Part shown: positions 1-64,000 of the stretch, piece after piece
How positions within the stretch are numbered: position 1 is the stretch's first letter
Layout of the letters: every line of letters starts with the position of its first letter
Origin: Octopus sinensis
Taxonomy: Eukaryota
DNA length: 64,000 nucleotides
Reading direction: 5' to 3'
Assembly (NCBI RefSeq): GCF_006345805.1
Contig: NC_043019.1
Coordinates: 2,542,001 to 2,606,000, forward strand
Notes under the pieces: model-generated
What the model was told of the DNA's origin: nothing
The model's database searches: none
What the model saw: the letters and a program-made list of their open reading frames with translations, nothing else
Program-made: the position numbers and the translations under genes

Positions 1-1930
1 TGGCAGCTGTTCTCAAGGCAGCCGGCTTCGGTCCAGTCTTCCGCGGGTGGATCGCTGCTTTATACAGCAACATCTACTCGGTGATACGGGTGAACGGTCA
101 CCTTTCAGAACCGTTCGACATCTCGCGTTCGGTCCGCCAAGGATGCCCTCTCTCCTCCTTCTTGTACATATTGACTCTCGAGCCATTACTGCGCAAGTTG
201 GAGGCTTTGAGGGGTATCCCGCGCGATCTAGGAGGTGGAAACAGCGTGTCTGCCTATGCCGACGACGTCACCGTGATGGTGTCGAGCCACAGGCACATTG
301 GCCTGATTAGCGAGACACTAAACGAGTACGAAGCGGTGACAGGGGCAAAGATTAACGTGGAAAAGTCTGTGGGCTTGCAACTGGGCACCTGGAGAGGCAA
401 GCCCATGCCGTCCAACAGCGTCGTAGGGCGCTGGACAGACGGACCCGTTAAACTGCTCGGGGTCTGGTTCGGTCCGGACCTCCAGGTGGATAAAAACTGG
501 GAAGAGGTGACAAGCAGGGTGGCACGTCTCACCCAGAAATGGGCCGAGAGGAAGCTGTCCCTGAAAGGTCGAGCGGAGGTGGCGAATGCGTACATCGCAT
601 CCGTCATCTATTACCGCTTGACCGTCGTCCCTTGTCCCAACCGCTGGTTGGCCAAGCTGGTACGCCTGATCTTCGACTTTTTGTGGAAGGGTCAGGTGCC
701 ACTGGTCAGGCGATCCATCTGCTGTCAACGACCGCTGAACGGAGGCCTTGGCATGCCGTGGTTACTGATGCGCAGACATGCGCTCAGGCTGCGACATCTC
801 AAGCGTTTCCTAGACGGTGATCGGGTGTGGTCGTCTTTTGTCAGACGCGACTTTCCGCAGCTCGTCTCTTTGACAGAGCTGCAGACCTGGATCAAACGTA
901 GACCGAGAAAGGGCGCTTGGCACCTCGAGTGCCGTCAAGCTCTCTCCGCCCTCCGCCAGGCGGGCAATGCGATCGGTTTCAGCTCCACTCTAGCGTTCTA
1001 TAGAGGGTTAGTGGAGGAAAAATGCGACGACGTTCTCGGGGAAACTCTAGGCGTTGACGATAATGAACTGAGCGGTCTATTCGGAAGGACTTTCGGGCCG
1101 GGGCCAATGGATAATTTCCAGAGGTCGCTCGCCTGGCAGTGCTACCGAGGGGCTCTGCCTGTTCGGGATAAACTCTACCGGCACGGAAGTGCCGTCAGCC
1201 GGGCCTGCCCGAGGTGTTGCCAGGACGACGAAACCGTTCTGCACGCACTCGTCTAGTGCCCAAGTATTGCTGAACTATGGGTTTATGTCGAACAGCTACT
1301 GTCACGTGTAGGACGGATCCGGCTATCAGCCGAATCCATAGTGAAGATTTCCCCGCCGACCTCCTTTAACAAGGAGGGCAAGGCCGTTTTCTTGTGCCTA
1401 GTGGCTGTGGCGAAAGAGGTTGTATGGTGGACCCGTTTGAAAGGGCTAAAGTCAGACACTTTTCTCTTTGGTCAAGGCCTCATCAACTTTTTCAAGTTTC
1501 ACTTGAAAAGGAAGATGAGGTTAGAGAGGAGAGTGCTGTCCGATAGCAAGTTTTCTGAAAGGTGGGTGAATTGTGCGAGAATGGCCAGTATAAATGGACC
1601 AGTTCTCAGGTTTCGCCTGTGATTCAAAAAGGTATTATAAAAGGAGAAAGGGGCTCTCTACCCCCCTTTTGACCAGGCTCCCGTTGGCTTTTATGGGTTT
1701 TTTTTCCACCAGGAACCTTTCGAAGCGCCTCCCCCTATTGGGAGTTTTCCCTTGTTACAATCTTTCGTTGTTAAACTGTTTTTACACGATTTTTTCACAA
1801 ACGGACAAAACCCTTTGTAACCTTTCGTCCTGTTTTGTCCCTTTATGTTTTCTAATCATGTGTGTCAGCCCTTGTGGCCAATAAAAAGAATAAATTATTA
1901 TTATTATTATTATTATCATTATTATTATTA
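1..1930 (+). mobile_element. Tx1/L1-clade non-LTR retrotransposon, 3' part: RT, C-terminal zinc knuckle, 3' UTR, AATAAA and (TTA)n tail
   Basis: One reading frame from about 3 to 1622 contains RT motifs QGCPLS and YADD, then CPRC..ETVLHALV*C with a single in-frame TAG at 1254-1256. AATAAA is at about 1880 and the (TTA)n tail at about 1894-1930. The segment is GC- and CpG-rich compared with its flanks. Confidence 0.92.
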
Positions 1931-1992
1931 GTCAGACTGACAGAATCGGTAGAACGTCTGACAAAACGCTGAGCGGCATTATTACCATGTAT

Positions 1993-2203
1993 GGTGGTGA
2001 GCTGGCAGAACTGTTACGGCACTGGAGAAAATGCTTAGCGGCGCTTCTTTTGTCTCTTTATGCTCTGAGTTCAAATTCCACTGAGGTCATCTTTGCCTTT
2101 CATCCTTTCGTGCTTGACATTGGGCGCGATGTAATCGAATAATCCCCTTCCCCAAAAAATTCAGACTGGGTGGCTATAGTGGAAAGGATTATTATTATTA
2201 TTA
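1993..2203 (+). mobile_element. SINE family B copy (core GACTTTGCCTTTCATCCTTTCGGGGTCGATAAA, (ATT)n tail)
   Basis: Head GGTGAGCTGGCAGAA, B-box-like GAGTTCAAATTCC, core motif and (ATT)n end. At least 10 related copies occur in the window. Confidence 0.75.
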
Positions 2204-2213
2204 TAAATACTAA

Positions 2214-2501
2214 GTTGTTGTTTGTTCCTTCTCAAGCCATTCCTGGCTCATAGGGCTGGTTTCCCGGTTCCCCACCTGGACCCGACGCCAGTCCGTAGCA
2301 GGTGAGCTGCAAGATGCAGGAGGAAAGAGTGAGAGAAAGTTGTGACGAAAGAGTCAGCAGAGGTTCGCCATTACCTTCTGCAAGAGCCGCGTGGAGCTTA
2401 GGTTTTTCACTCATAAACACACACATCGCCCGGTTTGAGGTTCGAACCCGTGATCCCTCGACCGCGAGTCCGCTGCTCTAACCACTAGGCCATGTGCCTC
2501 C
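2214..2501 (-). mobile_element. tRNA-Arg-derived SINE (family C, octopus OR-type by inference)
   Basis: The minus strand begins GGAGGCACATGGCCTAGTGGTTAGAGCAGCGGACTCGCGGTCGAGGGATCACGGGTTCGAA, with A box, TCG anticodon-like loop and B box, and ends in (CAA)n. A paralogue lies at 31034. Confidence 0.8.
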
Positions 2502-2627
2502 ATAAATATTAAGAGGAACAGTTAAATTGCCGCACAAAAATGCCTTGTGCTATTTTGTGACGACTCTTTACGTTATATTCTAAGTTCAAATCTCACCGAG
2601 GTTGACTTTTCTACTTCGACCTTCAGC

Positions 2628-2852
2628 GGGGCGATCTGGCAAGAATCGTTAGCACGCCAGGCAAACAGCTTAGCAGTATTCCTTCCATCTTTACGTTTTG
2701 CGTTCAAATGCCGTCGAGGGCGACTTTTCCTTTTATCCTTTCGCGATCGATAAAATAAGTACCAGTGGACCACTGGGGTCGATGATGTCGACAAACCCGT
2801 CTCCAAAAATTTTCAGGTCTAATGCCAATAGTGGAACGGGTAAAATAAATAA
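2628..2852 (+). mobile_element. SINE family B copy
   Basis: GGCGATCTGGCAAGAATCGTTAGCACGCC...CGACTTTTCCTTTTATCCTTTCGCGATCGATAAAATAAGTACCAG. Confidence 0.75.
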
Positions 2853-3759
2853 AGTACTATTAAATTACTGAAGATGTTTTAATTTACAACATCCCCCTCC
2901 CCACTATGCAAATACTTGCGTCGTGCCTAAGCAAGAAATTTTTATCAAATTCATTTTTGCTATCGTCATCAGAAATTTCGCCCCATCGTCATCAGTATGT
3001 AAGAATTATTATCATAGCAAACATTCAAGTTGAAGAACGTCTCCAGGTGACCCTGTAGACGAAACATCTGTAGAATTTTCGTTCAAAGAATTCTCAGGAA
3101 GGCAGTGGATAAGTGTCGCCATCCTTGGCATCATTAGACGGCTTTGAACTAACATCTGTATAGACATCGCCAGATGTCAGATCTCGGTGCAAAAGACAAG
3201 CTAGATCATAAACAAATGCAGGTGGCACCTCAAAGATTCAGAGAAGCAAAAGAAAATAAGGTTGTAAATTGATACCATGTGTGTATGTTATTGGGTGCAT
3301 GCATGTTTATATGTATGTGTATGTACAAATACGTACCTGTATAATACACACACACAGATCGAGAGCAAGAGACAGACAGATAGGAGTCATTAGAATCCAG
3401 GCGCATCAACACGTAGGACACCAGAACTGGCTAAGTAGCATAACATAGACTTCACAGTGAGGTAAAACAATCATGTATTGATAGAATACTGCAGTTATGT
3501 AGAAGTGTTAGTACGAAATCCAATTTAAACCGTTGGTCCGTCTCAGGATGGGTCCTAAGTGCGGTGGCGTAGGTATAAAAAGAACGCAGAAGGAGTTTTA
3601 TATTTACTACAGTTGTTTCGGTAGAATTTTATTGATGTATTCATAGATTTATTTAGAGTTGCTAAAACTAGGAAGATACCGTGTCGGTTAAATGAGGTAA
3701 AGGAAGCGGAGCTTGAGGCAGGAGAAAGACATAAAAGTGCCATCATCGTATCACACTCG

Positions 3760-3788
3760 TACACACACACACACATACACACACACAC

Positions 3789-3848
<60 letters not shown>
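3760..3848. repeat. (CA)n microsatellite
   Basis: Directly visible. Confidence 0.95.
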
Positions 3849-3852
<4 letters not shown>

Positions 3853-3934
3853 GCACCCGTTTACACTTATACGTAAGTGTGTATACGTGTATATGTGTGA
3901 GTGAACGCACAAGCATGCGCGTGTAAACATGTGC

Positions 3935-4295
3935 TTACGTGTGTTTGGTGAGGAAATGACCAGTGAGTGGTCAGCTGGAAAATGTTTTAAACAATTTCGC
4001 AGTGGCGATCTGAGCCTTGAAGATCGTGAGCGTAGTGATCGCCTATCTGTCATCGATGACGGTCAAATGAAGACCGTCATTGAGAAAGATCTACGTAAAA
4101 CCACTCGAAAACTGGCAAAAGAACTTGAAATTAGCCAGAAAACTACCTGCAACCATTTGCATGCAATCGGAAAATCAAAAATATTCGACGATTTGAATGA
4201 AAATCAGAAAAAGCGCTTCTTCTCCGTAACCAGACCGATCCATTTCTAGATTGTATTGTAACCTGCAATGCAAAGTGGATACTTTACAATAATAA
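3935..4295 (+). pseudogene. mariner transposase remnant (HTH region and start of catalytic domain)
   Basis: FRSGDLSLEDRERSDR..TTRKLAKELEISQKT..HLHAIGK, then after a frameshift FLDCIVTCNAKWILYNN, a decayed form of the mariner VTGDEKW motif. Confidence 0.85.
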
Positions 4296-4307
4296 AAGTG
4301 ATAAAGT

Positions 4308-4343
4308 CTTTTACGTTTCGAGCCTACGCTCTTTAACAGAAAG
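4308..4343 (-). ncRNA. Degenerate minimal type-I hammerhead ribozyme motif (Penelope-type)
   Basis: Minus strand reads CTTT-CTGTTAA-A-GAGC gtag GCTC-GAAACGT-A-AAAG. Stems I and II, GAAA and the GUA site are intact, but the CUGANGA box is mutated. Confidence 0.55.
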
Positions 4344-4412
4344 GAATATGAGGAAATAAACAGAGAGATAATTTTTTAAAACTTGTGGATTTAGCGATTA
4401 ATCATGGTGACT

Positions 4413-4454
<42 letters not shown>

Positions 4455-6560
4455 TTGAAAACAACTTGCACATGCAAGTGCTACCAGTTGAGAGCTCCGT
4501 ATACCGGAAGCCAGCAAGTGTATGGGGTTATCAGGAGAGAATGCGCGCCGTTTCGGTGCCTACCTCTCGACGGCATCAATGCGCACCCGCCCCCAAAACT
4601 GATATCAAGCCCCGCTTGCTAGATCAACTGGTTATCAATATTCTTCTAGCCATCGATCAACGGTCATGGTGGTATTTACTTTACGGTGAGTTTGGCTTAA
4701 CGTTAACAACAGTCGTCTCGCACTGTGTCCAACAAACCCTCTACATCCGACTTCGATTGGAAAATGCTCCGCTATCCAGCCTGCGTCTTCACATTCCTCG
4801 AAGAGGTTTACATAACGGTCAATCTTTCGAGCCCGAGCGGCGTCCATGCTATCTTCATGAAAAACCGTTAACTCGACTAGATTCACAACTCTCTTTCCTT
4901 CACACCACATTAAAATGTCCGGTTGTTTCGTTATTGGGGTGGGAAAGAGTCCCTGGCACCCTGGTAAATCTGCAGTCACATCCCAGTAGCCGTTCCACTT
5001 TTCATCGCTCACATGAAATTTGTTGTTCTTGAAATGGATCCGCTGTCTTGAGCGCACGAAGGTAATGAAATCTCTAGATGTTACTTTCAACGGTTTTTTT
5101 CACTGTTGTTGCGATCAGTTTGGTTCTTTATAACATTATAGATAACCTTAAGGACCAGGTTGTGTCTCCATGTATACCTATTCAATGATAGTGAACACTT
5201 GGAAAGAATATGTTTCAGTGTTCCGACCTTTCCGCATTTACATAGATCATTCTCTGAGACGTTACATCTAACTAGATCTGCAGGTGATGGCAAGACATCA
5301 AAGGATGAATGAATCAAAAAACTTAGCCGAGATGTGGCCCACCTCCATATCTCATCCCAACTTATTTTTCTCTCAGCAATATGTTCTTACCATCTCGTTA
5401 TCTGACCTTATTTCAAATGAAGCTCTCTTCTCTCTGCTTCCCTCGTTTTGATACTGTTACTAACAACAGACCGGCGTTCGCTCCACTTCATACTTGCAAA
5501 CGCTCTGAACCGATCTGTACCAAAACCAAGTCTCTTCCGATGAATTTGCGTTGCACCCACCACATCTCGATGTGTAAGAAAGACAGGATGTCATCAGTCT
5601 CTGATTCTGCTTTCCACTTCCTGGCTGTTTTCACATCTGCTGGATTACGCCTGATTTCCCATGCTTTTCAACTCTCTCAGAATCATCACCATTCGTACCT
5701 TCCCCAATTCATAAATTTCGACTATTGACGCCAGTGGTAAAAAGAGCTAAACTGTTCAATATCCGAGGTAGGCCTAGCCACTTTCCAATGAACACACTAC
5801 ATTTTTGTTCAATGATTAGAACTCGTGACAATGCTACTTCGTCTATTAAAAGTGGCCACGAAAGTCACGGATACAAGCCGAACTATAAGCACCAAATTTT
5901 ATATTTATCTGATAACTTTGAGTAATCAATCGCTGATAATCCAATCTCGGCTTGTTTCATATTTTCCATTCCGCTACTCCTATCTGACAATGTGCCAGCA
6001 TATACTCGCCCTAAGCTCTTGACAGGCTCTTCTTTGACAGTTGGAATGCTTGCTTCAGCTATTCGAAACTTAACTTTTTTATGCACTCCCTTAACAAATG
6101 ACAGACTACGCGACTGTTTTGCTCTAAACCGCATCCTTGACCACCTCACAAGCTCGGCTAATCTCAAGAGGGCACCCTGCATGATTTGCTTGTCTGTTGA
6201 TAGAAGTGTCACGTCATCCATGACGGCTTTCTTAAGCGATTGTACATGGGCGATTTGTTCCGAAAAATCCACGGCTTTCAAAATCATCTCTAGGACAAAG
6301 ATAAACCATGTGACAGGTATTGTGCAGCCAGCAGCAATGCCAAACTGTTGCAAAATCTCCAGCTGTAAACCTCATCTCGAAACTCATAATATACCCTCAT
6401 TAATTTGGTTACTTTATCTGGAATGTGGAAGTGGTCCATGGCTCTCATCAGTAATTCATGTGGCACTGAGCCATATGCATTAGACTTCTCTTGTTCTGTT
6501 TGGCATCCTGGATCGCTTTCCAAATCGGAAAACAGTGTTCAACGCATCCAGGGATCCCAA
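4455..6560 (-). mobile_element. Degraded restriction-like-endonuclease non-LTR retrotransposon, Hero/NeSL-like
   Basis: Frameshifted ORFs in order: RT (AYGSVPH; AVMDDVTLL), zinc knuckle (CKCGKVGTLKHILSKC..YTWRHN) and PD-(D/E)xK RLE (QPDIL..LVELTV..ARKIDRY..IEVGCRGFVG). Confidence 0.85.
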
Positions 6561-6599
6561 AGATTCCGGCCTTTTGGACAGATTTATATATATATTGGT

Positions 6600-6800
6600 T
6601 ATTTTAGCGTACGGTGTACTGCAGTATCTGAAGTTTGTGTTGTGCAATGACCTGCTCTGAATTAGGGTTAGGATTAGGATTTAGGGTTAAGGCTAGAGGT
6701 TATGGTTAAGCATTAGGGACCGTATTAAAGCTAGGGTTTAGGCGTCAGACTGCATGCTAAAGTGTAAATGGCCGACGAAACCGCACTCTAAAGTGGCAAC
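6600..6800. repeat. Short interspersed element with TTAGGG-like core; paralogue at about 10612-10745
   Basis: Both copies share AGACTGCATGCTAAA.TGTAAATGGCC..AAACCGCAC.CTAAAGT. The 10.6 kb copy has an internal inverted repeat TTTAGTATGCAGTCTA / TAGACTGCATGCTAAA. Confidence 0.6.
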
Positions 6801-7317
6801 GTTTTTTGGGGTTTTTTTCTAATTAGTTTATAAAAGTTTTTAAAACAAGTCAAGTGATGCAGAGAGGCTTACTTGATGGCACGCCCTTTAATTGTTAAAT
6901 CCTGTCACACTTGACCAATAACTGTGAAATACTTGCTAATAATGAACTTCTCTGAGGCGGCGAGCTGGCAGAATCATTAGCATGCCGGACAAAACGTTGA
7001 ATTCAAATTCCGCCAGGTTTTGCCTTTTATCCTTTCTGGATCGATTAAAATAAGTACCAGATGAACAGAGGGGTTCGATCTCAAAGACTTAACCCTTCCC
7101 CCGAAATTACTGGCCTTGTGCTAAAATTTGAAACCAGTATTGAAATTCTCTTCCTTTGACCTAAACACAGATGTTTCCAATTCTGTGACGATGGCATTAT
7201 TTTGTATTTAAATATTATTCATAACCATATCATGTTGAGAACACCGGATCTCCATTTAGAAACCAGGTTACATAGAAACATACATACATAGACACGCGAA
7301 CATATATACACGCGTAA

Positions 7318-7375
<58 letters not shown>

Positions 7376-7808
7376 TTTTATATCGGGTTATGATAAAAAC
7401 GATTTTACATAAAACTGAAGGATTACTCCATATGTTTTGTTGACAGTTTCATGAAGACTAAGCATGCTGAAATTTCGAAGTTACTATTAACACTATTCAT
7501 GTTAAAGAATAATCTGTGTGTGTGTGTGTGCGTGTGTTCGACCATTTGAATGATCTATTCATTGAAATAGCGGCTGAGTATTCCATGGTCATGTGTACCT
7601 TTAGTGTAATTTTCAAGTAGGATTAGCCCGATTCACTGTGACAAGGCTTCATATATATATTTTTTAATTACAGTTCAACCAAGGGCTTCTTCACGGTTTC
7701 CATCTGACAAATTTCTCGTGACAATTGCCCAAGTTGCCATCCAGTAAGATTGAACTCAGAAACTCATGACTGCGATGAATACCTTTTAGCCATTGTGCCA
7801 TACCGGCG

Positions 7809-7852
<44 letters not shown>

Positions 7853-7985
7853 CTTCTTCATATATACTGTACATATCTCAGTACTAACTGAGAGATCGTG
7901 GGTTCATATACTTCCATCGTGAATACGTTGTGCTCGGAACCCAGTTCACTCTTTCAGGAAATGTCAACATAGGAAATATCCTGCG

Positions 7986-8372
7986 TAGGAGTGGCTGTGT
8001 GGTAAGTAACTTGCTTACCAACCACTTGGTTCCGGGTTCAGTCCCACTGCGTGGCACCTTGGGCAAGTGTCTTCTGCTATAGCCTCGGGCCGACCAAAGC
8101 CTTGTGAGTGGATTTGGTAGACGGAAACTGAAAGAAGCCCGTCGTATATATGTATATATATGTGTGTGTGTGTGTGTATATGTTTGTGTGTCTGTTTGTC
8201 TCCCCCAACATCGCTTGACAACCGATGCTGGTGTGTTTACGTCCCCGTAACTTAGCAGTTCGGCAAAAGAGACCGATTAAATAAGTACTAGGCTTACAAA
8301 GAATAAGTCCTGGGGTCGATTTGCTCGACTAAAGGCGGTGCTCCAGCATGGCCACAGTCAAATAAAAGAGTA
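7986..8372 (+). mobile_element. SINE family A, full length (tRNA-like head, CORE-like CCTTGGGCAAGTG, internal (TA)(TG) microsatellite)
   Basis: GGAGTGGCTGTGTGG A box, GGTTCAGTCC B box, tail GGCGGTGCTCCAGCATGGCC; near-identical to 49384-49795. Confidence 0.85.
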
Positions 8373-8696
8373 AAATAGTATAAGAATATTGAGAATTTCA
8401 GTAGCCTGCAGGGCTTAGTTCGATTCTCCTTAGAAGAACAAGGGTTCCATTACGGGCTGACTTTCTCTTGATATGAAATACGAATGTGTTACAATGACAT
8501 TTAGGACTTAGTATTTCATCAGACTTTTATCCATGTGTAAAAATCTGCACATATAGCAAAGTATATACACACACACAAGCATACATTTGCTTGCATACAT
8601 ACACTTATACACACAAACATATGTGTGATGTGTGTATATGCATGTATGCAGGGAAATGCGTTTGTAAACGGACACAAACGAGCATAAGTAATTGAG

Positions 8697-8895
8697 AGGG
8701 TGAGCTAGCAGAATCATTAGCAAAATGCATAGCGGCTTTTCATCTGTCTTCGTGTTTTGAGTTCAAATTCCACCGAGGTTGACTTGCGCTTCATCCTTTC
8801 GGAGTCGATGAAATAAGCACCAATTGATCACTGGAGTCGATGTAATCGACTTATCCCCTCCCTCGAAATTGCTGGCCATATGTCAAAATTTAGAT
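8697..8895 (+). mobile_element. SINE family B copy
   Basis: GGTGAGCTAGCAGAATCATTAGC..GAGTTCAAATTCC..TTCATCCTTTCGGAGTCGAT. Confidence 0.75.
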
Positions 8896-11182
8896 AAATG
8901 AGATTCCAAGTTCAGTCCGATCACGAGTTGACGCGAGTTTTCCGAGAGAAATTGAGTAGATGGAAGCCGTAAAAGCTTGTCAGGTCGATTGTATTTGTAA
9001 TCCAAAAGGCCAGTCTTGATACACACTCCTGGAAGTTACCTTAAGAGTACATGCGACTGTGAAATATTCAGCCACTTAGTCCATAACTGAATGAGTTAGC
9101 AGTTCAGTTAACCGAAGAGACGGAACATTCACTGTCGAAACTGACGTGTATGGATTTTATTTTTTACTTGGTTCAGTCATTGAAGTGCAGCCATACAGGG
9201 GCACCACCTTGAAGAGTTTAGTCAAACAATTCGACTCCAGGACTTATTTTTTAAAAAAAAGTTTGATGCTTATTCTATTTTTTCCTTAGCCGAGCCGCTA
9301 AATTAGGAGGTCGTACACAAACCAAGCAGCATTTAGAAATACAAAGACAAGGACGTACGCATGTGTGTGTGGGTATGTGCGCGACGGGCCTCCATGTAGT
9401 TTCTGTCTACCAAATTCACTGATTTCTTTATTACCCATAAGGGGCTAAACATAGATGGGACAATACACACATGCGGGGGACAATGAGCACATGAAAGAAT
9501 GGAACAGCGAAATTATACAATGAAGATGGAACGGCCATCCCAGCCCCGCTCCGGGGTGGTTACAAATTCACTGTCAAGATTATTAGTCGACCGATAATAG
9601 AAGATACTTGCCGAAGGTACCGCGCTGTGGGAGTGAACCACAAACCACGTGACTGAAAAGCGAGCTTTTTAACCACACAGCCAGAGAAAACTCGTTTACT
9701 CGCACATACATGAGAACACACGCGTTCACTCACACTCACTCTCACACACACATGCATACGTACATACAAAAAGAATATACGTATATGTATTGATGTATGT
9801 ACGTATACATGACAACACACTCTTCACACACACACACTCTCTCTCGCTTTCTCTCTCTTTCACACACACGTCCATTTCATATACACGTATATACATACAT
9901 CTTTCACTTTCCCTCTTCCACTTTAAAACAAAGGTAAAAAGTTTTTTTACGGAAGTTAAGGACTTGAAAATAATTTTTTAAAAACATTAAAATGTTATCT
10001 GTTTAAAGAAAGCTAAAATATAATTACTTACTGTACAAACAACTTACATTTTTAAAATCACATTCAGTTAATATTTCTAAATGATTAAAATATTGTGTAC
10101 GTCAAAATGTCAACGTTTTTTTTTCTTTTTTTCTTAGGAGTACGAAGACTGTGTGTATATGTCACAGACAGCGGACGTGCGTTTGTGTTGATTGACACGC
10201 CATGACATTCATTATATGTGTGTGTATTCTGTATGTGTGTATGCGTGTTGTCACGGAAGCATGTTTTTTTTTGTCAAGAATTAACAAACAAAAAAATTGT
10301 TTACTCGTTTTCATTAATAAATAGAGGTCCAAATGTCCCAAAAATTTGTAGTGCACTGCCGAAGGTATGTATGAAAATAAATATGCAAAAAAAAACATAA
10401 AATATACTGTTTCTGAGATATTTTGGGTACAAACAAACATTTTAGTATTAATGTTTTAGTATTAAGATTAATCTAGAGTTTTAGTATTAAGATTAATCAG
10501 TAATTATTGATATGATAGAAATGATGACACGCTGGACTTAATTAGTTAAAGGTATTTAGTTTCATCTGCCTACACTCTCGGTTCAGGTTCTGTAATGAAG
10601 AATAATGGATTCTACTTTAGTATGCAGTCTACCGCAGTATCTGTAGTCTACGCTGTGAAATGTGGACCTGATCTGGGTGAAGAATAGGGTTAGACTGCAT
10701 GCTAAATTGTAAATGGCCAGGCAAACCGCACACTAAAGTAGCACCAAAAAATGTCCTTGTAATTTACACAAACGGGACTCATGGAAATTTCCAAATTATA
10801 CTGTCCTAATATCTGTTTTAGTGCATGAAATTATTGTCATAACGTTGTTTCAATTTCGTTCTATACGTTGACGTTGCTGAAAATGTATTACTCGAACTTA
10901 TTTCATTTTGTTAAAAATTTCGATTGTCTTGGATTTTATTCCATAGTTTAATTTGCTTCAAAACGTAACAATCGAACTTAATTTCGATTATGTCTTGAAT
11001 TTCGTTCCACAGCGAGCTTGTTTAAAACATAAAGCTCTTTTCATTACGTTAATCTTTTCGGATAATCTTTCAGTTTAGGGTGTTTAAAAAAGTAACTAAA
11101 ACTGAAAGGGGAAATAACAAGGGGTCAATAAAATAAATAAGCAGTTGGACCCTGGATCGATGTAAATTACTTCCTTCTCTCC

Positions 11183-11308
11183 GCCGCGGTCGACTTTGCC
11201 TTTCATCCTTTCGGGGTCGATAAATTAAGTACCAGTTACGTACTGGGTCGATGTAATCGACTGGCCTCCTCCACCAAAATTGCAGGCCTTGTGCCTAGAG
11301 TAGAAAAG
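11183..11308 (+). mobile_element. 5'-truncated SINE B inserted into another SINE B, with 18-bp TSD
   Basis: AATTACTTCCTTCTCTCC at 11165-11182 and 11309-11326. Confidence 0.85.
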
Positions 11309-12788
11309 AATTACTTCCTTCTCTCCTCAAAATTGTTGGCTAGTGCCAAAATTAGAAAGAAATGTTAAGCCCTTTTGGTTGTCTTCGTTTTTATTACATT
11401 GTGAGGTATAACATTTGATCGCATTTCGCGACAAGAATAATAATATTGCTTTGAAATTTTAGCGCAAAGCCATCAATATAGGGGAATAGGGTAAGTTGAT
11501 TATATCGACTCCAGTGCTCAACTGGTACTTATTTTATCGACTCCGAAAAGATAAAAGGCAAGGTCGACCACGGCGGAAGAAATATACCAATATTAATAAT
11601 CAAACACTATAGAAAAATCTAAGTTTGTCACGATTCGTGTCAGCGTCTCTGTTTCGATCTCTTATCAAAGTGATTTGATTATAACGTAGGTCTTTTCGTT
11701 TATGCATTTCGAAATACGTCATAGTGCGCGTTTCCTATTTACTAAAATTCTGAAGCTTACATAATCAGCAATTATATTAGTTCAGTAGAAAGAAAGAAAA
11801 TCCCATATTTTCAAGAAAAGGGAGACTTTCCTCGAACAAAAACAAAAGAAAAATAAAAAGAAAAAAAGTTGTAACATATCTATTAACAGCTGTTATAGCA
11901 AACATTATGATATTTTTGCTGATACTAGCAAAATATTTGCTTTGGTCGTCACCATGCAGGCGCCATTAGCTTTGAAAGAGTTTTGTGTCAGCAGATCTGT
12001 GAACATTTTCTTCGTGGGACCTGGTAGTTCTCCTCCCTTTGCAATTTAATGACTGACATACGTTTTTAGCGAACAGCTATGATCACCGTGTAACCAGACT
12101 AGTGACAGCATTGTATGTGCGTGATGTTATATTATATTTTACACACACACACACATATAACAGGTGTTGTGTGTGTGTGTGTGTATATACACACACTCAT
12201 TTATACATATATAAAGCTCTATACATAAACGCAGCTATTGCAACATCTATTGCTTTTTGTGACTTGAATTAGTGGAAGACACTTTCAATGCCCTAAAACT
12301 TCTCAAAATTAAAACGAATTACAATATATGTATATATATACGTGGATACATATATTTATATGTATTTATATACTTTTTTTAATTAAATATTAACATAACA
12401 GAAATGGTTTTGTTTTTGTCGTTGTTTTTTTTTTTTACTTTTTGTTACGTTTATCCTTTTTTTACTTCGAACCAGGCCATAATTTGTTGGAAAAGGAGTG
12501 CAGTTACATGAGACGACCTACGTGTATTACTGGTACTTTTTCGAGTCAAAAAGAAGTCTGTACATAGTCACTCGACCTGTAAGATCCAAATCTCTCAAAC
12601 CATGTTTTAGCGCATCGTAAATAAAAACACATTGTATAATACAGTACAAAATACATAAGAAGATGGGGTGGTTTCGGTCGGGATGCCCTTGATCATAACT
12701 GTATCAACCACTTGATCAACCACTAAGGAAATAGTTCAGTCGGTCCAACAATTGACTACTCGTCATCGAAATCAACTTACAATATTTA

Positions 12789-13150
12789 CTAGCAGTATGA
12801 CCCGGCAACGCCGGGTCATAGTGCTAGTGCATGCATATACAGTTGCATGCGTGCGCACATACATGCGAGTACTGTCCAAATCTCCGACCAATCACATACA
12901 GCTAGCTGGCATTCAATTGGCGTATCAAGTTTCGGGCATTTTGATTGGGTTTGGGATAGAAAATTCACAAAAAAGTCACTTCTATTGATTTTTTAATGGC
13001 TTTGCGGGATGACTGGGGAAATGTAAAGATGTGCACGACCACCCTTGGACGGTTTTGAATGACCATAGAAAGTGCGAGCCCTCTAACTGAAAAACTGGAT
13101 TTGTATAAAGGACACGCACACAGACATTTAGCCGTTTATATATAGAGAGA
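12789..13150 (-). mobile_element. Non-autonomous Helitron, family H1
   Basis: Minus strand has 5' TC (TCTCTCTATATAT) and a 3' palindrome ending CTAG, inserted between A and T with no TSD. Highly similar to 29578-29941. Confidence 0.85.
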
Positions 13151-14119
13151 TTAACCCTCTAAGATTTGGGCTCCTCTGTCTAGCTTTACCCTCCACCTTG
13201 GCTCCTGAGCAAGAAAATTAATAGTCGTTCATATAGCTCAAGAGTAACAATTACAAGCAAACTAATGGATAGAATGAGATGCATCTTTTTCTTTTTCTTC
13301 TCTCTCGACGTGTGTTGCTCATTACTGCTTTACCGGGAATCCGGCAGAGATGACATTTAACCTATCCCCACAGTAGCGGGAACACGGCGTGATAGGGTTA
13401 TTTTCTTTTCCTTTTTTTTTTTTTCATATATTCATATAATTTATCATCCTCCGGAAAATGAGGCGAGGAGGTGGTAGTATAGTTAGCATGCGAATAATTC
13501 TTAGCGATATTTTGTACGTTTTTATGTTCTGAGTTCAAATTCCACCGAGATCGCCTTTTTGTTTTTTTAAGACAAAATGTTAAGTGATATTTTATCCATC
13601 TTTACGTTCTGATTTCAAATTTCACCGAAGTTGACTTTGCCTTTCATTCTTTTGAGATCGATAAAATAAGTAGCAATCAAGTACTGGGGTCGATGTAATC
13701 GGCTTCACTCCCACCTCAAAAACTACTGACCCTGTGCCAAAATTTGAAACCATTATTCTCCGGAATCTAATTTAATTTCAGATATTCTTCTTCGTTAATT
13801 ACGCCTTGTGGCCGAATGCTTGTATAGTTTGCTTCGCTATCAAGTCATTCCTCGTTCTGTCCCTCTTCACGGCACTTTGGGCAAGTGTGTTCTACAATAA
13901 CATCACGTCGATCCAAGCTATGTGAAGGAAATTAAGAAGACAGAAACTGTGTAGAAGCCCGTTATGGGAATTGTACCGGATGAATCCTGTTTAGGGAAGA
14001 AATTCGTTTTCTTAGTCAAAATCCTGCAGTGAACACTGTTCGTGTTCATGGATGCAAGAATGTATTAAAAATAAATGTACACAACAATATATATACATAT
14101 ATTTACTATAATCCTTAAC

Positions 14120-14186
14120 GTTACTCGGTTTCACGTTCCCGTTCGTCGGACGAACGGACGAACGGGAACGTGAAACTCTAAGTAAC
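14120..14186. repeat. GC-rich palindrome, probably a collapsed MITE
   Basis: Perfect 20-bp arms GTTTCACGTTCCCGTTCGTC (14128-14147) and GACGAACGGGAACGTGAAAC (14157-14176). Confidence 0.75.
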
Positions 14187-14220
14187 AGCTTATGTTATAT
14201 TTCTGCTGCTTTTAAATAAA

Positions 14221-14259
<39 letters not shown>

Positions 14260-14935
14260 CACGGTATCCCAAAACGTGTATACAGACATTAACAGCTGAT
14301 AACTCAATTTTCATTTCTTTTTAGATTTAACCCATTAGAAATAATGAAGGGAACAAGACTTAGCTTTGACCAAAGGAAATTTTTCGTAAAATGCTACTGG
14401 AAGTTTGAAAACGCAGTCGAAGGGCAAAGACAGTTTAGTGGGGAGCTTCAAACAGACGCACCTGATTGAGTTACCATCACTCGAATCAGAGATAAGTTTG
14501 TAACAAATGGAAGAGTTTAAGATGTTCACAAGAAACGTTCTACAAGTTCGCGGACATCGACGAATTCTACAAAGCAAGAAAGGGTATTAGAAATGTACAG
14601 TCAGAGTTCAAGAAAATCTGAGCTGCACGCGAGTCGTGTGATAGGAATTTCAAGATCAAGCGTCCGTTGCATTTTGAAAGACTACCATTGGAAAAGTTAC
14701 ATTCCAAGAATACTCCATTCTCCCAGTTGGGACGATCTGGACCGAAGAGTAGATTCTTGAGAGTTGTGCTTGGCATGATGAGTAGAAGATCCACACCATT
14801 CCAACAAAGATTGGTTGAAGTATTGAGGCTACATTCAAATTAGATGGTTCAATTAACTATCAGATCTGTACCTACTGGGGACCTTTGATTCCGCATATAA
14901 CGGAGGATTGTTATGTTAATTTCCTAGAAGTTACA
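14260..14935 (+). pseudogene. Tc1/mariner-superfamily transposase remnant (DUF4817-type N-terminus)
   Basis: TA|CACGGTATCCCAAAA terminus. ATG at 14344 gives MKGTRLSFDQRKFFVKCYWKFENAVEGQRQF; frameshifted ITRIRDKF, ISRSSVRCILK and EATFKLDGSINYQICTYW follow. Confidence 0.75.
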
Positions 14936-15467
14936 ATATAGTGCAGCTTAACATCTCTTATCTAAAAAGAGATTTGTCACTTGGCGACTGACTTGAGCTC
15001 TGTTAAGAACTTGAATAAACCTCAAAACATATCCATAAGAAGGTCCTCGTGACCTTTTTTCTTTTCATTCTTATATTTTTGTTACTAAGGTTGAAAAACG
15101 GACTAGAACTTCGCCACACCACCCTACTGGTATGCTAGCTTTTCTAAAGCATCTTTCAAGTAGAGAAATACTCCATTGTTTCAGCTCAGTGAAGAGACGA
15201 TATTGTTGTAGTTGTTTTAGTTTAGCACCATTTCAGTTTTGGTTGGGCAAACCGTTGAAGCAAGATCTTCCATGAATTCCTTAGTCTACGTTATCCAATT
15301 TCTGTTTTTTTCTTCTTTCTTAAAGTGGTAAAGTTTGGCACGCAGCAGATTTGGTTGCTATTTCTAGCAGGTCAAGTAACGTTATACTTCAAGACCCATT
15401 CCAAACCACTCATGTCTAATATTCGCTAATAACTTACTTATGTCGATATTTCCCTGATAGCATTGTG

Positions 15468-15880
15468 GGATCTTTTCGGTTTGAACGGCAGTTTTTTCTA
15501 GCGGTGTCATATGAAATTGTCACCCATAATTATGACCCTAGAATCGATCTATTGCATTTCAATCTGTTTTAGGGTTAGGGGTGGGGGAAGGGTATTTTTT
15601 TCTTCACAAATATAAATAAACCCAATCTGTTTCTTAAACGAAGGACATATTCATACGGCACAGAATGCTTTTTATCTCAATAGACGTCACTGATAGGTTG
15701 AAATTGCAGAAATTGAAGAAGAAAAAAAACAACAAATATCTTACAAACTATAGAATTTTCTCAAAAAAGCCAAGAGAAAAAGATGTTTTATAAACACATT
15801 CTGCCAGTATACGATGTTTAAAAGTGTTTAGTTACGTGGAAATTATTTAAAAAAAACTGCCGTTCAAACCGAAAAGATCC
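15468..15880 (+). mobile_element. GGATC-MITE (about 410 bp, TIR GGATCTTTTCGGTTTGAACGGCAGTTTTT) flanked by a 33-bp direct repeat
   Basis: TIRs at both ends; TACTTATGTCGATATTTCCCTGATAGCATTGTG at 15435-15467 and 15881-15913. Confidence 0.9.
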
Positions 15881-16608
15881 TACTTATGTCGATATTTCCC
15901 TGATAGCATTGTGCAAACAACGTAAGCTATTGTAAGCTAAGCAAGAGTAATTTATATAGGCACTCTTCCTTGTATTTATACTTGGTCATGCGATTTTTCT
16001 GAAAACTCAGTGCAACAACAGTGAATGTATTATCAAGACAAGTCTGGTGTAACTGTTAGAAGTCTGTTATAAGCTGACAACGGTTCTGAGCTTGAGTACC
16101 TGATGATCTTTGTGTTGTTCAAACTGTATTAGATATGTTTATTGTTCACCGGAATTTAATTATCTCACCCTCCGACACATTGAAAACATTTGCCTTCTCC
16201 ACCCACATTTTTCAAGATAATATCTTTTCATTTCATTATTATCTCAAATAGGACATTTGATACGCTGGTCGTCTCACAACGGAAGACTGCACTCACTGAA
16301 AGTTCACTCCTTAATCTTTAGATTAACCAGAATAAATCATTCAGCTTGCGAATGAGTTTATTAAGAGATGAAATAAAGGACCTACTTATGCGCATCCTTT
16401 CTTTAGAAAAAGAAAAAAATGTATCAGTAACATTTGGTGATGACGTTGCTACCATGTATTTATTTTGTCAGCAATAGATACTAGCTAATAATATTTCATT
16501 GGTATTATTGACGTGGCGTTTTTTACCATGTTTTTTCTTAGTTTTCATTGCCCAGAGCATGATCATCGTTATAATTTTGTGTGATTATCATGATTATTGC
16601 TGTAATAT

Positions 16609-16813
16609 TACTTTTACTTGTTTCAGTCATGTGAATGTGGCTATGCTGGAGCACCGCCTTTAGTCGAGCCAATCGACCCCAGGACTTATTCTTTGTAACC
16701 CTAGTATTTATTCTATCGGTCACTTTTACCGAACCGCTAAGTTACGGGAACGTAAACACACCAGCATCGGTTGTCAAGCGATGTTGGGGCGACAAATGCA
16801 GACACACAAACAT

Positions 16814-16846
<33 letters not shown>

Positions 16847-16950
16847 CGACGGGCTTCTTTCAGTTTCCGTCAACCAAATCCACTCACAAGGCTTTGGTCG
16901 GCCCGAGGCTATAGTAGGAGACACTTGCGCAAGGTGCCACACAGTGGGAC
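16609..16950 (-). mobile_element. SINE family A, head truncated by a MITE fragment
   Basis: Reverse complement of 7986-8372. Confidence 0.85.
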
Positions 16951-17248
16951 TCTAGAATCGATCTATTGCATTTCGATCTCTTTTAGGGTTAGGGGTGGGG
17001 GAAGGGTATTTTTTTTCTTCACAAATGTAAATAAACTCAATCTGTTTCTTAAACGAGGGACATATTCATGCAGCACAGAATGCTTTTTAACTCAATAGAC
17101 GTCACTGATTGGTTGAAATTGCAGAATTTTCTCAGTAAAGCCAAGAGAAAAGGATGTTTTATAGACACATTCTACTAGGATACGAAGTTTAAAATTTTTT
17201 AGTTACCTAGAAAATATGTTAAAACTGCCGTTCAAACCGAAAAGATCC
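16951..17248 (+). mobile_element. GGATC-MITE, left end missing
   Basis: Matches the internal and right part of 15468-15880 and ends AAAAGATCC. Confidence 0.85.
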
Positions 17249-17689
17249 CAGATCTATACAGCACTCCCCTCTGACAGCGCTGAGGAGGATGGACCACTAC
17301 GCTACTGGCTCTAGAGCATTAAATCCTGCTTTACCGATATGATTATGCTCATATTTGAGATGTAACTATATTTTCAGACCTCATCTACCCAATAATTAGA
17401 ATAAAATGTATCATGCCCTTTATTACCCAACCTATTTCCCTGTGAATTCACTTCGTGAGTTTATATCAGCGGTAAGCATTTTGTTGTTTCTCTGAGGTGG
17501 ACACTTCAGTGAACAAATTTAGCTGTGAAAACCTGAAATTAAAAAGCATTAATAAATCAAGATTGACATCCTGTCTCAGTAATTAGTATTTCTAAGAAGC
17601 TAGTCACCTATTTCGGGGTAACAAGAAACAGGACCTACAATTTAAAACTAGTTTATTCACACTCTAGTTACCTTAGTTTCATTTTTCAG

Positions 17690-17744
17690 TCTGTACTGAG
17701 ATTGGATGAATGGGAATATCTACATCTTTATGCTTTTCCTGCTA
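17690..17744 (+). CDS. Candidate exon, possibly encoding the signal-peptide start MNGNIYIFMLFLL
   Basis: TTTCATTTTTCAG acceptor and A|GTAAGT donor; ATG at 17706; a second frame is also open. An upstream splice-flanked segment lies at 17378-17471. Confidence 0.35.
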
Positions 17745-17899
17745 GTAAGTACAAAAGTCAAAAATAGCTTTGATCAGATGTCAGTTGAGCTTACGCAGGA
17801 TATTTTCCAAAATATTTGTGGTTACTTATGTCAGTTGGTGTGTGTGTATAATCTGTCACTTGTTTCAGTCATTAGACTGCAGCCATGGGTACCGATTTG

Positions 17900-18200
17900 G
17901 GGATCTTTTTGGTTTGAACAGCAGTTTTTAAAATAATTTCCACGTAAATAAACACTTTTAAACTTCGTATACTGGTAGAATGTGTTTATAAAACATCTTT
18001 TTCTCTTAGCTTTATTGAGAAAATTTTATAGTTTGTAAGATATTTGTTGTTTTTTTTCTTCAATTTCTGCAATTTCAACCAATCAGTGACGTCCATTGAG
18101 GTGAAAACATTCTGTGCCGTGTCAATATGTCCCTCGTTTAAGAAACAGATTGGGTTTATTTACATTTTTGAAGAAAAAAAAGATACTCTTCCCCCACCCC
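17900..18200 (-). mobile_element. GGATC-MITE, partial
   Basis: One TIR at 17900; the rest is the reverse complement of the family right half. Confidence 0.85.
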
Positions 18201-18377
18201 CTGCAGCAACAAATAAAAATATTAACAAATTCAACTAAAAATTCTTCAAGGTGGTACTTCAGCATTGCCACAGTCTAATAACTACAGCAACGAGTAAAAA
18301 TATAAAAATTCTGGCATCAATACAAAAAATAACCAGAAAATATAGCTGTGAGGATTTTGTCTGAGAGGTTTTTGTCC

Positions 18378-18625
18378 ACATCATCATCATTTAATGTCCA
18401 CTTTCCATGCTAGCATGGGTTGGACGATTTGACTGAGGACTGGCAAACCAGATGGATGCACCAGGCTCTAATCTTATCTGGCAGAGTTTCTACAGCTGGA
18501 TGCCCTTCCTAACGCCAACCACTCCGAGTGTGTAATGGGTGCTTTTACGTGCCACTGGCACGAGGGCCAGTATGGCAGTACTGGCAACAGCCATGCTCAA
18601 ATGGTGTTTTTTTACATGCCACCTC
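18378..18625 (-). mobile_element. (GAT)n-tailed retroposon, family D
   Basis: CATCATC..GTCCACTTTCCATGCTAGCATGGGTTGGAC..GGATGCCCTTCCTAACGCCAACC; paralogues at 24335-24668, 60192-60397 and 60491-60782. Confidence 0.75.
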
Positions 18626-18626
18626 C

Positions 18627-18678
<52 letters not shown>

Positions 18679-19027
18679 GCTTCTTTCAGTTTCCGTCTAC
18701 CTAATCCACTCACAAGGCCTTGGTCAGCCCGAGGCTATAGTAGAAATCACTTGATCAAGGTGCCATGCAGTGGAACTGAACTTGGAACTGAGTGGTTGAG
18801 AAGTAAGCTTCTTACCATGCCTACACCTATTGCAAATTATTAATGAATATCTTTTACAATCTACTTGTTTCAGTCGTTAGATGGTAGCCATGCTGGAGCA
18901 CCGCAACACTTATTTTTAAAGCCAGGTACACATCCTATCAGTTACTTTTTCTGAACTGCCGAGTTTTGAAAGTGAAAGGACCCATTAAATATTCAAGTCC
19001 TAGATACATTATATTTATTTTTAATGA

Positions 19028-19408
19028 GTTTCAGTCATTAAACAGTGGTCTTGCTGGGGCAATGCCATGAAATATTTTAGTCAAACGAATCGACTCCAGT
19101 ATTTAATTTTTTTAGTGCCTGGTACCTATTCTATCAGGCTCCTTTTGCTGAACTGCTAGACTATGGGGATGTAAACACACCAACATCAGCTGTCATGTGA
19201 TGGTGAAGGACAAACACAAGCACAAAGATACACACACACATACATATATATACACGACGGGCTTCTTTCAGTTTCCGTCTACTAATCCACTCACAAGGGC
19301 TTTGGTTGACTCGCTACTATAGTAAAAGACAGTTGCCCAAGATGGTATGCACTGAGACTGAACCAGGAACCATATGGCTGGGAAGCAAATTTCTGATACC
19401 ACTGTCCC
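19028..19408 (-). mobile_element. SINE family A, diverged
   Basis: Same modules as 7986-8372 in reverse. Confidence 0.75.
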
Positions 19409-21365
19409 TTGGGTAAAAAAAAAGAAAGAAAGAAAACAAGAAAAAAAATGGTTATTGATGGTATGTCTCTGATCATAGACTTAGTATATTAGGGCTGACT
19501 TCGAGGTTCCAAAACAACAGGAACATAGCAAGTACAATTTCACAGAGTGTAGGGTGAAGCGGAGTGCTTGACCTGTTAAAAATAACAGCCAAATCCCAAA
19601 TTCACCTCATTCTTTTAAGACAGGTGGAACACATTAGATAATGTAGTTGTAGACAATATTGGGGAGTGGTAGAGTGGTCTGAGTAGTACAGTGTGTCATG
19701 ATTATAACACCTTCGTTCATAATTGGGTCTATTTACTTTGTGCTAATCTAGAATTAAACACAAGCAAGAACAGTTGCAGCAACAGCAGCAGCATCAGAGC
19801 TGTAACATTACAAATACGTACCAAGTATGTGCCACATAAAACTGAGTGTTTGTCTCAGTAAGGAACAAACTATATTTACCCAGTCTTATTACAATTCAAG
19901 ATATGTTCAACTCTTACACTTCATCTCTTTGTATGTGTACCAGCATATGTGTGTGGACGAGTGTGTGAGAGAAAATGAAGAGAAGAGAGAGAGTGGAGGA
20001 GAGAATATATAACATTAATTGTAAGCTTCTAAATAGATGTAAGTGCAAAATAGCTTTTGATTTCCGATCCCATTTCCTTTTAAGTTCTAGTGAATTTGGA
20101 TATTGTCAAGAACTTAAACAATGGCCTTCACCGACGGTATTTAAACAGTCATCACCCATATATACACACACTCATACACACGCGCACACACAAACATACA
20201 CATACACACGCATGAATGAACATCATCGTTTAATGTCTGTTTTCCATGGTAGTATAGGTTGGACAATTTGACAAATATGTACATACATATGTATGTATGT
20301 ATGTATATGTGTGTGTGTGTGTGTATACACACATGTATATATGTGTGTATATATACACATGTATATTTATTTATATGTATATACACTGTGGTTGTTAGGA
20401 AGGGCATAGCTTAAACACTACATCTGATTTATTTAGATTGATACATGCTAGCATGGATATGATGATGATGATGATGATGATATGATATAATATACAATAT
20501 ATATATTTATATGTATATATAAATATAAGTTCAGCAAAATTTAGATTCAGATGAATATGGTACTTAAGTCAAAGGCACCAGAATTTTGTATGGTATTATC
20601 CATATAAATCCACGGGGTGATTACAATCAAAATAAGCAACATATATACTTGTTGCTTATTTTGATTATATATACACATTTACATGTAAATATCTTTTATC
20701 AACCTATGCCTTTAGAGTTTAGTCAGCGAAATCAACCCCAATATAAATACTTCTGTCAGACCCGATTGCCAAACCATTTAGTTACAGTGACATTAATAAA
20801 ACAACACGAATTGTCAAGCAATATGTGAGGTACAAACTCAAATATACACATACATACATATGTGTGTATGTATACACACGCAAAAGGCTTCTGCATGATT
20901 TCTATCTACAATATTTACACACAAGGCATTAGTCAGACCAGGGCTATTAGTAGAAGACATATTCCCTAGGGACTAAACTCAAGACCGTGTGAATGCCTTG
21001 CTTGAACAAACTTACCAATATATTCACTATTCATCCAAGGCTCCGATCACATACCATACACAATTCAGGTTCAACATACATAAATTCAATGCAACCCAAT
21101 TTGTCCCCCCCGCCGACAGACACTGCTCTATTTAATGTTATATCAAAACAAGTCTAAAAAGGAAAAAAAAAAATACCATCACATTCAAATAAAATCTGAA
21201 CGAATTTCAAGGGATACCAGATAAACCTCCTGTACTTTGACACATCTCAATCAACAACTCCCTACTTGAATAGGCCATGATACCACAAAACTTGACATCA
21301 AAATGATTTTAATCATGGCCTGGGCCAATCTTTGGCCAAAATATAAATATGTCTAATACATATAT

Positions 21366-21460
21366 ATATATATATAATAGTAGAAGACTCTTGCCCAGGT
21401 CCCACAGCGTGGCACCTCGGGCAGTGGGGATTTGGTAGACGGAAACTGAAAGAAGCCCAT

Positions 21461-21514
<54 letters not shown>

Positions 21515-21730
21515 GTGTGTATATGTTTGTGTGTCTGTGTTTGTCCCCCCAACATCGCTTGACAACTAATGCTGGTGTGTTTACGTCCCCGTAACTTGGC
21601 GGTTCAGCAAAAGAGGCCGATAGAATAAGTACTAGTCTTACAAAGAATAAGTCCTAGGGTCGATTTGCTCAACTAAAGGTGGTGCTCCAGCATGGCCACA
21701 GTCAAATGACTGAAACAAGTAAAAGAGTAT
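21366..21730 (+). mobile_element. SINE family A with an inverted 5' segment
   Basis: TATAGTAGAAGAC.CTTGCCCA.GGT.CCAC (reverse) is fused to GCGTGGCACCTCGGGCAG (forward), followed by the normal body and tail. Confidence 0.75.
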
Positions 21731-21973
21731 TATTATTATAGGTTTTTATAGTATATTTATTTTTCTATATGGTGTGAATAATGTCTTTCACTATTGAATT
21801 GCTTAATAGAGGTTTTTCTCTCTATTATATACATATATTATATATTGTGAAATTTGATTTACAATTGCTAAATTGAATTTTTCCCTGTAAGTTTGGAATT
21901 ATATTCCCTATTATTATATTATTATTATATATATATATTATATATAACATATAGCAATAGAAATTTGGATAAT

Positions 21974-22097
21974 ATCTTACAGCTGTTTCAGCCAAGAGGC
22001 AAAAATACCTCATTCTACCTTTATCCCACCAGTGGACTGAAGTATTTAGTAGATGAAATTGAGGTACTTGGCTGTTTCTCTAGGTTTCATCAGAGAT
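21974..22097 (-). ncRNA. Type-I hammerhead ribozyme motif with extended stem II (left arm)
   Basis: Minus strand: ATCT-CTGATGA-AACC-[89 nt]-GGCT-GAAACAGCTGT-A-AGAT. Confidence 0.65.
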
Positions 22098-22254
22098 TTT
22101 AGAAAGTACATAAGGTCGTTATAAGTATATATACACAAACACACACATATACATACTTTTACATATACATACATATACATAAATATACATAGATGTATAT
22201 GTAAAAGTATGTATATATTTGTGTATTTATATTTGACTTTTATGACTTTTTAAA

Positions 22255-22378
22255 ATCTCTGACGAAGCCTAGAGAAACACCCAAGTACCTCAATTTCATC
22301 TACTAATTACTTCAGTCCACTGGGGGGATAAAGGTAGAATGAGGTATTTTTGCCTCTTGGCTGAAACAGCTGTAAGAT
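22255..22378 (+). ncRNA. Type-I hammerhead ribozyme motif with extended stem II (right arm)
   Basis: ATCT-CTGACGA-AGCC-[89 nt]-GGCT-GAAACAGCTGT-A-AGAT. The core is complete, stems I and II pair, stem III is palindromic, and the GUA site ends at 22374. Confidence 0.7.
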
Positions 22379-23204
22379 ATTTTCCCTATTTCTATTCCTG
22401 TATGTTATATATTTTATTAATTACTGATATTTTTATATTTTATATATGACATATGTAAAGTATAATATGTTATACATGTATGTATATTGTTATAATTGTC
22501 CTTTTAGTAAATAAATAAATTGACATAATATAATGTCTAAAAGTTGATGAATACCACCTATTGATCCCCTCCAGTTTCTTATTGCTATATATGTATATAT
22601 ATATATATAGTCTTATAATCTTATTATACAGTCTTATAAAATTTACTGCATTAACAGATATATCTGATAAATATCATTTTTATTACATAACATCATTTAT
22701 ACTTTACTTAATACAGTATATTAACATTTTATGTATGTAGGCTTTGCTACATGGTTAAGTGCTTCTCTTCATAATCATGAGGTTCTAAGTCCAGTCCTAC
22801 TCATAGCCTTGAGAGCATTGTGTTCAGGGGGATGCTTGCACCCCTTAAAATTTGGAGGCATAGAGGTAACGAAAATGCTTTGACCATCCTGGGTTGGTCC
22901 TGGGTTTGCATGCCCTAAGCAAATTTCATTCCTGTATTTATTTGCTGCTACTGCTCAATAACAGTTATCAGTGCAGATATCTTCTACTGGATCATTCATT
23001 TAACCTAAAGTATCTGACCGAATTTGGTTATACAGAAATTCTGTGGAAGCTTATTTGATGGGCTATACTTTGAATTTAAAGAGCCAAGTTTGTTATACAC
23101 TACATCACACCGACTCTGCCAGAGAATTAGATTAAAGATAGAAGTATACGTGGAATACTCAGCCATTTAATCTGTAATTTGACTGTCCAACTATTTCATA
23201 CAGT

Positions 23205-23420
23205 ATCACACCCTGCTCAGTCTAGCCTGGGCCTTGTGCTAAGGGTACATAAGTTTGTTTAAGGTTCAGTTATTTTATACACCCCCAGGTCCAGACTGAG
23301 CAGAGTGTGGCAACACTCTGCTCAGTCTGGCCTGGGGGTGTGCTGAGAGTACTTGTGTTTGTTGAATGTCGAAGGTTTGACTATTTGACACACAGTACCA
23401 CACTCTGTTAAGTCTGAGGG
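23205..23420. repeat. Degenerate tandem repeat of about 100 bp (three heads) with an inserted inverted head that forms a 63-nt hairpin
   Basis: CACAC.CTG.T.AGTCT heads at about 23207, 23313 and 23399; inverted copy at 23279-23308. Confidence 0.75.
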
Positions 23421-24334
23421 TCCATCTGTCTGTAGAATACTAAACTACTTACCATTTAGGACATTGAGTAGATAGCTCAGCTGATTGAACAAATGAGTTA
23501 TGCACTAAAATCAGTGGGGAGTTCATTTATTTAACCACTAAGTGTAGAAATGCATATCCGATTTGTTACACAACCATTTCAGGAAAAAAAGTTTCTCCTT
23601 TTTCTTTTTGTTTTTTATCCTTTAAATAGACATATAAGTAACTCATATAAACATAGATATTTTGCTTAGTATTATACTTTGAGGAGGAATGCAGAAGCTT
23701 TATTTTATATATGTGTTATGTTTCTGTTTCTTAATCCTGGTACTTTAAATATTTGATAACTTTTCATTTGACAGGTCTCAATTTATAAATTCTTGATATT
23801 TTGGGGTCTTTTACTTTTTGAGTTAAAAAGTTAAAAAAAAACGAAAATGATCTATTTATGTCATGAAATAACATATACTGAGGCTAGAGTATGTCTGGAA
23901 CATTGCTTTGTTAAAACAGAATAAGACATTTAAATAAACACACACATAAATATTTTCTTTACAGTATTAAACATTTGTAGCATAGTGCTGAAATCAGCAG
24001 CTGGCTAAGCCATTTTGATGGCCAAGACCTAAAATCTAATATTATTAGAATTTATGTAGTTACATTTCGTTTATTGTAAGCAGCTAAAACAGTCTGTGAC
24101 AAATGTTTCAATAACCTTCAATGCAAGAAGATAAACTGTGATCAGTGGTGTTCCTAACAAAGGGTGACAACTTCAACTGTTCCCTTTTTATGATATGGGC
24201 TTTCTGTTTACTGTGTACTGTGGCCAATATTCATATAATTTCATTATTGATAGACTGCACTGCAGTACACTCAGCTCTTGTCTCTTGGGGGCTTTTTTGT
24301 GTATTCAATTCAACTGCTGGAAATAGCAACCATA

Positions 24335-24668
24335 ACGTGGCCGTTGCCAGCGCCACCCCGACAGGCCTCCGTGCCGATGACATGTAAAAAGCACCATCTG
24401 ATCATGGCCGTTGCAGCCTCGCCTGGCCCCCATACCGGTGGCACGTAAAAAGCACCATCCGATTGTGGCCGTTTGCCAGCCTCGTCTGGCATGTAAAAAG
24501 CACCCACTACACTCACGGAGTGGTTGGCATTAGGAAGGGCATCCAGCTGTAGAAACATTGCCAGATCAGACTGGACCTGGTGCAGCCTTCTGGCTTCCCA
24601 GACCCCAGTTGAACCGTCCAACCCATGCTAGCATGGAAAGCGGATGCTAAATGATGATGATGATGATG
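24335..24668 (+). mobile_element. (GAT)n-tailed retroposon, family D
   Basis: GGTTGGCATTAGGAAGGGCATCCAGCTGTAGAAAC..CCCATGCTAGCATGGAAAGCGG..(GAT)n. Confidence 0.8.
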
Positions 24669-24794
24669 ATTTGCTTCAAACTATAAATGGAAGGACGTAC
24701 TGGAAAATGAAGCCCTAGAATGCCTTGTCTAAAAACAGATGGAACAATTATAGCTAAGACACTTTCATCATAGGTCTGCTTGTTTAGAGCTGAC

Positions 24795-24897
24795 CTGAGG
24801 TTAAACAACATCAAGCTTCTTAGTTTTAATTTGTGTGCCCTGGAATTAGTGATATTCCTTAAGACGTTGTCCTGCCCTGCCATTTCACATCTAGTAC
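24795..24897 (-). CDS. Candidate coding exon (..EMAGQDNVLRNITNSRAHKLKLRSLMLFNL)
   Basis: Minus-strand acceptor GTTATTTTTTGTTTCCTAG and donor CAG|GTCAGC; one open frame; CpG-poor context. Confidence 0.35.
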
Positions 24898-25781
24898 CTA
24901 GGAAACAAAAAATAACTCAAGAAACTGTAATTCAATTTGGTTTCACAATTTTGCAACCAAGGCCAACGAATTCAATGGTGAGGATAAGTCGATTACATTG
25001 ATTACTTACTCACTGGTACTTATTTTTTATCAGCCCCAAAAGGATGAAAGGCAATCAGACCTCATCGGAATTTGAAGGTTTAGGGTGTAAGACAGATGAA
25101 ATGCCACTCAGTCCTTTCGCCTGGCATGCTAACCATCATTCTTATGGCTTGGATGGATGAACCAATGATAGGGCTGTTATGTGGTCATTCTGCTTGCTAG
25201 AAATTGCAGTCAGATCTTCAATTTATATCTTATTGCCTTAAAGAAAGGACACTAGTTACTGTCATCTTATATAAACAAGATTGTAAGAAAGATGGGATGG
25301 TCATGGGTGGAGTACTTTTGGCTACAAATTGGATCTTTTCAGTCACTGTCAAAGATACAGAAATTTTAAAATTTTGTTCCAATTGTTTTCAGATTTGGTT
25401 ATACTGGTTTAGTTTTGAATGCTAATTATGAAAATGAAATACATTTTTGCCATAGGTTAATAAATAAAAAAATTAATAAGCTTTTAAAGTTTGTAAATAC
25501 TAGGTAATTTTAGCCAATCAATATAAGCATTGGTGTGTTTCCATAGTAAAAGCAATGCTGTATTCACTGTTTTCACTATAACAAGGATGCTGTACTTAGC
25601 ATGACTGTGACACTTTCATCACTGCAACCACTACCACAAGTTTTGACAAGCGATATCATCTTGTGTCTGTTGTTATATCTATCATTTTGTGATAGCTATC
25701 CTGCAGAAAGTGCCCAGCTTCCAATACCTGTTCTTTGATTGGACTTAAAATGATCAAACTTTGAACCTCAGTAACAGTTTT

Positions 25782-26188
25782 GGATCTTTTCGGTTTGAAC
25801 GGCAGTTTTTTAAAATAATTTCCATGTAACTAAACACTTTTAAACTTCGTATACTGGTAGAATGTGTTTATAAACATCTTTTTCTCTTGGCTTTATTGAG
25901 AAAATTCTATAGTTTATAAGATATTTGTTAGGTTTTTTTTTCTTCAATTTCTGCAATTTCAACCAATCAATGACGTCTATTGAGGTGAAAAGCATTCTGT
26001 GCCGTATGAATATGTCCCTCGTTTAAGAAACAGATTGGGTTTATTTACATTTCTGAAAAAAAAAAATGATACCCTTCCCCCTAACCCTAAAACATTGAAA
26101 TGCAATAGATCGATACTAGGGTCATAATTATGGGTGACAATTTCATATGACACCGCTAGAAAAACTGCCATTCAAACCGAAAAGATCC
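25782..26188 (-). mobile_element. GGATC-MITE, full length, 8-bp TSD ACAGTTTT
   Basis: TSD at 25774-25781 and 26189-26196. Confidence 0.92.
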
Positions 26189-26676
26189 ACAGTTTTCTCA
26201 ATTTTTTAGGGAATAAATAAATCTCGAATTCAGATTCAGGGTAAAAAATAACATCAATATACCAAATTGAAGATTTTCATTTAATTTTATAATGTTCAAA
26301 TATGTGACAGCAACCGCAAAGATCCCACAAATTTGCTTGGTCTAGACCAGCTAGTGGCTAAACAACAACAGCAGTATAAGTTGTGACTGTGGTTAAACAA
26401 ATAATACTGGGGACATCTACATCGTTGCTAACCTACGAAAAACAGAAACCTAATCTCACTCAGATTATACCCTCATGCATCGGTCTTCAAAAGTGACACA
26501 TTTGTTGGATGTTGCAATCTTAGACATGCATTATATCTGGAGATAGGTTAGGTAATCGTAATTGGGACGTTTTTGACCATATTGTAACTGAGGGCTGACG
26601 TAGGAACTAGAATCTAGACATCAGTTTGATAGTAAATATAAGAACTTTTCGAGGAGACTATATGAATGGTGACAAC

Positions 26677-27092
26677 GGATCTTTTCGGTTTGAACGGCAG
26701 TTTTTTCTAGCGGTGTCATATGAAATTGTCACCCATAATTATGACCCTAGTATCGATCTATTGCATTTCAATCTGTTTTAGGGTTAGGGGTGGGGAGAAG
26801 GGTATCTTTTCTTCTTCACAAATGTAAATAAACCCAATCTGTTTCTTAAACGAGGGGCATATTCATACGGCACAGAATGTTTTTTTTTTACCTAAATAGA
26901 CGTCATTGATTGGTTGAAATTGCAGAAATTGAAGAAATTAAAGACCAAATATCTTACAAACTATAGAATTTTTTCAATAAATTCAAGAGAAAAATATGTT
27001 TTATAAACACATTCTACCAGTATACGAAGTTTAAGAGTGTTTAGTTACGTGGAAATTATGTTAAAAAACTGCCGTTCAAACCGAAAAGATCC
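26677..27092 (+). mobile_element. GGATC-MITE, full length, 8-bp TSD GTGACAAC
   Basis: TSD at 26669-26676 and 27093-27100. Confidence 0.92.
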
Positions 27093-28362
27093 GTGACAAC
27101 ATCTACATTGACGGTTGATTGGTTCGTGGAACCAATGTGTGTGTTTCTATTTTCGTCGGTGGCATGCTGACTTCTATCTAAGTTGATGACATGCTGACTT
27201 AGGGGACAACTGTGTAATAGTGTATGCTGACGGGAATTCAGTCTTTGGAGATCCTAAGCAGGTTTAAACGGTTACAAAAATAAATAAATAAAATATTTAG
27301 GGAATAGCAGAGCCATTCCGACATATTCATCAACAAAAATGTACAATGTAATACGAGATAAAGCGGGAGAAAGATAAGAGGGAGAGAGAGAGAGAGAGAG
27401 AGTGGGATAACAACTGTCAGGCGGACAGACAGACAACAGGCTAACGAACAAACTCAGACGGAAGTTGTAACCTGAGTCGATAAGCAGATGTAAAATCAAG
27501 TGAAATGTTTCACAAAAGTTAAGGTCAGCACATTCCATAGAGCTGTAAAAACTATGGAAATGTCTTATGTTGCAGTGAAATACTCAAGAAGTAGTGGGAG
27601 AGAAGAGAGTGGGGAAAGGAGAAATGTGGAGGGGGAAGAGAGTGAGAGAGAAAAAGAGCTATCGTAAACAGAAGTGGTGACACTTGCAGACGAGGCGGAC
27701 TAGTGTGACTTGTTAGTACTCTTAGTAGTCACCCCCCCCTCTCTCTCTCTTTCTCACCATACATATACGTGTGTGTGTGTGTGTGCGTGCGTTTCACTGT
27801 GAGAGGGTGGAGTAAAACATTTTGCTGAAATGTAAAAAAATATAAGATAAGAAACTTGAAAATAGAATTTCTTTAACGTGGCTTAGTCCCACTGATTTGC
27901 AAACTAAAAGCAGCCCCTTCCCCCACCCCCCCAAAATTAGTAAAATTTTTCCACCCCCTCCCTCCAAACAACTATTAGTGAAATTTTGTATCCCCCTCCA
28001 ACTTCACTGAGTTTAAAATTTAAAAAAATAAAATGTTTCCTTCTCGAGCCATGCCAGGTTCATAAGGGCCAGTTTCTCTGTTTCAGGGTTACTCATGTTT
28101 GCCATCTGAGTTAACTGGAGCAACATGAAATGAAGTGTTTTGCTTAAGAACACAATGCACCGCCCCGGTCTTAACTGAGTTTACATCCACATAATTCTTT
28201 CTTTACCATGGTTGCTGGAGAAGTAAATTTTTTTTTAACCAGCTTAATGTTATAAAACAGACAATATGTCCGCCATTTTTAAATATCTTCACACCCAGGG
28301 GCCTGTACAGCTTATGAGAATCAATGGCTTAGTTAAAAGGAAGGAAAGAGTGCAGATGTCTC

Positions 28363-28766
28363 GGATCTTTTCGGTTTGAACGGCAGTTTTTTCTAGCGGT
28401 GTCATATGAAATTGTCACCCATAATTATGACCTTAGTATCGATCTATTGCATTTCAATGTTTTAGGGTTACGGTTAGGGGTGGGGGGAAGGGTATCTTTT
28501 TTCTTCACAAATGTAAATAAACCCAATCTGTTTCTTAAATGAGGGACATTTTCATACGGCACAGAATGTTTTCACCTCAATAGACGTCATTGATTGGTTG
28601 AAATTGAAGAAAAAACAACAACAAATAGCTTACAAACTATAGAATTTTCTCAATAAAGCCAAGAGAAAAAGATATTTTATAAACACATTCTACCAGTATA
28701 AAAGTTTTAAATTTTTTAGTTACGTGGAAATTATTTTTAAAAACTGCCGTTCAAACCGAAAGATCC
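28363..28766 (+). mobile_element. GGATC-MITE, full length, no recognisable TSD
   Basis: Both TIRs present; flanks differ. Confidence 0.9.
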
Positions 28767-29163
28767 ACGGAATATGTTATGCTCAAACCGGAGACCTAGT
28801 CGAAATTCTTGCAAAAGACTTTAAAGTTTAGTGCTGGTATTAAACCGGGAAACATAGTAATCCAAAAATAAAAACAGTTCTCTCTGTTTCCGTCTGTCAG
28901 TAATTCACTTGTAAACTTCAACACGAAGCTATCCGTGTCAATACTGACTGAATTATTATTATTATTAAGGCCACGAGCTGGACAAAATGCTTTGTAGTAT
29001 TTCGCCAGTCGCTACGTTCTGAGTTCAAATTCTGCCGAGGTCGATTTTGCCTTTCATCTTTTTGGGGTCGATAAAATAAGTACTAGTTGTGCACAGGAGC
29101 CGCTGTGATCGGTTTAGTCTCTCCCTGAAATTGCTGACCTTGTACCAAAATTATTATTATTAT

Positions 29164-30270
29164 TACTTGCTGACCCTGCGCCATCAAAAATGACGGCTAA
29201 TTCTAGTATTCTATTTATAAATATGGATGGTAAAACAAATTAATACATTTGTCAATTTTATTTCATGGTTGTCTTTTGAGATGTGACATCCATCATCGTC
29301 TGTTGCAGAATGAACGCTGGTTCACACATGCAAACATTCACACTCACACACACCACACACACATTCATATAGCTCCATTTTACATACACACACATATACT
29401 CAAGAGTTGAAATGTTTCTCACTATTTAGTTTGCCATCACCCCTTCCTTATTCATCTACCATCCCTTTCTTTCTCATTCATATGTAGTGACGGATAAAAA
29501 CACCCGAGTATTATTATAAGTAGAGAAGCTGACCCCGTGCCGTCAAAAATGATGGCTAATTGTATTTTATATACAAACTAGCTCTATGACCCGGCGTTGC
29601 TGGGTCATAGTGCTAGTGCATGCATATACAACTGCGTGCGTGCGCACATACACGCGAGTGCTGTCCAAATCTCCGACCAATCACATACAGCTAGCTGGCA
29701 TTCAATTGGCGTATCAAGTTTCAGGCATTTTGATTGGGTTCTGGATAGAAAATTCACAAAAAAGTCACTTCTATTGATTTTTTAATGGCTTTGCGGGGTG
29801 ACTGGGGAAATGTAAAAACGTGCACGACCACCCTTGGACGGTTTTGAATGACCATAGAAAGTGCGAGCCCTCTAACTGAAAAATTGTGGATTTGTATAAA
29901 GGACACGCACACACACATTTTGCAGTTTATATATAGAGAGATATGGCTGGTAAATCAAGTTAATATATTTGTCAATGTTATCTAGTGGTTGTCTTTTGAG
30001 ATGTGACATCGATCATCGTTTGTTACTGAAAGAAAGCTAGTTCACACATACAAACATTCACATACTTCCCTTGTACACTCACACACATACACATATATAC
30101 TCACACAGAATTGAAACGCTATTTGATTTTTCTTTTCAGCGTTGAATGTTCACCATCCCACTTCCATTGCACACACACACACAAACACACACACACACAC
30201 ACCACAAACATTCACATACCTCTCTTTTACACACACACACATATATTCACACCGAGTTGAATACTTTTAG
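29164..30270. repeat. Tandem duplication of a unit of about 350 bp; the second unit is interrupted by a Helitron
   Basis: GCTGACCC.G.GCC.TCAAAAATGA.GGCTAATT and GGTTGTCTTTTGAGATGTGACATC each occur twice. Confidence 0.8.
29578..29941 (-). mobile_element. Non-autonomous Helitron, family H1 (second copy)
   Basis: TC...CTAG termini and A|T target; an empty-site paralogue is at about 29216-29230. Confidence 0.88.
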
Positions 30271-30377
30271 AAGATAAAGCGGCAACTGCCGCGAACTTTT
30301 TTGCTGGCTCATGCAGCTGGTTCGTTTCTTGGATTATTTCGACCGACATATTCGTTCGAAATAAATGATACACAATT

Positions 30378-30785
30378 TAATCCCAGAAAAAGGGAAACTT
30401 ATAATTTTTTACTTTTTTTTTCCCCTCTTAACGAGGACAACAGTTCAAATCCCACCCCCGCTGGGGGGCGAGACGTAGCAACAAAGCCTACAACGTTCAA
30501 AATTTTTTTTTTTTAACACAATAATAAAATATAAAATCCCCAAAAACGGGAAACCTATAATATTTTTCCCCTCACAACGAGGACAACAGTTCAAATCTCG
30601 CCCATGCTAGTGGCGGATGCCACAGTAGAGCCTACAACGGCTAAAATCTAATTTTTCTCGAAATAATAAATTACTTATCCCAAAAAACGGGAAACCTATA
30701 ATTTTTTTCCCCTCTTAATGAGGATAACAGTTCAAATGCCACCCCCACTGGGGGGGGGGGGCACGACAATAAAGCCTACAACCGC
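30378..30785. repeat. Three degenerate tandem units of about 150 bp
   Basis: ATCCC..AAAA.GGGAAAC.TATAAT..TTTTCCCCTC..AA.GAGGA.AACAGTTCAAAT...AGCCTACAAC, three times. Confidence 0.85.
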
Positions 30786-31033
30786 TTAAGTAAGTTCAAT
30801 ATTAGTAATATTAATAAGTTCAATATTAATAATTTCAATATTTCAACAATTACTTTCTCCCCTCACCGGGAAAAGGCACAAAAACATTCAAAGTCCAACA
30901 ATGTTCAACATTTCGAAAATATTCAACAATAGACAACACTTCCAATAGAGAAAATTATCCATATATATATAGATAGGTGTGTGTATGTATATAAGTATAT
31001 ATGTATGTACATAGATATATATGTATATATTAT

Positions 31034-31384
31034 GGATGCGCAATGGCCCAGTGGTTAGGGCAGCGGACTCGTGGTTATAAGATCGTGGTTTCAATTCCCA
31101 GACCGGGCGTTGAGTGTTTATTGAGCGAAAACACCTAAAGCTCCAAGAGGCTCCAGCAGGAAGTAGTGGTGAACCCTGCTGTACTCATTCACCACAACTT
31201 TCTCTCACTCTTTTTTCCTGTTGCTGTTATACCTGTATTTCAAAGGGCTAGCCTTGTCAAACTCTGTGTCACATTGAATCTCTCCAAGAAATCCGTTGTC
31301 TGTGGAGTGCTCAGCTACTTGCACGTTAATTTCACGAGCAAGCCGTTCTGTTAATCAGATCAACTGAAACCCTCGTCGTCGTAA
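31034..31384 (+). mobile_element. tRNA-Arg-derived SINE (family C)
   Basis: GGATGCGCAATGGCCCAGTGGTTAGGGCAGCGGACTCG head; body similar to 2214-2501. Confidence 0.75.
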
Positions 31385-32849
31385 TATGAGTAGGTAAGCC
31401 CGGTTTCACCCGGTCTGTTTGGATGACGTGGCTGTGATCGTTTTCGGTTAGGCATAATCTATAACAGCGTTTCTCAACCTTAGCGTTTTGGGTCCCCTGT
31501 TTCGATTGGAGCCTCCAGCTGTATGAAAATTTCCTGACTCCCCACCGCCTTGTCAGAAAACAGCTTCAGGAGATGTGAAGAACGAATTTGTACGTAGTCT
31601 GTTTCTGAGAGCTATTCTATTGGACTCTGTCTAATCATTAAAACATTGATCTAATTATGAACATAGAAAGAAATTATACATTAATCCCTATTTTTGTAAG
31701 CAGTTGTATCTGTAAAAAAATTTATTTGCAGAGAGCAGAAATTGAAAGAAGATACATGAAATGGACGTGTGTGTGCGTGTGAGCGTGCATGCTTGCGCGT
31801 GTGTATGTGAGAGAGAAAGAGAGTGAGAAAGTGAGATAGAGTGAGTGAGTGAAGGTGTGTGTCGTGATGATTGACGTCTTTTAAGGTACACACACATACA
31901 TAGAAAATGTGAGGTCGTCGTATAAAATTTTTACGATAGTTAATTTATGGAAAATATGTTAAATTTTTGAAATGCAAATAAGTGAATGAAATTTAAGTTC
32001 AGACCTCTAAATGGTAGGTATACCTGGTGCAAATAACAGCCAAATCTCCCCCAAAATACCCTAGTGTCTTAATTCTGGCCATTATGTAGTTGGAATGAGA
32101 AACTGTAACTAAATATTAAGATTGTTAACCCCACAAAGAGGTGAAAGAAGAGAGACAGCACAGTGAAAGTTTTGGTTGATTATCATCCTGTACTCCCCTT
32201 GTTGCTAGCGAAATGGTATATGCCGGCTGTGTGAGCAACATGTTGTTTTAATGGCGGAACAAACAGGGGAATTCCATTAGAAAAGTTTTAATCGATTTTC
32301 TCGGTAATTATGGGGGCTAGGAAAAAGGACAAACCGCATTCCAATCTAGGCACCCGTCTCCATATCTGTGCCATTCACGCGAACCTCAAGACAAGAAAGA
32401 ATACAACGATCGCCCATGTCCAATTTATATTATAGATATATATGTATATATATGTATATAATATGTATTTAAATATATATATATATATATATAATAAAAG
32501 GTAAAATCATAAATGATGTATATGTATACAGTCCTGTTATTATTATTATTGTTTTTTGTATTTATATTCGTGTGGCATCGTCCGTTTTTCTGTCCTTGTT
32601 TCGTATACATTCGATCCTTTCACCAAGAAATCTAATGCTCGTAGCTTAGTTTTTCCTTGGGGCTGGCCGGATCGGAGCGATCTCAAGATTAATCAGCCGA
32701 AATTGCGAGGATGATCCGGTTCTTGACTGAAGATTAGAGGCTTCGAATGACCCGTCCGTTTTTTTTCGTGTCGTCTATTTGAATGTTTTGCGTTCTTGTC
32801 CCATTTTGTATTTATATATATATTTTTTAATACATACATACATATATAT

Positions 32850-32895
<46 letters not shown>

Positions 32896-32898
<3 letters not shown>

Positions 32899-33900
32899 TA
32901 CGTTGAGGCCCAAATATTCTCAAGTTTCACTGGTCCTACTCCCGAACTATACGGCCGTTATATTGACGACTGTATCAGTGCGACCTCACTCTCCCGCGAA
33001 CATCTAGACTCCTTCCTCTCTTTTGTCAAATCTTTCCATCCTGCCCTTTCTCCTGCACTATCTCTGACACCTCTGTCTCCTTTCTTGACATTCGGTCTGC
33101 ATTCATCACTCCACTCTCACCACCTCCATCCACTACAAACACACAGACTCATACTCATACCGTAACTTCTCCTCCTCCCACCCAAGACACATCAAGTTTC
33201 CCATCCCCTATTCTCCATCTACGCAGGCTCTGTAGTGACGACCACAACTTTGAGACTCAGTCTCAACTCATGGCTGGCCACTTCATCCTATGTGGATATC
33301 CCCTCACCACTATCCATACTGCCCTTGACAGAGCACGTTCCATGGATCGTGTATCTGCTCTCTCCGTCCTGCCATCTCCCGTCTACCGTTTCCCCTCACC
33401 ACCCTACCTTCCAATGCACCATTCTCCGAGCCTTCCAGCGACTCAAGTCCGACCGCTCCACTTTGCATATCTTCCCTAACAAACGCCTCCCCTCCTTCAA
33501 ACGAGCCCACAACCTACGAGACCTCTTTGTCCACAGCTTCTTCCGTAACCCAACCTCCCAACCCGGCTCGGTCCCCTGCTCTCGCCCACACTGTCACACT
33601 TGACCTTACCTCTCCAACACCATCCTCCTCACCAGCACCCATCATCGACCCTATCACATCACCGACTCCTTCACCTGCACTTCTACCAATGTCATCTGCA
33701 TTTCCTGCTCTCTCTGCCCTTCTCTATACATCAGGCAAACAAGACACCTCCAAGACATCCGACTCGGCAATGACACCCCAGTCTCGCACCATTTCCACTC
33801 TACCAGTCACTCTTTGCAACACCTGTCTGTGTTCGGATTGTCCTTGCACAGGGGCCATCCGGACTCCTGTTTGCACCGTGAACAGGGATTAATCTTCATT
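32896..33900 (+). mobile_element. Penelope-like element remnant (RT plus GIY-YIG endonuclease)
   Basis: LYGRYIDD, FVKSFHPAL, RRLCSDDHNFETQ, SFKRAHNLRDLFVH, PGSVPCSRPHCHT and ITDSFTCTSTNVICISCSLCPSLYI; frameshifted. Confidence 0.88.
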
Positions 33901-34504
33901 CCTTTGCACCACATGGGCTCAACTCTCCTCCCCTTCCCTATCTCCCCCTCCCACCCACTTATCTTCTCTTGCTCTGACTCCTAATTCTCTTCACTCCTAC
34001 TCTCCTCACTTCTTTTCACTCCTACCTATATTTTCCCTTCCCTCATAACCCCATCTTCCCTATGCATCCCATTCCACCCCCATCCCTCACACCCACTCAC
34101 CTCACCTCTACGCCCACCCTCAGCCTACCCACATACCCCTAACCAACACCCCACACTTCCTTTCCCTATTCTCGCCTCCCCACTGCCCAACACCATCATA
34201 CCACACCACTACGCCAGACATCACCATATCACACTACACATCACATCACACCACTACATATGCACACGTCAAGGTCACCAGCCGTCTTCCAGACACACAT
34301 ACATACTCTCTTATACACTTGCATGCACACGTTCGTTTTGGGATCACCACTACTTTATTATCTTCCCTTCTTCCTAGCTCTTTTGTGCGACCCCCTCTAT
34401 CCGGCATTCACCATGATGGATCGCTAGCCACTACACATTCTTTATTTTCTCTCCTTATTTTTATACACCATCTGTCTTCACCTGTTTTTTTTTGTGATTT
34501 CTCC

Positions 34505-35070
34505 CCTATATATATGTGTATGTATATAGATATATATATGTAAACATACATATATATGAATATGTATATATATAAATATATATATATATATAAATATGTA
34601 TATATATATTTATAAAAATATGTATATAAATATGAATATGTATATATATAAATATGTATATAAATATGAATATGTCTATATATAAAATGTATATATGTAT
34701 ATGTATTATGTATATATATATATATATATACTATATTATATATAATTATAAAAATATGCATATTTCTAAAAATATGCATATAAATATGAATATGTATATA
34801 TATATATATGTAATAAATATATATATGTATATATATGTGTGTATATATGTATATATATGTGTGTATATATGTATATATATGTGTGTGTGTATATGTATAT
34901 ATATGTGTGTGTATATATGTATATATATGTGTGTGTATATATGTATGTGTGTGTGTGTATATGTATATATATGTGTGTATATATGTATATATCTATATAT
35001 ATATGTACATATATATATAAAGAGAGTGAGGGACTGAGAAAGCTCACATATTATATATATTATATAATGC
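34505..35070. repeat. Compound (TA)/(TG) microsatellite
   Basis: Directly visible; source of spurious ORFs. Confidence 0.95.
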
Positions 35071-36269
35071 ATGTCTGTATTTGTGTTTGAAAACTGGTGT
35101 TGGTTTGCTTATGTCTCTGTAACTTAGTGATTCAGTTTTAGAAACCAATAGAATATGTACCAGACTGAAAAATAAGTACTAGGGTTGATTCGTTTGATTA
35201 ATCCCTTCATTGCGTTGTCCCAGCAGGATTGCAGTCAAATGATTGAAGCAAAGAAATGATAAAGGTTTACCAGTTTCAAATGAAACCCAATCATTTAATT
35301 CAAATATTTGTTTTTTCAATTTTGTTTTACAAGGTAATTACTTGTATGTGGTGCTCTAGCTTGGATGATTAAAACAAACAAAAGTACATAATACTGAAAT
35401 AAATTCCTCAGTCTCTTATTATTACATTGTTACTACTACTGTCTCTTTACATTCTGAGTGCAAATACCGCGAGGAAAACTTTGCCTTTCATCTTGTGAGA
35501 GTCGATAGAATAAAGTACCAGTCAAGTACTAGGGTTGATATAATCAACTACCACCACCCCCAATGGCTGGACTTGGACCAAAATTTAAATCAATTTTTAC
35601 ACATCTCTCATTCCAAACAGACTCACGGAACTTTTCTTTTCTTCAAAGGTCTTTGTTCGCGATGTCAGTAAGTACACCTATCAACAATATACCAAGTTGA
35701 ATCCTTTTTACCATTATAGCAATGTGGGTGTCCCTGTGTGTGTGTTGTGTGTGTGTGTGTTCATGGTGTGTGTGTGTGTGTGTTCGTGTGTGTATGTGCA
35801 TAGGTAGGTCAGTGGTTAGATAGATATTGTATAACATTCTTGTTGCAGTATAAGTTTTGTGTGAGAATTTGTAGTTCAGTGCTCACACACACACACACAT
35901 ATTCTTACTTTAATTCGTTTGAGTTTGTTTAAACGATTATGTGCAAACTGGCGTGGAATGTAACTTTAGAGTTGAGATTTCATTGGACCAAAAAAAGAAA
36001 CAACTTCAGGCTACCAAAAGAAAAAAAAAAAAAAACCAACTTTATGCTTTTAATGATCATAACAGCAGGGAACCATACCTTCCAAGTCTCTGTTCCAAAG
36101 AAAATTGGTTTGATTGTTGCCTGTTCAAGAAAACCCACCCACACAATTTTATCGTCTAACAAACCCTAATTCCTGAAACATGGTTTACTTCAACCTATAA
36201 GAAACTTTTAATACGAATCACCAAGGAACAGCAGCTACATCTTTTACAGTTCATATCCTGCCATTTTTT

Positions 36270-36685
36270 GCATCTTTTCGGTTTGAACGGCAGTTTTTCT
36301 AGCGGTGTCATATGAAATTGTCACCCATAATTATGACCCTAGTATCGATCTATTGCATTTCAATCTGTTTTAGGGTTACAGTTAGGGGTGGGGGGAAGGG
36401 TATCTCTTTTTCTTCAGAAATGTAAATAAACCCAATCTGTTTCTTAAACGAGGGACATATTCATATGACACAGAATGTTTTCACCTCAATAGACATCATT
36501 GATTGGTTGAAATTGCAGAAATTGAAGAAAAAAAGCAACAAATATCTTACAAACTATAGAATTTTCCCAATAAAGCCAAGAGAAAAAGATGTTTTATAAA
36601 CTCATTCTACGAATATATGAAGTTTAAAAGTGTTTAGTTACGTGGAAATTATTTTAAAAAACTGCCGTTCAAACCGAAAAGATCC
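36270..36685 (+). mobile_element. GGATC-MITE, full length, 8-bp TSD CATTTTTT
   Basis: TSD at 36262-36269 and 36686-36693; the left terminus is mutated to GCATC. Confidence 0.9.
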
Positions 36686-38408
36686 CATTTTTTATATAAC
36701 ATGCACAGTGCTTTGTTTAACACCATCACCTAGTTCTTGGGTCTTTGTTTAGTGGAGTTACCTTTTTTTTGTAAACATTCAAACTAAACCATCCATTTCC
36801 TCCCCACTTCGACCATGATTTTCTTGCACACACTGACTTTATTTCTTTTTTTTTTTTTTAAACTTGTATTGCAATTTGGGATTAAGTGAACATGTTGGAA
36901 TGCTCAAAAGAGATTATTTCTTTCTCCGAGGAAAGACTTTGCCTGAAACATCAGTATGCTCTTCTTACTACATCTTTATTCTTTTACTTGTTTCAGTCAT
37001 TAGACTGTGGCCATACTGGAGCACCGCTTTGAGGAATTTTAGTCGATCTAATGAACCCAAAAACCAAAATATAAAAAAATTGTATGGTTTAAGGGTTATT
37101 TAGCTGTTATTTCTCATGACCACCTGATACCATCCTCGTTTCTTTTTCACTCTGACATATAGATGTTTTGCAATATCTTTTTCTACATAAACACATTTAA
37201 TGGTCTATTGCTGGAATTTAAACAAAAAATTCGGACTGATTTTTTTCTTTTAAAAATTGAAAAATAAAAATGAATTTTAAAAAATTTCGAAAAAGAAAAT
37301 TCTGTTTTTCATAGTGGTATGAATTCCTATATGTAGTATACAAATTCGTAAAAAGTTTCTGAAAATTCCAAAAAATAATGAGAGTTCTTAGGGGATGCTT
37401 AAAGCAGAATTCTGCCTGTCTGCCTTCTCAATACACTCACCTTCACCACCAACGAGAAACACTCATTGACATAGTTTTACTTCATAAATCAGTAACTCAC
37501 GTGTGATGTTATTCCATATAAGTATATATAATATATTTTACACAAGTGAAGTCGAGACAGATTTCCTTCATTAGAGGTGAAGCTTTACGGGTGACGACTT
37601 CTTCCATGATAGAGATAATAGATATCAATATTATTCAGTCAATTCATTGCTGTTCTGGTTGTAACTTTCTAAAGTTCCTGGAAATACTTCTGTTGGTAGG
37701 AAAAAATTCAATGGTTCATCTCAAAGCCACACTCGACTTCCCTATGCTACAGTATATATCATAGCAGAATACCGAGCATAGGACAACTATGGAAACAGGC
37801 ATGAATATGCCTGTGGCTTACGATTGGCTGAAATTACCCAAAATTTTCAAACTTTTTAATAGCTAATAATTATTTATTGATTTATGGTGAAAATGATTTT
37901 CACGGCATTGATTAGCATATAAAAGTATATTATTACACTGAATATGAAACCAATTCGAATAGAAATTGAAGAGATTGAAAATTGGCAGCCAAACAGAAAA
38001 GATCCGAAGTTGCAGTACTGTTATAAATATGTTTCGCAGTACTAGGATACACTCCTTTAAGTTCTCAGTTCAAATCCGGATCAGATTGAGATAATTTTGT
38101 TATATTCTGTGGTCGCTGAAATTTACTTACTGGGATCCACAAATAAGCGGAATTACTTTATAGCTAAAAATTCAATTTATGTTATTTACTTAAAAAAAAA
38201 AAAACTTTTATTAGGCGAGCCATCATCACTATCGCTGTGTGTTACTGTGTGTAACTAGGGGGAAAATCATTTGAAATTTATACCTGTTGGAACAAGAATA
38301 AACACTGCCACATAAAACCGATTGCCTTACCATTTCGGTCGACTTACCCTTAATTTTTCGGTTAAATTATCACCCTTAATTAAAAACAAAATTTAAAAAA
38401 TGCTTTCC

Positions 38409-38778
38409 TACTCTTTACTCGTTTCAGTCATTTGACTGTGGCCATGCTGGAGCACTGCCTTTAGTCGATCAAATCCACCCCAGGACTTATTCTTTGTAAG
38501 CCTAGTACTTATTCTATCGGTCTCTTTTGCCGAATCGCTAAGTGACGGGGACGTAAACACATCAGCATCAGTTGTCTAGCGATTTGGGGGGGGGCATTCA
38601 CAGACACACACACACATATACGACAGGCTTCTTTCAGTTTCCGTCTACCAAATCCACTCACAAGGCTTTGGTCGGTCCAAGGCTATAGTAGAAGACACTT
38701 GCCCAAGGTGCCACGTAGTGGGACTGAACCCAGAACCATGTGGCTGGTAAGCAAGCTACTTGCCACACAGCCACTCCT
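38409..38778 (-). mobile_element. SINE family A, full length
   Basis: Reverse complement of 7986-8372. Confidence 0.88.
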
Positions 38779-38980
38779 ACACCTTTTATATAATTTACAT
38801 TATATATATGCTTCATATTCACCGTATAACAGCTGTTTGACATCGCTATACTATAACTATTTACAAACCATATCTTTTATCTTTTACTTGTCAGTCATTA
38901 GGCTGCAGCCATGCAGGGGCACCGTCTTGAAGAGTTTATAGTCGATCCTTCGTTTTGACTCGAAAAATGTAAACAATGAA

Positions 38981-39223
38981 TTCGGTAGTTTCCGTGACCA
39001 GATGTTGTCTTGTCAACTGTCAGTTGACTTCTGTCAAATTGGGAAGAGAAAGCTCATGGATTGAGCGGGCGTACTGTTCCTGTGTGTGTGTGTGCGCCTG
39101 TTCTGTTTATATGTATTTATGTGTTGCACACGCAAACACGCACACACACAAGAACAAGCACGTACACACAGACATGTCAATTGACAGTTGACAAGACAAC
39201 ACGTGATCACGCAAACTACCGAA
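38981..39223. mobile_element. MITE with imperfect TIRs of about 41 bp
   Basis: TTCGGTAGTTTCCGTGACCAGATGTTGTCTTGTCAACTGTC versus the reverse complement of GACAGTTGACAAGACAACACGTGATCACGCAAACTACCGAA. Confidence 0.75.
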
Positions 39224-39940
39224 GGATCTTTTCCTTTTGAACGGCAGTTTTCAACACAATTTCTAGTTAACTAAACACTTTTAAACTTCGTATACTGGTA
39301 GAATGTGTCAAAATAAAACATTTTTTTTCTCTTGGCTTTCTTGAGAAAATTGTAATTTGTAAGTTTAACGTAGTTTAATTTTTCGAATTTTAACCAATCC
39401 TATGCCCTCTATTGAGCTAAAATCATTTGCTGCGTCTAAAACAGACAACATCCTGTCACTAACCCTAACCCTCACTCTAACCCTAAATTTTAGCCTTTCG
39501 TTTTTTTTTCTTAATTGTTACGCGTGTGACTAAAATTATTCGTCTTGAGTTTTTGATTTCGTTTTTTTTTCTTAATTGTTAAATTAAAATTTTTTCCATT
39601 GCTTTCGTTTTTTTTTTTTTTCTTAATTGTTTTCCTTAAATTAATCTAACAATTAAGAAAAAATAAACGAAAGGCTAAAATTTAGGGTTAGAGTGAGGCT
39701 TAGGGTTAGTGACAGGATGTCTGTTTTAGATGCAGCAAATGATTTTAGCTCAATAGAGGGCATAGGATTGGTTAAAATTCAAAAAATTAAACTACGTTAA
39801 ACTTACAAATTACAATTTTCTCAAGAAAGCCAAGAGAAAAAAATGTTTTACTTTGACACATTCTACCAGTATACGAAGTTTAAAAGTGTTTAGTTAACTA
39901 GAAATTGTGTTGAAAACTGCCGTTCAAAAGGAAAAGATCC
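39224..39940. mobile_element. Foldback element of a GGATC-MITE-related subfamily (arms about 295 bp)
   Basis: 39224-39518 is the near-perfect inverse of 39648-39940; TIR variant GGATCTTTTCCTTTTGAACGG. Confidence 0.9.
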
Positions 39941-41038
39941 GGAAGATGGCCTTGAAATATAACTGTCATGTACGGCTATGGGGAGATCTGACAAGAACCA
40001 TCCTGTCCATGTGCCACAAATATACTCAAAGGGATAAGTATATCAAGCATCTAAAAGTATTGAAACAATGAATAAAACCGCAGTTGACTAGGTTTAGTAA
40101 CTTCGAGAAAATCTTTATTCACAAGAAAGACAATTAATTTAGCGATTACAAACTGGCGAAATGGCAGTGTCGTTATGACTTAGGAAGGAATGCTTTCCCA
40201 CTACCGGCTCTGTGACTTCAATTGTCGCCGAAGCTGTCTTTACCTTTTACCCTCTTGGGACCAATAAATAAATTACGAATCATGCATCGGAACCGTTTCT
40301 CCTTCTGTCAGAATCAGCTATGCAGAAAGTAACAATAAAGAAGTATTCTCAGCGTTACCCCACCAATCCTTTCAAGACATCACATTAAGAAAGTCTCTGA
40401 TGGCTTATTAAAAAACTTGCAGAAAAAATAAGTAAAAATATTATGACAAACGTCTAAATGGACAGCATCTGTTTTTAAAAAAAATTATTACATCAAAGAT
40501 AGTGAGAAGAAAATGAAATTTAAAATATTCTAGTGCAATGAAAGCTACACTGATTTAATTATTTTGTTTACAAATGCCTTCCAGAATTCATATTAACCCT
40601 GTACTATTTATATAATAGCAGCTATGTAAATCAGCAATGCAGTTATGGAAATATAGTTGAACCATTACATGTTAACTACTCATTTTCAAATTCTAACTTC
40701 CATTATAAATAATAGAAAATGTAGAGTGGTTGTTTGCCATTGTTGTTTAATCCGATCTAGCAGACCTATGACCAAAGATGTTGCAGCCGCTGTAATCTTT
40801 GTATATTGATAATTAAATTTTCTACTGTATCCCTTAAGACAGGAAGGGATACAGTAATTGAGGGTGATTTGTCTGTCATTTCTAGCAAGCATGCGACCGT
40901 TTGACTTAATCTGCCACAGACTCTACTGTCGAAGCAGGGTTTCTCTACACCGGCATTTTCTAATTAATGATCCCGGAAGGCCTTTGCAGTTGTACGATAA
41001 AAATAATTATTTGCAAACGAATTTTGAGTAAGTGTGCG

Positions 41039-41599
41039 GGATCTTTTCGGTTTGAACGGCAGTTTTTAACACAATTTCTAGGTAACTAAAAATTTTAAAC
41101 TTTGTATGTTGGTAGAATGTGTTTATAAAACATCTTCTTCTCTTGGCTTTATTGAGAAAATTCTATAGTTTGTAACATATTTGGTCTTTAATTTCTTGCA
41201 TTTCGGCAATTTCAACCAATCAATGACCGTCTATTGAGGTGAAAACATTCTGTGCCGTATGAATATGTCCCTCGTTTAAGAAACAAATTGGGTTTATTAG
41301 TTAGGGTTAGGGGTGGGGGAAGGGTATCTTTTTTTCTTCACAAACCCAATGTGTTTCTTAAACGAGGGACATATTCATACTGCACAGAATGTTTTCACCT
41401 CAATAGACGGTCATTGATTGGTTGAAATTGCCGAAATGCAAGAAATTAAAGACCAAATATCTTACAAACTATAAAATTTTCTCAGTAAAGCCAAAAGAAA
41501 AAGATGTTTTATAAACACATTCTACCAGTATACGAAGTTTAAAATTTTTTGGTTACCTAGAAATTATGTTAAAAACTGCCGTTCAAACCGAAAAGATCC
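41039..41599. mobile_element. Foldback derivative of the GGATC-MITE (arms about 260 bp)
   Basis: 41039-41298 is the inverse of about 41343-41599; both arms are the family right half. Confidence 0.9.
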
Positions 41600-42548
41600 A
41601 GGTCCTGTTTTGTCCCCGTAATTAGTGGTTCGGTTAAAAAAAAAAGAGAGACCGGTAGAATAAATACAGGGCTCAAAAAAAAAAAAAAAGAAAGAAAGAA
41701 AATTAAGACTTGGGGGCAATTTGCTCGACTCTTCAAGGTGATTTCTCAGTATGGCAGCAGTCAAATAACTGAAACAAGTGAAAGAAAGGCGATCTTCTTC
41801 CGTCTCCCCTAATGGTTCTCCCAAGCCATTAACCGTATTAGCTTCATATTATAGTCGTTACTAGAGCACAAGCACCGAAATGGCCTACAATAAAACGTTT
41901 TCATTGTTTAACTACTGCAAAAATAAATAGATAAACTTATTACATCTATCATTAGTAATTTTATAAATTTAATTTATCGTTGTCTTAATAGAATATAATT
42001 GATCGCAGGTTTGATGTAAAGTTGAATTTTTATTCTTAAACCTATTAACCATTATATATTTATCAACGGATTTTATTAATTTGTTTAGAAATTATTAAGA
42101 AAAACATTGAAATATGTAATAGAAGTGCTGCAGCTAAAGTAAGCTTTCGTCGTGAATAGAGAAGGAATAAATGTTAGGTGCTGAAAAGGCGACTGTCGTT
42201 ACGGAGAATGCCAAACGAAGAGAAAATTGTCAGCTCTAGGAATAAATGACTTATCATATCCGGTGGGAGTCATAATAAATAGAAATAATGTTACTTGCAG
42301 ATAGTACTTAATAACTTTGTCCCAGAAATGATTTGTTTCTAAAATGTTTATACGACCGGTGACATTACACACAAGTAAAGCGAAATATTTCGCAGAGGAA
42401 AATATCTATATATAGAAGAATAAGTTGAGGGCGTGATGTACTGAATGACGTGCGCAAAGGATTTTCAAATAATTGAAATTTCCCTTTTAGATGGAGAAAG
42501 AAAATAAATACTCAGTGTGATTATTAGTAGCTCTCAAAGACACTAATT

Positions 42549-42974
42549 GGATCTTTTCGGTTTGAATGGCAGTTTTTTCTAGCGGTGTCATATGAAATTG
42601 TCACCCATAATTATGACCCTAGAATCGATCTATTGCATTTCAATCTGTTTTAGGGTTAGGGTTGGTTAGGATTAGGGGTGGGGGAAGGGTATCTTTTTTT
42701 CTTCACAAATGTAAATAAACCCAATCTGTTTCTTAAACGAAGGACATATTCATAAGGCACAGAATGCTTTTTAACTCAATAGACGTCACTGATTGGTTGA
42801 AATTGCAGAAATTGAAGATGAAAAACAACAAATATCTTACACACTATAGAATTTTCTCAATAAAGCCAAGAGAAAAAGATGTTTTATAAACACATTCTAC
42901 CAGTATACGAAGTTTTAAATTTTTTAGTTACCTAGAAATTATGTTAAAAACTGCCGTTCAAACCGAAAAGATCC
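42549..42974 (+). mobile_element. GGATC-MITE, full length, 8-bp TSD CACT(A/T)ATT
   Basis: CACTAATT on the left and CACTTATT on the right. Confidence 0.9.
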
Positions 42975-45097
42975 CACTTATTTACTGAAGGAACCGAGTC
43001 GTTGTTTACAGGCAAGGCAGACAACTATGAATATGTTTTAGTGTTTTAGGATCTCAGTATAGTTGAGACTACTCATCTTAGGTTCGTTAGAGTTACGAAA
43101 ATTTTGGCTAGTATGATTTGCATTATTCAAATATAAGAGGTAAGGGAAATAACTTGTGTAGACAAATGTCATAAGTTTAGATGACTCATTGAATGACTCA
43201 CTCAGATTAACTTTTATGAGATTAATTTTTAAATTTCTCGAAGTTACTTCCCTTCTCACTGTGAATCGCTAGCAATTTTGGCAAGGTTTTTGTTTTCTTC
43301 GACTAAAAGAGAAATTTAACTGAGAAATATTTGCACGCATCATCACACCCTTATTTATATCTTTGGCTATTAAAATATCCGAGCTACTACAAGCTCACTA
43401 ACTTGTAAGGAACTTGAAAGCAAACTTCAGAAATAAATTAAAACATTGGACAAACTGACATACAACTAAGACAGTGCCGGGAATGAACATCAGTCAAGTA
43501 TAAATCCGACATACAAATTACCAAGCATGCATTTGCTAGTACACTAAACTTTCGACAGAGTTTAGTATGAGAATCTCTAATCAAAACTTCCTGTTTATAA
43601 ATTTGAGCCCCACACACCGATCATCCCTTCGATCGATAGCTTCGTATTAGATCGCACAATTACCAAATGTGTTGACGAAGCACTTTGTCCCTCATTTTAT
43701 CAACCCCTACGTGACATATAATTCGATTTTGTTTCCCGCTGTTTTCCTTCCATGCTTCAACCACTTATTTGCTACCACATCCAACAACACACAATCTTAC
43801 CCTTCGCGCTTCCCTATGTTAGTCATCTCAAGAGAACAGCATAACATAACTGTCCCTTAATCATTATTAGCAGCAATCATTTAGAGCCCCAACGGTCGCT
43901 CCAATTCCTTTCTTTTCAAACCATCGATCCCCTGGAATCCCCTCACAGTTCATGTTTTTGACGCAAGTATCGGCTTATAAGAGTTCATTTGCATTGGAAG
44001 GTCTGTGACACCTATGGACACAGTTCCACTTTCTCCAGACCCAGTAAGTCAAATATATATATATATATATACCAATTGAGAAAACAAATTTTAAAACTGA
44101 GCGAAGCGCACTAGTAATATACAAAAATGTTGAATTAGTATTTGGAAAATGCAAGTTTTCAACATTTCCTACTCTAATGAAGCGGTACCTCACATGTATG
44201 CGCTCTCCCCCTCACTCTCTCTCACACACACACACGCCACGTACATTCACTCACGTCAATATACGTCCCACACCTCTGTAAAATACGCTGAGGAAATTGT
44301 TATACTTGGTTTGCTCTTACAGAATGGAAGCAAGAGAGAGAGAGAGAGAGAGAGTCAGTAAGCGAGACAGATCGAATAGACAAACGAGCACTATGTTAGT
44401 GTGTGTGTATGCATATATTTATACATACATACATACATATTATTGGGCCCCTGGGATATGTAACACTGCTTAAATACCAATCTTGAGAAATTAGGTTTTT
44501 CAAAATCAGAAACTAGAAAGCTAATTCGAAGACTACAAATCCAATCCAACACTAGAACTGTAAAAATCTGTGAAACTTTCCAGAAGTTTATCATTTAAAT
44601 ATATATGAGCATATCTACAAATCTGCACATACATACATACAAAGAAAAATACCCTGTTGTTCATGTTGAAATTCCAATGAAGGAGCCTTGAACCTAGGTT
44701 AGAAACCGATTCTTTCTCTATTGGTAAGTAATCTTGAAATAAACTGAATAATAGCATGCATATATGACCACGCTTCCCTGTCTTGTAGTGTATTTAGCTG
44801 ATTTTCTAAGCTATATTCATGGCTATCCTGCTTTCGAAAATTCCTTTATTTTCTGTAGAATACCGACTTACTCGGTGCTTCTAAACTTGCTTACAATGTA
44901 TGTAATATATGTATGCCATTATGGTATAATAGTGAGGTTTAAAAGTTCGTTTCACAATCCTGTTTCGGTTCCAATCCCGTTACATGGCATTCTGAGAGGC
45001 CAGCAGGTTTAAGGAGCATATCACCCATGTGCCGAGATCTACCACCCACAAAAGAAAACATAGGTATGGATGATTATTCAACTGACATGATTTAAAA

Positions 45098-45340
45098 GTC
45101 ACGTACACCTGTGCGCATAGTGTAAAAAAGATGTAAGTGAACGCTTCAGAACAGTATTTCGCCTGTCTTTACGTTCTGAGTTTAAATTCCGCCAAGGTCG
45201 ACTTTGCCTTTCATCCTTTCGGGGACGATAAATTAAGTACCAGATGCGCATTGGGGTCGATGTAATCGACTTAATCCCTTTATTTGTCCCTTCTATGTTT
45301 AGCCTCCTGTGGGCAATAAAGAAATTAGAAACCGATAAAA
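45098..45340 (+). mobile_element. SINE family B copy
   Basis: GAGTTTAAATTCCGCCAAGGTCGACTTTGCCTTTCATCCTTTCGGGGACGATAAATTAAGTACCAG. Confidence 0.75.
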
Positions 45341-46287
45341 GGTCGTCGCGCGCGTCCCAATCAACGCTTGACAACCGTTGTTGGTGTGATTACGTCCCTG
45401 TAACTAGGCTTCAGAAATAAGTCCTGGGGGTCAATTTGTTTGAAACAAGTGAAAAATAAAAGAACACTCACACATATGTATGTATGCCATGTGTCAATAT
45501 GTGTGCGAATTCCCGTAAATTTTTTTGGCAAGAATTACGCCCCCCCCCCAACCACCCTAAAAAAAATTTTTTTCGACACAAACCCCACTTTTCGGCTAAG
45601 GGGAACACGAAAACACGAATCTGCAAAAAAAAAAAAAAAAATGGCAAAAATCGATATTTCTAAATTACCACCCGCCACTCTATTTCCTTCATTTTAATTT
45701 TCTTCACAATTTTCTTTTTCAAAATATGCGGAAAAATACGGAGATTATGATTCTGAAAAAAATTTCTAAAAATCTTTGTAAAATTACAAAAATAAACAAA
45801 TTTGGAAGAAAATGAGAGAGACGGACGGAAGTCTTTCCTCGAATTGTCCGTAAAATATGTGGCAATGTGACCGCGAGTAAATTTGACTAGGATCCTTTGT
45901 CGGAAGAACTTTCATCTCATAAGACAAACTTCTTTTGTACAATTTCATGACTTCTGCCAACGTGATATTGCAGTGATGAAAACCGATCTCGTCTTTCTCA
46001 TTCGCAAAATGAACCCCCTTTAATTTAGCTCAGATTGATTTCAATTTTCATGTATCAATACAACTCTCAAGCTTAGTCTAATACGTTCCATTGAATATGT
46101 AATTAGTCTAATTACATGCTGTGGCTGGCGACATCTATTTCGTCAATATATGTAGGAAAACGTCACGTCAGCAAATTAAAGAAGAAACGGGCGACGTGGG
46201 CTGTACTTCAGGCATCCACCAATATTGGAAAGTATTTTCAAAGCTTATAATAGACAATACTTTTCCCTTTCAAATCGAAAAAATGTA

Positions 46288-46692
46288 CCTTTGTGTGAAA
46301 AGTCTGGCTGCATCCGAAAAAAACATATATTATGAAACAAAAATATACACAAAATTTATTACACGAATCTGTTACCACCACGACAGTCAACTATTTGACG
46401 CCGAACACGAGTTTGATGTTGAATACATCCACGAATTTTCCGCTCAGATAGCTCTTCCCAAGACTGCAAGACGGCTTCGTGCAATTCATGCCTCGTTGTA
46501 GGGTTTTTCAGTTCAACTTTATCGGCCAAAACTTTGAAAATGCCTTCATCGAATGAATTCCACGTGTTGAATAGAACTCACTGAATAAATCTTAATTAAC
46601 TGTGTTGTCAATTGTATGCACCTGACATATGCTAACGTGTATGCAGCCAGACTTTTCACACAGAGGAAATACATGTCGCTCGCCACAGCATG
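46288..46692. mobile_element. TIR-element fragment absent from the paralogous copies
   Basis: CCTTTGTGTGAAAAGTCTGGCTGCA and TGCAGCCAGACTTTTCACACAGAGG are inverted; TA-flanked; missing at about 49228 and 49828. Confidence 0.6.
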
Positions 46693-46715
46693 TAATTGTA
46701 CATATTGCAATTAAG

Positions 46716-47003
46716 GGTACTACTAGGGAACAGTGGTCCCGGTGCGCACACGCGCATGCGAGCTAGCTAGTCGTGACTAGTCGATCCTGCAACGACAGCC
46801 TAGCAAAGTAAATAAAACACAAAATAAATAATTTTTTTACACAAAGTAAATAATTTTTGTTTAACAAAGTAAATAAAACACAAAGTAAATAATTTTTTAA
46901 ACAAAGTAAATAACACAAAAACACAAAGTAAGGATCGACTAGTCATGACTAGCTGAGGCGACTGCGCGTGTGCGCGTAAGGACCACTGTTCGCTAGTAGT
47001 ACC
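46716..47003. mobile_element. GGTAC-ended MITE with 9-bp TSD (Merlin- or Mutator-type)
   Basis: Imperfect TIRs of about 70 bp (GGTACTACTAG.GAACAGTGGTCC); TSD GCAATTAAG at 46707-46715 and 47004-47012; internal CAAAGTAAATAA repeats. Confidence 0.88.
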
Positions 47004-47778
47004 GCAATTAAGGTTATGGTAGTTAATTAAGCATCGAATAGATAGAAGCGAAATTCGATAAGGGGGTTTCTCTTTCTGCAACAGACAATATTTGCGCATG
47101 CGTATTAATGAAATAATGCGTCGTCTGCTTGAACACTGCAAACATGACATGGCGACTGCGAGCTGAAACTTTTAGTTAGGAACATTTATTAATTTATGTA
47201 TAGCTCTAGTGAAAAATAGCGACAGTTTACTATTTTAAAGGAAAAGAATAATCTTATAAGCAGGTATTTCAGTCATTTATTTCTTCCTGTATAGTCTGTG
47301 TTAAAGATTTTTGCTCTTAGATATTTTCTTCTATTTTTTTTATATCTTACCGGGGCAAACGTTGAACGAGAAAGTTTGAACAATAGCTTATACATACATA
47401 TATATATATAACTGAAAAATTATGGCTTTTTTACCCCTCCTATCCTCCCCTCTCTGTATCGATTTTGTTGACACAAAACACCATTTGGGGTGGGGGCCAC
47501 TACGAACGTAAAAACTATTGAAGACTTTTCGGTTAAAAGAAAACTATTTTCAGACGTAAAGGTGTGTAATTAAAGGGAAACTTGGCTGTTGTTTCTAGCA
47601 TGTCCCATGACCAGTAAGGTTTAGGGTTGTTAAAATTGTATTGAAAATAGACTTATTTTCCTGAACGTTATGAAGAAACAAAGTCAATTCGTGCGAAAAA
47701 TCCGAATCGTCTTTCTCCACCCCCGAACCGATTTTACACAGATAATCCTGGTATAATCGCATTGTATATTATCCAGGG

Positions 47779-47997
47779 CAGTGGTTTTCAACCAGGGTTC
47801 CGCGGAACCTTCGGGTTCCGCCAGTACAGTGCAGGGGTTCCGCAAGAAGTTACAAAACTGCTAAAATCGGCAGTAATTTTTAATTCTCCTGTGCAGATAT
47901 GTGTGCATAGGACTATTAAATTATTGCACAAGGGTTCCTCGAGCCTGTGGAATGTTTCCTTGGGGTTCCGCTCCAGCAAAAAGTTTGAAAAGCACTG
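47779..47997. mobile_element. hAT (Charlie-type) MITE
   Basis: CAGTGGTTTTCAA...TTGAAAAGCACTG; flanks ATCCAGGG and ATCTAGAG (6/8 match, resembling the NTCTAGAN target). Confidence 0.8.
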
Positions 47998-49383
47998 ATC
48001 TAGAGGATATTTCGTTTGAAATTTCGTAGAATTATACCAACTCTTTAAACAAGTTATGAGGAAACAAAGTCAAATCTTATGAATTATCCGAAACTCCCTC
48101 CCTTCATCGGAAGAAATATTTTCACAAGAAATTCACATATATTTATGTGCTATGTCCTCTGCATTGAAAAAAATATCCGATTTCCTGAACGATTTGAAGA
48201 AAGAAAGCCAACTCGTGTGAATTAGCCGAATCGCCTCTCCCCTCCTCCGAAACTAATTCCGATATAATCGTAATGTATATAGAAAAATACCTATTTTTCT
48301 GAAAGTTATGAAGAAACAAAGCCAACTCGTGTGTAATATCCAAATCTCCCTCCTCTTCTCGAAAAAATTTTTACCACAAATTGATGTAAGCCTGTAGAGG
48401 TGAGCTATCCCTTCTGAAAGGTATTCATAGAAAATTTCTTTAAAAGATATCTAATTGTCTGAAAGATATGAAGAAACAAATTGGTGATGTGTAACATTTG
48501 TGTTGGTAAGACTAGAATGCTTTGCAGTATTTAATTACTTGAACAATTTTAAAGTCAGGAATCTACGAATTTTGTGATGTAAACATCGAATTGTCCGTAA
48601 AATATGTGGCAATGTGACCGCGAGTAAATTGGACTAGGATCCTTCATCGGCAGAACTTTCATCTCAAAAGACAAACTTCTTTGTAGAATTTCATGATTTC
48701 TGCCAACATGAATTCCAGTGATAAAACCGATCTCGTCTTTCTTCTTCGCAAAATGAACCCCATTTAATTCCTCTATAGTTTGTGTTAAAGATTTTTTTCT
48801 CTTAGATATTTACTTCTAATTTTTATATTTTACCGGTGAAAACGTTGAACGGGAAAGTTATGCATATATATTACATAAACTGAACAATAGTCTTTGACTA
48901 GGATCCTTCTTCGCCAGAACTTTCATCTCATAAGACCAACTTCTTTTGTAGAATTTCATGACTTCTGACAACCCCCTTTAATTTAGCTGATTGATTTCAA
49001 TTTTGATGTATCAATACAATTCTCAAGCTTAGTCAAATATGTTCCATTGAATATGTAATTAGTCTAATTACATGCCGTGGCTGGCGACACCTATTTCGTC
49101 AATATATGTAGGAAAATTAAAGAAGAAATGGGCGACATGTGCTGTACTTCAGGCATCCACCAATATTGGAAAGTATTTTCAAAGCTTATAATAGACAATA
49201 CTTTTCCTTCTCAAATGGAAAAATGTATATTGTACATATTACAATTAAGGTTATGATAGTTAATGTAATTGTAATTTTTGACTAATTTTTAAAATTAATT
49301 AGTCTAATTATATGCCGTGGCCGGCGATATGTATTTCGTCAATACAGATTATTAGCAACTATTGAAAACAAGAGAAACAAGCA

Positions 49384-49542
49384 GGAGTGGCTGTGTGGTA
49401 AGTAGCTTGCTTACCAGCCACATGGTTCTGGGTTCAGTCCCACTGCGTGGCACCTTGGGCAAGTATCTTCTACTATAGCCTCGGGCCGACCAAAGCCTTG
49501 TGAGTGGATTTGGTAGACGGAAACTGAAAGAAGCCCGTCGTA

Positions 49543-49590
<48 letters not shown>

Positions 49591-49795
49591 TGTGTGTGTC
49601 TGTGTTTGTCCCCCTAGCATTGCTTGACAACCGATGCTGGTGTGTTTATGTCCCCGTTACTTAGCGGTTCGGCAAAAGAGACCGATAGAATAAGTACTGG
49701 GCTTACAAAAGAATAAGTCCCGGGGTCGAGTTGCTCGATTAAAGGCGGTGCTCCAGCATGGCCGCAGTCAAATGACTGAAACAAGTAAAAGAGTA
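49384..49795 (+). mobile_element. SINE family A, full length, young
   Basis: Intact head, core, microsatellite and tail CAGTCAAATGACTGAAACAAGTAAAAGAGTA. Confidence 0.9.
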
Positions 49796-50264
49796 AGCTG
49801 AATACTTTTCCCTCTCAAATCGAAAAATGTATATTGTACATATTGCAATTAAAGTTATTGTAGTTAATTTATTTATAATTTTTTTATTAAGGCAATTATT
49901 TTTAATGAAAGCCTGGAGTAGATAGAAGCGAAATTCGATAAGGGGGTTTCTCTTTCTGCAACAGACAATATTTGCGCATGCGTATTAATGAAATAATGCG
50001 TCGTCTGCTTGAACACTGCAAACATGACATGGCGACTGCGAGCTGAAACTTTTAGTTAGGAACATTTATTAATTTATGTATAGCTCTAATGAAAAAATAG
50101 CGACAGTTTAATAGTTTAAAGGAAAAGAATAATCTTATAAGCAGGTATTTCAGTCATTTATTTCTTCCTCTATAGTCTGTGTTCAAGATTTTTTCTCTTA
50201 GATATTTTCTTCTATTTTTTGATATCTTACCGGGGCAAACGTTGAACGAGAAAGTCATTTTTCA

Positions 50265-50315
<51 letters not shown>

Positions 50316-51595
50316 TGAACAATAGCTTTTATGTATATATATGTGTGTGTAATTGTCCAACAGCTTATAGAACTGAAAAATTATGGCCTTTTTTTTACCC
50401 CCTCCCATCTTCGCCTCCCCGGATTGATTTTGTTGAAACTACGCACCATTCTTTTTTTTTTTTTTTGAGCACTACGCACTTAAAAACTATAGAAGCCTTT
50501 TCGGTAAAAAAAAAAAAAAAAGTTACTATTTTCTGACGAAAAGTTGGGTTGTTAAAGGCAAACTTGGCTGTTGTTTCTAGCATGTCACATGATCGGGAAG
50601 GTTTAGGGTTGATAAAAATCACAAAGTTTCAAAAACAATTTTTTAATAGCATGAATGAGTTTATGCTATTAATGGGGAGAAAATATTGAAAGACATTAAA
50701 TACTTGTCAGCGTGAGAAAGAAATGAGGAAGGCGGCTATGGGATATGCTAGAAACAACAGCCAAATCTCCCTTTAATAACATCTTTTCGTCTGAAAATAT
50801 TTACTTTTCTTTTATTTTTGCCGAAAAAGCTTCTCTTGTCGTTTTTAAGTACGTGCCCCACAAAATCGGTCCGAAGACGGGAAGATAGGCGGTGGGAGGG
50901 TAAAAAAAACATCATTTTTCGCATTTTTTCCTAAAAGTATACTCCAGAGCATTTCCAAGGGCACCATGAAAAAAATCTAAAAAATCCCCGTCAAAACGAA
51001 GAAATTCCTAACTTCAACATCCGACAATTTTTTTGCCTTTAATTCCTTTAGTAACTAAAAACATTGGCTGTCGATAACAGGAAAAAACTCTTCAAACTAC
51101 TCATCTACGAAAAATGCAATGTGTGTTTTTCTTCAGTAAGATCTCTTAGAAGCAGGTTTTTTTAAAAAAAATTACTATGAAATTTATTATTTGTAGTTTC
51201 GATACTAAGCTTTAAATGATTGCTTGGTGCCATCTTCTGCCCAGAAAAATCATTTAAACATGGGATTTTGGGTCAGAGTTTTTAAAAAAAAATTTGAAAT
51301 TAAAATTTGAATTTGTGTTTATTTTTTCCATATTCTCCGTATTTTCCCAAGTAGAATGAGGGAAAAAAATTCACAAACGGTTTTTTAAAAGAGTTTAAAA
51401 AAGAAAGTTTGGGCAAAAAACCGACTTTAATTTCACATGAATTACTTTGTTATTTTACTGCGGGGGAAATTACTCTGAAAGAAATCTTTGCAGAAAGGTG
51501 AGTAGATTATGTTATCACAGTTTTGTGACATTTGGCTGTTATTTCTAGCATGTGGATAGGCCTGCTTGAAGGCCTGAGGGTATTCTTTTTTCTTT

Positions 51596-51952
51596 TATTC
51601 TTTTACTTGTTTTAGTCATTTGACAATGGCTATGCTGGAGCACTGCCTTTAGTCAAGCATATCAACCCCAGGACTTTTTCTTTGTAAGCTTAGTACTTAT
51701 TCTATCGGTCTCTTTTGCCAAACCACTAAGTTACAGGGACGTAAATACACCAGCATATTAGTTGTCAAGTGATGTTGGGGTGGGGGTGGGGGGCAGAGAG
51801 TCAGACACACACACACATATGTATATACATACGACGGGCTTCTTTCAGTTTCTGTCTACCAAATCCACTCACAAGGCTTTGGTCAGCCCAAGGCTATAGA
51901 AGAAGACACTTGCCCAAGGTGCCATACAGTGAGACTGAACCCGGAACCATGG
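51596..51952 (-). mobile_element. SINE family A
   Basis: Reverse-complement modules of family A. Confidence 0.8.
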
Positions 51953-52159
51953 CAACTTTCTCTGTCAGGGTTAATGCAAATATCACACACTACATATCTT
52001 CTTTCCAAGCACTGCTGTAAACAGCAGAAGTGAGCTAGAATGTTAAAACTTAGTGCACATGCACAGCAGAGTTCAAGATCAACCTTTGCTAAGCAGCTTC
52101 ACTCTGCATGCTTTAGCTTCATTACTTCGGCAACAGTCCAGATACTTATTGATCAGACC

Positions 52160-52770
52160 TCGTATCTCCGCCTCTAACGCATGTGCAGTCGGGACCAGGA
52201 TTTTGAGACCCAGTCCCAGTACCTTGCCCGCTTGTTCATGCATTGAGGATACCCCTCAACCATTGTCCAAACCGCCCTTGCCTGCGCTTGTCGAATTGAT
52301 TGCACCACCACCTTCTCTCTTTCCCCACACCATTCCCCTAACCGCATCCCCTTTCCCCTCCTTTTCCATCCCTCCACCCTACCTCTTCGCTGGAGGATCC
52401 TACAGACCTTCTGTCATCACCAGCTTGATCTCACCACCTGCCCCATCTTCCCCAACCCACTCTTGTCCTCCTTTAAATGTGCCTGAAACCTACGCGATCT
52501 ACTGGTCTGTAGCACTTCCTCTTCCTCCCCGGCCCCACCCGGATCCTTTCCATGTTCCAGATCCTACTGCCACACCTACCCCTTCATCACCAACATCACT
52601 TCCCTCACTGGTTCCAACTAGCACACTCTCCACATCACAAACTCCTTCTCCTACACCTCTTCTAGCCTCATATATTGTATTAGATGCAATCTCTGTGGTA
52701 AACTATATGTAGGTCAGATGGGCCACCAGCTGGCTGACCGGTTCACCGAACATCTGAGGGATGTTTGGCT
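52160..52770 (+). mobile_element. Penelope-like element remnant (RT thumb and GIY-YIG)
   Basis: MCSRDQDFETQSQYLA..GYPSTIVQTAL; HITNSFSYTSSSLIYCIRCNLCGKLYVGQMGHQLADRFTEHLRD. Confidence 0.85.
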
Positions 52771-52829
52771 CCATACAAACATACATCCACATACAAACAT
52801 ACATGTGCATACATGCGCACTACTTGTGA

Positions 52830-53290
52830 CTGGTGATTAAAAATGGATCTTCTATCGAAATGTTAGGTGTCGTAAACAGTGGCTTGGTAAAGGGGAAAAA
52901 GCTCACCCACAACTGAGAAGGGAACTTCATGGAAAAAAAGGTTCTTTTCTCTATCTGGTGGTATTGCAAAGGAGTAGTTCACTTTGAATTGTTACCACCT
53001 AATGCAACAATCAATGCTCAAACCTACTGTCAGCAATTAGAGCGTTTGAACCAAGCTTTGAAGAAAAAATTATCCACTTTAGTGAATCAAAAAGGAGTAA
53101 TGTTTCATCAGGACAATGTGCTACCCCACACTGCAAAGATCACATCACAGAAGATGGAAGAGCCTGGTTGGGAAAAAATTCCTTGTCCACCTTATTCTCC
53201 TGACCTTGCTCCTTCAGACTACTATTTGTTTCGTAGTTTACAGAATCAAGATTTTCAATGATGTCTTCAGAATGTCTTAAGAAATAACAA
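52830..53290 (+). pseudogene. mariner transposase remnant, catalytic domain
   Basis: VTGD*KWIFY, IWWYCKGVVHFELL, FHQDNVLPH, PPYSPDLAPSDYYLFRSLQN. Confidence 0.92.
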
Positions 53291-53639
53291 TTTTCCTTTT
53301 GTAGTAATAATTTGATGTGACAAGTAAACTTTATATAATTGCTGTTGCTTTGGATGATATCTGACCAGACATTGATTCTTTTGAGTGATTTTATAAAAGA
53401 TGTACCCTGTCCATTTATTATAGATAAAATATTTTCCATTCTTTCATAGCAGGAAATGCTTGTAAGAGAACTAAATGTTAGTATGTTAATAAATATTGCA
53501 CTTTCATCTTTCTTTGTTACCTTTGACTGCAACCAATTAAATTATCCTGCCATTGTAGCAACACAATTGTAGATTTTTGCAATTAATTTGTTTTCACACT
53601 TCCACCTTTCAATGCATTTAAAAACGTTTATATAAGGCA

Positions 53640-54149
53640 CTAGCAGTATCGCCCGGCGTTGCTCGGGTTTGTAAGGGAAATAACCATATAAGCATTTTTA
53701 GAGAGTTACTTCCCTTATAGATGCCAATTCGGGCTTTCTTAGCCATTTCTGTTTTGGTGTCTTCAAGCCATGAAGTCGTTGTTCTAAAAGAACGCTGGTC
53801 TCCTTGACAACGCTTTACGACGTTGATTTCCTTACACTGCCTTCCCCACAGCTTCACGAGGGAGGGAAGAAGGGGAGAAGCAAGCAGGTGCAGGTGTGAC
53901 CATGGACGCCAACTCCGCCGCCATCGACATGAAAAATTATGCATTAAAATGGAATAAAAAATGATGTTAAATTATTTTTAAAATCGTAGACTCATCGTAG
54001 ACGCGCGCTAATACTCAGACGGGCTCGATATGAATCATGACTATAAGATACCCGAATTTGGTTAAACTGCACCGCAAAATGTGGGAGGAGTTAGGAATCT
54101 AAATCGAAGGGGACAGACACTCACACAACTACAGTTTTATATATAGAGA
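53640..54149 (-). mobile_element. Non-autonomous Helitron, second family
   Basis: Minus strand has a TCTATATAT 5' end and ACCCGAGCAACGCCGGGCGATACTGCTAG 3' end with hairpin; A|T target. Confidence 0.85.
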
Positions 54150-56222
54150 TTTGCTGAACATTCTCCATTAACGTTAAAACCAATGAATTGTCTTTCTAGC
54201 CACACAGTCTTTTTTGTAACATAATGCAAAATAGTTGACAGGTGTGAATAGTTGAATAGATCAGATGTTTCATTTGAAAGAATAGCAATGATTCTAGCCT
54301 GCTTAAGTTCATTTTCTATTTCATTCAAAGTAACTTTTTGAATTGCACCAAACAAGTCATTTTGAATTCTGTGGAAATTTAAAATGTCAACTGTATCTAG
54401 ATGGCTTGCCAGGTTTTCATGGTGCTTATTAAATTATAAGAGTTCTTTATAATTCCTGTGATTAGTGGGTTTATAAAATTCAAAATAACCCCAAAACAAT
54501 AATTCTTGGCAACCTAAAAAATTAACTGCAGCAACCAGTCTTTGTTTTGTTAACTTCTTTATTATACTGATTTATGCTCTGTCTTTAATGTGCATCTTAG
54601 TGTAAGCTTATGCAAACATTCCCAAATGTTTTAAGATTTATCAATGATTTTATGTTATTGAGAATGTCCATATTTTATCCCGGCCATTGGTAGATTATTT
54701 AAATCATTCTAATCTTTATCATTCCAAACAGTTTTTTTCTGAACTAAACAGCAGGCATGGCCAGCAAAATAAGTTAGCTTAGCACTCCCATTTAACCATT
54801 TTTTCTTTCATATCAATCTGACAATATACAATTCATTTCTTGTTGGAACTTCACAAATTAGTTCATTTTAGTGGCATTAGTTTGTCATCATTTTTAATTA
54901 ATAGTTTCTGTTCAATATCTATTTTTCAAAAGCTTTTTTTGCGACACATATTTCTGACATTTGGACTAAGATTTCAGAAGTTCAAAAGATAATAATAAAA
55001 ATTAAAGGTGGTAATGTTTTAATGTGATTGTGTGTGTGGACATATGTATGTATCTTTTCTGTTAAAAAGGAGTACACTAAAAGTTAACTTGGATAAAATG
55101 GCAGATAATACTAATAAAGCAAAGGGTTTAATTACCTAATGAATACAGTGAAAGAAAATGTAACTGTTTTCCTTTTGGGACATGAAATATTAATCAGAAA
55201 ATGAATAAATCTTTGTTTCCATTATGTAAATTGTCTTTCTTGGTCTGCAAAGCTTTTGTGTCATAGTAATCTGATAAACTTAATGAGAATGACAGAGGTT
55301 TTTTTTTTTTGTGAAAAGGGCTGAATTGTCTCTATTTAGTGCTTTTTCTCACCTTTCACTTGAGGTCAGTCATCACTTGTGGGTCAATTATTTAATATAT
55401 CAAATATGAAGAAATGAGAAGAGTGTATATGTAGATAGGTATTTACAGCTAGATAGAGGAAGGCAGTAAGAAGCTACATGCATTTTCAAAAATGCATGCC
55501 TTTTAATGGTATCTTAATGGATTAAGAAATTATGTCAGAATAGCATTCTTTTTATGTGGAAATAATCCAACAGTTTTTTTGTATCTAGCATGACAGAGAA
55601 ATTGTTTCCTCAGTTCATCTCCCAAATAAATTTACAAATTCAATTTTCAATAGTTTTGACAACTTTCAATGTGTGTAGAGATAAAATACATATTTGAATT
55701 TAATTTTAGACGTATGAAAAAATAAATCAACATGCATTGCATGACTTGTGTATCTTGAGTACATGCTGCTGGTGTGTGTGTGTGTGTACATGTAAATACA
55801 TATGCATAAACATGTGTATGTATATTCATATATCATTATCATCATTTAACGTCTGCCCTTGTACAGTTTACTGGAACTGGCAAGCCAGAGGATTGTGCCA
55901 AGTTCTATTGTTTGCTTTGGCATTGTTTCTACTGGTGGGTACACTTACTAATGCCAAACTGTTCAACCCATACCAGCTTAGAAGGCAGACATTAATTGAT
56001 GATATGTGTGTGTGTGTATGCACACATGTATATATAATTATATATACATGTGTATAGGTATATGTAAATATTTATGCATGTTTATATACTTTTGTCTATA
56101 ATTGTATATGAACATGTGTGCATGTTTATACTAAAATAAAGAAATTGGTTCATTAATTAGTTATGAATATATGTCTGTAAACAGTAGCATTGCAAATATC
56201 TGGGCAATCTTTATATTTCCAG

Positions 56223-56374
56223 AATAAGTTTAAAGATGTTAAAAAACACTATTGATGTCACAGCAAATAAAAATTAGTTAATCTGATTGAAGTATGTTGC
56301 TGAAATCTTCAACAGTAAAAGTTACTTGAAAATTATATTTTTATAAAAACATACTCAAAGATATGGTCATAGAG
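56223..56374 (+). other. Mostly 5'-UTR exon of the microexon gene; the last 12 nt (ATG at 56363) may encode MVIE
   Basis: CTTTATATTTCCAG acceptor and GAG|GTAAGT donor; ATG GTC ATA GAG is in frame with the next exon. Confidence 0.55.
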
Positions 56375-56827
56375 GTAAGTTACCCTGCAGATGTGAATGT
56401 CACTTCAAAAATCAGTGAGAAGGAAAATATCTGTGGATGAAACCAGCAACTCTTCTACACTGATTATTAATTTATGTTCATAATAATCATTGTCACACTC
56501 AGTTATGTTAGTAAAAAAAAAAAGAAAGATATTTAGTTTTAAAAGGAGATATTCAACCTCTCTTAAAGCATAGAAGAATGGAATCCTATAATTCATCCAA
56601 AGGTTAAAGTTTTAGTTTTTACCAACTACCTAGTGCTTGCCTTTGTAACATTTAAAATAGAATAGTGACAATCATCAACATTTAAATTCACATTATTAAT
56701 TGATCTCTATCACTTTCACTGACCACTCTAAGTTCAGCATAATTTCATTACAAAAGATGAATACTAAAACCAATAAACTAAAAATTTTAAATGTTTAATT
56801 TTATTTTTTACCATTTTCTATTTTCAG

Positions 56828-56906
56828 TTAATCATGGGCCGGTGGCTAGAAATTTCCTGCTTTCTCCTCTTCCTATTTTATTTTAGTTCTCAAGACTCAG
56901 TTTATG
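56828..56906 (+). CDS. Signal-peptide exon (LI)MGRWLEISCFLLFLFYFSSQDSVY-G of an unidentified secreted or membrane protein
   Basis: CCATTTTCTATTTTCAG acceptor, ATG at 56834, hydrophobic core, phase-1 G|GTAAGT donor. Confidence 0.75.
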
Positions 56907-57603
56907 GTAAGTAGATACATACTTAATATTTATTCATAGGATTTGTGGCATCAAATGTAAATTGATGTACACTATCTTTAAAATGTTGCATCTGTCTCTC
57001 AATCTTCACTGTTAATCTCATAACTGACCTCCAAATTTTTCACCTTCATGAGCACCATCTACTTTTCTTGTGAATACTTTTGCTGTCCATTCTTTTCTTG
57101 TAAACACAATGCACAGCATTACAAATAGTGAAATTCCTAACATATACTGCTTTGTTTCTTCAATCCAATAATATATTCTTGTGAGAAAGTGTCTCAAAGT
57201 ATTCCAACTTAAATTTAATAATAATTTTTTTTTTTTAATCACATCATTATTAAAAATTTAAGAGTAACATCTTCTCTGATTTCCTTAAGCTTCCTTCTCA
57301 TAATTTTGTAAATACTTTTTATGGTTATATTCTTTTACTTTATGTATTTAGAGAAACAAATTAAAATTAATAATTGATATTCTTTATCAAAACAAATATA
57401 ATGTGACCATTCCAATGAAGTTTTGCAAAAGTTGCTAATATCTATTTTCTTTTATATGTAAGAAATACAGTCAACTTTACAAACTCACACTGAGGATCTT
57501 TTAATTTAATTCAGTTTTTAAGTTTTATATTTTTCTTCAATACTATGAATTGCCAAAAAGCCTATTCTGAATGTTTATACTAAGCTATTACTAATTATTA
57601 CAG

Positions 57604-57621
57604 GTAACAAGATTGATATGA
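57604..57621 (+). CDS. 18-nt microexon (G-NKIDM), phase 1-1
   Basis: TACTAAT branch-like motif, TTATTACAG acceptor, A|GTAAGT donor; frame preserved. Confidence 0.7.
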   Translation, partial: VTRLI

Positions 57622-59495
57622 GTAAGTACAATATTTTTCATTTTGTTTTATATGTATTGCTTTGTCAAAATATTAAAAAAAACCGTTGGAGGTTATATTT
57701 ATACTGTTTAATGACTATGATTTAACAAGTGTTTAAAAAGCATACTTTATAATTAATCTTAATTCAATAGATTTCCTCTAACCCTTTTTGAAATATCAAC
57801 TTTAAACTGATTCTCAAAATAGACCTGTATATGTTTGTATGTGTGTTTATGTATATATATCATTCAACCATGATAGTGCTTGAATATATTCTTAAATCCA
57901 CTATTTGTCAATCACAGCTTCACCACTAATTCAGTTCTCAACTAAATTGCAAACTGTTAATAGTTTTAAAGAGGACACCTACTCAGCTACACTTTGGCAT
58001 AAATAGTTCGAGATTTGGTTCAGTAGAAAAAAAGTTACATCAAAATATCTGTGACCTCAAGGGGGGCAGTAAGGTAGATATTCATCTTCAATTAACATAA
58101 ATTTTAAAATTTTAAATTACAAGTATACTTTACTTAGCATTAAATGATAGAAAATGCATGAGAAATTCAGAATTGTGAGTTGCATTGAACAAAAATTAGT
58201 AGAAAAGCAGTTATGAAGTAAAATGTTATGAAATTTAATGTCAGTAAGTAAGGAAGTAACACTTAAGCAATAAGAATAAAGAATATATTTCTAAAATGAA
58301 TGTTTACATTCTAAGGTGGTGAGCTGGCAGAAATGTTAGTGCACCGGGCGAAATGCTTAGTGGTATTTCATCTGTCTTTACATTTTGAGTTCAAATTTCA
58401 CTGAGGTCAACTTTGAAGTACAGATGTATTAGAATGCAGGAGATTGCCAATGTGAATGAAGGGATATTCAAGTGGCATATTACCATCTAACTTGATGTGT
58501 GTCCATTCCAAATGCTCTTCATGGCTTCTGGCCCAGCTAGACTTATGTATAAGATAGTTACGTGTTGTGTGTGTTTATTTTTTGGGGGCAGGGACTGCTT
58601 GAGAGAGAGTTTGCATAAATACACTGGTATTTTAGTGGTTGACAATATTTTAAATCATAAATTCTTTTATATTTTACAATAAAAGTAACAATTTCAATAC
58701 TTCAATAGTACCATTCACTTGTAACATTTTAATAATTTTTATCTTGTAATAATTTTTATCTTGTAATAATTTTAGTAAGTCAGCAGACTGGCAGAAACAA
58801 TGAAAATATCTAACAGTATTCATAAGTTTCATATTTTATATTCTATGTAAAAGTTATACAAAGCTTACTGAAGTATTATATAGTCCCTTATTAAAATCCT
58901 TCACTAACTACTACTTTATTAACCATATAAACTTTATTTTTATTTTCATATTTTTTATTGTAATAAACTTTATGCAAAATTTGTACTTTGTATTGCCATT
59001 ATATGTGCTTTTGAAAAATGTAAAAAACATTGTAGGTCAACTAGTAAAATAACATAAGTTAAAATTTTTTGACAGAATTCAGTGTTAATGCAAGATTATG
59101 ATCCCTTCAGTTTATTATCACAATTATCCTCTGCTTCAATAACAGATTGTAAACGTTTAGAATTATAAAATATTTGCAATTGCCTATTGTTATTTGTATA
59201 TGTCAAAAGGTAAACATAAATATTTTTTTAATAAAAATAATCCATCCATATATAAGAATTACCTATGTATAATATTACTAATCACTTAAATTACAAATCA
59301 TTATTATTAATAGGCAAAATGTGAGTACATTTCTAACTGTTTATTACAAATACTGAAGTGTATCATTAAAATTATTAGCAATGTAAATATTTGGCAAATT
59401 TCTTGAACAATTAAAATATTTTCATGGCTAAAATAATAAAATTTTCAACCTTTATTTCTTATAGTGTTATGTTAATGTTTTATTCTTGTTTACAG

Positions 59496-59516
59496 CTGGC
59501 ATACAAAATGCTAAAA
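59496..59516 (+). CDS. 21-nt microexon (T-GIQNAK), phase 1-1
   Basis: TTTTATTCTTGTTTACAG acceptor, A|GTAAGT donor; frame preserved. Confidence 0.72.
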
Positions 59517-59667
59517 GTAAGTTGGTATCTATGCAAAAAAATAAAAAAAAAGATTAATTCTTAAAATATATACTTCTCACAATGTCCAAAGCTTATTAAA
59601 AGCTTGAATCAATGCTAACACTTGTCTCATTTCAATATTGTTATAAACTACTTAAAACGAATTTCAG

Positions 59668-59732
59668 AAGAATATCAAAGAATATTCCATGATAAAAGCA
59701 ATGATACTAATCAACTAAACATCAGTGAATGA
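59668..59732 (+). CDS. Candidate next exon K-EYQRIFHDKSNDTNQLNISE* (terminal, or a 57-nt internal exon ending at 59724)
   Basis: GCTAAC branch-like motif and ATTTCAG acceptor; open in phase 1; two N-x-S/T sequons. Confidence 0.45.
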
Positions 59733-60123
59733 AAATGAAGTTGAAAATTGGAGAGAAAATATTGCTTTTTTCAATGTTTGAGTTAAAAAAGATTTTGTCA
59801 TATATGTTTATGGCCTTTGTAACCAAAGTCTTTCGCTTGAATATAATTTCATTCAGAATTTATACTAATTAACTAATTTTCAGTTTTTTATGAATTAATC
59901 TGAAATAGAAATTTTACAATATAATTGCATACATGTGTGTGTGTGTGTGTATAAATAAGTGTATATATATATATGTGTGGGTGTGTACCTATATATGTAT
60001 ATGTATATATATAGGAGTATGTATATATATATGGATATATATATGTATAAGTTTATGTATATATATGGATATATATATGTATAAGTTTATATATATATAT
60101 ATATATATATAGGAGTATGTATA

Positions 60124-60167
<44 letters not shown>

Positions 60168-60191
60168 AGTATGTATGTATATGGATGTATA

Positions 60192-60397
60192 TATGCTCTG
60201 TCTGGCACCTGTGCGGGTGGCACGTAAAAAGCACCCATTACACTCACGGAGTGGTTGGCATTAGGAAGGGCATCCAGCCGTAGAAACACTGCCAGATCTG
60301 ACTGGGCCTGACGAAGCCTTCCAGCTTCACAGACCCCAGTTGAACCGTCCAACCCATGCTAGCATGGAAAGCGGATGCTAAATGATGATGATGATAT
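60192..60397 (+). mobile_element. Family D retroposon
   Basis: Same modules as 24335-24668. Confidence 0.8.
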
Positions 60398-60490
60398 GCA
60401 TGTTTATATATGTATATACATATATGTATACGTTTATGTATGTATATGTATATATGTCTGTATATATATATGTCTATATATATATATATC

Positions 60491-60782
60491 TTCATCATCA
60501 TCATCGTTTAACGTCCGTTCTCCATGCTAGCATAGGTTGGACGGTTCGACCGGGGATCTGGGAAGCCAGAAGGCTGCACCAGGCTCCAGTCTTATCTGGC
60601 AATATTTCTACAGCTGGATGCCCTTCCTAACGCCAACCACTCTGTGAGTGTAGTGGGTGCTTTTTACGTGCCACCTGCACAGGTGCCAGGCGAGGCTGGC
60701 AACGGCCACGGTTGGATTGGTGCGATTTACGTGCCACCGGCACAGATGCCAGTCGAGGCGGCGCTGGCATCGGCCACGAGTC
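60491..60782 (-). mobile_element. Family D retroposon, inverted relative to 60192-60397
   Basis: Reverse-complement copy starting CATCATCATCGTTTAACGTCCG. Confidence 0.8.
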
Positions 60783-60784
60783 GG

Positions 60785-60973
60785 ATATATATATGTATGT
60801 ATATATATATATATATATGTATGTATATATATATGTATGTATATATATATGTATGTATATATATATGTATGTATATATATATGTATGTATATATATATGT
60901 ATGTATATATATATATATGTATGTATATATATATGTATGTATATATATATGTATGTATATATATATATATATG

Positions 60974-61010
<37 letters not shown>

Positions 61011-61027
61011 GTATGTATATATGTATG

Positions 61028-61058
<31 letters not shown>

Positions 61059-61171
61059 ATATGTATGTATATATGTATGTATGTATATATGTATGTATGT
61101 ATATATGTATGTATATATATATGTATGTATATATATATATGTATATATATATGTATGTATATATATATGTC

Positions 61172-61205
<34 letters not shown>

Positions 61206-61771
61206 TGTGTATATATATGTATGTATATATATATATGTCTATATATATGTATGTATATATATATATGTCTATATATATGTATGTATATATATATATGTCT
61301 ATATATATGTATGTATATATGTATGTATGTATATATGTATGTATATATGTATGTATGTATATATGTATGTATATATGTATGTATGTATATATGTATGTAT
61401 ATATGTATGTATATATGTATGTATGTATATATGTATGTATGTATGTATATATATATATGTATGTATATATATATGTATGTATGTATATATATATGTATGT
61501 ATGTATATATATATGTCTATGTATGTATATATATGTCTGTATGTATGTATGTATATATATATGTCTATATGTATGTATGTATATATATATGTCTATATGT
61601 ATGTATGTATATATATGTCTATATGTATGTATGTATATATATGTCTATATGTATGTATGTATATATATGTCTATATATATGCATGTATATGTATGTCTAT
61701 ATGTATATATATGTATGTCTATATGTATATATATGTATGTATATATATATTTATGTATGTATATATATATT

Positions 61772-61824
<53 letters not shown>

Positions 61825-61855
61825 TTATGTGTATATGTATATATATATTTATGTG

Positions 61856-61892
<37 letters not shown>

Positions 61893-62063
61893 GTATATGT
61901 ATGTATGTATATATACATTTATATCTATGTATATGTAACTATATATATGTATGTATATATATGTGTATATATATATTTATATCTGTATATGTAACTATAT
62001 ATATGTATGTATATATATGTGTATATATATATTTATATCTGTATATGTAACTATATGTATGTA

Positions 62064-62157
<94 letters not shown>

Positions 62158-62207
62158 TATGTAGGTGCATATATATTTTTATATGTAACTATATGTATGT
62201 ATGTGTG

Positions 62208-62273
<66 letters not shown>

Positions 62274-62685
62274 GGTGCATATATATGTATATATATATAT
62301 GCATATATGTATATATATATATGCATATATGTATATATATATATGCATATATGTATATATATATATGCATATATGTATATATATATATGCATATATGTAT
62401 ATATATATGCATATATGTATATATATATGCATATATGTATATATATATGCATATATGTATATATATATGCATATATGTATATATATATGCATATATGTAT
62501 ATATATATGCATATATGTATATGTATATATATATGCATATATGTATATATATATGCATATATGTATATATATATGCATATATGTATATGTATATATATAT
62601 GCATATATGTATATGTATGTATGTGTATATATGTGTGTGTGTATATGTGTATGTATATGTGTGTGTGTATATGTGTATATATATG

Positions 62686-62716
<31 letters not shown>

Positions 62717-62890
62717 GTATGTATGTGCATATATATATACATATGCATATATGTATACATATATATGTATATATATACATGTATATATATGCCTATGTAT
62801 GTATATGTGTATATATGTATATACACATATGTGTGTGTATGTATATATGTATATGTATGTATGTATATATATATATGTCTATATATGTTT
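60785..62890. repeat. Compound alternating purine-pyrimidine satellite of about 2.1 kb
   Basis: (TA)n interspersed with TG, TC and GC variants. Confidence 0.95.
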
Positions 62891-62936
62891 ATAGATCATC
62901 ATCGTTTAGCGTCCGCTTTCCGTGCTAGCATGGGTT

Positions 62937-63470
62937 GGATCCAGAGAAGATTCACAAAGATCTTCTCTTTGCAACAGCTCAGCTACTGGGAAAGGCTGAA
63001 ATAGCTAAGACTCTACTCCCTGGAGAGAAGACGGAAGAGGTATGCAGTAATATATAGCTGGAAAATCCTGGAAGGAATTGTGCCAAATTTTGGCATTGAA
63101 AGCTACACTAATGCCAGAGCGGGACGACACTGCATAGTGCCAAAGATCCCAGCAATGCCATCACGCTTCAGGACCAGTTACTGCAACAGCCTGGTTTTCA
63201 ATGGCCCACAACTTTTTAATATTCTCCCAAAGAGTCTGAGGAACTTGCACAAAGTAGATGTATGGGTTTTTAAATCAAAGCTAGACCTCTTCCTGTCGAG
63301 AGTCCCAGATGAGCCTACCTCACGGCAAGAGGTGCAAATGAGGGTAGCTATATCAAACTCCATTCTTCATCAAGTGCCACATATTAGAGGAGGCTTCTAG
63401 TAATAACAGTGTAGCACAAACTGGCGGTGCATCAGCATGGCCACAGCTCTGAGCTGAAACTTAAAAAAAA
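62937..63470 (+). mobile_element. CR1/L2-group LINE 3' end
   Basis: IQRRFTK..SYWERLK*LRLYSLERRRKRY..WKILEGIVPNFG..FKSKLDLFLSRVPDEP..SNSILHQ*, then a short 3' UTR and an A run. Confidence 0.85.
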
Positions 63471-63711
63471 AATTGCGTTTATTAATGGGTATATATACAA
63501 AAGTATATATGCATATATATATATCTATATATATATATATATATGCATATATATATGTATATCTATATATATATGCATATATATATATGTATATCTATAT
63601 ATATATGCATATATATAATATCCATATATATATGCATATATATATATAATATCCATATATATATATAAACATACATGCATATATATATATATGCATATAT
63701 CTGTATATATA

Positions 63712-64000
63712 AAACTGAGAATAGGTGTGAAATAGAAACTAATACTATGGAGAGCATTCAGCAAATAGCTAACTCTATCTACCAGAGTATTAAGGTCACA
63801 ATAGACTACCCTACTAAACACCCTAACCATAGACTACCAGTACTAGACACAGAACTCTGGCTAGAAACTGAGAATAATAAAACCTGAATCCTTCATTTGT
63901 ACTATGCCAAACCTATGGCTTCCAAATACTTGATCCACCGGAATTCAGCTATTGCGAACACTGCCAAATTCAATATTTTGATGGCAGACCTTGTTAGAAT
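63712..64000 (+). mobile_element. Penelope-like RT fragment running off the window
   Basis: [48 protein letters not shown]. Confidence 0.8.

What the first reader, a model, noticed from the sequence alone, without database searches (positions are those of the whole stretch)
56223..59732. Microexon gene for an unrecognised secreted protein
Four splice-flanked exons join in one frame: (MVIE|LI)MGRWLEISCFLLFLFYFSSQDSVYG|NKIDM|TGIQNAK. All four use GTAAGT donors, and the 18-nt and 21-nt exons are symmetric (phase 1-1), so either could be skipped without a frameshift. A signal-peptide exon followed by symmetric microexons is the architecture of Schistosoma micro-exon genes, which diversify secreted proteins by exon skipping. 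The gene is invisible to the ORF track and lies in CpG-depleted DNA. I do not recognise the protein. That this is a MEG-like diversifying system is inference.
Basis: partly seen in the sequence, partly recalled or inferred. Interest (0 to 1): 0.85.

Follow-up and report, generated by a model that had tools for sequence, protein, structure and literature searches.

The report
Start of octopus VWA-domain matrix-protein gene

Summary
The signal-peptide exon (56828-56906, ATG at 56834), the 18-nt exon (57604-57621) and the 21-nt exon (59496-59516) align base for base with the first three coding exons of an annotated Octopus bimaculoides gene: XP_052831932.1 / XP_052831933.1, "collagen alpha-6(VI)/alpha-3(VI) chain" isoforms X1/X2. 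The window is the orthologous locus of a sister Octopus species, with about 93% identity in aligned non-exon DNA. In O. bimaculoides the gene has 9 coding exons: the signal exon, five small linker exons (18, 21, 33, 42 and 30 nt) and three exons of about 560-580 nt, each holding one VWA domain. Every internal exon is phase 1-1. Isoform X2 is exactly X1 minus the 21-nt exon, so the predicted skipping is already annotated. The protein is recognisable (3 x Pfam VWA; best solved relative is collagen VI alpha-3). Microexons encode only 48 of 640 residues, so the defining MEG feature is not met. The 5' exon carrying "MVIE" (56223-56374) remains unverified. This is an ordinary modular extracellular-matrix gene and is already known.

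The parts
56223..56374 (+). Candidate 5' untranslated exon. It is not verified as an exon.
   Evidence: Sequence. It is 146/152 identical to O. bimaculoides with both splice sites kept, but the flanking DNA is equally conserved. The RefSeq CDS starts at MGRW. An in-frame stop lies 11 codons upstream of the ATG.
56828..56906 (+). First coding exon. The start codon is at 56834. It encodes the signal peptide MGRWLEISCFLLFLFYFSSQDSVYG and ends in phase 1 with a GTAAGT donor.
   Evidence: It is 79/79 identical to L003 9995-10073, which is coding exon 1 of XP_052831932.1. The hydrophobic core spans residues 4-17, and V-Y-G at positions -3 to -1 puts a likely cleavage site at the exon end (heuristic only).
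57604..57621 (+). 18-nt microexon, phase 1-1, encoding (G)NKIDM. It is present in all annotated isoforms of the ortholog.
   Evidence: It aligns to L003 10729-10746, which is coding exon 2. Identity is 17/18, and the last base is A here versus G in O. bimaculoides.
59496..59516 (+). 21-nt cassette microexon, phase 1-1, encoding TGIQNAK (AGIKNAK in O. bimaculoides).
   Evidence: It aligns to L003 12572-12592, which is coding exon 3. Identity is 20/21 (CAA versus AAA). It is included in isoform X1 and skipped in X2.
56907..57603 (+). Intron between the signal exon and the 18-nt exon (697 nt here, 655 nt in O. bimaculoides).
57622..59495 (+). Intron between the two microexons (1874 nt). It carries a SINE-like element at about 58318-58420 and two further conserved GTAAGT sites (58244, 58775) that close no open exon.
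59517..64000 (+). Start of the long intron before the first VWA exon. That intron is 7645 nt in O. bimaculoides, so the VWA1 exon is expected about 3 kb past the window end. The intron contains a 3-kb compound microsatellite (about 59.8-63 kb).
   Evidence: No credible phase-1 exon was found in 59560-64000.

Best explanation
Window 56.2-64 kb is the 5' end of the ortholog, in a sister Octopus species, of the O. bimaculoides gene that encodes XP_052831932.1/XP_052831933.1. That protein is secreted, about 640 residues long, and consists of a signal peptide, a short N-terminal tail and three von Willebrand factor A domains joined by short linkers.

The gene is built as a classic modular extracellular-protein gene. 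There is one signal-peptide exon ending in phase 1, followed only by phase 1-1 exons. Each VWA domain sits on its own exon of about 560-580 nt. The N-terminal tail and the inter-domain linkers sit on five microexons of 18, 21, 33, 42 and 30 nt. Because every internal exon is symmetric, any of them can be left out without shifting the frame. Annotated models differ by the 21-nt exon (X1 vs X2), by the whole VWA1 exon (older model XP_014789615.1) and by the 30-nt exon (A0A0L8FI40).

The two microexons in the window encode the first 12 residues of the predicted mature protein, just ahead of the first beta-strand of VWA1.

Shown: exon identity, phases, domain content and the isoform relations among gene models. 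Inferred: signal-peptide cleavage at the exon boundary, secretion, an extracellular-matrix or adhesive role, and that the window's species has the same downstream exons.
For: - A concatenated ORF query from 56.4-59.6 kb hit two O. bimaculoides proteins whose N-terminus is 100% identical to the exon-2 peptide.
- Cluster members give XP_052831932.1 (X1, 640 aa), XP_052831933.1 (X2, 633 aa) and A0A0L8FI40.
- The locus of X1 was fetched as L003 (GCA_001194135.2, CM046623.1:28269117-28312159). The window is colinear with it at 88-95% identity.
- The three coding exons align base for base.
- Nine exons joined from L003 translate exactly to X1. Removing exon 3 gives exactly X2. Removing exon 4 reproduces the first 447 residues of XP_014789615.1. 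Removing exon 8 reproduces the A0A0L8FI40 tail. All internal exons are phase 1-1.
- Pfam finds 3 x VWA PF00092, E = 6e-95.
- The best solved relative is collagen VI alpha-3 (9han_C, E = 2.5e-115), followed by mussel proximal thread matrix protein 1.
- 5244 library representatives match at E <= 0.001, and the best-scoring ones are long multi-VWA proteins.
- Exon 2 has 0 differences in 79 nt against a 7.1% background in aligned non-exon columns (P about 0.003).
Against: - No transcript or junction reads were available. The exon usage rests on RefSeq/UniProt gene models of another species, which are computational predictions.
- The window ends before the VWA exons, so an intact full-length gene in this species is assumed, not shown.
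- Non-coding DNA here is 90-98% identical between the two species in most 60-nt bins. Conservation therefore does not separate exons from introns.
- The signal peptide was judged by hydropathy and the -3/-1 rule only.
Confidence: 0.9

Rival explanations
1. One reading: a MEG-like diversifying gene, meaning a small secreted protein encoded mostly by symmetric microexons whose combinatorial skipping generates a pool of variants.
For: - There is a signal-peptide exon followed by symmetric microexons.
- One microexon is a cassette in annotated isoforms, and a second is absent from one older model.
- Both substitutions in the 39 nt of microexon sequence between the two species are nonsynonymous.
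Against: - Microexons encode 48 of 640 residues; the rest is three conventional VWA exons.
- MEGs are defined by most of the coding region lying in very small symmetric exons, and they appear restricted to platyhelminths (PMC4350168).
- Two substitutions are far too few to claim accelerated evolution.
Confidence: 0.04
2. A chance chain of splice-like motifs in AT-rich non-coding DNA, with the 'signal peptide' being merely the translation of a polypyrimidine tract.
For: - Symmetric, open, microexon-like candidates occur about 21 times in this window at thresholds matching the weakest real site.
- The chain's generic PWM score is exceeded in 98% of simulated windows.
- The hydrophobic core is encoded by a 31-nt C/T tract that itself ends in TTTTAG.
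Against: The same three exons, with identical boundaries, are coding exons 1-3 of an annotated ortholog, and they splice onto three VWA exons to give a complete 640-residue ORF.
Confidence: 0.01
3. The locus in the window's species is a decayed or truncated copy (pseudogene) of the O. bimaculoides gene, in which only the 5' exons look intact.
For: - The window ends before any VWA exon.
- A block that lies downstream of the gene in O. bimaculoides lies upstream and inverted in the window, so the neighbourhood is rearranged.
Against: - The start codon, all splice sites and all frames of the three coding exons are intact.
- Colinearity continues to at least 60010.
- A Logan genomic contig from another octopus sample carries intact VWA2 and VWA3 ORFs of this gene. 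Its species is not known.
Confidence: 0.04
4. The 18- and 21-nt exons are SRRM4-type neural microexons, included only in neurons.
For: - The size class (under 27 nt) fits.
- Both are symmetric with strong splice sites and highly conserved flanks.
Against: - There is no UGC motif in the 40 nt upstream of either 3' splice site.
- The host gene is a secreted VWA matrix-type protein, not a typical neuronal microexon host.
- The 18-nt exon is present in every model.
Confidence: 0.02

Closest known systems
Octopus bimaculoides XP_052831932.1 / XP_052831933.1 ('collagen alpha-6(VI) chain isoform X1' / 'collagen alpha-3(VI) chain isoform X2'). Older models are XP_014789615.1 and A0A0L8FI40.
   Same: It is the orthologous gene. 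The locus is colinear at 88-95% identity. The signal exon is identical, and the two microexons are 17/18 and 20/21 identical with the same boundaries and phases.
   Different: It is a different species. The tail reads TGIQNAK instead of AGIKNAK. If the 21-nt exon were skipped here, the junction codon would start with A rather than G and would read Asn rather than Asp if the VWA1 exon begins as in O. bimaculoides. The downstream exons are not in the window.
Vertebrate collagen VI alpha-3 N-terminal VWA array (PDB 9han chain C)
   Same: Both have tandem VWA domains behind a signal peptide (E = 2.5e-115 over residues 41-634). From established knowledge of COL6A3 (not tested here), each N-terminal VWA domain is on its own exon of about 600 bp, and several are alternatively skipped. 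That is the same gene logic found here.
   Different: This protein has no Gly-X-Y triple-helix region at all. It has only three VWA domains and 640 residues. All three domains have His in place of the first Asp of the DxSxS metal-site motif. The mature protein has a single Cys. So it is collagen-VI-like in name only.
Schistosoma micro-exon genes (MEGs)
   Same: Both have a signal peptide, symmetric microexons in multiples of 3 nt, and isoforms that differ by a few residues through exon skipping (PMC4350168).
   Different: In MEGs most of the coding region is microexons, the proteins are small, and the family appears restricted to platyhelminths. Here 7.5% of residues come from microexons and the protein is a VWA-domain protein. 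The nearest schistosome analogy is the composite VAL-6 gene, which has a conventional domain plus a MEG-like stretch (PMC4350168).
Mussel proximal thread matrix protein 1 (PTMP1, PDB 4cn8)
   Same: It is a secreted molluscan protein built from tandem VWA domains. It is the second-best solved relative (E = 4.7e-17).
   Different: The sequence relationship is distant. PTMP1 has two domains, and no byssus exists in octopus. Any functional parallel is speculation.

Membership tests
Schistosoma-type micro-exon gene (MEG) | Most of the coding region is made of very small symmetric exons (PMC4350168) | tested here: not met
   In the ortholog, 144 of 1923 coding nt (48 of 640 residues) lie in exons of 42 nt or less. 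Three exons of 561-581 nt carry the bulk.
Schistosoma-type micro-exon gene (MEG) | The product has a signal peptide | tested here: met
   MGRWLEISCFLLFLFYFSSQDSVYG has a basic n-region and a hydrophobic core with mean Kyte-Doolittle 2.0-2.5. V-Y-G sits before the exon end. This is a heuristic; SignalP was not available.
Schistosoma-type micro-exon gene (MEG) | Microexons are symmetric (multiples of 3, same phase), and isoforms arise by skipping them | tested here: met
   Five microexons of 18, 21, 33, 42 and 30 nt are all phase 1-1. X2 is X1 minus the 21-nt exon, and A0A0L8FI40 lacks the 30-nt exon. These are gene models, not reads.
Schistosoma-type micro-exon gene (MEG) | Belongs to one of the platyhelminth MEG protein families | tested here: not met
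   The protein is a VWA-domain protein (Pfam PF00092 x3; collagen VI alpha-3 is the best solved match). It comes from a cephalopod.
Tandem-VWA extracellular proteins (collagen VI N-terminal type) | Several VWA domains in tandem behind a signal peptide | tested here: met
   Three VWA stretches, E = 6e-95. The protein aligns over residues 41-634 to the collagen VI alpha-3 N-terminal array.
Tandem-VWA extracellular proteins (collagen VI N-terminal type) | One VWA domain per symmetric phase 1-1 exon, allowing module skipping | tested here: met
   Exons 20238-20801, 28860-29420 and 32463-33043 of L003 each hold one domain in phase 1. The older model XP_014789615.1 lacks exactly the VWA1 exon.
Collagen VI proper | Gly-X-Y triple-helical domain | tested here: not met
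   There is no run of four or more G-x-y triplets in the 640 residues, and Pfam reports only VWA families.
SRRM4-dependent neural microexons | UGC motif close upstream of the 3' splice site | tested here: not met
   No TGC occurs in the 40 nt upstream of 57604 or 59496.
SRRM4-dependent neural microexons | Neuron-specific inclusion | not testable with these tools
   No expression data are reachable.

The most novel reading that the evidence does not exclude
The five symmetric linker microexons of this octopus VWA gene, two of which are in the window, might be used combinatorially. This would give a family of secreted isoforms with different N-terminal tails and inter-domain linkers. The tail microexons might also evolve fast (2 of 2 substitutions between species are nonsynonymous, against 0 of 79 in the signal exon). 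That would be a composite 'conventional domains plus MEG-like stretch' gene, as proposed for schistosome VAL-6, but in a mollusc.
Probability: 0.1. Interest if true: 0.4.

Novelty: already known. Interest (0 to 1): 0.15.

Why it matters
Biologically it matters little. This is the 5' end of an annotated modular extracellular-protein gene, and the microexons and one skipping isoform are already in RefSeq for the sister species.

Its value is methodological, in three ways:
- Reading raw sequence alone, the first-stage reader placed two microexons (18 and 21 nt) and a signal exon correctly to the base.
- Generic splice-site statistics would have dismissed them as chance.
- A first database search gave a false negative.

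It also shows how a window edge can make an ordinary gene look exotic, because the three large VWA exons lie just outside the window.

Tried and rejected
The 43-aa version returned 'no candidate shares three 5-residue words'. This was a false negative of the word index, because proteins with 30 identical N-terminal residues are in the database. It must not be read as absence.
2. Chance models gave mixed results. GTAAGT is enriched (6 versus about 1.4-1.8 expected, P = 0.002-0.012), but another same-composition hexamer has 7 copies. Microexon look-alikes are common. The generic PWM chain score is unremarkable, while the strict all-GTAAGT chain is rare. I had been leaning towards 'chance or cannot tell' until.
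3. An exact look-up of a window ORF (mariner fragment) found nothing on record.
4. A control search with the LINE RT ORF showed that octopod data are in the database (Argonauta hians, Logan and NCBI contigs), but it did not identify the species.
6. The look-up of encoding contigs found no record for P0122 or P0121. P0123 worked.
7. The Logan contig L004, carrying VWA2 and VWA3, is genomic or unspliced. The ORFs are 3.5 kb apart, as in L003, so it gives no junction evidence.
9. A literature search for the accession numbers found no paper. 'micro-exon gene' plus 'cephalopod' found nothing relevant.
10. A search for further phase-1 exons in 59560-64000 found only hits inside repeats.
11. ARAGORN found no tRNA-like element.
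Full report
**What is at the coordinates.**
The window is AT-rich, repeat-rich animal DNA: 36% GC overall and 26-27% around the finding. It contains LINE reverse-transcriptase and mariner fragments and long microsatellites.

- 56363-56374, followed by GTAAGT.
- cag|56828-56906|GTAAGT (79 nt, ATG at 56834).
- cag|57604-57621|GTAAGT (18 nt).
- cag|59496-59516|GTAAGT (21 nt).

Joined, they read MVIELIMGRWLEISCFLLFLFYFSSQDSVYGNKIDMTGIQNAK. The two small exons are phase 1-1. CpG depletion is real and strong, with o/e 0.12 in 56001-59800.

**Is it more than chance? Sequence statistics could not tell.**
- At thresholds equal to the weakest site of the chain, the window holds about 21 symmetric, open microexon look-alikes on the two strands.
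- Dozens of 'signal-like exon plus two microexons' chains exist at those thresholds.
- Only the after-the-fact rule 'all donors exactly GTAAGT' made it rare, at 1/60 and 0/250 simulations.
- GTAAGT occurs 6 times on the + strand and 0 times on the - strand in 3.8 kb, against about 1.4-1.8 expected. However, another hexamer of the same composition occurs 7 times.
- The hydrophobic 'signal peptide' core is encoded by a 31-nt pyrimidine tract that could equally be a 3' splice-site tract.

A first protein search with the 43-residue joined peptide returned nothing. At that point chance was a serious rival.

**External evidence settles it.**
I concatenated the stop-to-stop ORF translations of 56.4-59.6 kb into one query. 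My aim was to catch ORF calls on orthologous contigs. The query instead hit two annotated Octopus bimaculoides proteins whose N-termini match the exon-2 peptide at 100%.
- XP_014789615.1 begins MGRWLEISCFLLFLFYFSSQDSVYG-NKIDM-AGIKNAK-...
- XP_052831933.1 ('collagen alpha-3(VI) chain isoform X2') begins MGRWLEISCFLLFLFYFSSQDSVYG-NKIDM-DSRKLDLVF....
- The cluster also holds XP_052831932.1 ('collagen alpha-6(VI) chain isoform X1', 640 aa), which carries AGIKNAK, and UniProt A0A0L8FI40.

One search was therefore a false negative of the word index.

**The window is the orthologous locus of a sister species.**
The locus of isoform X1 was fetched as L003 (GCA_001194135.2, CM046623.1:28269117-28312159, CDS 10001-33043). 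Window 51.9-60.0 kb is colinear with L003 5.4-13.1 kb at 88-95% identity. Aligned non-exon columns are 92.9% identical. That is too divergent for the same assembly or for a haplotype of it.

The three coding exons align base for base, and every acceptor and donor is kept:

| Window exon | L003 position | Identity | Difference |
|---|---|---|---|
| 56828-56906 | 9995-10073 | 79/79 | none |
| 57604-57621 | 10729-10746 | 17/18 | last base A versus G |
| 59496-59516 | 12572-12592 | 20/21 | CAA versus AAA |

The two differences explain TGIQNAK here versus AGIKNAK there, and both are nonsynonymous. Conservation as such does not discriminate, because most intronic 60-nt bins are also 90-98% identical. 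Still, exon 2 sits in a 160-nt perfectly identical run, and zero differences in 79 nt has P of about 0.003 against the local background.

**Whole-gene anatomy, in O. bimaculoides.**
Exact-match anchoring and joining give nine coding exons whose concatenation translates exactly to X1.

| Exon | L003 coordinates | Length (nt) | Content |
|---|---|---|---|
| 1 | 10001-10073 | 73 | signal peptide |
| 2 | 10729-10746 | 18 | linker |
| 3 | 12572-12592 | 21 | linker |
| 4 | 20238-20801 | 564 | VWA1 |
| 5 | 28419-28451 | 33 | linker |
| 6 | 28860-29420 | 561 | VWA2 |
| 7 | 30203-30244 | 42 | linker |
| 8 | 31056-31085 | 30 | linker |
| 9 | 32463-33043 | 581 | VWA3 and stop |

Every internal exon is phase 1-1. 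Six of the eight donors are GTAAGT.

The other gene models are related to X1 as follows:
- Removing exon 3 gives exactly X2.
- Removing exon 4 reproduces the first 447 residues of the older model XP_014789615.1.
- Removing exon 8 reproduces the tail of A0A0L8FI40.

The intron after the 21-nt exon is 7645 nt in O. bimaculoides. No credible phase-1 exon exists in 59560-64000.

**What the protein is.**
- Pfam finds three VWA domains (PF00092, E = 6e-95) and nothing else.
- The best solved relative is collagen VI alpha-3 (9han_C, E = 2.5e-115, aligning residues 41-634 to its N-terminal VWA array). Next comes mussel proximal thread matrix protein 1.
- An exhaustive HMMER scan finds 5244 representatives at E <= 0.001. 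The best-scoring ones are long multi-VWA proteins at 25-37% identity.
- There is no Gly-X-Y region.
- All three domains have His instead of the first Asp of the DxSxS metal-site motif.
- Apart from one Cys in the signal peptide, the protein has a single Cys, four residues from the C-terminus.

The protein is therefore a short secreted three-VWA protein that is 'collagen VI-like' in name only. The signal peptide is plausible: a basic n-region, a hydrophobic core with Kyte-Doolittle 2.0-2.5, and V-Y-G before the exon end. This is a heuristic judgement.

**How it most likely works.**
This is a modular extracellular-protein gene. It has a signal exon ending in phase 1, followed by domain exons and linker microexons, all phase 1-1. 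Splicing can therefore add or drop a seven-residue tail segment, a ten-residue linker or a whole VWA module without breaking the frame.

The two microexons in the window encode the first 12 residues of the predicted mature protein, directly ahead of the first strand of VWA1 (DLVFLIH...).

The exon map and the isoform relations among models are shown. Secretion, the cleavage site, a matrix or adhesive role and actual isoform usage are inferred.

**Comparison with known systems.**
The MEG reading fails its defining test. MEGs have most of their coding region in very small symmetric exons, and they appear restricted to platyhelminths (PMC4350168). Here microexons give 7.5% of the residues.

The resemblance is real but generic: a signal peptide, symmetric microexons, and skipping isoforms that differ by a few residues. 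From established knowledge, the closest gene logic is the N-terminal VWA array of vertebrate COL6A3. There, one VWA domain sits on each exon of about 600 bp, and several are alternatively skipped.

SRRM4-type neural microexons are unlikely, because there is no UGC near either 3' splice site.

**What remains open.**
- The 5' exon 56223-56374 has good splice sites and is 96% conserved, but so are its flanks. The annotated CDS starts at MGRW, although the upstream ATG would be in frame with no intervening stop. Its status and the MVIELI extension are therefore unverified.
- No junction reads could be reached. The one Logan contig of this gene is genomic.
- The species of the window was not identified.

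**Verdict.**
The feature is an already annotated, ordinary gene.

Noticed in passing
window 25442-37064 versus L003 43037-39086: This block is colinear but inverted relative to O. bimaculoides at 88-92% identity. In O. bimaculoides it lies 6-10 kb downstream of the gene's stop codon. In the window it lies 20-30 kb upstream of the gene's start. This is consistent with an inversion of the gene plus its upstream region between the two species, or with an assembly difference.
   Followed up: partly
(tool behaviour): The 43-residue joined peptide found 'no candidate sharing three 5-residue words'. Yet the database holds proteins with 30 identical N-terminal residues. Short queries can give false negatives in the word-indexed search.
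   Followed up: yes
window 58244 and 58775 (+): Two further GTAAGT sites lie in the intron between the microexons. Both are perfectly conserved with their 24-nt context in O. bimaculoides. Neither closes an open, acceptor-flanked exon in the coding frame, by inspection of the sequence. GTAAG occurs 9 times on the + strand versus once on the - strand in 56000-59800. They could be cryptic or regulatory U1 sites, or chance.
   Followed up: partly
window 56001-59800, compared with the rest of the window: CpG depletion is extreme (o/e 0.12) over the 5' part of the gene. The value is 0.26 just upstream and about 0.9 in several other 8-kb blocks. This is compatible with germline methylation of a gene body.
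   Followed up: no
window 58318-58420, inside unaligned stretch 58362-58537: A SINE-like element (GGTGAGCTGGCAGAAATGTTAGTGCACCGGGCGAAATGC...) lies in the intron. Its 3' part and the DNA after it (58362-58537) do not align with O. bimaculoides. ARAGORN sees no tRNA-like head.
   Followed up: partly
window about 59800-63000: A 3-kb compound (TA/CA/TG-rich) microsatellite with a pseudo-palindromic layout lies inside the long intron after the 21-nt exon. Similar arrays sit at L003 14771-15235 and 34319-34629.
   Followed up: no
window 81-1256 (+): This is a LINE-type reverse-transcriptase fragment (Pfam RVT_1 and zf-RVT). The closest named relative is a hypothetical protein of Argonauta hians (67%). 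Unnamed 79-82% relatives sit on short JGI contigs.
   Followed up: partly
window 3929-4249 (+) and 52929-53261 (+): These are mariner/Mos1-type transposase fragments, carrying HTH_48 and Transposase_1 respectively.
   Followed up: no
window 24310-24621 (-), 60053-60352 (-), 60644-60760 (+): Three copies of an unnamed repeat whose translation reads [37 protein letters not shown]. Pfam finds nothing in the one copy tested, 24310-24621.
   Followed up: no
window 47050-47376 and 49930-50283: Two window segments both match the same O. bimaculoides segment (L003 2443-2794) at about 87.5%. This is a local duplication or a dispersed repeat upstream of the gene.
   Followed up: no
L003 exons 4, 6 and 9 (ortholog protein residues 43-53, 242-252, 453-463): All three VWA domains read D[LI]VF..H.S.. 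in place of the canonical DxSxS motif. The metal-ion site is probably not intact. The mature protein has only one Cys (residue 637).
   Followed up: partly
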